Origin: an uncultured Mollicutes bacterium
GTDB taxonomy: Bacteria; Bacillota_I; Bacilli_A; RFN20; CAG-826
Direction: 5' to 3'
Assembly: GCA_900540365.1 (NCBI GenBank)
Contig: UQFN01000001.1
Coordinates: forward strand, 15,944 to 79,943
Length of the DNA: 64,000 bases
The stretch's first letter is position 1. Every line of letters begins with the position of its first letter. Positions 1 to 64,000 of this stretch are shown here, one piece after another. A program made the position numbers and the translations under genes. The notes under the pieces are model-generated. The model had not been told where the DNA came from, ran no database searches, and saw only the letters and a list, made by a program, of their open reading frames with translations.

Positions 1-288
1 AGTTGATCCGGTTGTAAATGATTTAGTAACTTTATCAATTAAATCATCATAACTTCCTTGATAAGTGTCATATAAATTAGCAATGTGAACTTCAACACCT
101 TCTTTCTCAAGTACTAATTTTTCAAATTTTCTGGCCATGCTATCAATACGGCTATAAATATCTTTTCCGAAGGTATGCCAGAAATAAATAGTATTATCTG
201 TATTGTTACTACCTCCACAAGAAGTGCTTGCCATTGATATTAATGCACAGCCAAGTACACCAAGTAACGTAAGTTTTTTATTTTTCAT
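1..288 (-). CDS. ABC transporter substrate-binding lipoprotein (N-terminal part; gene truncated at window edge)
   Basis: Minus-strand ATG at 286-288. The translation starts MKNKKLTLLGVLGCALISMASTSCGG..., a signal peptide with a lipobox-like STSC, and continues to the window edge. It sits directly downstream of another solute-binding gene in the same operon. Confidence 0.6.
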   Translation of the reverse strand, partial: MKNKKLTLLGVLGCALISMASTSCGGSNNTDNTIYFWHTFGKDIYSRIDSMARKFEKLVLEKEGVEVHIANLYDTYQGSYDDLIDKVTKSFTTGST

Positions 289-311
289 ATCAAAACCTCA
301 TTTAATAATCA

Positions 312-1760
312 TTAAATAATAGCAATTGATGCGTTTGTATAAGCTGTTTGGAAAATATTATCAATATCTTGTTGTGTTTTTTCTGGAGTTAATGCAACTG
401 TAACAATACCACCAACTTGTGTTCTACATTCATTTGATCCTTTAAATGCAGGTGATGTGTAATAATAATCAGACATTGTGCCAACAAAGTTAGCAATACG
501 AGCATTTAATAAATCTAGTGAAGCAGGTGTTTGTAATGTTTCGTCGTAAAGATCAGTATAAATTTCATCTTCATAAATCGATTGTCTAATTGGCATGTAG
601 TTTGCAGTTGTTGACCAGTCTAAACAATTTTCATAACTAATTGTATGTTTGTAGAATAACCAAGCAGCAAGTTGACGATTTGTATCCCATTTACCACTAC
701 TATCTTTATGTCTTAAAATAGAAACACTTGGACCTTGAAGGATAACTTTTGGATCACGACCTTCAGCATGAGGAATCTTAAAGACACCAACATCAGCACC
801 ATCACTATATTGATAACTACTTCCAGCAGTACTACCAACACTAAATAAAACTTTATTTTGTGTAAAGAATGCATTACTTCTATCACCAGAAGCACCAGCT
901 GATGTAATATATCTTAATTTTGAATAACCATTCCATTTATACATTAAATCTTTCATATTTTGGTTATTAAATAGTGCTTTACCTTGTCCATTTTCAATAG
1001 CGGTATAATCATATCCATATTGCTCTGCAAGAGTAATAAATAAGTTATCATCACTATCATAAGACATAATGTAATAATCGCCATCTTTTGTATTTAATAA
1101 ATTTGCACCATCAGGAGTTTTAATATAATCCATAATTGCAGGACATAATTTACCAAAAAATTCTTCCCAAGTTAAACTATTTAAATATGTTTCATTAATT
1201 GGGTTGCCATTATTAATTCCTTCAAGCGTAGTACCTAAAACTCTTGTTTTATTATAATAAACGACTTCAGTTGATTTTGAGAAAGGTAAAGAATAAGTTC
1301 CTTCGAGTGTATATTTTTGTCCTTCAGCCATAAATGTAGGAATTAAATCTTTTTTATCTTCAGCAGTTAAACCATAAGTTTCGTTGTTCATATATGGATC
1401 AAGATTAAAAGCATAACCATAGTTAATAAAATCAGCAACAGCATCTGGATAAACCATAACGATATCGCCATAATCACCAGTTGTAAAACCTGTAATTGTA
1501 TTATTAGCAATGTCTTGATAACTACCACTAACAATATCAAGGGTTACTGTAACATTTGGTTCAATTTTTTTGAAATCTTCAATCATACGATTAAGAGCAG
1601 CTTGATTTTGTTTTCCTGCCGTTGTCTTAAATAAGATTTCAGTTGGTGTAGTAATAATTCCTTTATCTGAAACAACTGGTTCATCTCCTCCCTTACATGA
1701 AACCATTAATAATGAAGCACATAAAGGTGCAAATAATAATAAACTTTTTTTAATATTCAT
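312..1760 (-). CDS. sugar ABC transporter substrate-binding lipoprotein (extracellular solute-binding family 1-like)
   Basis: 482-aa ORF with a lipoprotein signal (MNIKKSLLLFAPLCASLLMVSCKGG). It lies in an operon with two permeases and a MalK-like ATPase. TAA stop. Confidence 0.75.
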   Translation of the reverse strand: MNIKKSLLLFAPLCASLLMVSCKGGDEPVVSDKGIITTPTEILFKTTAGKQNQAALNRMIEDFKKIEPNVTVTLDIVSGSYQDIANNTITGFTTGDYGDIVMVYPDAVADFINYGYAFNLDPYMNNETYGLTAEDKKDLIPTFMAEGQKYTLEGTYSLPFSKSTEVVYYNKTRVLGTTLEGINNGNPINETYLNSLTWEEFFGKLCPAIMDYIKTPDGANLLNTKDGDYYIMSYDSDDNLFITLAEQYGYDYTAIENGQGKALFNNQNMKDLMYKWNGYSKLRYITSAGASGDRSNAFFTQNKVLFSVGSTAGSSYQYSDGADVGVFKIPHAEGRDPKVILQGPSVSILRHKDSSGKWDTNRQLAAWLFYKHTISYENCLDWSTTANYMPIRQSIYEDEIYTDLYDETLQTPASLDLLNARIANFVGTMSDYYYTSPAFKGSNECRTQVGGIVTVALTPEKTQQDIDNIFQTAYTNASIAII

Positions 1761-1781
1761 AAGTATCCTCCAAAAAGTAAA

Positions 1782-2764
1782 TTAACCTTTTATACCAGCA
1801 CGGCCAACGCCACGCATAATATATTTTCTAAAGAAAACGAACAATAAGAATAATGGAACAGTAACAACGACTGTTGCTGCCATTTGATATCCATATTGAG
1901 TAAGACCTAAATCAGGATCAGTAAATGTACTACCTCTTAAACCATTAGAAATTAATCTAAATTCATCTTTACTAGTAACTAAGTTAGGCCAGACATAAGA
2001 ATTCCATGTTCCCATAAATTTTAAAATAGTAATGGAGATTAAAGTTGGTGCTGCAAGAGGAACCATAACTCTTAATAAATAAGAGAAATCACTCTTCCAT
2101 CAACTTTAGCTGCTAAATAAAGTTCATTAGGAATTTGTTTGAAATTTTGTCTTAATAAATAAATGTAATAAACACTTACCCAGAAAGGTACAATCATTGC
2201 AAGATATGCGTCAGTTAAAGTTTGATCTGCTCCAATCCAGCCAAAACTTGCAACAGTGATGTAGTTAGAAATAACCATCATTTCACCAGGAATCATCATT
2301 GTCATAAGGAAAATAGCAAATAATTGTTCTCTTCCTTTAAAGTTAAGACGCGAAAATGCAAAGGCTGCAAATATTGTAGTAATTAACGTACCAAGAGTTG
2401 AGAAAATCGCAACAACAATTGTATTCCACATATAAGTTGAGAATTTAAATACTTGGAAAACATAAACATAGTTGCTCCACATAACAACACTTGGGAAGAA
2501 AGTTTGTTCAATTGCTTGAATCTCAGTATTTGTTTTTAAAGAAGTAATAATCATCCAATAAAATGGAAGAATCATAATTAATGCTAAGAATGTAATTAAG
2601 ATATAAGTAATAACTGTTGAGATACTGGTAGTAACTTTCTCTCTTTTTCTTAAAGATTCAACACTCTTATTTCCTTCTTTAATAACAAGAGTTATTTCTT
2701 GACCCTCTAAAGGTTCTTCTAAGAAGTTAACATAATTACGTTTTTGAATTGATGTTTGTTCCAT
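1782..2764 (-). pseudogene. MalG/UgpE-type ABC sugar permease, frameshifted
   Basis: Two ORF pieces (2764->2072 and 2066->1782). The first ends ...LAAKVDGRVISLIY*. A -1 frame gives ...DG KSDFSYLLRVMVPLAAPTLISITILKFMGTWNSYVWP, the classic EAA-loop continuation, so a single-nucleotide frameshift lies near 2075-2095. Confidence 0.75.
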
Positions 2765-2778
2765 AAATTATTAACCTC

Positions 2779-3873
2779 CTAATAATTCACTCTCTTCTTA
2801 CTTAACCAAAGTTGTAAGAAAGTGAAAACTAAAATAATTACAAATAATATAACTGCAGCTGCAGCAGCTCTACTTGTCGCACTGCTTAAGTTATCATAAA
2901 TGTAATAAACCATCGTATACATATCTTTTTCAGTTGAAGTTTTTCCTAATGTTCCTGGACCATTGAATAAACCAACGATAGCTGTATACTCTTTAAACGC
3001 CCCAATAAACGAAGTAACCATCAGATATAATATTTGTGGTGAAAGTGATGGAACAGTAATTTTTGTTAATACTTTCCATTGTGGAGCAGCATCAATTTTA
3101 GCTGCTTGATAATATTGCTTATCAATATTTTGAAGTCCACTTAACAAAATTAAAATCTTGAATGGTAAACTACCCCAAATAATATATAGACAAAGTGGAA
3201 TCATCGCAATTTCACGAGTTGCACCAATAACCCACTTCATGTCCGAATTAAATATATAGTTAATTAAACCATTTTGATCAAACAAAACACTAAATACCAT
3301 ACCAACAGCAATGGTATTAGTAACATAAGGTAAAAAGAATACCGTTTGATAAACTTTTTGTAACCATTTTATCTTGTTTAGTAAAACACTTATCATTAAA
3401 GCAATAAAAATTGAAACAGGAACTGTTACAAAAACAATAATAAAAGTATTTGGAATTGCATACTTAACAAACATTGTTTCTCTAACGCCAGGTTCAATTT
3501 CTTTTAAGCCTAAAACAAATAAGAAATTATCAAAGGTAAATCCAGTAGATCCACCATTGATATAGTTGTAATTTTCCATAAAGGCAATAGCAATTGTATT
3601 AATTAAAGGATAAATTAAGAAAACTGCCATTAAAATTAAGACTGGTGCAAGATATAACCAAGCTTTCCAGTTATTATTCTTTTCTTGGTCTAAAACTCCT
3701 CCAACCTTGTAGTTTTTGTTTACTTTTTTTCTTGAAACAATATTAACTACAACATTATTGTCGTTTAGACCTTCTTTCAAATCGCCATAAGAAGAATCAA
3801 AATAAACATCATTGCTATTTACTGATTCAACTACTGGCTCTTTTTTAATAGGTCTAAGTTTCATAAAATTCAC
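2779..3873 (-). CDS. MalF/UgpA-type ABC sugar permease with N-terminal extension
   Basis: 364-aa ORF with multiple TM segments and an EAA-like region (LSGLQNIDKQYYQAAKIDAA). It lies between the ATPase and the MalG-like permease. Confidence 0.75.
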   Translation of the reverse strand: MNFMKLRPIKKEPVVESVNSNDVYFDSSYGDLKEGLNDNNVVVNIVSRKKVNKNYKVGGVLDQEKNNNWKAWLYLAPVLILMAVFLIYPLINTIAIAFMENYNYINGGSTGFTFDNFLFVLGLKEIEPGVRETMFVKYAIPNTFIIVFVTVPVSIFIALMISVLLNKIKWLQKVYQTVFFLPYVTNTIAVGMVFSVLFDQNGLINYIFNSDMKWVIGATREIAMIPLCLYIIWGSLPFKILILLSGLQNIDKQYYQAAKIDAAPQWKVLTKITVPSLSPQILYLMVTSFIGAFKEYTAIVGLFNGPGTLGKTSTEKDMYTMVYYIYDNLSSATSRAAAAAVILFVIILVFTFLQLWLSKKRVNY

Positions 3874-3881
3874 CTTTTATT

Positions 3882-5786
3882 TTATTTTGCTCTAAGACGT
3901 TCTTGAGTTTCTGCATCAAAAACAAACATCTTATGAGATTTGACTCTTAATTTAATATTTCCCATTAAATTAGATTCTTCGTTAGAAATAATTACTCTAA
4001 ATGTTGGTTCTAAACATCCTTTATTTTTACCAATTAAAGAAATATCTCTTCCTAAAACTTGAATTTGTTCAATTTCACAAGTTAATCCTTCTTCACTATC
4101 TTTATTAGCTAATGCAAAACCTTCAGGTCTAATTCCGATAAATACTTTTTGATCTTCATAACCTTTATAATCTTTAGAATTAACAAGAGAATCTCCAATA
4201 TAAACTTTTCCATCTTTAATTTCACCATTGAAGACGTTAATTTGAGGTGTACCTAAGAATTGAGCAACGAACAAGTTAACTGGATCATTGTAAACATTTT
4301 GAGGTGAATCAATTTGTTGTTGAACACCGTTTTTCATAACAAGAATTTCATCACTAATTGACATAGCTTCTTCTTGGTCGTGAGTAACGAAAACTGTTGT
4401 GATTCCGGTTTCTTTTTGAATTCTTCTAATTTCTTCACGAGTTTGAAGTCTAAGCCTAGCATCTAAGTTACTTAAAGGTTCATCAAGAAGTAAGACTTTT
4501 GGTTTTTTAACTAAGGCTCTAGCGATAGCAACTCTTTGTTGTTGACCACCACTAAGTTGAGATGGCTTTCTTTGTAAGTAATCTTCAATTTGAACAAGTT
4601 TTGCAACTTCATAAACAATATCTCTTCTTTCGATAGCATTCAATTTACGATATGCAACTGCTCCAATAACTTTTTCATCTTTATCTTTTAAAGTGAAGTG
4701 TGAATTAATTAATTTATTAAATTCTTCAAGTTTTTCTTTAGTTAATTTTTTAACTTTGAAGAAAATACGTGTTTTTCCGTTATCATCGTAAACTTTGAAT
4801 TCTTTTACATTGTTTTTAAATTCTCCAAGGCACCCTTTAAATTGTTTTTCAACTGCTTTAACATGCACTGTAGAAATTTTTAATTCAGGAACTATATGAT
4901 AATTTTCTTCAAAAGCTTTTTGAGCTCCTTTAAGAGTAACTAAATCTGTGTCATTAAAATCAACTAAGACATAGTTATCATTACGATCAACATATTCTCT
5001 TATAGCTTTAAATTTAAGATGATTTGCTTTAAACAACGCTTTAATCGCTTGCAATTCACTATCGGTTTTATTTTCTTGCTTAAAGTTAATAGCAAAAAAT
5101 CCGCGGCAAATCTTATTTTCATCTTCAACATCAATGCCATATTTATAAACGCCATCAAATAAAGCTTCGCTTGATTGTTTTTTATTAATAGTTTTTGTTG
5201 CTGGATTAATAATTTTAGGGAAATTTAACTCGAAAATTTCCTCATTTTTTTCACTTGTATTTCTCAATACAATTGTTAAAGTTAATAATCCATCTACTAA
5301 AGTATTAGTCACACTACATTTTCTTTTATTTAAACCAATTTTTGAAATTAATGTTGCGATTGATCTTAAAATACCTTCTAATGAATCGTCCGAAGTCATT
5401 TGATAAGTATAAGTAATTTCAAAATCATAAAATGTTACAAGTGGAACTTCAATTTTTAAATTTGTTAATGGGAATTCAACATTCTTAAAAATTGTCATGT
5501 GAGGATAAAGAGCGTAGTTTTGGAAAACTAGACCAATTCCTCTTTTTTCTGGTGATAAATTAGTTACTTCTTCTTCACCGAACCAAACTTCTCCTGAAGT
5601 TGGAATTTGAAGACCAGAAATCATATAAAGTGTTGTTGATTTACCACATCCACTAGGTCCTAATAAACCAACAAGTTTTCCATCAGGTACTGTTAAATTC
5701 AATTCACTAACAGCAACAGTATCTTTAATGTGCTTTTTTGGATTTCCTGGGAAGATTTTTGTTAATCCTTTAAGTTTAATTTCCAT
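3882..5786 (-). CDS. MalK/UgpC/MsmX-type sugar ABC ATP-binding protein with ~270-aa internal insertion
   Basis: Walker A (GPSGCGKST), Q-loop region, then a long insert before the ABC signature (LSGGQQQRVAIARA), Walker B (LLLDEPLSNLD) and H-loop (VTHD). At 634 aa it is about 370 aa longer than typical MalK, as in Mollicutes sugar ABC ATPases. Confidence 0.85.
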   Translation of the reverse strand: MEIKLKGLTKIFPGNPKKHIKDTVAVSELNLTVPDGKLVGLLGPSGCGKSTTLYMISGLQIPTSGEVWFGEEEVTNLSPEKRGIGLVFQNYALYPHMTIFKNVEFPLTNLKIEVPLVTFYDFEITYTYQMTSDDSLEGILRSIATLISKIGLNKRKCSVTNTLVDGLLTLTIVLRNTSEKNEEIFELNFPKIINPATKTINKKQSSEALFDGVYKYGIDVEDENKICRGFFAINFKQENKTDSELQAIKALFKANHLKFKAIREYVDRNDNYVLVDFNDTDLVTLKGAQKAFEENYHIVPELKISTVHVKAVEKQFKGCLGEFKNNVKEFKVYDDNGKTRIFFKVKKLTKEKLEEFNKLINSHFTLKDKDEKVIGAVAYRKLNAIERRDIVYEVAKLVQIEDYLQRKPSQLSGGQQQRVAIARALVKKPKVLLLDEPLSNLDARLRLQTREEIRRIQKETGITTVFVTHDQEEAMSISDEILVMKNGVQQQIDSPQNVYNDPVNLFVAQFLGTPQINVFNGEIKDGKVYIGDSLVNSKDYKGYEDQKVFIGIRPEGFALANKDSEEGLTCEIEQIQVLGRDISLIGKNKGCLEPTFRVIISNEESNLMGNIKLRVKSHKMFVFDAETQERLRAK

Positions 5787-5789
5787 ATT

Positions 5790-7409
5790 TTATTCTCCTT
5801 TAGATGGAGATGAAATTATTAAGGTACCATCTTCCATCACATTTTTATTTATTTTTAATCTTTCGTTACGTTTTAAATCACGAAGATTTTTAAATTGTAT
5901 TGCAAAGTATCTAATAAAGTAGCCAACTAAAATAATTGAGGCAATTCCACCGACAACGATTATTATGTCTAGTGGATTATACACAGGTAAAGTATTTTTT
6001 AATAAACTTAATCTAAAGGCAATTGCTTCAAATGTTACTAATAAAGTACCTAATGTAATTAAACCCATTGTATTGGTTTTAAAATATTGTTTTGGTATCA
6101 TTCTCTTGAATTCATCGTCTTTATTTTTATTTTTTAAGTAGAAGAATACAAATACACTAATTGCTTCATATAATAAAACAAAACCTGCAGCGCTAAGTCC
6201 CATTGCTAAATTTAAATCTACCAAATAAGAACTTGTTACTTTAGGTTTTATTATTTCGCCATTAGTTGCAACTAAATCAAGCATTCCAACAGTTGCAGAT
6301 GAAAATCTTGCGCCATAACTACTTGATCTAACACTACCATTAGTTTTACTACTAAATATATCAGCATAAACGTAGAAGGATTTAATTTCAAAATTGCTTA
6401 TACGTTTTGCATCAACACCATTTAATAAAATTTCTAATACTCCGTTATTAGTGACATTGAAGTATGATTCAATTGAATTAAAAACAACTGGTTCTTCTTC
6501 GTTCTCATAATAAACATAATATTCAGTTAAACTGTTAAGATTAACTCTAGTTCTAATATAAGAAACTCCACTAGCTATATCATCTTCATTTTGATTGTAA
6601 ATTCTTCTAATGCTAGCACTTATATTAGAATAATAATCCTCAGTTAATTTATTAATGACATTGACGTTAATTGATACATAATCACTGAAAACAGAAGTCC
6701 CAACATATTCAAAATCTACAAAATCTTCTAAACTTCTAACTGTTGATGCCGCAGTAGGTGTAGCAATTGCATATAAAGGAATTAAATTTCCTTGTTCATC
6801 ACGAACTACACTATATTTACCATTTTCATCACGTTTTGAAGCAAAAATATTAATTACTTCAAAAGAATCTTTTAATATTTCTTCTCCAGGATTAAGTGCG
6901 ATGTCACAGTTTGTAGTAAAGCTTGTTTGACCGATTGATCCAAGACCATCATAAGCAGCATTTTTATTAATACGATTGATTGCTTGACAACGTTCTTCAG
7001 TTGTTCCTTCAATTGTTTTGACATTATAAATTAATGATGCTTTTCTTTCGTTTGGATCTGTCAAACTATCACCATATCCTATATAAAACGCAAGATTTGG
7101 TTCAGCTTGTCCTTCAGCGCTTAATGCAAATCTTAAATCAACGGATGCAGAAGTTTCAGTTGTTGTAATTGAAGTTATTGAAATTTCAACACGATCTTCC
7201 AATTCTCCTTTTTCAACATCTGACAAATCCTGAACATGAGCAAATTTTGCTTGTACCTGTGTTCCCTCATTATAAAAACCTATCTCATTAGAAGAGAAAT
7301 TGTGGTTAAATATCATACCCATTATGGCTAATAATGAAACAGTCGAGAACAAAAACATTCTTCTTATATTCATATATAAAATTATACATACTGAGTAAAT
7401 CGATTTCAA
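5790..7409 (-). CDS. hypothetical membrane-anchored protein (N-terminal TM, C-terminal polytopic region)
   Basis: 539-aa ORF co-directional with and immediately upstream of the ABC ATPase. No recognisable motif. The start is probably at an internal Met (MFLFSTVSLLAIMG). Confidence 0.5.
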   Translation of the reverse strand: MKSIYSVCIILYMNIRRMFLFSTVSLLAIMGMIFNHNFSSNEIGFYNEGTQVQAKFAHVQDLSDVEKGELEDRVEISITSITTTETSASVDLRFALSAEGQAEPNLAFYIGYGDSLTDPNERKASLIYNVKTIEGTTEERCQAINRINKNAAYDGLGSIGQTSFTTNCDIALNPGEEILKDSFEVINIFASKRDENGKYSVVRDEQGNLIPLYAIATPTAASTVRSLEDFVDFEYVGTSVFSDYVSINVNVINKLTEDYYSNISASIRRIYNQNEDDIASGVSYIRTRVNLNSLTEYYVYYENEEEPVVFNSIESYFNVTNNGVLEILLNGVDAKRISNFEIKSFYVYADIFSSKTNGSVRSSSYGARFSSATVGMLDLVATNGEIIKPKVTSSYLVDLNLAMGLSAAGFVLLYEAISVFVFFYLKNKNKDDEFKRMIPKQYFKTNTMGLITLGTLLVTFEAIAFRLSLLKNTLPVYNPLDIIIVVGGIASIILVGYFIRYFAIQFKNLRDLKRNERLKINKNVMEDGTLIISSPSKGE

Positions 7410-7452
7410 CGATTATTATATATGTATTTACTATGTAAATATAATATAATTC

Positions 7453-8478
7453 TTACTTCAATTTGAAGTTTTTAACGTCATATTTTGATTCTTTTACACT
7501 GAAAATTTCGTCTTTTGAATAATAAATTTTGCTACTTTCTACATCAACTTCTTCGATACCTAACATGTAATCATGGAATGTTTGTTTCTTCTTACTAAAG
7601 GCCATTAAAGAGAAAGAAACAAAAAGTGGAACACCAAAAGTAACTAAGCTAAGCAAAATTTCTAAGAAGAAAAAAATAACAAATCTTAAAGTAAATAATG
7701 GTACGCTTACTGATAAAACGTTTTTATTAACAAGCCCAATTTTGAACAAAAACCTTCCCAAAGTTGCTTTATTTCTTAAAAAACATAAAGGTATTATATA
7801 ATATATAACAACACATCCTAAAAATAAGCTTAAAGGGATTTCTAAAAATAGTAATAAGTCTGAAAAGTATTTTTCGATAGTATAAACATTTGGAACATAT
7901 GTAACAAAATACCCAAGTGCTTGTTCATCAAAATATTTTCCATAAGCATTTTCCACGTATAATTTAGAAGGGATTTTAGCATCAATATTTTTAACTATTT
8001 TCCCGCTTTCTTCATCAATGATAAAATATGGATTATTTTCATAAACTAAAGATGAATCTAATAAAAAGTTATTATATTGTTCGATTACTGCATTATAAGT
8101 TTCTTCACCACTTACTTCAAATAAATACTCATGAAAAGTATCAAGAGCTTGTTCTAGACGAAGTTCTTTTGCTCCATAAGAAAGATTTGATGAAATATTT
8201 AAATAAGTCATTAAATCTTGATAACGCCCAGCTTCATCATTATATAAATATAGTCCAGATTGTATTTTTTTATCATTTAATTCATCATTGTATGCTTTAA
8301 ATTTTGGAGTATTAACAACAATTTCACGGATACAAATAAAAATGCCTAAAGCAACAAGAGCAAAAATTAAAGCATCAAAAACAATACACGAAACTCTCTT
8401 CCAAAAAGTTGGACGATAATATGCAATTTCTTTCTTTTCCTTTTCTACTTCAACTTGAGTAACATTTTCAGAAGTCAT
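7453..8478 (-). CDS. hypothetical membrane protein
   Basis: 341-aa ORF with an N-terminal TM and several C-terminal TM helices. It overlaps the upstream ORF by 11 nt, so it is operonic. Confidence 0.5.
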   Translation of the reverse strand: MTSENVTQVEVEKEKKEIAYYRPTFWKRVSCIVFDALIFALVALGIFICIREIVVNTPKFKAYNDELNDKKIQSGLYLYNDEAGRYQDLMTYLNISSNLSYGAKELRLEQALDTFHEYLFEVSGEETYNAVIEQYNNFLLDSSLVYENNPYFIIDEESGKIVKNIDAKIPSKLYVENAYGKYFDEQALGYFVTYVPNVYTIEKYFSDLLLFLEIPLSLFLGCVVIYYIIPLCFLRNKATLGRFLFKIGLVNKNVLSVSVPLFTLRFVIFFFLEILLSLVTFGVPLFVSFSLMAFSKKKQTFHDYMLGIEEVDVESSKIYYSKDEIFSVKESKYDVKNFKLK

Positions 8479-9592
8479 AACCTTTTTCCTTGTAATAATT
8501 ATCTATTGTTTCTGTATCACAACAAAGTGAATTTGTAGCAAGTTCTTTTAAAGATTGACCATATTTTGAAAAACACATAATAAATAGTTCAATAATTGCA
8601 AATACTAAACTAACAAATGAAACAGGATAAAGTAAATTTAATAAAAACAAATCACTAAAACCAAATGAAATAATTGGAATTAGAAACAAAATTAATAATC
8701 CATTTAATGAATTAAATAAGCCTTCAACGACGACAAATCGTTTTTTTAAATAATTAAGTGAAGGATTATCAACATGTTCAACTTTTAAAATCATTTCAGA
8801 ACAAGTGCGCCCTTTTTTATTTAATAAAGGTACTAAAAAATATAAAATAGCTATTCCAATTCCAAAGCTTATATAGGCTCCAATTGTGGCTACATTTCGA
8901 TAATACGTATCAAATTCAGCTATTTTATTAGAAAGTTCGTTATAAGATAAAGTAATTTGTGAATTAGTTGGATATAAATCGTTTTTTATAATATCTTTCA
9001 TGACATTGCTATATAAGCTTAAAAAACAATTTTCTTTAAAAAGTTCAAGTTCAGTCAAACCATCACTACTTAATTCATCACCTTCAACAAAATAAGGAGA
9101 AAGTAAATCAATGTATTCTTTTTTAAAGGCATAAGTACCTATTGAAGTATAAGAATTTAAATCAAAATACTTTCCTCCAAAATTTTTATATAAATCGTTT
9201 ATATATGTTACATCTTCTCCTCTTAAATCAACAAAATAATGAAAAATAACTTCGTTTTGCAGGGTTTTATCATCAAAAACATAGAATTTTAAAAATTGTG
9301 TAGCAGTATAGTCGAGATTATTTTGAAATTCATATTTACTTTCTTTTTCATAAAAAAGTAACTTATTATCATAAAGGATTTCATTTCTACTTCTAGAATA
9401 TGTATCAGCTTGACTAACTGTATTTGTATAGTTTGCTGCAAGTTTAACTAATGGATTTACAACAATTTCAAAAAGAAAAACACAACTTATAAAAAGAATT
9501 AATAAATCACTAAAAAATACTAAGATTCGTCTTGAATTTTTTGTAGGATAAATATCAATAACTTTTTTTTGAACTTCTTCCATTTGTTCCAT
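8468..9592 (-). CDS. hypothetical membrane protein
   Basis: 374-aa ORF with hydrophobic N- and C-terminal segments. It is first in a co-directional run ending in the ABC importer. Confidence 0.5.
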   Translation of the reverse strand: MEQMEEVQKKVIDIYPTKNSRRILVFFSDLLILFISCVFLFEIVVNPLVKLAANYTNTVSQADTYSRSRNEILYDNKLLFYEKESKYEFQNNLDYTATQFLKFYVFDDKTLQNEVIFHYFVDLRGEDVTYINDLYKNFGGKYFDLNSYTSIGTYAFKKEYIDLLSPYFVEGDELSSDGLTELELFKENCFLSLYSNVMKDIIKNDLYPTNSQITLSYNELSNKIAEFDTYYRNVATIGAYISFGIGIAILYFLVPLLNKKGRTCSEMILKVEHVDNPSLNYLKKRFVVVEGLFNSLNGLLILFLIPIISFGFSDLFLLNLLYPVSFVSLVFAIIELFIMCFSKYGQSLKELATNSLCCDTETIDNYYKEKGYDF

Positions 9593-9625
9593 TTTTTAAT
9601 TATATAAAGAAATACATCAAATGTG

Positions 9626-10132
9626 CTATTTATTTTTGACTAAAAAATCAGCAATATCATTATCTAAATAGAGGTAATTTGATAATTTATTATCATTAAT
9701 AAAATATAAAGATGGTGTCCCATATATATAACATTCTTGAGTTGTTGTTGCTCCAATCATTTCTTTTACATATTTGTTAGCATCACTATAACCATAAATG
9801 CTCCCTTTAAAATATGTTAAATCGCTAGGGGAAAGATCAGTTGCTTGTTGCCATTCATATAAATATAATTTGTATTCAAGTCTATTAATTTTATAACTAT
9901 CTAAATAATCTAATAAAGCTCCTTTAATATCTATACAACTTCCACATGCTCTACGAAAAATATATACGCAATATTTGTCTTCTTCTTTATTAAACATTTC
10001 ATCTTGAATTTCCTTTATATAAAATTCTTGATAATCTTCGTATTTTCTATTTAAATGGTCAGTATAATCAGCGCTTGCACAAGCTGTAAGTAAAAAACCA
10101 CAAACAAACAATAATACTGCTAATTTCTTCAT
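9626..10132 (-). CDS. thioredoxin-fold lipoprotein (thiol-disulfide oxidoreductase-like)
   Basis: Signal peptide with lipobox (LLTAC). A CxxC motif lies in a thioredoxin-like context (YCVYIFRRACGSCIDIK) and there is a cis-Pro-like TPSLYF. The RBS AAGGAGG lies 7 nt upstream, directly after the P-type ATPase stop. Confidence 0.6.
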   Translation of the reverse strand: MKKLAVLLFVCGFLLTACASADYTDHLNRKYEDYQEFYIKEIQDEMFNKEEDKYCVYIFRRACGSCIDIKGALLDYLDSYKINRLEYKLYLYEWQQATDLSPSDLTYFKGSIYGYSDANKYVKEMIGATTTQECYIYGTPSLYFINDNKLSNYLYLDNDIADFLVKNK

Positions 10133-10166
10133 TTTTTACCTCCTTATATACAAGACGCTTGCAAAA

Positions 10167-12920
10167 TTATACTTTTTGCAATTTTTTTCTAATAAATTTA
10201 ACTAAAACAAATATTTCATGGAAAATTAATGGTACAACTGCGAGACCACAAGCAATTCCCCATTCAAATCCATCAAAATTATGTGTATTAAATACACTAT
10301 TAAAGAAAGGAACTTCTACAACTAAAAGTTGAAGAGCAATTCCAACAATAAAAGCAAGTAGCATCATCCAGTTTTTATTTTTAAAAACGAAAATAAATGA
10401 TCTATTAAAATTAGATACTCCTAACATATGGAAAAGTTGTGAAACAGCTAAAACAGTGAAAGCAACAGTTTGACAATGATGTAATAATGTATCACCATTT
10501 GGAAGACTTGTCATATGGACTAAGTTCTCATAAGTAAAAGCAATATTATTTAAATCAAAGATATGATATGCTGTTAATAAAAATCCTGCTATTGTAATTA
10601 AAGAAATAATTATTCCATATCCAAAAGTTAAGAAATACCCACCATGAGCAAAAATTGATTCATTAGGATCACGAGGTTTTTCTTTCATATTATGTGGATC
10701 TTTAGGATCCATACCAAGAGAAATTGCTGGTAAACTATCAGTAATTAAATTAACCCATAATAAATGAATAGCAATTAATGGGGCAGGTAAACCAATACAA
10801 ATCATAATAAACATTGAAAATACTTCGCCCATATTACAAGAAAGTAAGAAAAGAACAGTCTTTTTAATATTGGCATAAATTCCTCTACCCTCTTCAACTG
10901 CTTTCTCAATAGAAGCAAAATTATCATCAGTTAAAACCATATCAGCTGCACCTTTAGCAACATCAGTTCCAGTAATTCCCATTGCAATTCCAATATCAGC
11001 TGCTTTTAAACTTGGAGCATCATTAACTCCATCACCAGTCATCGCACAAATATTACCGTTTGCTTTAAAAGCTTTAACAATACTAACTTTATTTTCTGGC
11101 GAAACTCTAGCAAAAACACGAACTGTTTTACAAAGTTCTTGCAATTCATTTTCGGATAAATTATCAATATCTTTACCCATTACACATTGGGAAATATCAT
11201 CAGCAATGCCAAGTTCTTTAGCAATTGCAAAAGCTGTATCTTTATGATCACCAGTAATCATTACAGTAGTAATTCCAGCTTGTTTAAATTGTTCAACAGC
11301 ACCTTTTGCTTCTGGTCTAGCAGGGTCAATCATTGCAACTAACCCAACAAATACTAACTCTTCTTCTTTTAATTCATTAGTTTCTTTATAAGTTAATGCT
11401 AAAACACGTAAGGCTTTACTACTAAAATAACTATTTGCTTTATAAATTTCTTCAATATCTTTATCATTAATTAATCTAATTTCATCATTAACTTTAATAT
11501 ATTTTGTAAAAGATAAAACGGAATCTAGAGCGCCTTTAGTGAACTGAATTGTCTTATTATCTTTGTTTTTATGAAGTGTAGACATCATTTTTCTTACACT
11601 ATCAAATGGAAGTTCATTAATTCTAGGTAATGAATTTTCTAAATCCTTTTTATGCATTTCAAACTGATTAGCAAAAACAACTAATGCAATTTCAGTTGGA
11701 TCTCCATAAAGTCCTTCATCAACAGTAGCATTACTACATAAAGACATACCTTTTGCTAACAATTCAAGTTCATTATTATCTTTATTAAAAGTATTAGCAT
11801 CGAAATATTTACCTGGTAAATAAGCTTCCATTACTGTCATCTTGTTTTGAGTTAAAGTACCAGTTTTATCACTACAAACAACACTTACAGCACCTAAAGT
11901 TTCAACACTATGTAATTTTCTAACAATTGTATTAGCTTTAACCATACGTTGAACTCCGATTGCTAATACGATAGTAACAACAGCAGGTAATCCTTCTGGA
12001 ATAGCAGCTACAGCAAGAGCAATACTAGATAAAATTGATTCCATCCAACCATCAACTTCACCAATTTTTCCACCAACTGCAAGCCAAATTATGTCAGCAA
12101 CTAAAACTACAACAATAATAATAATTGTTAAAAATCCTAAGATTTTTGATAATTGAGCTAACTTTTTTTGCAAAGGAGTCTCAGTTTCTTCTTCTTCATC
12201 TAAGGCGGTAGCAATTTTACCGATTTCAGTATTCATACCAGTTGAAGTAACAATACCTTTACCTCTTCCATAAGTAACAGGAGTTGACATGTAAGCCATA
12301 TTTACTTTATCACCTAAAGCAACTGGCTCACTAAAGACAATATTTTTATCTTTTTCAATTGGTAATGATTCACCAGTTAAACTTGATTCGTTTGTTTTTA
12401 AATTGATTGTTTCTATTAATCTTAAATCAGCACCAATAGTGTCGCCTTCTTCTAAAATTACAAGATCTCCAGGAACTAAAAATTCACTTTTTATTTTTAT
12501 ACGCTTTCCATCACGAATTACAGTTGATTCTGGTGAAGACATCTTTTTTAATGCATCAAGAGAATTTTGTGCCTTTTTTTCTTGAATAGTTCCAATAACT
12601 GCATTAAGAATAATAACTACTAAAATTATAATTATGTCGGCCCAGTCAGCTTCTTTATCTTGAACTGTATTTACAATTGAAATTAATAAAGTTACTAAAA
12701 CTGCAGCAAAAAGAACATAAATCATTGGGTCCATCAATTGTTCTAAGAAAATACGAATAATACTTTTCTTCTTCTTTTCTTCTAATTTGTTTGGACCATA
12801 TTTTTCTAAACGTTTTTGTGCCTCTAAAGACGTTAAACCTTTTTCTTCATTGGTTTCTAGTTTTAAAATTGTCTCTTTTGCAGACAAAGTTTCAAAATTA
12901 TTGTTGTTTTCATTTGCCAT
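10167..12920 (-). CDS. P-type cation-transporting ATPase (type IIA Ca2+/Mn2+-ATPase-like)
   Basis: 917 aa. Phosphorylation motif CSDKTGTLTQN, nucleotide-binding TGD and hinge GDGVNDAPSLKAADIGIAMG, and 10 TM helices. The RBS AAAAAGGAG precedes the ATG at 12920. Confidence 0.9.
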   Translation of the reverse strand: MANENNNNFETLSAKETILKLETNEEKGLTSLEAQKRLEKYGPNKLEEKKKKSIIRIFLEQLMDPMIYVLFAAVLVTLLISIVNTVQDKEADWADIIIILVVIILNAVIGTIQEKKAQNSLDALKKMSSPESTVIRDGKRIKIKSEFLVPGDLVILEEGDTIGADLRLIETINLKTNESSLTGESLPIEKDKNIVFSEPVALGDKVNMAYMSTPVTYGRGKGIVTSTGMNTEIGKIATALDEEEETETPLQKKLAQLSKILGFLTIIIIVVVLVADIIWLAVGGKIGEVDGWMESILSSIALAVAAIPEGLPAVVTIVLAIGVQRMVKANTIVRKLHSVETLGAVSVVCSDKTGTLTQNKMTVMEAYLPGKYFDANTFNKDNNELELLAKGMSLCSNATVDEGLYGDPTEIALVVFANQFEMHKKDLENSLPRINELPFDSVRKMMSTLHKNKDNKTIQFTKGALDSVLSFTKYIKVNDEIRLINDKDIEEIYKANSYFSSKALRVLALTYKETNELKEEELVFVGLVAMIDPARPEAKGAVEQFKQAGITTVMITGDHKDTAFAIAKELGIADDISQCVMGKDIDNLSENELQELCKTVRVFARVSPENKVSIVKAFKANGNICAMTGDGVNDAPSLKAADIGIAMGITGTDVAKGAADMVLTDDNFASIEKAVEEGRGIYANIKKTVLFLLSCNMGEVFSMFIMICIGLPAPLIAIHLLWVNLITDSLPAISLGMDPKDPHNMKEKPRDPNESIFAHGGYFLTFGYGIIISLITIAGFLLTAYHIFDLNNIAFTYENLVHMTSLPNGDTLLHHCQTVAFTVLAVSQLFHMLGVSNFNRSFIFVFKNKNWMMLLAFIVGIALQLLVVEVPFFNSVFNTHNFDGFEWGIACGLAVVPLIFHEIFVLVKFIRKKLQKV

Positions 12921-12929
12921 AAATTTCTC

Positions 12930-13018
12930 CTTTTTATGGTCTTGCTAGAGAAAATTCCGCATAAAGCCTGGTTTTAACCGAGATGTAGACATTTATGCTA
13001 AGCTACTCCCCATATAAG
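12930..13018 (-). promoter_or_regulatory. yybP-ykoY (Mn2+) riboswitch in the 5' leader of the P-type ATPase gene
   Basis: Minus-strand RNA reads UAUGGGGAGUAGCUUAGCAUAAAUGUCUACAUCUCGGUUAAAACCAGGCUUUAUGCGGAAUUUUCUCUAGCAAGACCAUAAAAAGGAG. It has the conserved 5' GGGGAGUAG and 3' UAGCAAGACC blocks of yybP-ykoY. A closing helix UAUGG/CCAUA and an internal helix GCAUAAA/UUUAUGC are present. This is the only GC-rich patch in an AT-rich spacer, and it abuts the RBS. Confidence 0.75.
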
Positions 13019-13074
13019 TAAATATTTTATATAAAATATTTCTTAAATCAATATTAATTTAGGTAATATTGAAG

Positions 13075-13575
13075 ATGTATTTTATTTTTGATAATCTATT
13101 AGAAATGCATATTAGTAAAGCTCAATTTGTATATTTTATGACATGTAATTTTCCTGTCACGTTTTTTATATGCTTAACTTACTCATTATGGGCTTCTTTT
13201 GATATTGATTGGCTTAATTTTTTATATAATTTTTTAATAGGTTATACAATTAGTAATTTTGTTAGTGCATTTGTCCCACTAGTTAAAATTGGAAAATGGT
13301 TTACAAAAAAGTTTAATGTTCCAAATGAAACTTATAGCGGAAATATTAAATATCGTTTATTAGCAGTTTTTATTATAACAATGATTTTCTTTATTTTTGT
13401 AAACCCTGTATTAACTACTTTTAATTATTTTTATTATCAGAAAACTGATCCTCTAGGAGCTTTTCTAGATTGGTTAATTTCATTACCATTAGTATTAGTT
13501 GTTAGTTATTTAGTTAGCTTAGTTTCAGATTTTTTTGCTTATCGACTTGCTAAAAAAATTGATAAAAATTTTTAA
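13075..13575 (+). CDS. hypothetical polytopic membrane protein
   Basis: ORF with about 5 hydrophobic helices. The track start (13069) is a TTG, and an ATG at 13075 (MYFIFDN...) is more likely. This is the only plus-strand gene in the first 19 kb. Confidence 0.5.
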   Translation: MYFIFDNLLEMHISKAQFVYFMTCNFPVTFFICLTYSLWASFDIDWLNFLYNFLIGYTISNFVSAFVPLVKIGKWFTKKFNVPNETYSGNIKYRLLAVFIITMIFFIFVNPVLTTFNYFYYQKTDPLGAFLDWLISLPLVLVVSYLVSLVSDFFAYRLAKKIDKNF

Positions 13576-13608
13576 AAATGTCTTAGTTTTAAAGGGTTTT
13601 TATAAATT

Positions 13609-16600
13609 CTAAGGCTTTTTTAATTTAATTTTATTCTCATAAATTTCAAAAGTTTCATTATATTTACGCACAACAAAATTAATTAATTTTTCTAACTTAT
13701 TAGAAACATTATTATTTATAACTTTTAAATTAAATAAATTAGCTAACATTTTGATTACTTCATTTAATTCTAAATCGTTTTGATATTTTAAAATATCTTT
13801 TAAAGCGTTTCTAATTTCAACACTTGAAACAAAAGAAATATCTCTTTGATCGCTTGTACTACTACGATATATTTGATATAAATTTTCATCAAAATTTAAT
13901 GGATAATAAAATGAATCAAAACATTCATTTTTAATTTGATAATTATTTAAAACTGGCATTAAATGTTTTTCAAATATTCTTTCAAATCTTGTTCCAGTTC
14001 GAGAAATATCAAATAATTCTTTAAATCTAGCATATAAAACTTGTTTGGAAATTGGTGCTTCATAATCAATATATTCACTAAGAAGCATACTGAGTCTATT
14101 ATATGTTACATCCTCAATTACAGATTCATATTTATATTTGACATTTGGTACAAACTTCATATATTCAATTTTATTTTGATAAGGAGTAATAACTTCCTTT
14201 TCAAAATTTAAATTAACTGGATTAGTTTTATTTATCGATAAATCAAAAGGAGTTTTAATCGCTCTTAAGATATCAGCAATAACTTCATCCTTATTTTTAT
14301 AGTAATCTAAAGTATAAATACGTAAAATTTTCCAATTTAAACGATCTAAAATATGTGGTTGAACATAATTTCTATCACGACAAGTTAAAGTATTTAAATA
14401 ATTTTTACTATCAAGAATAATACCTAATAAATATTCATTATTAATTCCTTTTATGGCGATATTAATTTTAAATTTGCTATCACCAATATTTAAATCAAGG
14501 TCATAACCAAGTTTAATTAAATCGTTAGCAATGCTTTTTTCTACTCCTTCTTCATAGTTAACAGTTTCATCATATTCACTAATTAAATAATTACCACCAA
14601 GTTCAGCATATTTTAAGAAATCTTTTAAAACTTTAGCGCCATTATTTTTTACTTTATCAACATCGATATCGTTTCCTTTAATTGAGGAATAAATAATCAT
14701 TTCTTTTCTACTTCTAGTTATTGCAACATTAAGTCTTCTTTCTCCTTTTTCTAAAGATAGTGGACCAAAGAAATTATTTAAACGATTATATTTATTTTTG
14801 CTATAACCAATAGAAAATAAAATAACATCTCTTTCGTCTCCTTGAACATTTTCAAGATTTTTAACAAATATTTTGTCTTTATTTTCTTCGTTTTTCTTAT
14901 AAAAAGAAGGATACTGAGCAAATAAATCTTCAATTAAGTCTTCAATTAACTCTTGTTGTTTAATATTAAATGTAATTATACCTATGCTTAATTTAGATAA
15001 GTTTTCATCTGAAAATCTTCTTTTAACTTCTTTAACTATTTCAAAAGCTTCTACTCTATTTACACCATTATCATTAACCCCTAAAGGTAAATATTTAAAA
15101 AATATTTTATTCTCATTATTTGGGCTAGGGAAAGTTAATAAAGAATGATTATAAAAATAGTTATTAGAAAATTTAATTAAAGATTCACTTTCACTACGAT
15201 AATGCCACAATAAACGATTTCGTTTCATATTTAAGGTTAAAGCATCGTCTAGTAAACTTTCTAAATCTTCACATGTATCATCATTTAAAAATTCATCTTG
15301 ATAATTATCGACATTTGTTTTAAAGAAATTTGATGGAGGCATTTGTTCTGGATCACCTGCAATTATTAAACTATTTCCTCTACTAATTGCTCCAAGAGCT
15401 TCGCATGTTTTTATTTGACTAGCTTCATCAAAAATAACAATATCAAATTTCTTATTATCAATACTTAAATATTGAGCTGCACTAAGAGGTGACATAAAAA
15501 ATATCGGGGTAATATTTCTAATAATATCTTCATAATCTTTTAAAATATTACGAATAGAAGTATTTTTACCTCCATTTTTAATTAATTTTAAAAGTTTATA
15601 TACATTAGTTGATTTAGCATATTCAATACTATCTAAAGGGTAGTTTTTAGTAACTCTACTTGCAGTTTCTTTAATTAAAAGGGCATTATATTCATCTAGA
15701 TATTCGTTATATTTTTTAATTGCTTCATTAAATAAAAGTCCATTAAATTCAATAAAATAAGGATCATTAAAATAAGTAGATATAATTGTTTTATAATAAC
15801 TTAACAAATATCTTTGGTGAAGTGTAAATAAAGAAATATCTCCACGACGATAAAGGGTAATTAATGGTTCATAAAATTTATTTTCAATTAATTTATCTAA
15901 TAAAGAATTAATAAGATTTACATTATATATATCTTTAGAATTTTCTATTTGATTATTAAGTAAAGAAATATAATTTTCTAAATAAGTGTTACTTATATCA
16001 AATCTTAATAATTTTGAATTATACCCATATAAATAAGTTAACTTATTTTCAAGATTAATAATTTGATTATGATAATCATTTATTGAAGTTATTAATCCAG
16101 TGTAATCTTTTTGTTTTAATAAATTATAGAAATTTTTAAATTTATTAAAATGAATTAAATAATTATCATCCTTTATGAAAATTTTATTAAAAAGATTTAT
16201 AAAAAGATAAGAAGAATCTAAAGTATCTTTTAAACTGCTATAGTTATAATTAATATCTTCTTTTAAAACTGGAAATACTTTAATTAGATTGTTATTTATG
16301 CCATTCATCAAAGAAATTAAATTAACAGCTTCTTCAATTTTATTTAATAAATTTACATAATTTTTAAAACTAATTTTTAATTTTTTATTTGAGATTTGCA
16401 GGCTTTTTAATGTTTTTAACTGGTTTTTAAATATTTTATGACGTTTAAAATAACCGTTTGAATGATCTAATAACTCTTTTTTAAATAAGGTTACATCCTC
16501 TTTTAAAATATCAAGACGATAATACTTTAATATATCATTTAATAAAGAATTAAGTTTGATTCCTAAATTAATGACTTTATAGTTGTTGCTAATATTTTCA

Positions 16601-19383
16601 ATGAACTCAGTAGTATAAATATTATTAAAACTAACTTCGTGATCTTTAAAAGTATTTAAAATGTTAATTAAAGTTTCAATGTTATTTTTATTTAAAGTTA
16701 TATCATCGTTAATTAAATTAGATAACTCATAAATGCTATTTTTATATTCATTTATAATTAATTTTAATTCTTGAAGATTATCTTTTAATTCATTTAAATT
16801 AATTTCTTTTTTCTCTAACTTATAAGGATAAAAATATTCATCTTTATATTCTTTTCTTGCTGATTCAATTTCTTTTATTGTTTCGATAATTTCTTCAATA
16901 CTTTCTTTATTTTCTTTAGAAAGTTTTAAAGCATCTTCATATTCATCAGAATTTTTAAATTCAAATTCTTTTAAAGAGAAATATTTTGTTAAAGCATCAT
17001 GTAAGCTTATTCCATGAAGATTTGAATTTAACTTTTCAATTAACTTATTTAAATATTCCTTTTTGTTTAATAATTTTTCTTCAACATCTTTTAATTCTAT
17101 TGGACTTTGTAAACGTCCATAATTCAAAGCTTGCTCAATTTGTTCTAAAACATGTCTTTTTGTTGCTTTGTTGGAATGAATTTCTAAACAAAAATCACCA
17201 AGTTTAATATCATCAATACGTTTTTTAACTACCTCAAGAGCAGCCATTTTTTGTGCGACAAATAAGACGCTTTTATGATGATATAAAGCGTTAACAATCA
17301 TATTAACAATTGTCTGTGATTTTCCAGTTCCAGGAGGACCATCTAAAACAAAACTTACATTATTAATCGAATCTTTAATTGCTTTTATCTGACTACTATC
17401 AGCACCTAAAGGAATTGCTAAATCAGTTAATTTTGTATCATCTAATATTTCATCTTCTTCGTTTTGATAAGGCGTCTCTTTAACTAAGCGCTTAATAAAA
17501 TCGTTTTTAAGTAATTCATCTTTTCTTAAATTTAAATCATTCCATAGTATTTGGTTACTAAAAGTAAAATTAGAAATAAAAGCTTTTTTCTCATCAAGTA
17601 ATAAGGAACAACTTTTTGAAGTTCTACTTCTTATAAAATTAAAAATTGAATTGATGTTTGTTTCGGTAATAATTTTTTTATTTATATCATATATATCATC
17701 AAAGCTAATTCCACTATTTAATTTAATGAACTCAAATACAGTCGTATTAAGAAGTAAATTATCAATATCAACTTCTATTTCAAAAGCATCTAAAGATTTT
17801 CTTAACTTAGATTTTATAGGAATTAATAAAATTGGAGCATTAAAAGATTTAACACTATTTTTTAAAGTGAATGTTAATAAACCTAAAGCTAAATAAAGTG
17901 CATTACTTCCAGTTTCTTCCATAATGCTATTAGCTTTTCTAATTAATTTAATATATGTCTTATCATCAATCGAAATAGGATAAATATTTTTTTCTATTAG
18001 ATATAAATAATCATTTTTAACATTTTCAGTTATAAATTCATTTTTGCTTAGCTTTAAATTAAGAGGAAAAACTTTAATTACATTATTTTCACTAATTTTA
18101 CTAAAAAGATTTTGAATACTATCTATAACAACTTCGGCAATATTATTGCCATAACTAAAATTAATTAATTTATTTTTTAAGCTGAGATCTAAAAGCTTTT
18201 TTCTCCAATAGATGAATTTATTGTTGTCTTTTGCGGTCCTTTCATATATCAATCCATCACCATCGGTTTTCTTGTTAACAAATTCATGATTCAAATTATT
18301 TTTAAAATAAACATCAACTTTATTCTCATTTATTACTTCATAACTAGGTATAGGTTTAACAAAAGAATGATGTAAATTTGATATATTTAAAGCTGTAAAA
18401 TTTTTAACATAATTTTCTAAATGTTTTCTTGCACTTTCATTAGCTTCATTAAAACTAACATTCTTTCCAAGAGTAAACGATGTAGTTTCGACAAGTTCAA
18501 TTTTCATATTGCCTAATGTCGAATAATTATATATTTTTCCAACATCATTAATAACATTTTCAATAAAACGATCTTCACTTAAAAAAGCACCTGCAAAAGC
18601 GTGTCCTTCAATAATAACTAATATCGGTGAAATTCCTAAAACTTCTAATATTGAACAATATAAAATACTTAAATCTAGGCAAGTCCCTAACTTAGTACTT
18701 AAAACAGTATTTGGTAATCTTACTCTTTGAAATTTATTAAATGAACTTGGCGGATTTAAATAAGCAATGTTTTCTTTAACTAGCGCATTATAAACTGCGC
18801 ACATCTCTAAACGAACACTATCTATATCGTTAGCTTGATAGCCAATAAAATTTGGATTAGAACTTCTTAAAAGTTCTAATTCTTTTGTTGCTTTATATAT
18901 TAAATTAGTTATATTTGGATCGTTTGGTGTAACAAAACTAGCTAATAAACTTAAATTTGATGAAATACTATTTGATTCATTAAGGGGAAATAATGAATAA
19001 GGCAAATTAACTTCATTTAAAATATCATTTTCTAAATTTACTAATTTTACATTTAAAATTAACGGGATACATTCACTTAAAAAATATAAATCTTTAACAT
19101 TAAAATTAATTGAAATATTTTCACTAAATTTAACAATACTTTTCGGAGTAATTAAAGAAATATTAATGTCATTTATTTTAATTAATTCAGTATTTGTATC
19201 AAATATTAACTTTAAATCTTTAAAGTATAGATCAGATTTATTTTCAATAATAATTTCCTTAATAAAAGAGTATAAAGTTGTTTTCAAAGTGTTTGATTTT
19301 AATTTGATAAAAGCATCAGCTTGATAATTAAGATAATCGTACTCATTATTAAGATCAATATTTACTAAGATATTTTCATTCAT
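13609..19383 (-). CDS. giant DUF4011-like / Upf1-like (AAA_11/AAA_12) SF1 helicase fused to a DUF559 (Vsr-like) endonuclease domain and a C-terminal DUF3320-like region
   Basis: 1924-aa uninterrupted ORF. Helicase motifs present are motif I (DGPPGTGKSQT), motif II (IFDEASQ), GDPEQMPP, motif V (VQGDERDVILFS) and motif VI (VAITRSRKEM). Downstream is a DUF559-like block (KINIAIKGINNEYLLGIILDSKNY...RDR...WKILRIY). The N-terminal ~650 aa includes LYLALGLLTF, typical of DUF4011. Confidence 0.8.
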   Translation of the reverse strand: MNENILVNIDLNNEYDYLNYQADAFIKLKSNTLKTTLYSFIKEIIIENKSDLYFKDLKLIFDTNTELIKINDINISLITPKSIVKFSENISINFNVKDLYFLSECIPLILNVKLVNLENDILNEVNLPYSLFPLNESNSISSNLSLLASFVTPNDPNITNLIYKATKELELLRSSNPNFIGYQANDIDSVRLEMCAVYNALVKENIAYLNPPSSFNKFQRVRLPNTVLSTKLGTCLDLSILYCSILEVLGISPILVIIEGHAFAGAFLSEDRFIENVINDVGKIYNYSTLGNMKIELVETTSFTLGKNVSFNEANESARKHLENYVKNFTALNISNLHHSFVKPIPSYEVINENKVDVYFKNNLNHEFVNKKTDGDGLIYERTAKDNNKFIYWRKKLLDLSLKNKLINFSYGNNIAEVVIDSIQNLFSKISENNVIKVFPLNLKLSKNEFITENVKNDYLYLIEKNIYPISIDDKTYIKLIRKANSIMEETGSNALYLALGLLTFTLKNSVKSFNAPILLIPIKSKLRKSLDAFEIEVDIDNLLLNTTVFEFIKLNSGISFDDIYDINKKIITETNINSIFNFIRSRTSKSCSLLLDEKKAFISNFTFSNQILWNDLNLRKDELLKNDFIKRLVKETPYQNEEDEILDDTKLTDLAIPLGADSSQIKAIKDSINNVSFVLDGPPGTGKSQTIVNMIVNALYHHKSVLFVAQKMAALEVVKKRIDDIKLGDFCLEIHSNKATKRHVLEQIEQALNYGRLQSPIELKDVEEKLLNKKEYLNKLIEKLNSNLHGISLHDALTKYFSLKEFEFKNSDEYEDALKLSKENKESIEEIIETIKEIESARKEYKDEYFYPYKLEKKEINLNELKDNLQELKLIINEYKNSIYELSNLINDDITLNKNNIETLINILNTFKDHEVSFNNIYTTEFIENISNNYKVINLGIKLNSLLNDILKYYRLDILKEDVTLFKKELLDHSNGYFKRHKIFKNQLKTLKSLQISNKKLKISFKNYVNLLNKIEEAVNLISLMNGINNNLIKVFPVLKEDINYNYSSLKDTLDSSYLFINLFNKIFIKDDNYLIHFNKFKNFYNLLKQKDYTGLITSINDYHNQIINLENKLTYLYGYNSKLLRFDISNTYLENYISLLNNQIENSKDIYNVNLINSLLDKLIENKFYEPLITLYRRGDISLFTLHQRYLLSYYKTIISTYFNDPYFIEFNGLLFNEAIKKYNEYLDEYNALLIKETASRVTKNYPLDSIEYAKSTNVYKLLKLIKNGGKNTSIRNILKDYEDIIRNITPIFFMSPLSAAQYLSIDNKKFDIVIFDEASQIKTCEALGAISRGNSLIIAGDPEQMPPSNFFKTNVDNYQDEFLNDDTCEDLESLLDDALTLNMKRNRLLWHYRSESESLIKFSNNYFYNHSLLTFPSPNNENKIFFKYLPLGVNDNGVNRVEAFEIVKEVKRRFSDENLSKLSIGIITFNIKQQELIEDLIEDLFAQYPSFYKKNEENKDKIFVKNLENVQGDERDVILFSIGYSKNKYNRLNNFFGPLSLEKGERRLNVAITRSRKEMIIYSSIKGNDIDVDKVKNNGAKVLKDFLKYAELGGNYLISEYDETVNYEEGVEKSIANDLIKLGYDLDLNIGDSKFKINIAIKGINNEYLLGIILDSKNYLNTLTCRDRNYVQPHILDRLNWKILRIYTLDYYKNKDEVIADILRAIKTPFDLSINKTNPVNLNFEKEVITPYQNKIEYMKFVPNVKYKYESVIEDVTYNRLSMLLSEYIDYEAPISKQVLYARFKELFDISRTGTRFERIFEKHLMPVLNNYQIKNECFDSFYYPLNFDENLYQIYRSSTSDQRDISFVSSVEIRNALKDILKYQNDLELNEVIKMLANLFNLKVINNNVSNKLEKLINFVVRKYNETFEIYENKIKLKKP

Positions 19384-19609
19384 ATATTTATTATATTTGA
19401 TTTTACCTTTATATAAATAAAATATTTAATAAAAATTAAATATTTTTCTTATTAAATAATTTTTAAAATTTGTCACTTAAAAAATAAAATTTAAGCTTTT
19501 TCAAAAGAGGAAATTTAAAAAATATTACCTTTTTGCAAGGTTTTTTAGAATTTTAACGACTTTATTTATACATATTTATTTTAAAGTGTTTTTGTTTTAT
19601 ACTTTCTTT

Positions 19610-20230
19610 ATGAACAATAAAAACGAAAATAATACGAACTACAAATATAAACTAAATATTTTAATTTCACTCTGTTTAATTTTATTAATAATTATTTGTA
19701 TATTAATAGCATTCATTCTTTTTGATAAACGCTTAAATCAATCTAATGATGAAGTTAAAGATTTTATTGATAATATTAGCCTTGATGTAACATTAAATGA
19801 CACTAAAGAAATCGATGTCACTATAAAAGAAACAAGCTTAGATGTTGATGTCTTCATTTCAAGAGTTGATACAAGTAAACTTAAATATGATTTTAAAGAT
19901 AATTTAAATAATAGAAATTACTATTTATATTTTGATGATGAAACTTCTGCTTACGTAAGTAATATCTCTAATTTAGATTATTCTAATAATGAAGTTGTTA
20001 GTAATTACATAAATGACTTATTTGAAACTTATATCGAAAATTATTTATTTTATGAGTCGAAATTAAATAATTTAAATCTCAATAATTTAAATTATTCCTT
20101 AATTGAATCAAATAAACTATTAATAAAAGATAGTGATGAAAATTATTTATTAATTAACGATTATGGATTAATTATAGAAGAAAAGTTAAATAATAGTTCT
20201 CTTAATGGAAATTATAAATTTGCTAATTAG
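19610..20230 (+). CDS. hypothetical membrane-anchored protein
   Basis: ORF with a single N-terminal TM (ILISLCLILLIIICILIAFILF) and an Asn/Asp-rich ectodomain. The start is uncertain (19586 or 19610). It overlaps convergently with the ABC exporter stop. Confidence 0.45.
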   Translation: MNNKNENNTNYKYKLNILISLCLILLIIICILIAFILFDKRLNQSNDEVKDFIDNISLDVTLNDTKEIDVTIKETSLDVDVFISRVDTSKLKYDFKDNLNNRNYYLYFDDETSAYVSNISNLDYSNNEVVSNYINDLFETYIENYLFYESKLNNLNLNNLNYSLIESNKLLIKDSDENYLLINDYGLIIEEKLNNSSLNGNYKFAN

Positions 20231-21993
20231 TTATTGTTAAATTGTAATTCATATAATTTATAATATAAGCCTTTATGTCTTAATAGTTCTTGATGAGTTC
20301 CTTTTTCAACTATTTCGCCATTATTTAAAACAATAATCTGATCACTATGTTGAATAGTGGATAAACGATGGGCAACTATTAACATAGTACCTATATTTTT
20401 AATTTTTGCTAATGACTCTTGGATAAGTGTTTCTGTTTCTGTATCAATATTAGCTGTTGCTTCATCTAAAATTAAAATTTGAGGTTTAGCTAAAACAGTT
20501 CTAGCAAAAGAAAGTAATTGACGTTGCCCACTTGAGAAATTTTCTCCTCTTTCAATTACATATTCATCAAGTCCTTTATCAAGTTTATTTATAAAACTCG
20601 AAGCATTAACATAATCGCATACTTTAATAATTTCTTCATCGCTATATTTTTCGTCATCGTACAAAGTAATATTTGTACGAATGGTTCCACTAAATAAGAA
20701 AACATCTTGTAGCATTTGCCCGATTGCTTTTCTTAATGAAGTTACTTTAATCTTTTTAATATCAATGTCATCTATTAAAATTTGTCCTTTTTGAATTTCA
20801 TAATTACGTACAATTAAACTTAAAATTGTTGTTTTCCCTGCACCAGTTGCTCCTACAAAAGCACATGTTTCTTTAGGATTTATAACAAAACTTACATTTT
20901 TTAAAATCCAATCTTCATCTTTATATGCAAAATAAACATTCCTAAATTCTATTTTTCCTTTAAATTCGTTTATTTCAATTGCATCAATTGCATCTACTAC
21001 TTTTGGTTCAACATCTAATAAATTAAATAAGCGTTCACTTGCAGTTAATGCTTTTTGGATATTATTTAATTGATCAGCTAAATTTTGAACTGGATTAAAA
21101 AATCTTGAAAGAAGTAAATAAAAAGCAACAATTTCTCCACTATTTAATCCAAATTCAATTCCAAAATAGAAAGTTAAAGCAATTGCTACAAAATAAATAA
21201 AAGTTATTAAAGGACGATAAATTCCAAAAGCTAAAACAACTTTATAACGCGCTTTCCTTAAATCTTCGTTTTTCTTGCTAAATTCTTCAGACTTATTTAT
21301 TTCTTGATTAAAGATTTGAATAAGTTTCATTCCACTAATATTTTCGTTTAAATATGTATTTAAATCACTGATGTATCTTCTCTCTTTTCTAAAAATTTTA
21401 GAAATAACCCTGCTAAACACGAACGAAATTATAAAAACTAAAATTACAATACCAAGTAAAACAAAACTTAAACGATAAGAAATTGTAAACATAACTACAT
21501 ATACAACAACAATTGTTAATACATTTCTAATGACATTAACTAATACATTTGTAAATAAATCACTCATCGAAGTTGTATAACTACATACTCTAGTAACTAA
21601 ACTTCCAACCGGCATATCATTTAACTGATCCAAAGACATATTTTCAATGTGCTCAAAAACTTCCATTCTTAAGTTATAGATAATCTTTTGACCTGCTTTT
21701 TGTAAAATCATTGATTCAAAATATAAAAAGGCTTGATTTATTAAACTAAGTAAAAAATATCCTATAACCAAAACTAATATAAGAATTAAATCTAAATAAT
21801 CTGATTTTAAGTTTGTCGTGATTTTTGAAATTATTAAAGGTAAAACTACATCTATTCCAACATTAATTAATATTAAAAATAATGCAAATAAAAAACGAGG
21901 TAATTCAGGTTTAACATAATGAAAAGTTCTTTTAAATAATGTTGTTAAAGGTATTTTTTTATCACCCATTAATTTTTCTAGTTCTTTTTCCAT
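20227..21993 (-). CDS. ABC exporter, fused permease/ATPase subunit (heterodimeric multidrug-type, LmrD/YheH-like)
   Basis: 588 aa. Six N-terminal TM helices, Walker A (GATGAGKTT), signature (FSSGQRQLL), Walker B (ILILDEATANID) and H-loop (VAHRL). Confidence 0.85.
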   Translation of the reverse strand: MEKELEKLMGDKKIPLTTLFKRTFHYVKPELPRFLFALFLILINVGIDVVLPLIISKITTNLKSDYLDLILILVLVIGYFLLSLINQAFLYFESMILQKAGQKIIYNLRMEVFEHIENMSLDQLNDMPVGSLVTRVCSYTTSMSDLFTNVLVNVIRNVLTIVVVYVVMFTISYRLSFVLLGIVILVFIISFVFSRVISKIFRKERRYISDLNTYLNENISGMKLIQIFNQEINKSEEFSKKNEDLRKARYKVVLAFGIYRPLITFIYFVAIALTFYFGIEFGLNSGEIVAFYLLLSRFFNPVQNLADQLNNIQKALTASERLFNLLDVEPKVVDAIDAIEINEFKGKIEFRNVYFAYKDEDWILKNVSFVINPKETCAFVGATGAGKTTILSLIVRNYEIQKGQILIDDIDIKKIKVTSLRKAIGQMLQDVFLFSGTIRTNITLYDDEKYSDEEIIKVCDYVNASSFINKLDKGLDEYVIERGENFSSGQRQLLSFARTVLAKPQILILDEATANIDTETETLIQESLAKIKNIGTMLIVAHRLSTIQHSDQIIVLNNGEIVEKGTHQELLRHKGLYYKLYELQFNNN

Positions 21994-23786
21994 TATTTAC
22001 CTCCTTCAACTTCTCTTTCAAGTTCTTGAAGATAAACCATTTTTTGATAAACAGGACAAGTTTTTATTAACTCTTTATGTGAGTCATATCCAACTACCTT
22101 CCCTTCATCTAAAACTAAGATCTTATCTAAATTCATTACGGTAGAAATTCTACTCGCTACAACTAATGTAGTCATGTTTTTTCTATTTTCTTTAATATGC
22201 TTTAAAATTGTTTCTTCTGTTTTAACATCAACTGCACTAACACTATCATCCATAATCATGATTGGACTTTCTTTAATATAAGCTCTTGCAATCGAAATTC
22301 TTTGCTTTTGACCACCACTTAAAGTTACGCCTCTTTCTCCACTTACTGTATCGTATCCTTCTTTAAAATTAACAATATTGTCATTCACATCAGCAAAAAT
22401 AGCAGCATCTCTAATTTTTTCAAAAGAAGCATTTCTTCTACCAAAAGAAATATTGTTACTTACTTTGTCGCTAAATAAAAAATTATCTTGAGGAACATAA
22501 GCGATTTCATTTCTTAATGAAGTAATATCGCATCTCATTAAATCAACATCATCAATAAATATTTTATCGTTATCAATATTATATAAACGTAATAAAGAAT
22601 TAACTAAAGTTGTTTTGCCACTTCCAATTTTTCCAACTATACCAATTGTTTCCCCTGGATTAACAACAAAACTAATATTCTTTAACGAATTTTCTTGTCC
22701 ATTAGGGTAGGTAAATGAAAAATTTTTAAATTCAATTTTGCCTTTTATATTTTTAATAAAAATAGGATTATCAACATTTTTTATTTCTTCTTCTTGATCA
22801 AGGAAATTTGAAACTCTCTTTAAGGAGGTTTTAGCTCTACTTCTCATAGTAAAAATTTGACCTAAAGCCATCATTGGCCATATTAATAAATCAAAATATC
22901 CAATAAAAGTAACTAAATTACCTGCACTAAATAATATTTCCTTACCAAAAATTACTAACGGGATTCCTTTAATAGTTAAGTAAACAAAATAGCCACCAAA
23001 TCCTAAAATAATCGAAGTAATTAGAGCAATAATAATTGATATAAGAACATCAAAAATAACTGAAATTCTTACAAAATCAATATTTACATCTTTATTTTTT
23101 CTTGCGATTTTGCTAAAAGCAAATAATTGTGAATTTTCTTTAACAAAAGCCTTAATTACACGAATTCCTGTAAAGTTTTCTTGTGTAAAGTCATAAAGTC
23201 TGTCAGTCTCCTTTTGACGATATTCCCATTTCATCGACATAAATTTTTCAACAATAGCACCCCAAACAACAATTAATAAAATTGGAATTAAAGTAATTAG
23301 TGTTAAAACCCAATCCAAAATAAACATTTTAATTAGAACAAATAAAGATAAAAAAGATGCATCGACTAACATTATGGTTCCCCAACCAAAAAACTCTTCA
23401 ATAGTTTCAAGATCCGTTGTAAACCAAGAAATAATATTTCCAACTTTTGTTTCATGATAATATCTTTGAGATAATCTTTCAGATTTTAAAAACATTTCTT
23501 GTCTAAGACTAGCTTCAATTCCAGTTGAAGCATGAAAAATTGATAGTCTCCAAACAACTCTTCCAAAAAACATACCAAAAGATACTAAAATAACATAGAT
23601 AATAATTTGCCCAATTTCTTTTTCGTGTCCAGCAACACTACCATTATCAAAAAAATCTATTATTTGTCCTAAAAATTCAGGAACATATAATTGAAGATAA
23701 TCTACTACAATTAAAAAAATTATTCCTATTAAAAAGAAAGCCCAATATTTTAAGTAATATTTATTAATGTATTTTCCAAATAACAT
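21993..23786 (-). CDS. ABC exporter, fused permease/ATPase subunit (partner half-transporter, LmrC/YheI-like)
   Basis: 597 aa. TM domain, Walker A (GKIGSGKTT), signature (LSGGQKQRISIARA), Walker B (IMIMDDSVSAVD). Its stop overlaps the start of the downstream partner. Confidence 0.85.
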   Translation of the reverse strand: MLFGKYINKYYLKYWAFFLIGIIFLIVVDYLQLYVPEFLGQIIDFFDNGSVAGHEKEIGQIIIYVILVSFGMFFGRVVWRLSIFHASTGIEASLRQEMFLKSERLSQRYYHETKVGNIISWFTTDLETIEEFFGWGTIMLVDASFLSLFVLIKMFILDWVLTLITLIPILLIVVWGAIVEKFMSMKWEYRQKETDRLYDFTQENFTGIRVIKAFVKENSQLFAFSKIARKNKDVNIDFVRISVIFDVLISIIIALITSIILGFGGYFVYLTIKGIPLVIFGKEILFSAGNLVTFIGYFDLLIWPMMALGQIFTMRSRAKTSLKRVSNFLDQEEEIKNVDNPIFIKNIKGKIEFKNFSFTYPNGQENSLKNISFVVNPGETIGIVGKIGSGKTTLVNSLLRLYNIDNDKIFIDDVDLMRCDITSLRNEIAYVPQDNFLFSDKVSNNISFGRRNASFEKIRDAAIFADVNDNIVNFKEGYDTVSGERGVTLSGGQKQRISIARAYIKESPIMIMDDSVSAVDVKTEETILKHIKENRKNMTTLVVASRISTVMNLDKILVLDEGKVVGYDSHKELIKTCPVYQKMVYLQELEREVEGGK

Positions 23787-23798
23787 AAAACTAATTAA

Positions 23799-24365
23799 TT
23801 ATAATATTCCTTCCAATAATATTTTAATTGCTAAAACTAAAAAAACTAGTGCAGCAATTAATCCAGCCCGTTTTTGTATTTTGCCAGCAATTTGTTTACT
23901 AATTAAAATCGCTATAAAACTAAGTATAAATGTAGTTACTCCGATTATTACAAATGTAATTAAAGCATCTTGAATATTATACCCTAAAAATACAAAACCA
24001 ATACATAAAGCATCGATTGATGTAGCGACTCCTTGAATTAATATGTTTAAAAAAGTTATTTTTTTATCACAAATTTCTTCTTTAGATTTAAATTCTTTAA
24101 TCCAATCGATAAAAGCTTTGATACTTAAACCTAATAACAAAGAAAAAGCTATCCAAGGAATATAAGGTTCAACATAACTTTTAAAACTATACCCAACAAA
24201 ATAACCTATAACAGGCATTAAAAATTGAAATAATCCAAACATGAAAGAAATTAGGAGCATTTTCCTAATTTTCATATTTTTTTCTTCTAGCCCATTTACT
24301 ACATTTACAGTACAGGCATCAATTGACATACTTAAAGCGGTTAAAATAGCGTCAACAAAATTCAT
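23799..24365 (-). CDS. mntP: putative manganese efflux pump MntP family (UPF0059)
   Basis: 188 aa, 6 TM helices, with the two characteristic halves SMSIDACTV... and ATSIDALCIGFVF. Confidence 0.7.
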   Translation of the reverse strand: MNFVDAILTALSMSIDACTVNVVNGLEEKNMKIRKMLLISFMFGLFQFLMPVIGYFVGYSFKSYVEPYIPWIAFSLLLGLSIKAFIDWIKEFKSKEEICDKKITFLNILIQGVATSIDALCIGFVFLGYNIQDALITFVIIGVTTFILSFIAILISKQIAGKIQKRAGLIAALVFLVLAIKILLEGIL

Positions 24366-24529
24366 AAGTAAGATTTTATAGTTTTTATATTTAAAAATAA
24401 ATATAAAAATTATTTTGATTGCAAATTATTAAAAAAGTTATCGATTTGTTAAATTAGATTGTAATATAAGTTTAATTATTCTTAAAAAATAGTTGAGATT
24501 TAAAGGTTTTTTTATAAAAATTGTAAGTT

Positions 24530-25261
24530 TTATCTCTTAGAAAGTTCTTCTTGAACGAATTTAACATCAAGATGTTGAAAGGTTAATGTATCTACATTAT
24601 TTTTTACTTGATTAAAAACTTCTAAATCTTCTATTGTCCAAACATTTATAAAATGTTTTTTAAAATATCTTTTTACTGCTTTTTCTTCAAGCATTCTATA
24701 TTCCAAATCTAAAGAGTCAAATAAGAATCTAAAATGAAATACATAATGATGTGCTTTGCCAACTAAAAGCGAAGTAATAAATTTAGTTTTTCTAAAATAT
24801 ATTAATGCACGAGGATCAAATGAAATAATCATAAAATTTCTTGGATCATTTACATCTTCAAGTTCTAAAAGTAAAGCTTTGCTAACTGATTTATAATTTT
24901 TCCTAAAAACTTTTATTTCAATAACAATTGGAACTTGTTCATTAATAAGACTTAAAACTTCTTTTAATGTTGGTACTTCTCCTCCATCAAGTAATTTATA
25001 ATTACTTTTAATTTCATTTAAAGTTAAATCTTCGATAATTCCTTCTTTTTTTGTAGTTCTTAATAAAGATTCATCGTGACAAACAATTAATTGATTATCT
25101 TTAGTTAAATGAACATCTAATTCAATTGCTACGTTATGATCTAAGGCGTTTTTAAAAGCATTTAGACCGTTTTCAGTATATTCGTTGTTATGAAGCCCAC
25201 GATGAGCAATGCCTTTAAGAAAAAGCGGATTTATTTTTGAAATAAGTTTATTTTTATTCAT
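24530..25261 (-). CDS. glycerophosphodiester phosphodiesterase (GDPD family)
   Basis: GDPD catalytic signature IAHRGLHNNEYTENGLNAFKNALDHNVAIELDVHLTKDNQLIVCHDESL. 243 aa. Confidence 0.85.
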   Translation of the reverse strand: MNKNKLISKINPLFLKGIAHRGLHNNEYTENGLNAFKNALDHNVAIELDVHLTKDNQLIVCHDESLLRTTKKEGIIEDLTLNEIKSNYKLLDGGEVPTLKEVLSLINEQVPIVIEIKVFRKNYKSVSKALLLELEDVNDPRNFMIISFDPRALIYFRKTKFITSLLVGKAHHYVFHFRFLFDSLDLEYRMLEEKAVKRYFKKHFINVWTIEDLEVFNQVKNNVDTLTFQHLDVKFVQEELSKR

Positions 25262-25263
25262 AA

Positions 25264-26718
25264 TTATTCATCGACATCCATAGCTTCTAAGCCTTTTTTA
25301 ATTGTTGTTTTCTTTGTTTTTACATTTTTAACAAAGATAAAAATAATTCCTGCTCCAGCAGTTAAAGCTAAAGCATATAAAGGTAATAATTGAAAACTAA
25401 ATCCAGGATGTAAAAGTAATGATCCTAAAGCAATTGGCGTAATTGTTTGTGCTGCCATTGAGGAAGCATAATAAAACCCAGTAAATAGACCAACTTTTTT
25501 ACTTGAACAAAGTTCAACAACCATAGGATAACTATTAACATGAACAAAAGACATTCCGATTCCTTTAAAGAACCAAACAAAATATAAATAAATTGGGAAT
25601 GGATTTTCGCCTATATTAGATGGACTACTTCTAGAAATTGTAATTGAAAGAATTAACCAAACTAAATAACTTAAACCAGTTAATCCTAAACCAGCAAAAA
25701 TACTCCGTTTTCTACCAATCTTGCCAGCAACAATTCCTCCTATAGCAAATCCAATAACACTACCAACTCCACCAACAATTACATTAATCATATTTGAGTC
25801 ACTACCACATCCTAAATAATAAATGGTGTAGTTTGACATAAATGTACCAATTCCATTATCGGCCATAAACCATAAAAATTCGGCAGCTAAAATTAAAATT
25901 AACATCGTTTTATTAGCTTTCGACATTGGTTTTTTATCATCTTCTTCAACGCTATTTACAACTGCAGCGACTTTTTCACCACGAGCCATTTCATCTTTCA
26001 TTTCGGCTTCAATTTTATTTTCGTTAATTGTAAAAAACAACACTGCAGCACTAATAATCATTAAAACACTTGCAATTAAAAATGGTGCTTCAATTATCCA
26101 TATACTACTAGTTCCATCAGCCCAACTTCCATTAGTACCGCTTAAATATTTAGTTAAAACAAATACAATTCCAGTTAAAGTTGCACATGCTCCTCCTAGA
26201 TATCCCATAATATTAATAATTCCATTGGCTTTACTTCTTAAAGGTTTTGGAGTTATATCAGGCATTAAAGCAACAGCTGGATTTCTATACATCATTGCAA
26301 AGAAAACAACAACTGCCATCATAATAATCGTTCCAACTAAACTATGCATATGGAAGAAAACCGGAACAAAAGGAAAACATATCGCACAAAGTAAAGTTCC
26401 TATTAAAATATAAGGCATTCTTTTACCAAGTTTAGTATGCGTTTTATCACTAAGTCTTCCAAAAATAGGTAGCATTATAAGAGCTGCTAGATTATCAAGA
26501 GCCATCATTATACCAACTAAATATTGAACTTCTTCCTCACTTGAAGCATTTAAAGCTTCTTTAAATAACTCTGTTAAAAAAGTAGGACACCACGAATCGT
26601 ATACTTGCCATAATAATAAAATTCCAAAAAAAGCAAATCCAATTATGAATGTTCTTTTGTAATTTAATTTAAAGGTAGTATTTAATTCTTTTTCTTGATT
26701 TACACCAGTATTTTCCAT
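25264..26718 (-). CDS. MFS transporter
   Basis: 484 aa, about 12 TM helices with a central hydrophilic loop. It lies between the GDPD and HAD genes, so it is possibly a glycerophosphodiester or sugar-phosphate importer. Confidence 0.65.
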   Translation of the reverse strand: MENTGVNQEKELNTTFKLNYKRTFIIGFAFFGILLLWQVYDSWCPTFLTELFKEALNASSEEEVQYLVGIMMALDNLAALIMLPIFGRLSDKTHTKLGKRMPYILIGTLLCAICFPFVPVFFHMHSLVGTIIMMAVVVFFAMMYRNPAVALMPDITPKPLRSKANGIINIMGYLGGACATLTGIVFVLTKYLSGTNGSWADGTSSIWIIEAPFLIASVLMIISAAVLFFTINENKIEAEMKDEMARGEKVAAVVNSVEEDDKKPMSKANKTMLILILAAEFLWFMADNGIGTFMSNYTIYYLGCGSDSNMINVIVGGVGSVIGFAIGGIVAGKIGRKRSIFAGLGLTGLSYLVWLILSITISRSSPSNIGENPFPIYLYFVWFFKGIGMSFVHVNSYPMVVELCSSKKVGLFTGFYYASSMAAQTITPIALGSLLLHPGFSFQLLPLYALALTAGAGIIFIFVKNVKTKKTTIKKGLEAMDVDE

Positions 26719-26741
26719 AAAACTCCTTTATAATAAACGAT

Positions 26742-27377
26742 TTACTCGTTAAAAACCTTTGTTATTTCTTTTTCAAGTTCATTTAAAGAATTTATCGCAT
26801 GAACTTTATCATCTATTTTTCCAAATCCATAAGCAGCATGAATAAATTTAACGCCAGCTTTTGAAGATTCTTTATAATCTTTTAAAGTGTCACCAACATA
26901 AATTACTTCATCAATTTGATATTTATTTTTTAGATACAAAATGTTTTGATATTTTTCTAGTTTTAAATCACCATAACAAAGATGATCGACAAAATATTTA
27001 TTAAAATCATATGCTTTTAAGAAGTCTTCAATATACCCTTGATCGCTATTAGAAACAATAAATAAAGGATACTTTTTTGCTAACTTCTTTAATATCTCTT
27101 CTTCATTTAAATATAATTTACCTGGATTTTTTTCAAGATAAACAATTTCATCATTTAAACAAAGTTTAAAATATTCTTCACCCTTTTTATAATCAACATC
27201 ATTAAAAACAAGTTCGATTGTTTCTTTTGGTGTTAATCCCATAAAACTTTTCATCAACTCATAAGAAAAGAAATAAGGTAAATTATTATTTTTACATGTT
27301 TCGTTCCAACTTTTGGTTAAGCTATCTAATGCATCCCATAAAGTTCCGTCTAAATCAAAAAAAATTGCTTTTTTCAT
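26742..27377 (-). CDS. HAD-superfamily hydrolase/phosphatase
   Basis: Motif I FFDLDGTLWD at the N-terminus and motif IV-like YVGDTLKD. Confidence 0.8.
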   Translation of the reverse strand: MKKAIFFDLDGTLWDALDSLTKSWNETCKNNNLPYFFSYELMKSFMGLTPKETIELVFNDVDYKKGEEYFKLCLNDEIVYLEKNPGKLYLNEEEILKKLAKKYPLFIVSNSDQGYIEDFLKAYDFNKYFVDHLCYGDLKLEKYQNILYLKNKYQIDEVIYVGDTLKDYKESSKAGVKFIHAAYGFGKIDDKVHAINSLNELEKEITKVFNE

Positions 27378-27483
27378 TAAACTAATTCTAATTTAAACTT
27401 ACAATATTCTCAACTAATTATTATATAAAACGCTTTTAAAATCTTTATATTTTACTTAAAAAGCCTGCAGAACTAAGTTATTT

Positions 27484-28509
27484 TTATAAATTTAAGTAAT
27501 TTTTTTGAGAAATTTTAATTCCACTAGTTTGAAAACAATTTGGAGAATCCATTGTAAAAGGGAAATCTATCATCGATCCATTATTAATTAAAATAGGAAT
27601 TAAAGTAGTAATAATTTCAACTTGTTTTTCGTAATCATTTTTAACAGTCCCATACATTTCTTGATTTTGGATTGCTTCTAATCCAACACTTGTGGCGTCA
27701 ACCCCAATGATAGGAAAATAACTTTCATATAATGGTACATCTTTTTGATAAGTTGATAATTTTTTTAAATAATCGATAACACCTAAAGCCATATCATCAT
27801 TATTTGAAATTACTAAATCAATGTCATTTTGATATTCATCATATATTTTTGCTATATATTCTTCGGCTTGTACTCTATTCCAATCACAAAAGCTAGTATT
27901 TAAAATATTTACTTGATAACCATATTTCATTAAAGTATCAATTGCGTTTCTACTTCGATTTTCAGTATCTTGATGGCCTTGTTCACCTTTAATTAAAATA
28001 ATATCAAGTAAACCATTTTTATTTTTATCTAAATCTGAATTTATAAAATTTTCATTTGAAATAAAATATTCATTAATAATTTCAGCTTGAAGTTGACCAT
28101 CACTTTCAGGTTTTGCCCCAATATAGTAACAATTTTTACCACTTTTTAAATCGTTAGCAAGAGGTTGACGATTTAAAAAAATAAGAGGTTTATTTAAAGA
28201 TGTTGCTTTTTCTATAATTGTTTTAGCAGCTAAACGATCAACTAAATTAACTAATAATAACTTATTATCTTCACTATATAATTCATTTAAAATTTGATCA
28301 TTTTGATAACTTTGACTACCTTCAGCATAATAAGTAGAAACTTTATAATTATTTTCTAATGTGGAAACTAATAACTCACTATATCCTTTCATAAAAGTAT
28401 CGCTACTATTATAAATAAATAAGGAAATATGAAAATCAGTTTTACTACAACTAGTTAAACATAAAACACTTAACAATAATAAACTTATTTTAAACTTTAT
28501 CTTCATCAT
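27484..28509 (-). CDS. periplasmic-binding-protein (type I, sugar-binding) lipoprotein, sensor component of three-component system
   Basis: Lipoprotein signal (LSVLCLTSCSK). PBP-like alternating beta/alpha pattern. It overlaps the sensor kinase gene by 20 nt. Confidence 0.6.
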   Translation of the reverse strand: MMKIKFKISLLLLSVLCLTSCSKTDFHISLFIYNSSDTFMKGYSELLVSTLENNYKVSTYYAEGSQSYQNDQILNELYSEDNKLLLVNLVDRLAAKTIIEKATSLNKPLIFLNRQPLANDLKSGKNCYYIGAKPESDGQLQAEIINEYFISNENFINSDLDKNKNGLLDIILIKGEQGHQDTENRSRNAIDTLMKYGYQVNILNTSFCDWNRVQAEEYIAKIYDEYQNDIDLVISNNDDMALGVIDYLKKLSTYQKDVPLYESYFPIIGVDATSVGLEAIQNQEMYGTVKNDYEKQVEIITTLIPILINNGSMIDFPFTMDSPNCFQTSGIKISQKNYLNL

Positions 28510-30208
28510 TATTTAAAGCCTTCCTTTTTGGAATATATATAAATATTGTTGTTCCTTCATCTATTACGCTATTAATTTTAATATCTGCTTTTTCTCCATA
28601 GTAAATCTTAATTCTTTGGTAAACATTTTGAAGTCCAACACCTTTATGAATATTTTTATCATGAAAACTATCTTCAATCTCTTTTAATTTTTCTTCACTT
28701 ATACCAAATCCATTATCTTTAATAGATAAAATAATAAATTCTTCATCTTCTTTTCCATCGATTTCAATTTTTCCATCATTACTATATTCATCTAAACCGT
28801 GTTCAATAGCATTTTCTACAATTGGCTGAAGAATTAATTTAATTACATAATATTTATATAATGTTTCTTCAACATTAATTGAATATGAAAATTGATCTCC
28901 AAATCTAATTTTTTGAATTAATAAATAATTTTTAACATGTTCTATTTCATCTTTTAAAGGAATAATATTTTTACCTCTAGAAATAGAAATTCTAAAAAAT
29001 TTAGATAAAGCTACAATCATTTGTTCAGCTTTTTCATTTTCATTTTTTTCAATCATAAAAATTATTGAATCTAATGTATTGTATAAAAAATGTGGATTAA
29101 TTTGATTTTGTAAAGCTTTTAATTCACTTTTTCTTTGAGCATCTCTTTCATCAACTAATTTACTAGTTAAATCTCGAATTCTTACCATCATATCATTAAA
29201 AGTTGAATTTAGTTGCACTATTTCTTTACTTCCACTTAAATAAGTATTTTTTCTTGTTAAATAATCTAAGTCTTTAATTTTATCCATTTCAACTTGCAAC
29301 TGTGACAATGGATTTGTAACTTGTTTAACAATTAAAATTACAATTAAAATATAAATTACTGCAAGGGCTAGTGTAATTAAACTAACAATTAAAACGAATT
29401 TAATTAAGGCAGCTTGTAAACTTGAGTTATTAACAAATACTGAAACTTTCCAACCAGTGTTAGCTATTGTTGAGATATATAAATTAAAGGAAGTATTATC
29501 AAAATTAACTTCACTATTACCTAAAATTAATTGCTCAGTAACTTTTTTATCTAAATCACTATATGCTGGCATAGAAGAATAAACAATATTGTAGTTTCGA
29601 TCAAAAATAACAATATGACCATTTTTGCCTAAATCAGTTTGGGAAATTGTTCTTACAATTTCTGTAAAATCAAATTCAATAAGGGCAATTGCATGACTTG
29701 CTTCACGATTATAATTAACATATCTAGATAATGTAAAAGTATAGGTATTATTTGCAAAGCCAACGCCAGAAAATATATTTAACATTGGTTCGTTTAATGC
29801 CTCTTTAAAAGACTCATTTTCACTGATATTTTCCTTTAAATCATTTGATATAGAAGAATTTCCAACAATATAATCTCCATCTAAATCATATAAAGATATA
29901 TAGATGATTTCTCCTTTAATTTTTTTAATATCATCAAAATATTCTTCAATACTTTTTTTATTTGAATTTATATCTATGTTATCAATTTTAGTTTGTAAAG
30001 AATTTGATACTTCGATTGCACTATCAAAATAAGCTTCATAATTTGCAACAACTTGTTTTGAAGTAGTTATAATTTGTTCATTATAAATATTACTAATTGA
30101 AGTGGAATAAATGATTGAAGCACTTGTTAAAATAACAGCTAAAAAGATTGCAAAACCAAGGGTAGTATAAAAAGTTAAATTAAATCTAATTGAATGATTT
30201 TTTCTCAT
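28490..30208 (-). CDS. sensor histidine kinase, YesM/LytS type (His_kinase PF06580 + HATPase)
   Basis: Two TM helices flank an extracellular domain. There is a HAMP-like region and the H-box QINPHFLYNTLDSIIFM typical of the YesM/LytS family. C-terminal HATPase G-boxes (DNGFGI, GVGLQNV). Confidence 0.85.
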   Translation of the reverse strand: MRKNHSIRFNLTFYTTLGFAIFLAVILTSASIIYSTSISNIYNEQIITTSKQVVANYEAYFDSAIEVSNSLQTKIDNIDINSNKKSIEEYFDDIKKIKGEIIYISLYDLDGDYIVGNSSISNDLKENISENESFKEALNEPMLNIFSGVGFANNTYTFTLSRYVNYNREASHAIALIEFDFTEIVRTISQTDLGKNGHIVIFDRNYNIVYSSMPAYSDLDKKVTEQLILGNSEVNFDNTSFNLYISTIANTGWKVSVFVNNSSLQAALIKFVLIVSLITLALAVIYILIVILIVKQVTNPLSQLQVEMDKIKDLDYLTRKNTYLSGSKEIVQLNSTFNDMMVRIRDLTSKLVDERDAQRKSELKALQNQINPHFLYNTLDSIIFMIEKNENEKAEQMIVALSKFFRISISRGKNIIPLKDEIEHVKNYLLIQKIRFGDQFSYSINVEETLYKYYVIKLILQPIVENAIEHGLDEYSNDGKIEIDGKEDEEFIILSIKDNGFGISEEKLKEIEDSFHDKNIHKGVGLQNVYQRIKIYYGEKADIKINSVIDEGTTIFIYIPKRKALNNDEDKV

Positions 30209-31794
30209 TTTTTACGATATTCTAGCGGCGAAACTCCATTATTTTTCTTAAAACAATGTGAAAAATAATAAGGATCTTCATAACCTACAGCAATTGCAAT
30301 AGTTAATAATTTATTATTTGGATTAGCTAATAAAATCTTAGCTTGTTCCATCCTGACATCAGTTAAATATTTTGTAAATGATGTATTATTCTTTTTTAAA
30401 ATTGCGCTGATATAACTAACACTATATCCTAATTCATTTGCAACTTCTTCAAGTGAAAGATCTCTTTTTGAATAGTTTTTTTGAATATAATCTATTATTT
30501 GTTTATAAGAAGAATCTACCCCGCTTTGTCTAGCAGTCTTATTTATATAATCAATGTTATCTACTAAAGTATTAAAAAATTCAAATAATGATTCATTTGT
30601 TTTTAATGAATATATTTTGGAAATTATATCGCCATAATTCATAAATTCATCAAATAAACGTTGTAAAGATACGCAAGCTTTTAATAAACTATCAACCAAG
30701 TTATTTAAAATAAATAAATACGTGGCCTTAAAGTTATCAGTTGTAATTGTATTTAATAAGCGTTTAATTTTTTCTTTAGCACTTGTTAAATCTCCATAAA
30801 GAACTTCATAACTAATATTTTTGAATTCATTTTCATCTACTTTTGAACTAACAGTTTTAACTTTATTAATATCATCAAAGAAAATGACGATATTTGGACC
30901 AATTACTGTTCGATATTCTAAAGTTCTTGCGGCGTGACGATGAAGTTCTCGATAACTCTTTTTTTCTTCTTTTGCCTTCACTTCACTTAATCCAACTGAC
31001 ATTGATGTTTTTGAATATTTCTCGATTTTAGCAAGGATTCTCATAAAAATATCTTGAATTTCTTCTTTTTCAAAAACTTCATTTGAAAGTAAAAATAGAC
31101 AAAATTCATTAGCGTTATTAAACAAATAATATTTAATATTTGTGTTTTTAAATTCCTCTAAAATATATTTTTCTAAATAAAAATTAACTTGATCCATTTT
31201 TGCATATGAAATTTGATTAATCTCTTCATCAAAATCAATAACAGCTAAAATGGTATATTGATAATCTAAATTAACTCCGCCTTCAACTAATTTCTCTTTA
31301 AAATTATTTGGAATATCTTTTAAAGTAATTAATTTAGTTAAATCACTATTTTGCATTAATTTAAGAGCATTATCAGCAATCTTTTTTAAATTTTCTAAAT
31401 CATTATCAATTAATGTTTTATTATCTAATTCATTTTTAGCTTTTTGAAGAGTAATTCCTAATTCATCAAGAGTAATAGGTTTAGAAATATATCCAATAAC
31501 CCCTAAAGCTATTGCTTGTTTAGCATAATCAAAATTATCAAATCCACTAATAATAATACTTTGAAGTAAAGGTAATTCATGCTTCATAGTTTTTATTAAT
31601 TCAATACCATTAATATAAGGCATTTTAATATCAGTAATTAATAAATCAGGAGCAAGTAAAGTTCCACTAACTAAAGCATCATAGCCATTTTCGAATTGGC
31701 CTACTACTTCAAAATCTTCTTTAAATTTTTGAAGTTGTAAAAATAGCCTTTCACGGACAGAACTTTCATCATCAACAATTATGACTTTATACAT
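30205..31794 (-). CDS. two-component response regulator, CheY receiver + AraC-type HTH (YesN-like)
   Basis: Receiver motifs (VIIVDDE, ITDIKMP phospho-acceptor Asp). C-terminal AraC HTH (YFSHCFKKNNGVSPLEYRKK). It overlaps the kinase gene by 4 nt. Confidence 0.85.
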   Translation of the reverse strand: MYKVIIVDDESSVRERLFLQLQKFKEDFEVVGQFENGYDALVSGTLLAPDLLITDIKMPYINGIELIKTMKHELPLLQSIIISGFDNFDYAKQAIALGVIGYISKPITLDELGITLQKAKNELDNKTLIDNDLENLKKIADNALKLMQNSDLTKLITLKDIPNNFKEKLVEGGVNLDYQYTILAVIDFDEEINQISYAKMDQVNFYLEKYILEEFKNTNIKYYLFNNANEFCLFLLSNEVFEKEEIQDIFMRILAKIEKYSKTSMSVGLSEVKAKEEKKSYRELHRHAARTLEYRTVIGPNIVIFFDDINKVKTVSSKVDENEFKNISYEVLYGDLTSAKEKIKRLLNTITTDNFKATYLFILNNLVDSLLKACVSLQRLFDEFMNYGDIISKIYSLKTNESLFEFFNTLVDNIDYINKTARQSGVDSSYKQIIDYIQKNYSKRDLSLEEVANELGYSVSYISAILKKNNTSFTKYLTDVRMEQAKILLANPNNKLLTIAIAVGYEDPYYFSHCFKKNNGVSPLEYRKK

Positions 31795-31883
31795 ACAAAT
31801 ATTTTATCAAATTACTAATAATAAATTAAGAATAAGAAATGTTTAAAATATCCTTTCATGATAAAATATTAGAAGGAGAATTT

Positions 31884-32687
31884 ATGAATAAAATATTTTT
31901 AGATATTAATGAATTTAAAAACACTTATCCTTTAATGCAGGCTTTAAAAACATATAGCAGTATTAATGGTAGATCGCATTTTTTAATAAAAGCTGATGGA
32001 AATGAATATCAAATTTTAGATGATTTAAAATTTATCAAACGACGTATTAAATTTGATGAAGATGATCTTAATGAATGTAATTTTAATTTAAAAACTTATG
32101 AATCTTTTGATACTTTTAAAAGAAATAAATCAAATACTTATTTTCGTATCTTAGATGATAGTAAAAATAATAAGAAAACACTTTATTTATTTTATGATAA
32201 AGATATAACTTTTAATGAATTAAATGAAAAACTTCAATTAGTTATTAATTTTTATAAAGAATATATAAACGCTAAAGAAGAAATTAAAATTGGTATTATC
32301 AATAAGTTTGAAAATGATTTAAATTTATTAAAGGAACTTAAAGTTTTAGATAATTTTCATGAAATTATTGAATTAAATAAGTTATTAGATAATACATCAA
32401 ATATTGTTTTACTTGATGATGAAGTAACTTATTATACTTTTAATTTACTTTCAACTTATTCTAAATTTATGAAATTAGCTAAATCTATTAGTGGATATGC
32501 TTCATTTTTTAAACCTTTTTCATATCAAAAAATGGCTCCAAAAGAAGTTAATTTAAATTCATACTTTTCTTTTTCTTTATTTGAGATTACCTCTAAAGAT
32601 AAATTGATCAATATTTATGTTCAAGAAAATATATCTCCAACTGAATTAATTGATTTTTTAAGTATTATTGATACTTTTATTAATTAG
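31884..32687 (+). CDS. hypothetical protein
   Basis: ORF 31839-32687. An internal ATG at 31884 has a strong RBS (AGAAGGAG N5 ATG). No recognisable motif. It is convergent with a small membrane ORF. Confidence 0.45.
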   Translation: MNKIFLDINEFKNTYPLMQALKTYSSINGRSHFLIKADGNEYQILDDLKFIKRRIKFDEDDLNECNFNLKTYESFDTFKRNKSNTYFRILDDSKNNKKTLYLFYDKDITFNELNEKLQLVINFYKEYINAKEEIKIGIINKFENDLNLLKELKVLDNFHEIIELNKLLDNTSNIVLLDDEVTYYTFNLLSTYSKFMKLAKSISGYASFFKPFSYQKMAPKEVNLNSYFSFSLFEITSKDKLINIYVQENISPTELIDFLSIIDTFIN

Positions 32688-33003
32688 AAGTATTTAATTC
32701 ATCAAAATTAATAACTTTAAAATAAAATAATAAAAATATTAAAACTACTTGTAGGATTAAAATAATTATTTCAGAAATAATTAAACGATATTTATTTGCT
32801 TTATCTTCCATTCTTATTTCATTAAAAATTAAATACATAAAAATAATAATTGGAGTTCCCCAAACAATTGAACATAAAATTAAACTTATATCTTTAATTA
32901 AAGTTACTTCTCCACGTAATCCTTTTAAATATCTTAAAGCAAGTAAATAATTACTAACTAGCCCTACTACTAATAAAATAAAAAATATTTCAAAACCAAT
33001 CAT
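32680..33003 (-). CDS. small hypothetical membrane protein
   Basis: 107 aa with three hydrophobic helices. It overlaps the 3' end of the plus-strand ORF by 8 nt. Confidence 0.35.
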   Translation of the reverse strand: MIGFEIFFILLVVGLVSNYLLALRYLKGLRGEVTLIKDISLILCSIVWGTPIIIFMYLIFNEIRMEDKANKYRLIISEIIILILQVVLIFLLFYFKVINFDELNTSN

Positions 33004-33027
33004 AATTTATATATCTATATTTTAAAA

Positions 33028-33057
33028 TTAAAAGCACTTCTTTTGAAGTGCTTTTAA
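33028..33057 (-). terminator. rho-independent terminator after the mgl/rbs-like ABC operon
   Basis: Perfect 13-bp stem (TTAAAAGCACTTC / GAAGTGCTTTTAA) with a 4-nt loop. On the minus strand it is followed by a T-rich tract, 20 nt past the permease stop. Confidence 0.55.
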
Positions 33058-33078
33058 CTATTTTAGAAGTGTATCTAA

Positions 33079-34749
33079 TTACTTTTTCTTTAAATATTTT
33101 AAACAGTCTAAGGAAACTGCAGTAATAATAATGACACCTTTAATAATATATTGATAATATGGGTTAATTCCTAAGAAACTTAAAGCATATGTTAAGCCAG
33201 TAAAGATAATAGCACCAATGACTGCTCCTCTAATTTTACCAATACCACCAGTAAAAGAAATTCCTCCAACAACACAAGCAGCAATCGCATCAGTTTCATA
33301 ACCAGTACCAGTATCAAATTTAGCAGTTCCAACTCTAGCTGCTTCAAAGAATGATCCAAATCCATAAAGGATACCAGCTAAAATAAATACGCCCATAGTA
33401 ACCCAGAAAACACTAATTCCAGAAACACTAGCTGCTTCAGGGTTCCCACCAACAGCATACATATTTTTACCAAATTTAGTTCTATTCCAAATAAATGAAA
33501 CAATTACAATACCTATAATTGCATAAATTAATAGTAATGGGAAAATATTTCCAATTTTACCAGCAATAGCATTTTTTAAACTAATATCGATAACACCAGT
33601 ATTTTTTGAATCAGTAACAACAGCAAGTAAACCAAAGATTATTAATTGAGTACCCATTGTTGAAATAAATGGATGCATCTTAAATTTTGCTGAGAAAAAT
33701 CCAGCAATACTAGAAAAGAAAGTCGTACATATAATCGTTACGATTAAGGCTACAATAATTCTTAAAGCACTTGGCCATCCCGAGAAATCAAAATACTTAC
33801 CAAATAATGGCATAACGTTTTGTCCTGGATAAAGGAACATACAAGTAATAACTGTACCAAGTCCAACCATACGTCCAATAGAAAGGTCAGTACCAGCAAG
33901 AAGAATAAGTCCACCAACACCAAGAGCTAAGAAAATTCTAGGTGAAGCTTGGTTTGCAATTTCAAAAATATTTTTGAAATTAAGTAAAGTTCCCTTGCCC
34001 ATTGGTCCAGAAATAATTCCACAGAATAAGAAAACTAAAATCATAACAATATAAAGACCATTTCTTAAAAAGAAATCTTTAATATTGAAACGATAAACAT
34101 ATTTTTCTAAGCTTGCTTCAGTTTTTTCAACCAAATTAAGAGTATCTCCGTTTAAATTAGTTAAATAATTAACTTTATCTAAATAAACATCGTGAACTTC
34201 TGTTTTGATATCACTAATTTCTTTTTGATAAGCAAGTTTAAGTTCATAAAGTTTTGATTGATGGCTTCTTCTTAAACCTTGAAGACGATAATTTTTCTCT
34301 TTTTGAGTTTCTCCATCAACAGTTAAAGCTGCGGCTTCATCATATTTAAGTTTAAAGTCATCTTTAGCAACTTGTACTTTTTCTAAATACACTTTTTTAG
34401 CCTCAGCTTTTCTTTTTTTAGCTTCACTTGAAAAAGATTTATAGTAAGGAACAAACTCATTTTTAATATAATTTTTAGCCTCACTTACAATTTCTTTATC
34501 TTTAGTTTTAGTTTCTTTTGCTGATTTATTTGCTTCAGCAATTAAAACTTTAAGTTCATCTACTTTTGCTTTTCTTTCCTCTTTAGAAAGAAGTTTATCC
34601 CCTCTAACAAGAGTTAATTCATCCTTATATAATTTGATTTTTGTTAAGCCATCAGCACGAAGTTCATCAAGTTTAGTTTGATAATCTTTAATCCCTTGCT
34701 TGATAGCTTTTAAATCGAAGGTGTCTAAGGAAGCAATATTATTTTCCAT
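33079..34749 (-). CDS. monosaccharide ABC transporter permease (MglC/RbsC family) with ~230-aa N-terminal coiled-coil extension
   Basis: The C-terminal 320 aa has about 9-10 TM helices typical of the RbsC/MglC/BMP permease family. The N-terminal extension is Lys/Glu-rich. Confidence 0.75.
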   Translation of the reverse strand: MENNIASLDTFDLKAIKQGIKDYQTKLDELRADGLTKIKLYKDELTLVRGDKLLSKEERKAKVDELKVLIAEANKSAKETKTKDKEIVSEAKNYIKNEFVPYYKSFSSEAKKRKAEAKKVYLEKVQVAKDDFKLKYDEAAALTVDGETQKEKNYRLQGLRRSHQSKLYELKLAYQKEISDIKTEVHDVYLDKVNYLTNLNGDTLNLVEKTEASLEKYVYRFNIKDFFLRNGLYIVMILVFLFCGIISGPMGKGTLLNFKNIFEIANQASPRIFLALGVGGLILLAGTDLSIGRMVGLGTVITCMFLYPGQNVMPLFGKYFDFSGWPSALRIIVALIVTIICTTFFSSIAGFFSAKFKMHPFISTMGTQLIIFGLLAVVTDSKNTGVIDISLKNAIAGKIGNIFPLLLIYAIIGIVIVSFIWNRTKFGKNMYAVGGNPEAASVSGISVFWVTMGVFILAGILYGFGSFFEAARVGTAKFDTGTGYETDAIAACVVGGISFTGGIGKIRGAVIGAIIFTGLTYALSFLGINPYYQYIIKGVIIITAVSLDCLKYLKKK

Positions 34750-34767
34750 TTCTTATTCTCCTTATAA

Positions 34768-36261
34768 TTATAAATACATAGCACTTAGTCTAAGTAATTC
34801 TTCTTGGTTAGTATCTTTTGTATTAACTACTCCAGAAAGTTTATAGTTAGACATAACGGCAATTCGATTAGTAATGCCTAAAATTTCAGGCATTTCGCTA
34901 GAAACAACAATAATTGTTTTTCCTTCTTTTGCCATTTTATTAATTAATTGATAAATTTCAAATTTAGCACCAACATCAATTCCTCTAGTTGGTTCATCAA
35001 GCAAAAAGACATCAGGATTTCTTTCAAGCCATTTACCAATAATTACTTTTTGTTGGTTTCCACCAGAAAGTGCAGTAATTAATTCATTGATATCACTACA
35101 TTTAGTATGCATAACATCAATTTCTTTTTTAGTAACATCAGCCATCTTTTTATTTGAAAGAGCTCCATATTTACGATAATTTTCAAGATTACAAATAGTT
35201 GTGTTATAAACTAAAGTTCCTTTAGCAAACATTCCATTCATCTTTCTTTCTTCTGTAACAAAAGCAAAGTGACTATTCATCGCATCTTTAGAATTTCTAA
35301 AATATACTCGACGACCATTATATTTAATATCACCATTACCAATGGTTCTAACTCCAAATAAAGTTTCTAATAATTCGCTTCTTCCAGCACCAACTAAGCC
35401 ATAAATACCAAAAACTTCTCCTTTTCTAACAGAAAATGAGATGTTATCAAGTACAGGAGCATATTTAGTAGTTAAATTATTAACTTCTAAAATAGTGTCT
35501 CCTGGCTCATTATCAACTGGAGGGAATCTTTGATCTAAAGATCTACCAACCATTGCAGCGATAATTTCATTCATATTTGTTTCTTTTACGTTTTTAGTCA
35601 TAATCATATGACCATCACGAAGAACGCTAACTTCATCACAAATTTCAAAAACTTCGTCCATTTTATGTGAAATATAAACAAACGAAACACCTTCTTCTCT
35701 TAAAGTAGAAACAATTTTAAATAGTTTTCTTACTTCTCTTTCCGTTAAAGAAGAAGTTGGTTCATCTAAGACGATAACTTTTGCATCATAAGAAACAGCC
35801 TTAGCAATTTCTACCATTTGTCTTTTAGAAACAGACATCGTTTTCATTGGAACTGTTAAATCAACATTAATATCTAATCTTTTAAATAAAGCTGTTGCTT
35901 TTTCTTTCATTAATTTCTCGTTAATAATTCCAAATTTGGTGTCATATCTTCCTAAAAATAAATTATCAATGACATTTCTTTCTAAGCATTGATTTAATTC
36001 TTGGTGAACCATTGCTACGCCATTTTCAAGAGCATCTTTTGGATTTTTGAATTCAACTTCATTTCCATCAAAAATTATTTTTCCATCATCTTTACTATAA
36101 ATTCCAAATAAAATTTTCATCATTGTTGATTTACCGGCACCATTTTCACCCATAAGGCCTAAAACTGTGCCTTTTTTGACACATAAATCAATATTTGTGA
36201 GAACTCTATTTCGCCCAAAAGCTTTTGAAATATTGTGTAACTCTAAAATATTTTCACTCAT
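34768..36261 (-). CDS. monosaccharide ABC transporter ATP-binding protein (MglA/RbsA type, tandem ABC domains)
   Basis: Two NBDs. The first has GENGAGKST, LSVSKRQMVEIAKA and VIVLDEPTSSL. The second has GLVGAGRSEL, LSGGNQQKVIIGKW and VFLLDEPTRGID. The likely start is the ATG at 36261 (MSENILEL), which has a GGAG upstream. Confidence 0.85.
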   Translation of the reverse strand: MSENILELHNISKAFGRNRVLTNIDLCVKKGTVLGLMGENGAGKSTMMKILFGIYSKDDGKIIFDGNEVEFKNPKDALENGVAMVHQELNQCLERNVIDNLFLGRYDTKFGIINEKLMKEKATALFKRLDINVDLTVPMKTMSVSKRQMVEIAKAVSYDAKVIVLDEPTSSLTEREVRKLFKIVSTLREEGVSFVYISHKMDEVFEICDEVSVLRDGHMIMTKNVKETNMNEIIAAMVGRSLDQRFPPVDNEPGDTILEVNNLTTKYAPVLDNISFSVRKGEVFGIYGLVGAGRSELLETLFGVRTIGNGDIKYNGRRVYFRNSKDAMNSHFAFVTEERKMNGMFAKGTLVYNTTICNLENYRKYGALSNKKMADVTKKEIDVMHTKCSDINELITALSGGNQQKVIIGKWLERNPDVFLLDEPTRGIDVGAKFEIYQLINKMAKEGKTIIVVSSEMPEILGITNRIAVMSNYKLSGVVNTKDTNQEELLRLSAMYL

Positions 36262-36333
36262 GATACACTCCATTAAAATAGAAAGTCACTACCAGCTTTC
36301 TGCTGGTAGTGAACTAAATTTTGACTTAAATAA

Positions 36334-37521
36334 TTAAGCAGCTTGATCAAGTAAATTTTGATATAAGGAACCACTACCGGTTTCTACCATGTTAATAACA
36401 TAGGCATCATAGTTACTTAAGTTAACAAATTTATCAGTAATTGAACCTTCAGCTGTTCCATCACCATAAATAAATGTAATGTCATAGTTATAGAATGGAG
36501 CATATCTTTGAACTGTAGGAACAAATGATTGATTTAAGAAGTTATCAGTACTTGAATAAACTGTCCATAAGATTTTCTTCTTAGCAGCGTTAGTTTGTTT
36601 AATACCACTATCTAATGTATCTTCGATTACATCATCAACATTATCAACAGTAACGATACCATTTTCAGTTAACATTGCTTTATCTTCAGCAGTGTAATTA
36701 ACTTTAGCTTGAGTAATTTGGTTACCATATTGATCTTTTTCTGTAAATCCTTTAGTAACAACATCTTCTCCTGTTAAGCCGTCAACGATATTTCTAACAA
36801 GTTGTAAGCAAGTTAAGACTTGTGAATGGTGATTTTGTGAAATAGTACCTTTCATTGAACCGCCTTGTTTAATAAGTTGTAAGGTTGAAGCATTAGCATC
36901 ATATCCAAATGTAGGAATAACTGCTCCACCATATTGTCCAATCATACCTTCAGCCATACCATCGTTATTTGAGACGACTAAGTCAATTTGAGTTGAATAT
37001 TGGTTAATCCAAGTAGCCATCATATCGGTTGCTTTTGATTGTGACCATGGATTACCTTGAGAGTCTCTCATTTCTTGGCAAGCTAATTCTTTAATTTTAT
37101 ATGTCTTACCATCATTAGCGGTGAGACTTCCTTCTTTACTAGCAGTTGTATCATCAGCAGTTTCGCCAGTTCCAAGAGCTTTTCTAATACCAATAGTACG
37201 AGCAGCTGAGTCATTGTGTGAATTTTGTCCAATAGCTAAAACGTATCCGATAGTTCCATCACCGTTTCTATCCATTTCAGCAGCATGAGCTTTAACATAA
37301 TCAACGATCATTTGACCTTGAGTAGCTCCTCCACCAACAGCATCGAATCCAGCATAATATGTATTAGCTGTATGATTCATAACATTTTTATCAACGACAT
37401 TATTAGTTGATGGTTGTCTGTTATAGAAAATGGTGGCTTTTTCATTAGTTGAAGCACCACATGAAGTTGCAGCTGTTCCAAGTAAAGCAAGTGCAACAAA
37501 TGGAATTAATTTCTTATTCAT
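36334..37521 (-). CDS. sugar ABC transporter substrate-binding lipoprotein (PBP type I, MglB/RbsB-like)
   Basis: Lipobox (LLGTAATSCG). 395 aa. It is first in the operon with the MglA/MglC-like genes. Confidence 0.7.
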   Translation of the reverse strand: MNKKLIPFVALALLGTAATSCGASTNEKATIFYNRQPSTNNVVDKNVMNHTANTYYAGFDAVGGGATQGQMIVDYVKAHAAEMDRNGDGTIGYVLAIGQNSHNDSAARTIGIRKALGTGETADDTTASKEGSLTANDGKTYKIKELACQEMRDSQGNPWSQSKATDMMATWINQYSTQIDLVVSNNDGMAEGMIGQYGGAVIPTFGYDANASTLQLIKQGGSMKGTISQNHHSQVLTCLQLVRNIVDGLTGEDVVTKGFTEKDQYGNQITQAKVNYTAEDKAMLTENGIVTVDNVDDVIEDTLDSGIKQTNAAKKKILWTVYSSTDNFLNQSFVPTVQRYAPFYNYDITFIYGDGTAEGSITDKFVNLSNYDAYVINMVETGSGSLYQNLLDQAA

Positions 37522-37745
37522 AAATATTATCTTTCCTCCTGAATTAAATTCCTAAGACACTCTAAATGAGTTATCTAACGATTTTATTCTACTTGAAAGC
37601 GCTTACATTTTTTAATGTGAAAATCTCTATTGTTAATGTTATTTTCTCTAATTTTTTGTATAAAAAAATAAAAATGTAAAAACAGTTAATATTTAAAAAC
37701 TATTAATATTCTATAAAAACCTTGCTAATCTAAGATATTTTTTAT

Positions 37746-38369
37746 TTAAACTAAAAATAAGTTATTTCTGAAACTATTTATATAAGATGAGGTAACAATT
37801 ATATAATCTGATAAATAATAGATTTTATAATATATTTTTTTGTCGTTAATAAGAACAAAATTAGAACTTAAATCAACTTCAAAAGAATTAAAAAGAATAT
37901 CTTTAGGTGTTCCTACACATTTAGTTACACTTTCTTTAACTGACCATATAGTTATTAAAGATTTATTCATATCTTCACTATTTTTGATATATTCTACTTC
38001 TTTTCTAGTAAATAATTTTTTTGCGATTCCAATATTTACTTTTTTAAAAACTTCAATATCAATTCCTACTTCAAATTTAGAAATAGCTAAACATACATAT
38101 CTTCCTTTATGAGATATATTAAATTTATAGGAACAATTTTCAATAAAAGGTTTATTGTTATTATCTCTCTTAACATCAAAAATACTTAATTTATATTGAT
38201 CTAAAACAATATATTCTAAAACTAATTTACCTAAACATAAAATTTTATCTTTTAAACACTTATATGAATCAACTAATGTTTTTCCTTTTAAAGAAAGTTG
38301 ATTATAAAAATAAACAAAAATATCTTCGTTCCTTAAAAAAGCCGTATCTAATATATATGTTTTAACCAT
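37746..38369 (-). CDS. 4'-phosphopantetheinyl transferase, Sfp/AcpS superfamily
   Basis: PPTase motifs: FNISHKGRYVCLAIS...VGIDIEV (Mg-binding) and WSVKESVTKCVG (W-x-K-E-S). The likely start is the ATG at 38369 (MVKTYIL), and the upstream ORF extension lacks coding character. Confidence 0.75.
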   Translation of the reverse strand: MVKTYILDTAFLRNEDIFVYFYNQLSLKGKTLVDSYKCLKDKILCLGKLVLEYIVLDQYKLSIFDVKRDNNNKPFIENCSYKFNISHKGRYVCLAISKFEVGIDIEVFKKVNIGIAKKLFTRKEVEYIKNSEDMNKSLITIWSVKESVTKCVGTPKDILFNSFEVDLSSNFVLINDKKIYYKIYYLSDYIIVTSSYINSFRNNLFLV

Positions 38370-38465
38370 TTTAACCCCTTTTTTATTTAATTTTATATAA
38401 AAAACGCTTTTATTTAAAGAAAATAATATTAAATCTATTGTCCATGGGACAAAGTGTGTCCTCAC

Positions 38466-38803
38466 AATTTATATTTATAAATCTTATATTATAGTTACAT
38501 TGTAACCTAGTGAAGACATTTTATTAAAATGGCTAGGGCACATCCAAAAAGATTTATTAATCATTTATTTGGATAAGTGCGCAATATTGCTCATGATGTA
38601 AATAACTATCAAAAACACTGCAAAACGTGGATCTGATAATTCATTTCCACCGAAATAATATTAGTTAGGAACACAAGGTTTTGTTATTGGTGTTTAAACA
38701 TCTTTAACACATTTTAAAACTTTAAATAAGACATTCTTAATTAAAGTAAAAAATGAAAACAACTCCTCCCTTGTTTCTAGTACTTATATCTATTTCGATA
38801 GTA
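38466..38803. other. ~340-nt non-coding spacer of atypically higher GC with palindromes
   Basis: No ORF longer than 20 codons in any frame. It contains a 15-nt perfect palindrome TTGTCCATGGGACAA and the overlapping GGACAAAGTGTGTCC. It lies between the PPTase and an XRE-type HTH gene, at the left edge of the defense island. Confidence 0.4.
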
Positions 38804-39148
38804 TTAGAATAAGTCTAATACAAGAGCTGTAGCGTTTTTATATAAAACATCATAGAGCAGTATTGTATAGAGAGATCTAGCAATGTATTTTTTTATTTTG
38901 TAGATATTTTTAATAAAAAGAAAACATCCATTAAGGATGTCAATAATAGAGACTTCAAATACCTTATCAAAAATGTTAATTACTTCAATATTTTTAGTAC
39001 CAACGTTTTCGATACGACGTAAATTTCTTACGCTATATCCAACTAAGTCGGCTAAGTATTCCTGTGTCCAGCGTTTACTTAACCTTAAATTTTTTAGTGA
39101 TTTACCAATAAAATTTGGATCAATTACCTCGATCATAGTTACCTCCAT
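38804..39148 (-). CDS. XRE-family helix-turn-helix transcriptional regulator
   Basis: N-terminal HTH (LKNLRLSKRWTQEYLADLVGYSVRNLRRIE). The C-terminal ~40 residues of the ORF are low-complexity, so the true stop may effectively be earlier. Confidence 0.6.
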   Translation of the reverse strand: MEVTMIEVIDPNFIGKSLKNLRLSKRWTQEYLADLVGYSVRNLRRIENVGTKNIEVINIFDKVFEVSIIDILNGCFLFIKNIYKIKKYIARSLYTILLYDVLYKNATALVLDLF

Positions 39149-39305
39149 ATAGTCAAGATAATTAATTAAAAGTCTCTAATCTATGAGCATTGTTATTTTA
39201 AAAAATATTTATTATAAATACAATAAAAACTTAACATTTTTATGAAAAAGTCTTTAAAACTCAGTTATTTTATTAAAAAAGCTGTTATTTCTAACAGCTT
39301 TTAAT

Positions 39306-40857
39306 TTAAAATACATCAACTACTGGTAAACTTTCTATTTCAAATGGGAGAGTTATATCTCCACCTAATTGAGTTATAGTATATGAACCAGCATAATAAC
39401 CATAAGCATAAAAATCGACCTTATTAAGTTTTCCATCTTTTAAAGTAACTTCAATAGGATCGGAAGCTATTGGAGTCGTATCAAATTGTGAAACGCCACA
39501 TCTTGAAATCATTCCTCCAAAATAATATGCAGGTTCTCCAGAAATTGTAAATTTATTTGAATCTTCAGTATCGACATCAAAGAATGCTGCTGATACATAA
39601 CTAAATAATGGCATAACATCTTGTAATGTAACTTCTTCTGTAGAATTAGTAAATTCAAGAGGTGTAGATAATCTAGCTAGGCGTTTACCTTCATAATCAT
39701 AAGCAACTTGGTACCATTTATTATCAATTTTAACTGCTCCAATGGAGTACCTAGAATCAACAGAATCATTATATAAAACGATATCTTCAGTTTTATAAAT
39801 GCTACCAGCAGCATATGACATAAATTGTTCTTCATATGTAGCGATAAAATTACTAGCATCGACTTCTTTTAAAGCAGTTTCTAACGTTTTCTTTTCTTCA
39901 CTCATTTCATATGGTTCAGGAATTGGATAATCTTCACATTCTTCTCCATAACTAACAACATCTAAAGAAGCGCCATAAACACAGTCTTGGAAATTATCGT
40001 TTGTCATAGTTGTTCTAAATGTTACATTTGTAATACGATAATCGTTAAATGTTAAGGTTAAACTTTCAAGTTCATCAAATTGCCACCAAGCAATTCTTTC
40101 AACAAAATCACATGCAAGTTGCATATTCTCTTTTGTTGTTAAATCAAAATTAACTTTGCCTTCGCTTTCAACTAAAGTAGCATCTTTAATTAAATTCATT
40201 GGATTAATAAAATCATTCCAATTTACAACAGTTCCATCATCATATTCAGCTTCAACTTTTACAACTTCATTTTGAAGTGTATATTGATAAAGATAGACTT
40301 TGCCATCTTCATGCCATAATGTACTTTCTCCACCATCAAAATCATCAAAATCACCTTTTGCTTCCCAATGATATGATCCTGAAGTAAAAAGTGACATCAT
40401 TGGTCCTTTTAATGTGGTACCAAGAACACCTTCTTCACTATAAAGTTCTTTATAAGCTTCACCTGAAAATTTAATATTTCCTAAAGAATTATTAACCTTA
40501 TCAGTTACAGTTAAAGCAGCAATATCAATTAAATATTCTGCTTTACAATCTTCATAAGTAACTTCAACTTTATAATCTTCTTGAACTGTTTCAAATTTAG
40601 TTCCAATTTCAACACTAAAATCTAAATCAGATAAATCTAATGTTACATTATCAGTTTCAACATCATTTGAATATGTTACATAATTAGCAACTAAACCTGT
40701 AACTTCAAAACTTTCTCCTAATTTGTAATTAGTTTTACGTTTGTTGTGTCAAGTGTTAATTCATGGGTAATTACTGGTGGGGTGTCGTTACAGCCAACCA
40801 AAGCACCTCCAAGAACTACTACTGATAAAACACTTAATAATAAATTGTTTCTTTTCA
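39306..40857 (-). pseudogene. large surface lipoprotein, N-terminal signal peptide separated from body by a frameshift
   Basis: The ATG at 40857 gives MKRNNLLLSVLSVVVLGGALVGCNDTPP... (lipobox LVGC) and stops after 46 codons. The -1 frame then runs continuously (KRKTNYKLGESFEVTGLVANYVTY...) into the 364-aa ORF 39306-40400. The frameshift is within about 40715-40760. Confidence 0.65.
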
Positions 40858-40920
40858 TAAAAAATCTCCTTTTAATATCATAAATTTATAAGGAGATTTT
40901 GACAATTAAAATCTTAATTA

Positions 40921-41184
40921 TTAATAGTTTTCATTTTCTTTATAAATAGAATTAACATTCTTATTATGTTCTTCTTTTGATATCTCATATCTTTTTTTCA
41001 AATTTAAAAATAATTGATGAATCTTATCAACATAATTATCATCATGAATATTTTGACTCATTCTATTTTTAATATAATTAATAGCATCATTTAAATGATA
41101 AACGTGATTAATTTTTATATCACTAATATCTTCATAAAGAATAATAATTACGGAATACATTTTTGGAGAATTTCTTTTAAACAT
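40921..41184 (-). CDS. hypothetical protein
   Basis: 87-aa ORF directly downstream of and co-oriented with the NERD gene. No motif recognised. Confidence 0.35.
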   Translation of the reverse strand: MFKRNSPKMYSVIIILYEDISDIKINHVYHLNDAINYIKNRMSQNIHDDNYVDKIHQLFLNLKKRYEISKEEHNKNVNSIYKENENY

Positions 41185-41230
41185 TTTTCTAAATGATTTA
41201 TATGGCCTTTATTTTGTAGCACTGGATTAA

Positions 41231-41587
41231 TTATTTCTTTAGTTTTATTAGTATCTTTATAATAACTTTGCCACATAATATCATTTTCGTTTCCATAAAT
41301 TTTCCATAATTTGATTTTGTTTCTATAACAAATACTCCTGCTTTTGTAATTAAAATATGATCAATTTCAGAAGAATAACCTTCTTCATCTTTAAAACATA
41401 AATTGTTAATTAAATAACCTTTATTATCCTTTACTAACTTCTCTAATTCATTAGCAACTAATTCTTCATCAGGTAAATATTTTATTCTTTGATGTTCTTC
41501 GCGTATTCTTTTTGTTTTAGAAATTAAAGCTAATAAAATTATTAAAATAATTATAATTACTGGTATTAAAATAAATAAATATTCCAT
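41231..41587 (-). CDS. NERD (nuclease-related domain) protein with N-terminal TM anchor
   Basis: N-terminal TM (LFILIPVIIIILIILLALI). NERD core: ELEKLVKDNKGYLINNLCF...SSEIDHILITKAGVFVIETKSNYGK. Confidence 0.65.
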   Translation of the reverse strand: MEYLFILIPVIIIILIILLALISKTKRIREEHQRIKYLPDEELVANELEKLVKDNKGYLINNLCFKDEEGYSSEIDHILITKAGVFVIETKSNYGKFMETKMILCGKVIIKILIKLKK

Positions 41588-41635
41588 TAAAATCCCTTAT
41601 TTTTAATAAAAAACCTTTAAAACTCAATTATTTTT

Positions 41636-43495
41636 TTAATTTTTGTTTAATTTTTCTTTTAAATAATTTCTTAATGATTCATCTTCACAATAAATGTAGC
41701 AGCCTTTAATGCCTCTAGTTAAAAGTACTTTGTAAGTTCTTCTAATTAGTTTATCAGCTTCTTCATTTGAAGTACTTTTTAATCTAATTCCACTTGTCTT
41801 ATCATCTTTTGATATTGCATTACGTTTTGTTTGTACATGACCATCTTTATAATAGAGATCTTTACCAATAAAAACTCCGACATAATCAAATTCCATTCCT
41901 TGGCATGTATGAATACAACCTATTTCTTCAAAAGAATTAGGATTTACTGCCCGATGGTCATCGTTAGCTAAATTCCATTTTGCTTTAAAACCATTTGGAA
42001 GAATAATGTCCCAGTCACCTTTGTTATTTTTAACATTCCAATCATAACAATAACCTGCAATCATTCTAGCTTTGTTATTTATTTTATTTAATTCTCTTAA
42101 TTCATCTCTCATTTTGATAGGATCATCAAAAACCTTAACTTTAAGATTATTAAATTCAAAATTTGTATTAGCTGTTTGCTTAATTTCTAATAAATTATTT
42201 AAAAAAGAAATATAACCATCACTTCCATCACATCTAAATTGAGAAGTTAATTCATAAGGTTTATGAATAATTGCATTTTCTTTTTTAGCATACATAATAA
42301 TTGAATTTACATCATATTTATCATTAATAGTAATTCTTTGGTCATCATCAACAAAAAATATTGAAACTTTACTTGCTTTAATAGCATCTCCAAGCATGTC
42401 GTTACCTAAATATCTATAAGGTTTCTTTTGCATACGATGAGCTTCATCAAAAATACCTACATCAAGTCCGTTATATATCGTATTAGGTAAACACCATGGA
42501 GATTGAATTGCTTTTTGAAGATTAACCATCTTTTTAGCATTGCCTTTTGCTAATAAATTAGCATAACACTTTCTTGGAGCCATATTTTTTGTTATATAAG
42601 AAGCATTTAGTTTTAAATCTATAATACATCTAGCTAATATATTAATTGCTAAAACTGATTTCCCAGTTCCTGGCCCTCCAGTAATTATAAGAACATGCTT
42701 CCTTGTGTCATTTTGAGATTCTTTGATTGCTTTCATGATTTTATCATAAGCAACTACTTGTTCATCAATCATATGAAATTCTTCATTTCCACAAAGCATT
42801 GAATCTAAAGCACCTTGAAGAGATTTAGTAGGTTTTAATCTTCCTTCTTCAATTTTATAAAGCAAAGAACTATCATTTGCTTTTAACTTTATATAATTTT
42901 TAATAAAGTTTCTTAATTTTAAAACATCACTTTGCAAAAATACTGGGGCTTCTTCTATCCATTCATGATATAAGTTATCTTCAATAACAGGACGATATTC
43001 TTCACTTAAATTGTGTAGATATGCACATGGTTTTAAAGTCTCATTATTAATAGAAACAGAGTCATTACAATAATCTAATATTAATTGTTTATAAGAATAA
43101 GCTTGATATGAAGGGTGAGCAACAGGTTCATGGCTTCTTAAATCAGACATTATTGAATGATCACAATTATCATCAACTTTATTAACTCTAGCCCATTGTT
43201 TTAATTCAATAATAACAACATGATCTTCATCATTGTTATTACCCACAGTCATAAAATCAACACGTTTAGAAGTTTGAGGAATATTATATTCAATAGCAAC
43301 TTGACATTCGTTATCAAAATAAAAATCATCTAAAACATCTTTCATAAAGTGTAAAGAATTATTCCATGAATTTATTTCACTAGCTGATCCTCCACTTAAG
43401 CCTTTCTCTCTAAGTGTTTTTAAAAGAATACTTTGCATCATATTGAAAGTAACATCAGTTCTAAAATCTTTTAATGACTTATTATAAATGATCAT
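41636..43495 (-). CDS. PD-(D/E)xK nuclease-like N-domain fused to DUF2075-type (Schlafen/SF1 helicase-like) P-loop ATPase
   Basis: N-terminal restriction-endonuclease-like motif (RVDFMTVG ... VVIIELKQW, i.e. D...E-x-K). Walker A (ITGGPGTGKSVLA), Walker B (IFDEAHRM). Helicase motif V-like (IHTCQGMEFDYVGVFIG) and motif VI-like (VLLTRGIKG). Confidence 0.7.
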   Translation of the reverse strand: MIIYNKSLKDFRTDVTFNMMQSILLKTLREKGLSGGSASEINSWNNSLHFMKDVLDDFYFDNECQVAIEYNIPQTSKRVDFMTVGNNNDEDHVVIIELKQWARVNKVDDNCDHSIMSDLRSHEPVAHPSYQAYSYKQLILDYCNDSVSINNETLKPCAYLHNLSEEYRPVIEDNLYHEWIEEAPVFLQSDVLKLRNFIKNYIKLKANDSSLLYKIEEGRLKPTKSLQGALDSMLCGNEEFHMIDEQVVAYDKIMKAIKESQNDTRKHVLIITGGPGTGKSVLAINILARCIIDLKLNASYITKNMAPRKCYANLLAKGNAKKMVNLQKAIQSPWCLPNTIYNGLDVGIFDEAHRMQKKPYRYLGNDMLGDAIKASKVSIFFVDDDQRITINDKYDVNSIIMYAKKENAIIHKPYELTSQFRCDGSDGYISFLNNLLEIKQTANTNFEFNNLKVKVFDDPIKMRDELRELNKINNKARMIAGYCYDWNVKNNKGDWDIILPNGFKAKWNLANDDHRAVNPNSFEEIGCIHTCQGMEFDYVGVFIGKDLYYKDGHVQTKRNAISKDDKTSGIRLKSTSNEEADKLIRRTYKVLLTRGIKGCYIYCEDESLRNYLKEKLNKN

Positions 43496-43836
43496 AATTT
43501 AGTATATTTATTTGCTTTTCCTTTACACTTTTCTATTGGATATTTTAATTCATTTTTATCTAATTTATTATTAATAATTTCATCTTCATCTAAATTAAGA
43601 ACATCTAACATATTTTGACAATAAATTAATACATCCGCTAACTCATCTTTAACTTCATTTACATCAAAATCATTTTCATTCCATTGAAAACATTCTAATA
43701 ATTCATTAGACTCAATACTTATTGTTTTTGCTAAATTTGCAGGAGTATGAAATTTGTCACAATCTCTGTCTTTGGAAAATTTTTTAATTCTATCTTTTGT
43801 ATCTTTGTTCATATGAAAATTGTAATCTTTTTGCAT
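43492..43836 (-). CDS. MazG-like nucleotide pyrophosphohydrolase (RS21-C6/DCTPP1-like all-alpha NTP-PPase)
   Basis: 114 aa. Matches the family along its length: KFHTPANLAKTISIESNELLECFQW...VKDELADVLIYCQNMLDVLNLDEDEIINNKLDKNELKYP. Its stop overlaps the DUF2075 gene start by 4 nt. Confidence 0.8.
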   Translation of the reverse strand: MQKDYNFHMNKDTKDRIKKFSKDRDCDKFHTPANLAKTISIESNELLECFQWNENDFDVNEVKDELADVLIYCQNMLDVLNLDEDEIINNKLDKNELKYPIEKCKGKANKYTKL

Positions 43837-43966
43837 AAAAAAATCATTATTGTAATTTTTACATAAAACTTTGTTTTGAGGTTAATTCAAACAAAATATA
43901 TGAAAAAGTAAATATAATATTTCATAAAATATGTGGTATCATATTATTCGTGAGTAGATATAAGAT

Positions 43967-45421
43967 ATGAAAGTCGATTATTCAAAATTGTGGAAGTTGT
44001 TAATAGATAGAAAAATGTCCAAAACAGAATTTAGAAAATTTGCAGTAATAAGTACTAGTACACTTGCAAAACTCGGTAAGGAAGAATTGGTAAGCCCAGA
44101 GGTACTGACTAAAATATGTAGGGCACTAAATTGTGATGTCAAAGATATTCTTACTTTTGTTAAAGATGAACAAGAAATTATCGATACCGCTAAAGACAAG
44201 AATAAATACAAGGTTATATCATTATTTTCTGGCGCTGGAGGAATGGATCTTGGTTTCGTAAATGCAGGTTTCCAAATAATTTGGGCAAACGATATTTTTA
44301 AAGAAGCTATCGAAACTTATAAAAAAAATATTGGAAATCACATTGTATTTGGGGATATAAGTATGATATCAAGTGATGATATACCTAACGATGTTGATGT
44401 TGTTATAGGCGGATTCCCTTGTCAAGGGTTTTCAATTGCAAATAAAAACCGAAGTATGAATGATAAAAGAAATTTTTTATACAAAGAAATGCTTAGAATT
44501 ATTAAAGATAAAAAGCCAAAAATGTTTGTCGCTGAAAATGTAAAAGGCTTGTTATCAATGGAAAAAGGCAAAGTTTTCGATATGATTAAAAAAGACTTTG
44601 AATCTCTGGGATATTATGTTGAAGCTAAAATATTAAATGCTGCCGAATATGGAGTTCCTCAGCAAAGAGAACGCTTAATTATTATAGGAAATAGAATTAA
44701 CAAGTCCGTTTCTTTTCCAATAAAAACACATTACTTAAATAATGATAATAGTAATAAAAATCTTAAACCAGCAGTTGCTACAGAGAAAGCAATTGGTTGG
44801 CTTGCAAATATAAAATGTCAAGAAAATCCAATTATTCTGAAAAATGGTAAAGTAGTTTATCAACATATTGCTCTTGAAAATGTTGCCGATAAATTTTGGG
44901 GAAGAAAATATCCAGTTGATCAAAGTGAACTGTGCGATTACTTAGTATTTTGGAAGAAAAAAGCTAAGATAAGCACTAAAGAAATAGATAGATTGCTCGG
45001 CTATAAATTTACAGCTGGTCATTGGTTTAGAAAAGACAATAATAGTGGTAGCATCCCGACACCAGATGATTGGTGGAAACTAAAAAAAATACTAAATTTT
45101 GATGATAAATTTGATAAGGAGGTTACAACCTTAATCGAAAAAAAAGTTTCATTTGAGCAATCGCTGAGAATTACAAATTGGGATCGACCAAGTGATACAA
45201 TCACAGCAACAAGTCCTGAGATCCATATTAATAAAAAGAGAAGATTAAGTGTCAGAGAATGTGCAATATTGCAATGTTTCCCTGAAGATTTTATATTTTA
45301 TGGTTCAACAATAGGTGTTATGTATAAACAAATTGGCAATGCAGTTCCTGTTAAACTAGCATATGAGATTGCGATGTGTGTAAAATCAGAATTAGAAAAA
45401 TCTACTTGTCTTTTAAACTAA
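43967..45421 (+). CDS. DNA (cytosine-5)-methyltransferase with N-terminal XRE-type HTH
   Basis: HTH at residues ~1-60. m5C-MTase motif I (LFSGAGGMDLGF), motif IV (GGFPCQGFSIANK), motif VI (ENVKGL) and motif VIII (QQRER). After a variable TRD come C-terminal motifs IX-X (RLSVRECAILQCFP..., GNAVP). Confidence 0.9.
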   Translation: MKVDYSKLWKLLIDRKMSKTEFRKFAVISTSTLAKLGKEELVSPEVLTKICRALNCDVKDILTFVKDEQEIIDTAKDKNKYKVISLFSGAGGMDLGFVNAGFQIIWANDIFKEAIETYKKNIGNHIVFGDISMISSDDIPNDVDVVIGGFPCQGFSIANKNRSMNDKRNFLYKEMLRIIKDKKPKMFVAENVKGLLSMEKGKVFDMIKKDFESLGYYVEAKILNAAEYGVPQQRERLIIIGNRINKSVSFPIKTHYLNNDNSNKNLKPAVATEKAIGWLANIKCQENPIILKNGKVVYQHIALENVADKFWGRKYPVDQSELCDYLVFWKKKAKISTKEIDRLLGYKFTAGHWFRKDNNSGSIPTPDDWWKLKKILNFDDKFDKEVTTLIEKKVSFEQSLRITNWDRPSDTITATSPEIHINKKRRLSVRECAILQCFPEDFIFYGSTIGVMYKQIGNAVPVKLAYEIAMCVKSELEKSTCLLN

Positions 45422-46445
45422 TACTTTTAACCCCATCCCATCTTTCATTATGTGAATCGTATCTCTCAATAAGGCTCAAATTAGAAATTCGATTTGTATG
45501 GCCTTTATTTACAGCTTCAAGATAATATTCTTTTTTTGAGGAAATTTTGTTGACTTTTCTTGAAACTGGAAACCATGATACACCACTTGTTTTGTATATT
45601 GGATGTACTTGTTTTGAATTAAAAGCACCTTTTTTAGATCTTCCGTTGATAAGCTGGAAGTCAGGAAATTTATTTATATAATTTTCGATCGAATCTAATA
45701 CCTTTTCGCTATCATCAGTAAGATAAATTGGTTTGAATCCTTGTTTAATATCAAAATAACTATAGGTCTTAAAATTTGAGATCAAATCATAATCAAATAG
45801 TGGACTTAAGATACCGTTTGGCAAACATTTTAAGTAAATAGTATTAAAAGAATCGCCTCTGTATAATTGAAATTTTTTACTATCATCTTTGTAGACAATA
45901 ACCAAAAAATATGTCAAAACAGGTAGTAATTGACCATTATTGAAACTAAACTCTTCAGGTAACAGTGTTTCCACTTTTATGCCAGAATTTTTAATATTTG
46001 GATCAGTATCTAAATTAATATTATGAAAAGATGACTGATTACTTTCAAACTGTAAATTATTAATGTCACCCTTGTTTCCTTTGTAATCCAATGTTTTTAC
46101 ATCAACATTAATAACAGCATCTTTAGTAATAAAAGCAATGTCAGAAGAAACTGGCGATGGATATACATTTAAAATAAAGTCGCTTAAATATCTATAGATA
46201 TAAAATCTTGTAAGTCTTTCGGCAGGTATTTTTATTTTGTTTTTTTCATCCCAAACTTTTGTTAGAAAATTGTAATTTTTTTGTATTTCCTTTTCGATCA
46301 GCTTTAAATCTTTTATAAAAGATGCTGATGTAAATAGCGAATAAAGAATGTCGAAATATTTCTTTTCAAGGTCTAATACTTTTTTCATTTTATCGACATT
46401 ATGTTTTTTTGGATCAATTTGATAAATTTTTTTCTGTGTACTCAT
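45402..46445 (-). CDS. putative Type II restriction endonuclease (cognate of the C5-MTase)
   Basis: 347-aa ORF convergent with the MTase and overlapping it by 20 nt. No family motif recognised. The assignment rests on the classic convergent R-M gene arrangement. Confidence 0.5.
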   Translation of the reverse strand: MSTQKKIYQIDPKKHNVDKMKKVLDLEKKYFDILYSLFTSASFIKDLKLIEKEIQKNYNFLTKVWDEKNKIKIPAERLTRFYIYRYLSDFILNVYPSPVSSDIAFITKDAVINVDVKTLDYKGNKGDINNLQFESNQSSFHNINLDTDPNIKNSGIKVETLLPEEFSFNNGQLLPVLTYFLVIVYKDDSKKFQLYRGDSFNTIYLKCLPNGILSPLFDYDLISNFKTYSYFDIKQGFKPIYLTDDSEKVLDSIENYINKFPDFQLINGRSKKGAFNSKQVHPIYKTSGVSWFPVSRKVNKISSKKEYYLEAVNKGHTNRISNLSLIERYDSHNERWDGVKSISLKDK

Positions 46446-46565
46446 TCTCTTATATTAATACTTTTGTAAAAAATAATAAACTTTGTAAAAAATTTTGATA
46501 ATTTTTATTGCACTTCACATTATTATTGACAGAAAATATCCTTCAAATTATATAAATTATAAAAA

Positions 46566-47210
46566 CTAAGCATTCCAGAACACTATACTTTTAATTTTTT
46601 TATAAATATCTTTATTATTATTTTTGTCCCATAAACCAAACATACTATTAAAACTTGTTAAAAGACATTTTTTGTTAAATAAAGGGTGATTAGAACATTT
46701 AGTAACAAACCTTTTAATCAATTTAAGATAGACATCTTTATCGTTAATAATTAAAGAATGGCATTTTAATCTCCATTTTTGATTTGCCTTCCAACCTGAA
46801 TATACATCATTCAGCTCTGGTACAATAAAATTTATTATTCCGCCAATTCCAACTATATCATATTTGTTTTTGTTTTTTGCTGGATACTCACATATTAAAA
46901 TATGTAAAAACAAATGTTCAAGATAGTCACAGTAAACAATATTTTCAGGTAATTGCCATTCATATGGATTTGCTAAAGCGTGTGTTTTGCTTCCTAACAT
47001 TATTGCATGATCTTCATATTTATGATGTGCTAGCAACCCATCACTAGTTCTTGAACATTTAGGATTACGATTACCATTTTTAAACATATATGCACTTCGT
47101 CCAATCCCGTACTTCTTTTGCAAATAGTTACAATATTCAAGATACGTATATCCTTTTACTTTGTTATATTCTCTCATGTTCATAATATCTTTTTCTTCGA
47201 ATAAACTCAT
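46566..47210 (-). CDS. hypothetical protein
   Basis: 214-aa ORF. Its first six codons (MSLFEE) and about 100 nt upstream duplicate the 3' end of the helicase pseudogene (see findings). Confidence 0.45.
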   Translation of the reverse strand: MSLFEEKDIMNMREYNKVKGYTYLEYCNYLQKKYGIGRSAYMFKNGNRNPKCSRTSDGLLAHHKYEDHAIMLGSKTHALANPYEWQLPENIVYCDYLEHLFLHILICEYPAKNKNKYDIVGIGGIINFIVPELNDVYSGWKANQKWRLKCHSLIINDKDVYLKLIKRFVTKCSNHPLFNKKCLLTSFNSMFGLWDKNNNKDIYKKIKSIVFWNA

Positions 47211-47575
47211 TTGATCAATTCTATTATCTTACTTCTATTTTTCCAATTATAAATTCATAACGTTTAGTCTAAAATTTATATTGTACTTAACGCAAATATC
47301 TCACATAAATCAAATGATGCTTTTATAACTAAGTTATATATCAGCATTAATTTAAAAATATCATAACTTATATTAAAAGCAAAATATAAGAATGTAAAAG
47401 TATTAGCATATCCGATTTCAGCATTGTCTCTTACATCTTTTATCACAAAAAAATAGTGAAATAGATAAGTTTTATCACATTTTATGAGCCAATCATTACA
47501 TTAAAAATATATTTTTAATTAAGCAAGTTCTATAAACTTTCATATATCTAATTAATATTTTATTCTTCAAATAAA

Positions 47576-50500
47576 CTCATTTGTTCGAATGCTTCATCTA
47601 AATTTTGTATTTTCCCGATTGTAAATTCAAATAAACCAATAATTGATTCATAATCTTTAACTGCACTATTAGGTATTCTAATTAATTTTATATTGTATTT
47701 AGCACAGATTTCTTCTTTTTTCTATCTCTAAGAGCAGTTTCTTTACTACCAACATGTTCACCACCATCAATTTCAAAAGCAACTATTGTTTTATATTGAC
47801 GATTAAATAAACCTCCACTAACTTGAACTATAACATCAAATTCTTTCATACCTATTTCTTTATGGTCAAAATAATTTACATTTTTAATAGCTTTTTCTAC
47901 AAGTACATTTCTTTCAATTCTAAATTTAGATCCTCGACGATTAAAATAAGGTTTAATAGTTTCAAAAAACTCCCTTTCGCTTTTTGAATCATTTGAAAAA
48001 TCATAATTAATAACTGCTTCACTTTGAGGAACACTAATTTCTCCGTTACCAAAAACATAATCTGAAAGAGCTTTAATATCATTAGTGTCGTTTTTACTTA
48101 AGGCATCAATTGCTTCTTTATCTCCAACAAAAATAAATTTATTTTTTGCTCTAGTAACTGCAACATTAATTAATTCATAATTATTTTTAATCCAACCCAT
48201 TGTTCTTTTTGCGGTTTTTAAAGATAAGGCTGAAGACATAATAATTACTGATTTTTCTTAACCTTGTAAGGTATGAACTGTACCAGCTTTAACATCTTCT
48301 ATTCCAAATTGTTCTAAATATTCATTAATTAAAGCTGCTTGGTTAACAAATGGAGTTATTATTCCAACATCCTTATAATTATTTTCTTTAATAATTTTTG
48401 CTATTTCATAAGCTTCTTCATTATAGGAATTCCTTAATTTAGCTTTAGATGTATTTTGAACATTTACATAAACTAAATCACCTAAATTTTCATTAAGTAA
48501 CTTAAGTTGTTTCTCATAAAATCTTTGATTAACAAAACTTGCAATTCTTTTACCGCATCGATAATGGTATCTTAATAAGATACATTTCGAATTATTATCT
48601 TTCTTTAACATTAAAGAAAGAATTGAATTTCTAACATAGTTATATTCTTTACTAATGTTATATTTATTCATTAAATCAAAATTAACATCATTTTCAATTA
48701 CGGTAACTGGTTGCAGTTGATTTGTATCTCCTACTAATAATAAATTTTCTCCTCTAACAATAGGAATTAATGAAGATGCAATATTGCATTGTCCTGCTTC
48801 ATCCATTATTACTAAATCAAAATGATTAGTTGCACTTCCTAACTTTTCTGAAGATAAATTAGTAGATAAAATAATAGGAAAAATAGACAAAAAACGTCTT
48901 AAATTCAAGTTATTTTTCAAAAATTTATTAAATTTAGAAACTGCAATATTCTCATCTTCAAGTGCAATAATTTCCCTTAATTCCTTAAAAGTTGGACCTA
49001 ATAATTTCTTATATCTTAAAATTGATGAGTAATATAAAAAATTGTGAAAATCTAAATCATCAAAGACTGATTTTGTACATTTAAATATATCTTTATCAGT
49101 AATATTTTTACTTGTGTTTAATTTATATTTATAAAGTTTAAGTTCAGATTCTAATTTCTCATTAATTTGATTAATTGATATAAAATCTTTTAATTTTCCA
49201 AGAGTATTGATACGCTCTTCTAAATCTAATTTATTTTCATATTCTATTAATAACTTTTTAAGTTCATTAAAGTTTGATAATGATTTATTTTTATTATCTT
49301 CAATTAGATTATCATATGTCTTTACATCTTGATTTTTTGATATATAAGTAAGTAATTCTTTTAACTTTTTAATCGTGTCAAGCATTTCAATATTATTTCC
49401 AATACGAATCATTGGAAAAATAATTTCTTGACTACTATTTTTAAATTTAAAAGACTCAATCATCTTTTTATAAATATCAATAACAGGATGATTGTTATTT
49501 GAACATACTAAAACTGTTTTATTATTTGCATAAGCAGATAATAAAACATTAAATATAGTTTCTGTTTTACCAGTTCCTGGTGGCCCTTTAACATAAGTAA
49601 TATGATTAACCATTGAGTTATAAACTACCCTAAGTTGATCAATATTTATTTTATTTTTATTAAATACAACAATATTTAAATCTTTATCTTTGTTATTTCT
49701 ACTTCTATTTCGACCAAAAAAAGCTTTCAAAGGTGTAGTTAATTTATTTTCTTCATCTAGTTTTTCAATAGATTCAATTGCATCACTTACACCATTTAAA
49801 CAATTTCGAAATAACAAAAATATTGATGGAGTCGTATCTATTCTTTCGTTATGATGAAAATTTTCTTTAATTAATTCTTTATATTCATTATATTTTTCAT
49901 CAAAGGTAGAACAAAAATCTTCAGAAGAAATTCCATCTAAATACATTCCTAAAGTAACTCTTTTTCTTTCAGAAATTAAAAAAGAATTATTAATAGAAGA
50001 TTTTTTGGCTACATGTAATGTTTTATCTAAAAAATTTAACTCTAATTCACGATATGCAATAACATATTGCTTTCCATCAATATCTATTGAAAGTTTATTT
50101 AAAGCAAGTGTAGCAAAGCGATTTTTTTGTTTAGCTTCTTCATAAGAAACTTTAAATACTTTATCTAATAAAATATTAAATTGATTATCATCTAATTGAT
50201 AATTAGAAGATTTAGAAAGTGTATAAAAATCAATATCATCAATTAAAGCTTTATCTTTAACGTAAGGGTCATTATCTAATCGATAACATTCTAATAAATA
50301 TTCTAAAATATTATTATCAAAATTAACTACATCAAAATAAGCATAAAACGCCTTATCATTTTTAATTTTAGTTTTAAGATTTATAGGAATTTCGTAGTAA
50401 CTATTTTCAATAATCCTAGCAGATTTAATTCCTGAAAATTTAATATAAGTGTCATTTCCTTTTTTTAAAAGATGGTCAGTTTTAAAAGGATTAAAAATAT

Positions 50501-50648
50501 CACAATAAATGATTTCTTTTTTAATATCTACTGCTTTTATTCCAATATAATAATTAGTAGACTCATTATTCCTGTTTAAATAAGAAACTGCGAGCCATTT
50601 ATTACTAATAATTGCTTGATATATTAAGTTCTTTATCGATAATTTCAT
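47576..50648 (-). pseudogene. Upf1-like (AAA_11/AAA_12) SF1 helicase with C-terminal DUF559 (Vsr-like) endonuclease domain, disrupted by in-frame TAA and a poly-A frameshift
   Basis: Helicase motif I (KGPPGTGKTET), motif II (VIMDEAGQ), and motif V (TVHTLQG) followed immediately by TAA at 48258-48260. The same frame resumes (EKSVIIMSS...VAVTRAKNKFIFVGD, motif VI). A DUF559-like domain follows (IVAFEIDGGEHV...RDRKK). It ends in the 47688 ORF, but a frame change in the A-run near 47712-47722 gives a native-looking tail (EEICAKYNIKLIRIP...EQMSLFEE*) ending at 47576. Confidence 0.7.
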
Positions 50649-50940
50649 GTTTAATTATATTTATTATAGTAATAATTACAAAAAAATCATAAATATAAAT
50701 CCTTTAATTTAAAATAAATTTAATTACTAATAATTCAGCATTGCATAATTCCTTTATTCCGTACACATTTTTAATTTTTTTATTTTTAACATCATTTTCT
50801 CTCTTACAATTAAAATATGTTTACAGTAACACCTTTACAGTTAGTTATCTTTTGGTAACTGTTGTTTTTTATTAATTCTATAATTTTCGCTAATGTTTCA
50901 ATATAAAATCCCAAGCTATATTAGCAATATATCATTATCA

Positions 50941-51010
50941 CTACTTTTTAATATTTAACGCAACTACACTCTCAATATGTGAAGTAATCCACGTGGACTA
51001 TAACCAAGCC
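50941..51010 (-). pseudogene. remnant of an rlmD 3' end (duplicate of the last ~20 codons of the rlmD gene at 60984)
   Basis: The minus-strand translation ...HVDYFTY / HIESVVALNIKK* parallels the rlmD C-terminus FVDMFPRTYHIESVVGLYLKK*. The 19-mer CAACTAC[A/G]CTCTCAATATG is shared by 50961-50979 and 61004-61022. Confidence 0.6.
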
Positions 51011-51030
51011 TAACCTAGAGGCTATCAAAT

Positions 51031-51990
51031 TTATTTCTTCATTTCCACTAAAGGAATGTTGTTTTCATTGCAATACTTGCGAATGGCTTCTTTATTTTCG
51101 ACTGAAGCGTCAACTCCTAAGATGATCTTTTTGATCTTTGGCGCAGGAGTTCTAGTGTTTGCGTCTCCTAAAATTCGCCACTCGTTTTGATACTCCCACT
51201 GCTTGTATTTAGTTATAAACAGTCTTAAATATTGAGAAGTGTCTGGCTTTATTTGATGGCTCGACATGCCGAATACCATTTGTCCTATGAAATTAGCCAC
51301 TATAGACATCACAATGTTCGTTTCTCTTTCGTCTTGATAAATTACAGGAAACAATATGTTTGGTGTCTTAAAATCGCTAAAATCATATTCGACGCAATAT
51401 CCACTATTCTTGCCAGCATAGTTCTCCCACATGTATTCATTATCAGCATCCTCACAAAGTGAACAAATACCCATTTTTTGTCTTGCTTCATAAGCTCCAA
51501 GAATTAATGTTTTTATTTGTTCATTCATTCCAGGTTCATCAAGCTTCTGAGGAATATTGACCAAGTAATTAACGATGGGAGCTGTGTTAGCACCAGGGAC
51601 TAGCTCATCTATTTCTGGTTGAATATCCAAAAGATGATTTGGTCTAACGGTTCCGTTTCTATTTAGAATCTGACTAATCAACAGCTGTATTTGCTCAAAG
51701 TTCTCTTTGCTTGTATAAGGCCTAATAAATTCCATTATTTGAAAAACACACTGTCTCTTTAGTCCATCTTTCTCTAAGTCATACAAGTTTTGCATATTGA
51801 GGGATGTCATACATTCAGTAGGATCATCCAACTTCTCAGCAACGCATAAGAAAAGATATTTGTTTTCAAACATGTCGAATGTGTGTTCATCAAACGGTCT
51901 ATATTTGAAAAGAGACGCAGGCCCTTTATAAGACGCATCTCTATTCATCAAAATATAGTTAATATAATAAAGCCTTTCGTTATGGTTCAT
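51031..51990 (-). CDS. DUF2971-family protein
   Basis: The N-terminal signature (SLFKYRPF...ENKYLFLCVAEKLDDPTECM) is consistent with DUF2971 (LYKYRSF...fNDPfE). 319 aa, immediately downstream of hsdR. Confidence 0.5.
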   Translation of the reverse strand: MNHNERLYYINYILMNRDASYKGPASLFKYRPFDEHTFDMFENKYLFLCVAEKLDDPTECMTSLNMQNLYDLEKDGLKRQCVFQIMEFIRPYTSKENFEQIQLLISQILNRNGTVRPNHLLDIQPEIDELVPGANTAPIVNYLVNIPQKLDEPGMNEQIKTLILGAYEARQKMGICSLCEDADNEYMWENYAGKNSGYCVEYDFSDFKTPNILFPVIYQDERETNIVMSIVANFIGQMVFGMSSHQIKPDTSQYLRLFITKYKQWEYQNEWRILGDANTRTPAPKIKKIILGVDASVENKEAIRKYCNENNIPLVEMKK

Positions 51991-52001
51991 AAATCATACT
52001 A

Positions 52002-55000
52002 TTAAGCTTTAATTTTCTTTTCTTTCCATATTTCTAACAAAACCCAGTGTAAGCAGTCGTTTCTAAAATCAAAATCAGCTATTTTTGTAACAAATGAGTA
52101 AACATTAGGGTTGTTAGTAAGAACCTTATAAACGTTGCATTTGTTATCCATACAATTCATGAAAATGATTTTTTCAAATTCATCAAAGGTTTGACAATAG
52201 GCAAGAACATTTATGCAGAAAGAATTATTCAATAAGAATTCCATAAATTCTTTAAAGATTGGTTCTGTCGGAGATAATCCAAGGTTTTCGTTGAATACCT
52301 TCACAGCCTCTTCTAAAGTACTTGTTTCAGGTTTTTTTGAAGTTGGTTTTCTATTTGCACCACTTGAACCAGTCATCTCTTTACCATCGCCATATTCCGG
52401 ATCGCTGATTGATTCATTCTTAGTAATGCAAATGTTAGTAAATTTTACCAACTCACTCAAATCCTTTATCGACAAAACATTTGTTCTTAACTTAATGCAA
52501 GCAAGAAGATAGGAATAGAACACGTCTTTATCCCTTAATCTCCTGTCATTAAGTATTGTTTTTTGTATACAAATATCATACATACGGACAAAGTTACGAA
52601 TTACCCATAGTTTGTCTTTTTTATACTTTTGCTGTTCTATCAAATCCTTAGAGAATGCTTTAGCATCGTTTTCAAATTTAATTCTAATTCTGGCTACAAT
52701 TTGTGTTAATGCCAAATAGGCAGAATCATCTTTTTTGTAAGAAGCAGATTGTAGATAAACTGCGCCTGCATGAATTTCTTCTTCTGTTGCGAGTCTTAAT
52801 GCATCAAGATTCTTTTCAAGCTTGTAGATATCGTCAAAATCATCTTTTCTGTAATATTTGGCGTCAACATAGAAAGTGTTAAATGCGTCCAGAATATCGT
52901 TGTATTCATTAACAAAATCTAAAACAAATGTTCGTTTTTCAGGATATTCAGGACACACCCTATTTAATCTCGATAATGTTTGGACAGCCTTGACTCCTTT
53001 GAGTGGAGTATCAACAAGCATCATAGATAAATATTGCTCATCAAAACCAGTAGTATACTTATCAGCAACTACTAAGAATTTATATTCTTTATTCTTGTGG
53101 AAAACTTCTTCAAGCGGATCGGTCAAATTGTTAAAGTCGTTTTCTTCATATTTAATGCCTTTAATCTCTAAAACATCTGAATAAGCAATTAAAGCTTTAT
53201 AAGAGAGACCATTGTCCGCGAAATACTTATTCAAAGCAATATAGTACTTCAATGCAGCTTCTCTTCTTCCGGTCACAATCATTGCTTTCAAATTACCATC
53301 CAAGTCATTTACGCGAGAATAGAAGAATCCCATGAAAATATTGACCTTTTTCTCAATGATTTTCTCATCCAACAAAGTTGCATCGGTAAGAGTTTTATTG
53401 GTTTTATCCAAATCAACTAATAGGTCTTGTTCTTTAATACATTGTGCTTTGCAATATAGAGAATAAGTGTTGTAATTCTTAAGAACATCTAGAATGAATC
53501 CTTCATCGATGGCTTGTTTCATTGTATATGAGAAGAAAGGCTTGTATTCTTTTCTTCCTTGTTCGTCCAAAACTGGTTGTCCATTTTCATCCACAACAAC
53601 ATCACCAAATATTTCTCTGGTTTCCTTTTTAGGCGTTGCTGTAAATGCTATGAAGGTGACGTTCTTCAATCTACCTTCAACTTTATCCATTCTGTCATTG
53701 ATAAGATCTGCGATTTGCTCTGAGGTAAATTCTTTATCTTTTAGATAATCGTTTAACGATTCCTTATCGTCTATCGAGAATGAAGTTTTAATATCATTCA
53801 TGTATTGACCGGATGTAGAGTCATGTCCTTCGTCAATTAAAACAGCAAACTTTTTATTTTTCGTTGAAGAAATACCATCAACGGCATCAGGGAATTTTTG
53901 CATGTTAGCAACAATTATGCGGTCTCCGGAGTTAATGGAACTCTTTAATTTTGCTGAACTAGTTGGTTTAACTACAAAGCCAGTTTGATGATCAATTTTA
54001 TTCATTGCTTGATCCAACTGTTTATTAATTACTAATCTGTTAGAAACAATAATCACGCTGTCAAAAATAGGTTTATTGTTACAGTTGTTTAAGTAAGCAA
54101 GTTTGTAAGCGGTCCACACAATCATGAATGTTTTGCCTGAACCAGCTGCAGCTGCTATTAAATAATTCTTTAAATCGTCTTTTGTAAATTTATCTAAAAC
54201 ATCTTCAATTATATTGTTTGTACATTTAAATTGATGATAACGAGGAAAGATCATTGAATCTTTTTCGCCAAAAATGAAGTTTTGAATAAGATTAGAAATA
54301 CCTTCCTTGGTCATTATTTCTTCCCAGAAGTATTCGACTGGATAATGTGGGTACTCAGTATCAGGATTTCCGGCACCACCATCATTGCCCTGGTTAAATG
54401 GCAAGAAATCAGCATCTTTTGACAGATTGGCGCACATCGATATATGAAGTCTGTCCATCGCAAATGAACATATGATGTGTCTGAAATAAGCAGATGTATG
54501 ATCTCTATCATTCTTTAATTGATATTCAGCATCTTGATACGTTTGAGTAGTTCCGTTTTTTATTTCCACTGCAAAAAGATGCAGACCATTAACGCCAATA
54601 GAAACATCAATGCGATCACTAGTACCTAAATAATTTAGTTCTTTCACGACAAAAAAGCGGTTCTTTTTGTAACGTTCATACTCTTCGGGATTAATTGTAT
54701 TGTTAGGCTTAGTGTAAAAAATGAAGAGCTGTTCTTTTGCACAACCGGCTGGTTGAATGTAAATACCTTTGACTAAAGCTTTAATTATTCCGTCTTTAGA
54801 CAATGCTTCGTATATTAAACTTAATAAATCGCTTTCTGAGCATTCTCTTAATAGCTTTTCTGTGACTTTTGGTTGAGTATCTTTGAGAAACTCAAAGAGT
54901 AAGTTTTTATCCAAGGCATAGGTTGATATGTAATTCGCGCCAACATTGCCGAGCGAATCTTTAAGCTTTTCATATACTATTCTTTTTTCAAATGACATTT

Positions 55001-55043
55001 CGTTAGGCATTGGTATCCATCCCCTTTCCGTGTATTCGTTCAT
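52002..55043 (-). CDS. hsdR: Type I restriction enzyme R subunit (HsdR)
   Basis: 1013 aa. Walker A (AAAGSGKTFM), DEAH-like motif II (VLIDEGHDS), helicase motifs in the C-terminal RecA domain, and an N-terminal HsdR_N nuclease region. Its start region overlaps hsdS. Confidence 0.85.
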   Translation of the reverse strand: MNEYTERGWIPMPNEMSFEKRIVYEKLKDSLGNVGANYISTYALDKNLLFEFLKDTQPKVTEKLLRECSESDLLSLIYEALSKDGIIKALVKGIYIQPAGCAKEQLFIFYTKPNNTINPEEYERYKKNRFFVVKELNYLGTSDRIDVSIGVNGLHLFAVEIKNGTTQTYQDAEYQLKNDRDHTSAYFRHIICSFAMDRLHISMCANLSKDADFLPFNQGNDGGAGNPDTEYPHYPVEYFWEEIMTKEGISNLIQNFIFGEKDSMIFPRYHQFKCTNNIIEDVLDKFTKDDLKNYLIAAAAGSGKTFMIVWTAYKLAYLNNCNNKPIFDSVIIVSNRLVINKQLDQAMNKIDHQTGFVVKPTSSAKLKSSINSGDRIIVANMQKFPDAVDGISSTKNKKFAVLIDEGHDSTSGQYMNDIKTSFSIDDKESLNDYLKDKEFTSEQIADLINDRMDKVEGRLKNVTFIAFTATPKKETREIFGDVVVDENGQPVLDEQGRKEYKPFFSYTMKQAIDEGFILDVLKNYNTYSLYCKAQCIKEQDLLVDLDKTNKTLTDATLLDEKIIEKKVNIFMGFFYSRVNDLDGNLKAMIVTGRREAALKYYIALNKYFADNGLSYKALIAYSDVLEIKGIKYEENDFNNLTDPLEEVFHKNKEYKFLVVADKYTTGFDEQYLSMMLVDTPLKGVKAVQTLSRLNRVCPEYPEKRTFVLDFVNEYNDILDAFNTFYVDAKYYRKDDFDDIYKLEKNLDALRLATEEEIHAGAVYLQSASYKKDDSAYLALTQIVARIRIKFENDAKAFSKDLIEQQKYKKDKLWVIRNFVRMYDICIQKTILNDRRLRDKDVFYSYLLACIKLRTNVLSIKDLSELVKFTNICITKNESISDPEYGDGKEMTGSSGANRKPTSKKPETSTLEEAVKVFNENLGLSPTEPIFKEFMEFLLNNSFCINVLAYCQTFDEFEKIIFMNCMDNKCNVYKVLTNNPNVYSFVTKIADFDFRNDCLHWVLLEIWKEKKIKA

Positions 55044-56247
55044 AAATAATAGATTTTTTAAATTGTTTTAATTTCTCTATTTTTTCAGTTTTAAGTTTAA
55101 TCAACGAATTAATTACCGCTACTTTTTTATCCAAATAATTAACGATTTCTTTTTGCTCAGCAATTGGAGGGAGAGGAAATTGAAAATTCCCGAATTGTTC
55201 TTGATAGAGGTGTATAATTGTACTTTGTCCCCTTTGATTATAATCAAACCACTCCCAAAAAATATTACTTGAAAGGCAATAAAACAAGTATTTATTAATG
55301 TATTTACCTGACTCGTTTCTAATCAACATAATTCCACTATTAAGAGATGTTTTATAAGGCAAACCTTGAACAATAGCAACTTTGCCAACAGTGCCGTCTT
55401 TTGTTATTAAGAGATCGTTTTCTTTAATCTGAATCTGATAAGCTTCTTTGTATCTTGCCTCAGTAATATGAGTGCATGTGTCCCAATTGATTGTTCCATC
55501 TAAAAAATCAGTCCCAGTTATTAAAAATGGCCCTTCATCCTTGTACTCTTCAGCCTTTAATCCTTGCCATCCAATTCTTCCTTTAAGATAGCAATGATGT
55601 TTTATTTTTGCTAGCTCCCAATCTATAGGTAATTCACCTATAAAATGGTTTTTCGTTTTTTTCTTTTTCGACTTTCTGAGTCCATTTTTGCAAAGCTCAG
55701 AAATGAGGCTGTATCTATAGGCTCTCAATTTTTCGATTTCTTGTTCTTCAAAAGAGAGGGAGTCATTAATTTTGCTAATTGAGTTATTCAGTTCGTTGAC
55801 AATCTTTATTTGTTCCTCGTTGGAACGTGTAGGTATGTAAAAATTCTTTATATCATTTGTCGAAATATTAGGCTGTGCGGATCCCATCGAAGTAAGCCTA
55901 ACAAAATCTAAAAACATATCATCTAATAGGCAATATTTCAAATACTCTGGTCTTACGCAGCGCGGCCTTATAATACCAACTCGCTGGTTAATACAAGCCG
56001 GTTTATCATCGTCAAAAAGTCCGCTTTTTCCAACGGTGGCGCCACTAAGAGCAACAAGAACATCATTTCTTTTAACGGTATATGGTGACAATCTAGGATC
56101 AAATTGAACACCATAGCATTTTTGAATATCTATTTTTTCATCGACGTCTGTAATTCTAATCACAGGAAAAGGATTCGAATAATCAAAACTGATTGGTTTA
56201 AAAGCAAAACCATTTATTAAATCTGCTATGTATTTAATTCTAATCAT
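55003..56247 (-). CDS. hsdS: Type I RM specificity subunit (HsdS), two target-recognition domains
   Basis: Two TRDs separated by a coiled-coil conserved region. Conserved blocks: ALSGATVGKSG, GSAQPNISTNDIKNF, LPPIAEQKEIV. It overlaps hsdM by 8 nt. Confidence 0.85.
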   Translation of the reverse strand: MIRIKYIADLINGFAFKPISFDYSNPFPVIRITDVDEKIDIQKCYGVQFDPRLSPYTVKRNDVLVALSGATVGKSGLFDDDKPACINQRVGIIRPRCVRPEYLKYCLLDDMFLDFVRLTSMGSAQPNISTNDIKNFYIPTRSNEEQIKIVNELNNSISKINDSLSFEEQEIEKLRAYRYSLISELCKNGLRKSKKKKTKNHFIGELPIDWELAKIKHHCYLKGRIGWQGLKAEEYKDEGPFLITGTDFLDGTINWDTCTHITEARYKEAYQIQIKENDLLITKDGTVGKVAIVQGLPYKTSLNSGIMLIRNESGKYINKYLFYCLSSNIFWEWFDYNQRGQSTIIHLYQEQFGNFQFPLPPIAEQKEIVNYLDKKVAVINSLIKLKTEKIEKLKQFKKSIIYERIHGKGMDTNA

Positions 56248-58243
56248 TGAATAATTCCTCGATCAGGCCCTTTTCTTTGCTGATTATATTTTTCAAATCC
56301 GCCAAAACCGCTGACGAAGATATTGGTTCTTTATACTTATAAAAAAACTTATTGAAATTTATCTCGCACCCAACCTTAGTAACATAGTCATCTGTAAACC
56401 AGGCATCAAGCAAATAAGGTTTAACATTTTCTTCAAAATAAGCATCAACAGATTTGCTATACTCAACAAATTCGCTATCGTTTAATTCAGAATCTGGTTT
56501 CAAACCTGTTTTGGTTTTTTTATCTGGATAAGTCTTTGAAGTGTTATCTTTTTCTGAAAAAGCCATCGCAATTGCTTTGATGTATTTGTCTTGCAGGGAA
56601 GGGAAAATGTTTTTAATAATTCTAACGAAAGCATTCATGTCATCATATACGATTTCATTAAAATTGTTATTCAAGGTGGTCAATATTTGGTCTTGTAATA
56701 CTTTCCCATCTTTTAATTTTCTAATTTTTTCCAGGTTTTCTAATGTAGCTTCTTTATTAAGTAAATCTTCAAGCTCTTCCTCATCAAAAAGCGAAGAAAA
56801 CGCATTCTGAGAATAAAGATTATCAATACGCTCTCTACACAATTTAAAATTCCTTCTAAATGGTTGTTGAATCGTTACTTCATAATAGTAGAACTCTTCT
56901 TTTTTTACATATTTGACTAATTCTGAAGGCTTATTAACATCAAATTTTGAATAAAGATTAACTATATTTTCAATGTCTTCAGAAGTCATTTCTTTTCTTT
57001 TATAACCAATTCCTTTTTTAAGATTGTGAAAAAAAGATGAAGCATCAATAATTTGTATCCACCCTTTTCTCTTTTGAGATTTGCCGTTTTTACTTATAAC
57101 CCAAGCATAAATTGATATACCAGTATCAATGAAGCCTTGATCAGGCAACTTTATAATAGCTTCAACATAGTCTCTGTCTAATAACCATTTTCTGATTTTG
57201 CTTTCTCCTGATAATGTTGCACCACTAAACAATGGTGATCCGTTTGAAAGTAATGCTGCTCTGCCTTTATCTTTCAATTTTCTTATTGCGGCCTTCCAAA
57301 ATAGCATTTGATTGTCCGTTGATGTAGGAAGATCGTCGCCAAGCAAATTTTTAATAGTATCTTCGTCTGCTTTTTTTCTACCGCAGCCATAAGGAGCGTT
57401 CTGAAGGACATAATCAAAATCGTCGTTTGGAAATGGATCTTCTTTCAATGTATCTGCAACAACGAAGTTCTCTGCCTTTTGACCAATCATAAGTTGTTCA
57501 GCCTTACAAATTGCAATACTTAAATCACTATTATCCTGGCCATACACAACAACATTGTTCATCGGGTTCATTGCCGTTACAGTTTTTTCAAAATGGCTTG
57601 TTAGCTGTCCAGAGCCAACACAATTATCTAGTAGCGTAACATAATTGAATCCATTTTTTAGATGTTCGCACCCTTCAGCAAGCAAAAGCTTGGTTAGTAA
57701 TTCGACAAAATCCGATGGAGTCCAGTTTTGACCATTTTCTACTGTGCCATAAACCATGCAAATCAATTGGCCGAATAGTTTTCCCATCTCTGTATTATCC
57801 ATAACGCCTAAATCAAGCGCATCAAACTTCTTAAGAACGCCATAAAGAGTTCCTTTGTCATCTAACGCCTTTGCTGTTTTAACGAGGTCCAACCCTTTTT
57901 CACCGAAAATAAAGGTAACGTTATCTGAAAAGCCTTCGATCATTTTCTTGGTGTTGGAATAGTATTTTTGTGGATCGGAGAGCAAATCATGGAATGTCAT
58001 TTTGCAGACGTTGTAATATCCATGCCCAGATTCAGAAAGAAGTTTTTGCTTATCAATTGTGCCTTCTTTTTTCATTTTTGCATATGCTTTATCAACCGCT
58101 TCTTGTGTATCTTTAAGAAGGCCCATCAATCTTTTTAAGATTGTAAAGCCTAAAATTGTGTCACGATAGTAATCTTGCATGCTATCTTTACGCAAAATAT
58201 CTTGAACACTCTTTATATCGTTAAAATAATTTCTTGTATCCAT
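56240..58243 (-). CDS. hsdM: Type I RM N6-adenine DNA methyltransferase (HsdM)
   Basis: 667 aa. N-terminal HsdM_N domain, motif I (LDNCVGSGQL), motif IV (NAPYG), then a C-terminal helical region. Confidence 0.85.
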   Translation of the reverse strand: MDTRNYFNDIKSVQDILRKDSMQDYYRDTILGFTILKRLMGLLKDTQEAVDKAYAKMKKEGTIDKQKLLSESGHGYYNVCKMTFHDLLSDPQKYYSNTKKMIEGFSDNVTFIFGEKGLDLVKTAKALDDKGTLYGVLKKFDALDLGVMDNTEMGKLFGQLICMVYGTVENGQNWTPSDFVELLTKLLLAEGCEHLKNGFNYVTLLDNCVGSGQLTSHFEKTVTAMNPMNNVVVYGQDNSDLSIAICKAEQLMIGQKAENFVVADTLKEDPFPNDDFDYVLQNAPYGCGRKKADEDTIKNLLGDDLPTSTDNQMLFWKAAIRKLKDKGRAALLSNGSPLFSGATLSGESKIRKWLLDRDYVEAIIKLPDQGFIDTGISIYAWVISKNGKSQKRKGWIQIIDASSFFHNLKKGIGYKRKEMTSEDIENIVNLYSKFDVNKPSELVKYVKKEEFYYYEVTIQQPFRRNFKLCRERIDNLYSQNAFSSLFDEEELEDLLNKEATLENLEKIRKLKDGKVLQDQILTTLNNNFNEIVYDDMNAFVRIIKNIFPSLQDKYIKAIAMAFSEKDNTSKTYPDKKTKTGLKPDSELNDSEFVEYSKSVDAYFEENVKPYLLDAWFTDDYVTKVGCEINFNKFFYKYKEPISSSAVLADLKNIISKEKGLIEELFND

Positions 58244-58329
58244 CTCTTTTGATTCTCCATTCCAATCCCGGGAATCTAAACTTACTTAATTATATCGAAA
58301 TTTAAATTAGTAATCTATCCAAACTATAG

Positions 58330-58881
58330 CTAATAAGTTAGGCATTCTTTAATAAAATTTGTATTTTCTAAACACCTTTCAAAAGCAGATTGCGATAAGG
58401 TTAACACTCCATTTGAATCAGTCATTCTGTGTACCTTAGGGTAATCAGCTGGATTATTTTCGACAGCTGCTAAGAAGCTCGAATTATCTCCAATGCCAAC
58501 ACCTTTATGGTGGACAGGACCAACTATAATGTCACTATAAGCACTGGTGCTGGCTAAGCGGCTGTAATCAAAGTTCGGCTTTACTGCCTGGAATTCGATT
58601 CTATCTGGAGGTATTCCGTATTTCTTTTTGGCTCTTAGTTTCCGATCATTAACATTTGGCAACTCGATAGCTAAGACAAGAATATTGGCCTTTCTAGCGT
58701 TATTTAGATAGAAGTCACAATATGGTTCTGATTCTTGTAACAAATCGATGATGCCATACTGCTCAGCAACTTTTTCTAATTCGCCTGCTGCATTTCCACG
58801 CATTATGGCTAATTGAATTTTGTTAAGGGCTGTATTTAGAAAGTCTTGTAATGATTCTGGTCCTAAAGTCACACTATTCAC
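58330..58881 (-). CDS. hypothetical protein overlapping the 3' end of the HsdM-HsdS fusion gene
   Basis: 183-aa ORF. Its start overlaps the upstream MTase stop by 8 nt, which suggests translational coupling. No motif recognised. Confidence 0.4.
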   Translation of the reverse strand: MNSVTLGPESLQDFLNTALNKIQLAIMRGNAAGELEKVAEQYGIIDLLQESEPYCDFYLNNARKANILVLAIELPNVNDRKLRAKKKYGIPPDRIEFQAVKPNFDYSRLASTSAYSDIIVGPVHHKGVGIGDNSSFLAAVENNPADYPKVHRMTDSNGVLTLSQSAFERCLENTNFIKECLTY

Positions 58882-60664
58882 CTTCTTCCTTATCCCAAAG
58901 GTTATCTAGCATTTTGTTCGCTTTAGACTCTAGGGATTTAAGCCTTTCTTTTTCTGATCTAATTAAATCTCTTAAATCCATATACTCTGAACCAATTCTA
59001 ACTTGGCGATCATAAAGTAAACCTGGAACCGGAATCTTTTTGACGTTATTGATTGATAAGTTAGGAATAATATTGCCGGTTTGATACATTTCCAATACTT
59101 GTCTGCCTAAATCTGACTCAAAATAAGCAACCAGGTAATATGGATCCAGTTTCTTTTTTTTTGGCCTAATGACCATGATGCTTCCGGCTGCAACAATTGG
59201 CTCATCAGTATTTAAATCAACCACCGCAGATTTAACTCTTAATGATTTAGTAGAGATAACAACATCACCTTTTTGAACTTTAAACTTATCAATTGTGTTT
59301 TCTGGGATGTCATATCTTTCTAATTTAGACACAATTGAACCATTTTCAACGTTACTCATTTGAAGCAAACGAGTACCCGTTCCATCTGTTTTATGAATAG
59401 ATTCTAATTTTGCAGAAGGCACTTGCCATCCGGTAAATATATCCGCTAATTCTATTAATTCAGTGGCATTTGGCATTGTTTTTTCAATCTTTTTAAAGTA
59501 AATAGCTGGTGATAATGAATAATCATGCTTGGCAATTTCTTCAGGTGTAAATAAGCATTCACCACTATCGAAAGACTTGCTAAATTCCATAAACAATTCG
59601 TGCGCATTTACACTATTGATTTTTCTATTTTCTTTTTTGAAATATGCTGAACCATCAAACAAGGCAACACGTTCATTCTTTGTGTCTGACAACACTACCA
59701 TTGCTGTACCAATGTTTGTTCTAGTAAAGATATTTGTTGGCAGGGTAATAACGGCTTTAACAAAACCGCAACGGAGCATGTGATCTCTAACTCTCTTGTC
59801 AGCTAAATTGGAAAGAATAGATAGAGGAACAACGGAAATTGCTACACCATCATCTCTATCTAAATAATTCATCATGGCTGATAAGAAGAAATAATCAGAT
59901 GTATCGCCCTGGTTAAGTAAGAATCTGTTAGCGTTGCAATTAAACATTATTTCTCTTTGTCTTGAGTCCTTAACAATGAGTTTTCATGGGAATTCAGAAA
60001 ATACGAGGTTTGAACCAACTCGTGCAGTTTGATGATGCCAGCTATCCTCAAAGCAATTGATATTTCTGACACGGCCTTCAATTTCGTTAGCGTGTAGACG
60101 CATGTTTGCAATAATCGAATTACTAATATTAATTTCAACACCTTCGATGTGTGGGTACTCTTTTGCGGCCTTTAATAAGAAGGAACCCTCTCCACAAGTC
60201 ATGTCAGTGACATTAATTTTTTGCTTTAAGAATTTATTAGCTAATAATAATACTAAATCACTAAGACTATCAGGTGTCGATTCGTCATGAATTGAGTTAC
60301 TAAATGAATAATTAAGCATAGCTAACAATTCGTCTTTAGTGAAATTTGATAATTCTAAACTGATTGCTAAAGGATCGAAACGATATCCCAAACCTTGATT
60401 AGCATAAACCTCTTGAGGTCCGACTTTTGCCGCTTCAACCAACTCTTTCACACTTTTATACGTGTAGCTAGTATCTTCTTCTGTTAAAGCTTTGACCAAT
60501 TTACAGGCTGCATCATCTACGTCGCCTGTTGGGTAATTGTTAAACTTTTCTAAATAAAGATAGTAGGTAAATGCCAACGCCTTTGCAGTATATTCCACCA
60601 AGGAAGCAGGCATGTACATCTTTAAGTTGTTAGTAAATTTCCAAATTTTGTTTTCTAATTCCAC
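58874..60664 (-). pseudogene. gamma-class N6-adenine MTase (HsdM-like N-domain + motif I) fused to a single HsdS-like TRD, interrupted by in-frame TGA
   Basis: The N-terminal ORF (60664-59984) has an HsdM_N-like region and motif I (DMTCGEGSFL), and ends ...VFSEFP-TGA (59984-59986). The same frame continues KLIVKDSRQREIMFNCNANRF... into ORF 59947-58874, whose C-terminal 200 aa is an HsdS-like TRD with a conserved tail (NLSINNVKKIPVPG, RQVRIGSEYMDL...). Confidence 0.65.
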
Positions 60665-60983
60665 GATTGAATCCTCCTTTAATCTTAGCCCAGATTACTT
60701 TTGACAATACCATGATATCCTGCCGATAATACCATGTCAATAAAAAATTAATCTTTGCTTAGATTAGTTTTAATGTTCTACTAGTAGAAAAGTTTTTAAA
60801 ACCTGAAGAATGATCTGCACCCCGTTATGTACATTTTATATCCGTGATTAACACCACTTACAACGTAGGACACAGGCTATCTTTTGTATAATTAATTAAT
60901 ACATTTTGCATTAAGTAAAAGTGGTATTCGTGAGATATAACTCTCTTCAAATTATGACCTTTTTTATTAAAAATGAATGGTTT

Positions 60984-62324
60984 TTACTTCTTGAGATACA
61001 ATCCAACTACGCTCTCAATATGATATGTCCTAGGAAACATATCAACAAAATTAATTGATTTAATATCATAATATTTCTTTAATATAAATAAGTCTCTAGC
61101 TAAAGTTGATACATCACAAGAAATATAAATAATCTTTTTAGGAGCAGATTTAATTAAAGCATTAATAAATTTTTCATCTAATCCTTTTCTAGGAGGATCA
61201 ACAAAAACTACATCAAATTTATTATTAAAAACAAAATCACTAGCATCTAAACAATAAAATTTAACATTATTAATATTATTTAATTTAGCATTTAATTTAG
61301 CATCATTTATTGCTTCTTTAACAATTTCAACTCCAACAACTTCTTTAACTTTATTAGCTAATGTTAATCCAATAGTACCTATTCCACAATAAGCATCTAA
61401 TATAACATCATTACTAGTTAAATTAGCTTCTTTTGAAGCTAATTTATATAAAACTTCACATTGATCATGATTTACTTGATAAAAAGATTTTGAAGATATT
61501 CTAAATTTAATTCCTAGTAAAACATCTTCAATATATCCTTTTCCGTATATAACTTCTTCTTTATCTCCTAAAATTACATTAGTTTTTCTTTCGTTTATAT
61601 TAAGTACAATTGTTGTTAACATTGGACAAGCTTTAACTAAAGCTTTTGATAAAATATTTTTAGATTTAAATCTTGAAGTAGTAACAACTAAAGTTAACAT
61701 TACTTCTTTAGTTACTTTTCCTACTCGAATTAAAGCATGTCTAACAATACCTTCTTCTTTATCTTCATCATAAGCTTTAATTTTTAATTCTTTTAATAAT
61801 CTAGCTAAATTTTTTAAGATGACTTCATGAACTTCATCTTCAATCATACATTTACTAATTGGAACAATATCATGGGATTTTATTTTATAAAATCCATATA
61901 CTAAACGATGTTGTTTATCATATCCAAAAGGAACTTGAATTTTATTACGATAAAAATAAGGCGTTTCCATTTTAAAAAGCGGAACATCTTTAATATTTAA
62001 TTTACCTATTGAATTTAAAATATTAATTGCTGTTTTCTTTTTATATTCAAGTTCTTTTTGATAATCTAAATTTTGGAAGGAGCATCCTCCACAACTAGTA
62101 GCACATTTACATAAAGGATTAATTCGATATGGAGAAAATTTAGTTATTTTTTTAATTTTTCCTACATCAAAATTTTTCTTACGATATAAGATTTCTACTT
62201 CAGCTTCTTCATCAATTAATAAAGATGGAACAAAAATAACACGATTATTTGCTTTACATAATCCTTGTCCATCAAAAGTAAAATCAACACATTTTACATT
62301 AATAACTTCATTATTTTTGTTCAT
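60984..62324 (-). CDS. rlmD: 23S rRNA (uracil-5-)-methyltransferase RlmD/RumA family (TRAM + Fe-S + SAM MTase)
   Basis: N-terminal TRAM domain and a Cys cluster (C...CxxC...C: CKCATSCGGCSFQN). C-terminal MTase motifs (VLDAYCGIGTIGL, FVDPPRKG) and catalytic region (YISCDVSTLARD). Confidence 0.8.
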   Translation of the reverse strand: MNKNNEVINVKCVDFTFDGQGLCKANNRVIFVPSLLIDEEAEVEILYRKKNFDVGKIKKITKFSPYRINPLCKCATSCGGCSFQNLDYQKELEYKKKTAINILNSIGKLNIKDVPLFKMETPYFYRNKIQVPFGYDKQHRLVYGFYKIKSHDIVPISKCMIEDEVHEVILKNLARLLKELKIKAYDEDKEEGIVRHALIRVGKVTKEVMLTLVVTTSRFKSKNILSKALVKACPMLTTIVLNINERKTNVILGDKEEVIYGKGYIEDVLLGIKFRISSKSFYQVNHDQCEVLYKLASKEANLTSNDVILDAYCGIGTIGLTLANKVKEVVGVEIVKEAINDAKLNAKLNNINNVKFYCLDASDFVFNNKFDVVFVDPPRKGLDEKFINALIKSAPKKIIYISCDVSTLARDLFILKKYYDIKSINFVDMFPRTYHIESVVGLYLKK

Positions 62325-62346
62325 ATAAATTTCAAAATCTAAAAAA

Positions 62347-63930
62347 TTATCTAGGTTTTACAAGGTTTTTAACATAATTAACGTCGTTTTCATCAAGACG
62401 AGGGAATAAAGCTTCGCCTTTATTAACCTTTTTATTATCTAATAAATGAGTATTTAACATATTATTATAATCTCTTAAAGAATCAGTAATTCCTAAAAAA
62501 TCAAATATACGATTTGCTTTATTAACTAAAATTGGTCTTAACATAATTGCAGCATTAAATATAACATAAGTTAAATGAGACATAACTGCTTTTAATTCTT
62601 CAAGTTTAGAATTATCTTTAGCTAAACTCCAAGGAGCAGTTTCTTCAATATATTTATTTGCTCTTCCAAGTAAATTCATTACATCAATATAAGCTTCAGT
62701 TATTTTTAAATCATCCATTTTTTCTTCAAAAGATTTTTTAGTAGAAATAACTAAATCTTCTAATTCCTTATCTAAAGGTGTAACACTAATAAATGAAGGA
62801 ATTATTCCATCAAAATATTTAATAATCATTGAAATAGATCTATTAACTAAATTACCTAAATTATTTGCTAAATCTAAATTTATTCTTTCAATAAATTGTT
62901 CTGGAGTAAATTGTCCATCTTGTCCAAAAACAATTTCACGAGCAAAGTAATATCTAACCGCATCCACTCCATATTTTTCAACAAGTGGATAAGGTGAAAT
63001 AACATTACCTTTAGATTTAGACATTTTTCCATCTTTAGTCATCAATAATCCATGAACAAATACTTTATCTGGAAGTCTTAAATGAAGTGCACTTAAAAAT
63101 TCAGGCCAATAAATTGTATGGAATCTAGTAATATCAGCTCCAATTACATGGATAATTTCACATTCCTCACTTTCCCAAAACTTTTTATATAAAGAATCAT
63201 CTTCACTTCTATAACCTAAAGCACTTAAATAATTAAATAATGCATCAAGCCAAACATAAGCAACATGTTTTTTATTTTCTAAAATTGGTATACCCCAATC
63301 AAAAGAAGTTCTACTTACACAAAGATCTTCAAGTCCAGGTTTAATAAAGTTATTTAACATCTCACTTTTTTTAGATGGAGGATAAATTGAATCTTCTTTA
63401 TTAAAAAAACTCATTAATGGCTCTAAATATTTATTTGTTTTAAAAAAGTAACAAGATTCAGTTTGTCTTTCTACAGGACGATTACAATCAGGACATAAGT
63501 GTTCTTCTCCTACTTGTGTATCAGTCCAAAATGATTCACAAGGTGTACAATACCATCCTTCATATTCACCTAAATAAACATCATCATTTTTAATAAAATC
63601 ACTAAAAACACTTTGAACTACTTTAATATGTCTTTCATCGGTAGTACGAATAAAATCGTCATTGGTAATTTCAAGTAATCTCCATAAATCTTTGAATTTA
63701 TCGACAATTTCATCAATATAAACTTTAGTGTCTTTATTTGCTAACTTCGCATTTTTTTGTATTTTTTGACCGTGTTCATCAGTACCTGTTAAAAAATAAC
63801 ATTCAAAATGTCTCTCTCTTTTATAACGAGCAAATATATCGCACATTGTAGTGCAATAAGCATGTCCTATATGGGCGTTTCCACTAGGATAATAAATAGG
63901 GGTTGTAATATAAAATCTTTTCTTTTCCAT
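62347..63930 (-). CDS. metG: methionyl-tRNA synthetase (short, Mollicutes/Firmicutes type)
   Basis: Class I HIGH motif (PSGNAHIGHAY), zinc knuckle (CPDCNRPV), KMSKS motif (KDGKMSKSKGN). 527 aa. Confidence 0.9.
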   Translation of the reverse strand: MEKKRFYITTPIYYPSGNAHIGHAYCTTMCDIFARYKRERHFECYFLTGTDEHGQKIQKNAKLANKDTKVYIDEIVDKFKDLWRLLEITNDDFIRTTDERHIKVVQSVFSDFIKNDDVYLGEYEGWYCTPCESFWTDTQVGEEHLCPDCNRPVERQTESCYFFKTNKYLEPLMSFFNKEDSIYPPSKKSEMLNNFIKPGLEDLCVSRTSFDWGIPILENKKHVAYVWLDALFNYLSALGYRSEDDSLYKKFWESEECEIIHVIGADITRFHTIYWPEFLSALHLRLPDKVFVHGLLMTKDGKMSKSKGNVISPYPLVEKYGVDAVRYYFAREIVFGQDGQFTPEQFIERINLDLANNLGNLVNRSISMIIKYFDGIIPSFISVTPLDKELEDLVISTKKSFEEKMDDLKITEAYIDVMNLLGRANKYIEETAPWSLAKDNSKLEELKAVMSHLTYVIFNAAIMLRPILVNKANRIFDFLGITDSLRDYNNMLNTHLLDNKKVNKGEALFPRLDENDVNYVKNLVKPR

Positions 63931-64000
63931 AACTTTAAAATTATAACATATTTAATAGATTTTAAATATTTCAGAATATTTAAGTGTTTTTTAAATTAAT

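Follow-up and report, generated by a model that had tools for sequence, protein, structure and literature searches.

A horizontally acquired island of predicted restriction-modification genes lies between two variants of the rlmD 3′ end

Results

Gene content of the rlmD locus

The window analysed here is a 64-kb stretch (64,000 nucleotides) of the genome of an uncultured Mollicutes bacterium, Candidatus Onthovivens sp., in which rlmD (60984..62324) encodes the 446-amino-acid 23S rRNA m5U1939 methyltransferase (Pfam tRNA_U5-meth_tr). Between the end of this gene and a second copy of its tail lies a segment of about 10 kb, island A (50980-60983), and all of the genes concerned, rlmD as well as those of the island, are on the minus strand. 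Beside rlmD the island opens with a non-coding left arm of 131 nt (60853..60983, minus strand), followed by a conserved block of 41-48 nt (60806..60853, minus strand, beginning GTTAATCACGGATATAAAATGTACATAA) that forms the start of the island module. The far end is a right arm (50980..51030, minus strand), which terminates in GTCCACGTGGATTACTTCA directly before the core of the distal repeat.

The gene content described in the initial annotation is as stated when judged by Pfam, with the addition that the methylase-specificity fusion is a pseudogene. This gene (58874..60664) combines an N6-adenine methylase with a specificity domain (N6_Mtase and Methylase_S, matched on two pieces) and is broken by an in-frame TGA at 59984-59986, where the intact homologue in L107 has tryptophan; its read-through product is 90% identical to that 579-aa protein. 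Beside it is a 183-aa ORF (58330..58881) with no Pfam or PADLOC match. A similar-sized unannotated ORF (173-182 aa) adjoins the fusion methylase in the related islands L087 and L107, and of these only the L107 ORF falls inside the region aligned to the window. Next come hsdM (56240..58243; HsdM_N and N6_Mtase), hsdS (55003..56247; Methylase_S in two stretches) and hsdR (52002..55043; HSDR_N, ResIII, SWI2_SNF2 and T1R_D3-like), whose methylase, specificity and restriction/helicase subunits together make up a Type I restriction-modification system as predicted from their Pfam domains. The last gene (51031..51990) matches DUF2971 (Pfam, 8e-9) and the candidate defence gene PDC-S31 (PADLOC, 2e-34).

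Base composition sets this segment apart from the 23-26% G+C of the genome: the G+C fraction is 0.34 for 50980-60853, compared with 0.23 for 46500-50940 and 0.25 for rlmD together with metG. The step is sharp at the right-hand repeat and more gradual at the left. Island A is thus of foreign composition, and we read it as horizontally acquired DNA.

Beyond the distal repeat and its flank, Pfam and PADLOC reveal a second, older stack of inserted defence genes (43967..50648). This stack contains a Mko-like AAA_11/AAA_12 helicase split in two (48258-50648 and 47688-48239), a 214-aa ORF, a MwoI-like endonuclease (45402-46445) and, on the plus strand, an HTH-C5 cytosine methylase (43967-45421), and so places about 7 kb of further defence genes between the rlmD-tail remnant and a MazG-like gene (43492..43836, minus strand). 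In four related species a homologue of the MazG-like gene (63-70% identical) stands directly after rlmD or within 1.5 kb of it, at distances of about 10-46 nt (L019, L017), 0.6 kb (L022) and 1.5 kb (L015). Because the MazG-like gene is the native neighbour in these species, about 17 kb of stacked defence modules have been inserted here, and the remnant is an internal boundary within them.

A displaced rlmD tail

The RlmD protein of the window ends in HIESVVGLYLKK, and the corresponding DNA, including the stop codon, is the proximal, attL-like repeat (60984..61022, minus strand). The distal, attR-like repeat (50941..50979, minus strand) reads HIESVVALNIKK followed by a stop codon; it is now non-coding, since stops and unrelated sequence lie directly upstream of this reading frame. 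The two are identical at 30/39 positions and are in frame with each other with their stop codons aligned, and a repeat search recovers 50942-50979 and 60985-61022 as an ungapped direct repeat of 38 nt at 79%. Even with up to three mismatches allowed, a search for the 19-mer CAACTACRCTCTCAATATG gives exactly two matches in the window (expected number, 0.03), a count reached in 0/100 shuffled sequences. On the sense strand this core reads CATATTGAGAG[C/T]GTAGTTG (61004..61022, minus strand), with 18/19 positions common to both repeats. Similarity between the repeats ends sharply at 50979/61022, the His codon of a conserved H-I/V-E-S/T motif.

The remnant matches the real rlmD end of conspecific contigs at 38/39 positions (L098-L103) or 37/39 (L104), which confirms 50941-50979 as a genuine displaced rlmD 3′ end, far beyond chance similarity. 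The proposal that a duplicated rlmD 3′ end, sharing an 18/19 core with the real one, brackets a Type I restriction-modification segment of about 10 kb therefore withstands a proper alignment of the repeats. Its extent had been given as 50941-51010; this holds for 50941-50979, whereas 50980-51010 is island sequence rather than rlmD.

Each copy of the tail corresponds to a different natural allele. The distal repeat differs from resident alleles, which end in ALNIKK, solely at position 12. The proximal repeat is a hybrid: its first 19 nt are those of the resident ALNIKK-type allele, and from nucleotide 20 on it follows the GLYLKK-type tail of the conspecific contig L106. The body of the gene is native, with DNA identities of 96.8-97.9% to conspecific contigs, whereas its last 20-27 nt are of the incoming type, such that L003, L098 and L104 match it at only 25-31 of the last 39 nt. 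Since the two copies differ at 9/39 positions and each matches a different natural allele, they are not a duplication made on insertion. The target duplication proposed earlier is accordingly replaced by another account, in which the incoming DNA brought a different homologous tail (GLYLKK) that displaced the resident ALNIKK, a pattern typical of att-site recombination at the 3′ ends of genes.

Empty sites and variation among conspecific strains

An empty site is present in conspecific strains. In L098, L099 and L100 an intact rlmD with the end seen in the remnant continues into the DNA that lies beyond the remnant in the window. Specifically, L098 11303-11476 corresponds to window 50979-50810 (81.7% over 175 nt). 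Part of this alignment, which L100 shares, is the pre-insertion downstream flank (50810..50940, minus strand) that follows the rlmD stop in island-free strains; the 135 nt after the remnant are the same DNA that follows the rlmD end in the conspecific strains. Together with the foreign G+C content, the empty site supports the view that the segment was integrated into the 3′ end of a conserved gene. The initial annotation suggested a comparison with relatives to see whether rlmD is directly followed by the gene now at about 50.9 kb. In these three strains the DNA beyond the remnant does follow rlmD, but the native neighbour is the MazG-like gene and not the gene at about 50.6 kb.

Other strains differ widely at this position. 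In the conspecific L003, identity to the window is about 97% as far as the last base ahead of the His codon; from there on 14/39 nt differ, and the sequence further downstream is unrelated. Among conspecific RlmD proteins there are at least nine different tails on genes that are about 97-98% identical in DNA, and six conspecific contigs yield six different contents after rlmD. Contig L106 shares positions 1-2259 with window 63111-60853 at 97.6%, a stretch that includes both the GLYLKK tail and the 131-nt left arm, and then diverges into a different island. The arrangement of the window itself recurs in other samples, including an independent assembly. Three different contents are found behind the ALNIKK tail, and two behind the GLYLKK tail with its 131 nt. 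Because tails do not travel strictly with cargo, homologous recombination also reshuffles the region, and any placement of the crossover is tentative.

The same junction in other genomes

The junction recurs in other genomes. Contigs L087 and L088, from a different species, carry an island of the same architecture (methylase-specificity fusion, 173-aa ORF, hsdM, hsdS, hsdR and DUF2971). Over the last 1 kb the two islands are 93% identical (L087 9999-11019 against window 51992-50972), and in both species the right arm abuts CATATTGA at the same nucleotide, after which L087/L088 continue with that host's own tail, HIETVALLERK. The close match to L087 is limited to this last 1 kb, and the fusion methylases are 25% identical. 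The block at 60806..60853 is 87-93% identical to sequence 3′ of rlmD in L008 and to an inverted copy in L110, which sits at the edge of a related island; L087 and L008 have the left arm in common and the tail not.

Tail remnants that start from the same His codon also bound integrase-less cassettes in other Bacillota genomes (L010, L013, L031, L054 and L073). In L010 the copies are identical at 50/52 nt. L031 has three tail remnants in tandem, and its cassettes carry different cargo between arms that resemble one another (left, 80% over 169 nt; right, 83% over 105 nt). A left-arm motif, TGTAAAAGYRCRA, has seven occurrences in 110 loci, each of them 10-140 nt beyond an rlmD tail. Independent insertions thus use one junction, at the same base in the window and L087 and at the same codon elsewhere, and the rlmD 3′ end is a recurrent, strain-variable defence hot spot that has been used repeatedly.

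Search for a recombinase

The absence of an integrase noted initially holds in a six-frame Pfam scan of 50600-61100, in which 96 stop-to-stop segments of at least 35 aa yielded 21 families with no recombinase, integrase or transposase among them, and specifically no serine recombinase (Resolvase or Recombinase domain) and no phage or conjugation remnant. A motif scan likewise found no recombinase in the 64-kb window, nor within 10 kb of rlmD in most of about 190 loci, and no related ICE or IME was present among these loci. When the two arms of the island were aligned in inverted orientation, the best score was below the shuffled mean, which indicates that there are no terminal inverted repeats. 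The exact pattern of the right-arm junction had no matches in IMG/VR or in JGI metagenome contigs, and junction pattern searches of the same collections gave no excised circle or attP junction. Two loci are of a different kind: in L170 a restriction-modification island that carries a serine recombinase is fused to the rlmD tail, its junction lying about nine codons after the His codon and extending RlmD by about 95 aa, and in L097 phage genes adjoin an rlmD.

Discussion

The best fit to these observations, and in our judgment the probable explanation, is that a non-autonomous or decayed island integrated site-specifically at an att-type site, with CIME-like tandem accretion. Island A would have been recombined into the chromosome within the last 13 codons of rlmD, at a defined site whose start is the His codon 12 codons ahead of the stop. 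It would have brought an rlmD-like tail of its own (GLYLKK) together with the left arm, such that rlmD stays intact with a new C-terminus, while the resident tail (ALNIKK) and the DNA downstream of it are pushed about 10 kb away to the far end. Crossover most likely falls in the 19-nt core, a putative zone suggested by the SNP pattern, and probably in GTAGTTG, as would be expected of a tyrosine-recombinase-type att site with a short overlap region; this placement rests on three SNPs. We infer that the exchange was site-specific rather than homologous and that the enzyme was supplied in trans. Island A could then be either a non-autonomous cassette moved by a putative recombinase encoded elsewhere or a decayed, CIME-like element that keeps only its att sites, and repeated use of the rlmD site would have stacked at least two modules here. 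The initial annotation had left the choice between degradation and acquisition by recombination. The mechanism can be narrowed further, since the recurrence of the same junction, in other species as well as in other cassettes, suggests a defined site of recombination.

An explanation that dispenses with any dedicated recombinase is that RecA-dependent exchange in rlmD and downstream DNA brought in the new tail, the island and the old tail together from a related donor, or that a circle integrated in Campbell style via the short tail homology, the repeats serving as portable homology. The mosaic nature of the region, in which tails, arms and cargo are reassorted among conspecific strains, is what such exchange would produce; the core offers 19 nt of identity, no recombinase was found, and the identical configuration is seen in other samples. 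We nevertheless regard homologous recombination as unlikely to be the whole explanation. The right arm meets the tail at an identical nucleotide in two species, where the tails have only about 8-11 nt in common, a stretch too short for RecA to act on efficiently, and remnants in seven independent cassettes from two Bacillota classes all start at the same codon. Moreover, conserved arms flank variable cargo on both sides, and homologous replacement between flanks creates no duplicated tail in the first place.

Descent from a classical ICE or prophage with a large serine integrase, from which the integrase and the conjugation or phage genes were later deleted, appears very improbable, even though rumA/rlmD is a known target of the single serine integrases of streptococcal and clostridial ICEs and prophages (PMC4701971, PMC5633684, PMC12785378). 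The serine-recombinase-bearing island of L170 and the phage genes of L097 show related associations with rlmD, but the L170 junction, past the His codon and with its long RlmD extension, is not that of the window. Known elements have repeats of 2-21 bp, an attR inside the integrase gene and a RumA frame change (PMC4701971), whereas here 38-57 nt are repeated in frame and encode a homologous tail. All six frames are free of serine recombinase, phage and conjugation remnants, and at least seven cassettes would each need to have lost everything but their cargo. A transposition event whose target-site duplication is unusually long is scarcely credible, as is an artefact of chance or assembly. Direct repeats do flank the insert, and those of L010 are nearly identical, but the same arrangement in an independent assembly argues against an artefact. 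A transposon or insertion sequence is effectively refuted by the lack of a transposase in the scan and of terminal inverted repeats in the arm alignment, and by copies that are 79% identical and represent different natural alleles.

The rlmD locus provides a nucleotide-resolved example of how defence genes may be delivered to the small genome of an uncultured gut bacterium. The end of rlmD is an address at which islands are swapped and stacked, with the variable RlmD tail as a record of earlier insertions. In metagenome assemblies, where breaks at the rlmD end are frequent, tail remnants can serve to mark the borders of islands, and the recurrence of integrase-less cassettes with conserved arms in several Bacillota points to a putative recombinase acting in trans. 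A bolder idea, which we consider a long shot, is that rlmD-tail repeats mark a previously undescribed class of integrase-less cassettes, each built of substitute tail, conserved left arm, cargo and conserved right arm, that are captured and stacked by a putative recombinase encoded by the host or an unlinked element. Such cassettes would be common to uncultured gut Bacilli and some Clostridia, would serve as a store for defence and toxin genes, and would follow a logic closer to that of pdif modules or integron cassettes than to that of decayed ICEs.

Comparison with known systems

Defence-island hot spots between conserved core genes hold strain-variable stacks of restriction-modification and other defence genes at one chromosomal address. 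Modules that lack a recombinase and are moved by host enzymes include the Xer-dependent IMEX elements and pdif modules, which are bounded by short conserved sites. The bounding repeat at rlmD is instead part of a coding sequence, and the likeness to these elements lies in the strain-variable stacking, the short conserved bounding sites and the lack of a recombinase in the modules. The ssrA islands of Dehalococcoides form arrays separated by repeats of that gene end, and, as far as is known, each has its own recombinase; their target is an RNA gene, unlike rlmD. These tandem islands at the ssrA 3′ end (PMC3146451) are integrated at the end of a single-copy conserved gene, as is the case here.

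The gene rlmD/rumA is itself a documented integration hot spot in Firmicutes (PMC4701971, PMC5633684, PMC12785378, PMC13651849). ICEs and prophages with a single large serine integrase, among them ICESag37 (PMC5633684) and the Erysipelothrix prophage phiEr670 (PMC12785378), share with island A the use of the 3′ part of rlmD and an altered RlmD C-terminus. They are elements of 20-70 kb with transfer or phage modules and an integrase gene that spans attR (PMC4701971), whereas the cassettes described here have a tail mimic, no integrase and cargo of 1-10 kb.

The closest fit is with CIMEs (cis-mobilizable elements) and their tandem accretion at a conserved gene 3′ end, as documented for the ICESt1/ICESt3-related islands of Streptococcus thermophilus (PMC5704250). 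There are differences: among the loci compared here none was found to hold a cognate ICE or IME that uses this att site, the repeats are imperfect (79%), several rlmD cassettes are very small (one to three genes), and the hosts are uncultured low-G+C gut Bacilli and some Clostridia. Tandem stacking in both the window and L031 is compatible with accretion, with no autonomous partner found. Established concepts are left unchanged, in that integration at gene 3′ ends, the rlmD/rumA hot spot and att-flanked islands without an integrase have all been documented before. As in CIMEs, island A keeps both attL and attR in the absence of integration and transfer genes, modules are stacked in tandem at one site, and the cargo is adaptive.

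Displaced rlmD tail and island gene content

The initial annotation had described a remnant of the rlmD 3′ end about 10 kb from the rlmD stop codon, and this observation is confirmed. The relevant genes are all on the minus strand. rlmD (60984-62324, minus strand), which has metG (62347-63930) upstream, ends with ...FPRTYHIESVVGLYLKK and a stop codon. At 50941-50979 the minus-strand frame encodes HIESVVALNIKK and a stop codon, preceded by other stop codons and unrelated sequence. A repeat search returned 50942-50979 and 60985-61022 as an ungapped direct repeat of 38 nt with 79% identity, wherein the two copies are in frame and their stop codons are aligned. The similarity stops sharply at the His codon (50979 and 61022), where the shared 19-nt core begins. 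With up to three mismatches allowed, the window has just two matches to this core, one per repeat, against 0.03 expected. The G+C fraction rises to 0.34 between the repeats, from 0.23 at lower coordinates and 0.25 across rlmD plus metG. An RNA gene as the target was rejected, given that the window carries no tRNA or tmRNA and that positions 40-64 kb yield no Rfam match at E ≤ 1. Promoter and terminator scans at both junctions gave nothing above chance.

The DNA between the repeats (50980-60983), which we term island A, begins on the rlmD side with a non-coding left arm of 131 nt. In three genomes (window 60806-60853; L008 11601-11648; L110 1542-1581), related islands have at their edge a block of 41-48 nt, GTTAATCACGGATATAAAATGTACATAA..., that is 87-93% conserved, inverted in one of the genomes and without an Rfam match. 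The genes, counted from rlmD, are an N6-methylase/specificity fusion (58874-60664, minus strand), a 183-aa ORF of no known family, the Type I restriction-modification (RM) genes hsdM, hsdS and hsdR, and finally a DUF2971 gene whose product matches the PADLOC candidate defense family PDC-S31 (2e-34).

The fusion gene is split into two pieces (59984-60664 and 58874-59947) by an in-frame TGA at 59984-59986, and its read-through product shares 90% identity with an intact protein of 579 aa from locus L107. Read-through of this codon under genetic code 4 was rejected, since TGA serves as a stop codon in ATGA overlaps of the host and the homologue has Trp. Because Trp occupies this position in the intact protein, we treat the TGA as a nonsense mutation, which is probably recent; the fusion gene is a pseudogene. 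The adjoining Type I system appears intact.

An empty site and a variable RlmD tail

Homologues of RlmD place the host among uncultured low-G+C gut members of the Bacilli, and one member of its 90% RlmD cluster is named Candidatus Onthovivens sp. Twelve full-length members of this cluster, which has 183 conspecific members, have at least nine different 12-residue C-terminal tails. The conspecific RlmD proteins concerned (P0001, P0241-P0252) are ~97-98% identical outside the tail. Likewise at the DNA level, the body of rlmD is 96.8-97.9% identical between conspecific contigs and the window, whereas the last 39 nt differ. Evidently, almost any tail is acceptable to RlmD beyond the H-I/V-E-S/T motif.

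Two of the proteins (P0243, P0248) end in HIESVVALNIKK, the sequence of the remnant. In DNA, the remnant matches the functional rlmD tail at 38 of 39 positions in L098-L103 and at 37 of 39 in L104, all conspecific contigs. Moreover, the 135 nt past the rlmD stop in L098/L100 are homologous to the 135 nt past the remnant, such that these contigs align to the remnant and its flank at 81.7% over 175 nt, tail included. The arrangement in L098/L100, with an intact rlmD, a remnant-type tail and then the remnant's flank, is the empty site that the initial annotation had proposed to look for. The proposal of an insertion into the rlmD 3′ end is thereby supported, but that of a target duplication is not, because the two tails are different natural alleles.

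Conspecific contig L003 is ~97% identical to the window until the base before the His codon, after which its tail is different and its downstream DNA unrelated, and six conspecific contigs carry six different gene sets after rlmD. At L104 12820-21167, the remnant-type tail (ALNIKK) precedes another Type I system, in which several hsdS fragments are accompanied by a tyrosine recombinase of 266 aa; this arrangement is that of a phase-variable hsdS shufflon. About 25 of 80 species-representative contigs (L007-L086) end within 500 nt downstream of rlmD; many contigs are short, and these ends hint only faintly at assembly breaks in a strain-variable region.

Stacked insertions between rlmD and its native neighbor

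rlmD is followed in four related species by a homologue of the MazG-like gene at 43492-43836, which lies ~10-46 nt away in L019/L017, 0.6 kb away in L022 and 1.5 kb away in L015. Consequently, the window carries ~17 kb of inserted DNA between rlmD and this native neighbor, in the order island A, remnant and a second stack of defense genes. The remnant is thus an internal boundary, and foreign DNA extends past it. The native neighbor is the MazG-like gene rather than the gene now near 50.6 kb.

From the remnant onward, the second stack comprises a split Mko-like helicase, a 214-aa ORF, an MwoI-like endonuclease and an HTH-C5 methylase. The AAA_11/AAA_12 helicase (47688-50648, minus strand) is divided into a 796-aa ORF and a 183-aa ORF bearing the AAA_12 end, and is probably a pseudogene in this, the older defense module. 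At 43967-46445 (29% G+C), the HTH-C5 cytosine methylase (plus strand) and the MwoI_N-like endonuclease (minus strand) are convergent and overlap by 20 nt; the two look like a Type II RM pair and are probably a separate acquisition. Neither the far end of this module (43837-43966) nor any other part of the window has a third tail remnant, and the non-coding arms of island A and the older module have no similarity beyond the 38-nt repeat. On the other side (41231-43836, minus strand), the MazG-like gene overlaps a Schlafen-group-3-like helicase gene through ATGA, and a NERD-domain ORF follows. Because only the MazG-like gene is conserved beside rlmD in relatives, the other two genes could represent an additional defense insertion.

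The same junction in other genomes

The closest homologue of the DUF2971 protein, at 95% identity, is encoded in a different species (L087/L088). There, an island directly downstream of rlmD has the architecture seen in the window (fusion methylase, 173-aa ORF, hsdM, hsdS, hsdR, DUF2971), and its final 1 kb is 93% identical to window positions 51992-50972. In both the window and L087, the right arm ...GTCCACGTGG[A/G]TTA[C/T]TTCA meets CATATTGA at the identical nucleotide, past which each has the tail typical of its host. The L087 tail, HIETVALLERK, has the same protein sequence as that of rlmD in L010, which belongs to the same species group.

Distal remnants starting from the same His codon are present in L010 (52 nt, 50/52 identical), L013, L031, L054 and L073, the last two being Clostridia-type loci, and L031 has three tail remnants and hence three tandem cassettes. 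The cargo of these cassettes includes C5 methylases, NOV_C nuclease-like proteins, an AAA_14 ATPase, Fic, an HTH-nucleotidyltransferase, a protease and a GGDEF protein. The L031 cassettes differ in cargo, but their left arms are 80% identical over 169 nt (tail included), and over 105 nt their right arms are 83% identical. Across 110 loci there are seven occurrences of a left-arm motif, TGTAAAAGYRCRA, each of them 10-140 nt past a tail and on the strand of rlmD (among them L008 11347; L013 11358; L016 11343; L031 4513 and 9628; L087 273), and ~100 nt are conserved along with it in L008/L016/L087. This motif, which is not in the window, may serve a family of cassettes as a site of left-arm recombination or of regulation.

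Probable site-specific exchange at the rlmD end

Together, the invariant junction, the host-specific displaced tails, the conserved arms with variable cargo and the tandem stacking favor recombination at a defined site over insertion that is illegitimate or purely homologous. Homologous recombination is clearly also active at the rlmD end, judging from the reassortment of its parts: the ALNIKK tail precedes three different contents, the proximal tail type (GLYLKK) with its arm precedes two, and L087 and L008 have the left arm in common but not the tail. For the same reason, the idea that the proximal tail always travels with its cargo is only partly true.

The proximal copy of the repeat is a hybrid, wherein the first 19 nt are of the resident ALNIKK type and the remainder, together with the 131 nt that follow, is of the GLYLKK type found in conspecific L106. 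Within the core, the window and L106 disagree at positions 11 and 15, and the distal copy differs from resident alleles solely at position 12. From these three SNPs we infer an exchange between about position 12-15 and position 20, corresponding to GTAGTTG. The junction of an excised circle is predicted to read right arm ...GTCCACGTGGATTACTTCA, then CATATTGAGAG[C/T]GTAGTTG, then GATTGTATCTCAAGAAGTAAAAACC..., and a restored empty site would read rlmD body followed by ...GTAGTTGCGTTAAATATTAAAAAGTAG. The DNA encoding FPRT may resemble the dif sites of Firmicutes, although we claim nothing from this likeness.

No integrase is present in the segment, as the initial annotation had stated. A six-frame Pfam scan of all stop-to-stop segments of at least 35 aa from 50600-61100 gave 21 families with no recombinase or transposase, and is conclusive on this point. 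Regular-expression searches of the window and of all loci for motifs of tyrosine and serine recombinases found none near the islands in question, and none of the bracketed cassettes in L010, L013, L031, L054 and L073 encodes a recombinase. A Pfam scan of 114 downstream ORFs from relatives was tabulated for its 25 most frequent families. Terminal inverted repeats between the island arms do not exceed those of shuffled sequences. The right-arm junction has no match in IMG/VR or in JGI metagenome contigs, and the one distant rlmD relative in IMG/VR is at a locus with phage genes and an uninformative junction. Lacking a recombinase, island A is best described as non-autonomous or decayed.

Relationship to known elements

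The type of event is classical, and att-flanked islands that carry no integrase are a known class. Beyond what the initial annotation described, the analysis reveals an empty site, stacked insertions, a junction that recurs across species, hypervariability of the RlmD tail and pseudogenization of the methylase. What is new for the class is the host group and the att type at a known hot-spot gene.

In Firmicutes, rlmD (rumA) is a documented hot spot where ICEs and prophages insert (PMC4701971, PMC5633684, PMC12785378, PMC8714194, PMC13651849, PMC9680904). These elements use a large serine integrase and have repeats of 2-21 bp; their attR lies within the integrase gene, and their insertion alters the reading frame of RumA (PMC4701971). 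A Clostridia contig (L170, 3405-12188) provides an island that does bear an integrase and occupies this gene end, with another junction: its RlmD is normal to ...HVETVVLLSRE, continues with ~95 foreign residues, and is adjoined by a Resolvase+Recombinase protein (large serine recombinase) and Type III-like RM genes. The junction in the window differs from the serine-integrase type in that it is earlier, in frame and equipped with a tail mimic, and island A is therefore not filed under those elements. Rather, the in-frame identity segment of 38-57 nt that restores the gene is like the att sites used at the 3′ ends of genes by tyrosine-integrase elements, such as streptococcal ICEs with direct repeats of 12-54 bp (PMC4701971), and the island corresponds to the CIME concept combined with tandem accretion (PMC5704250).
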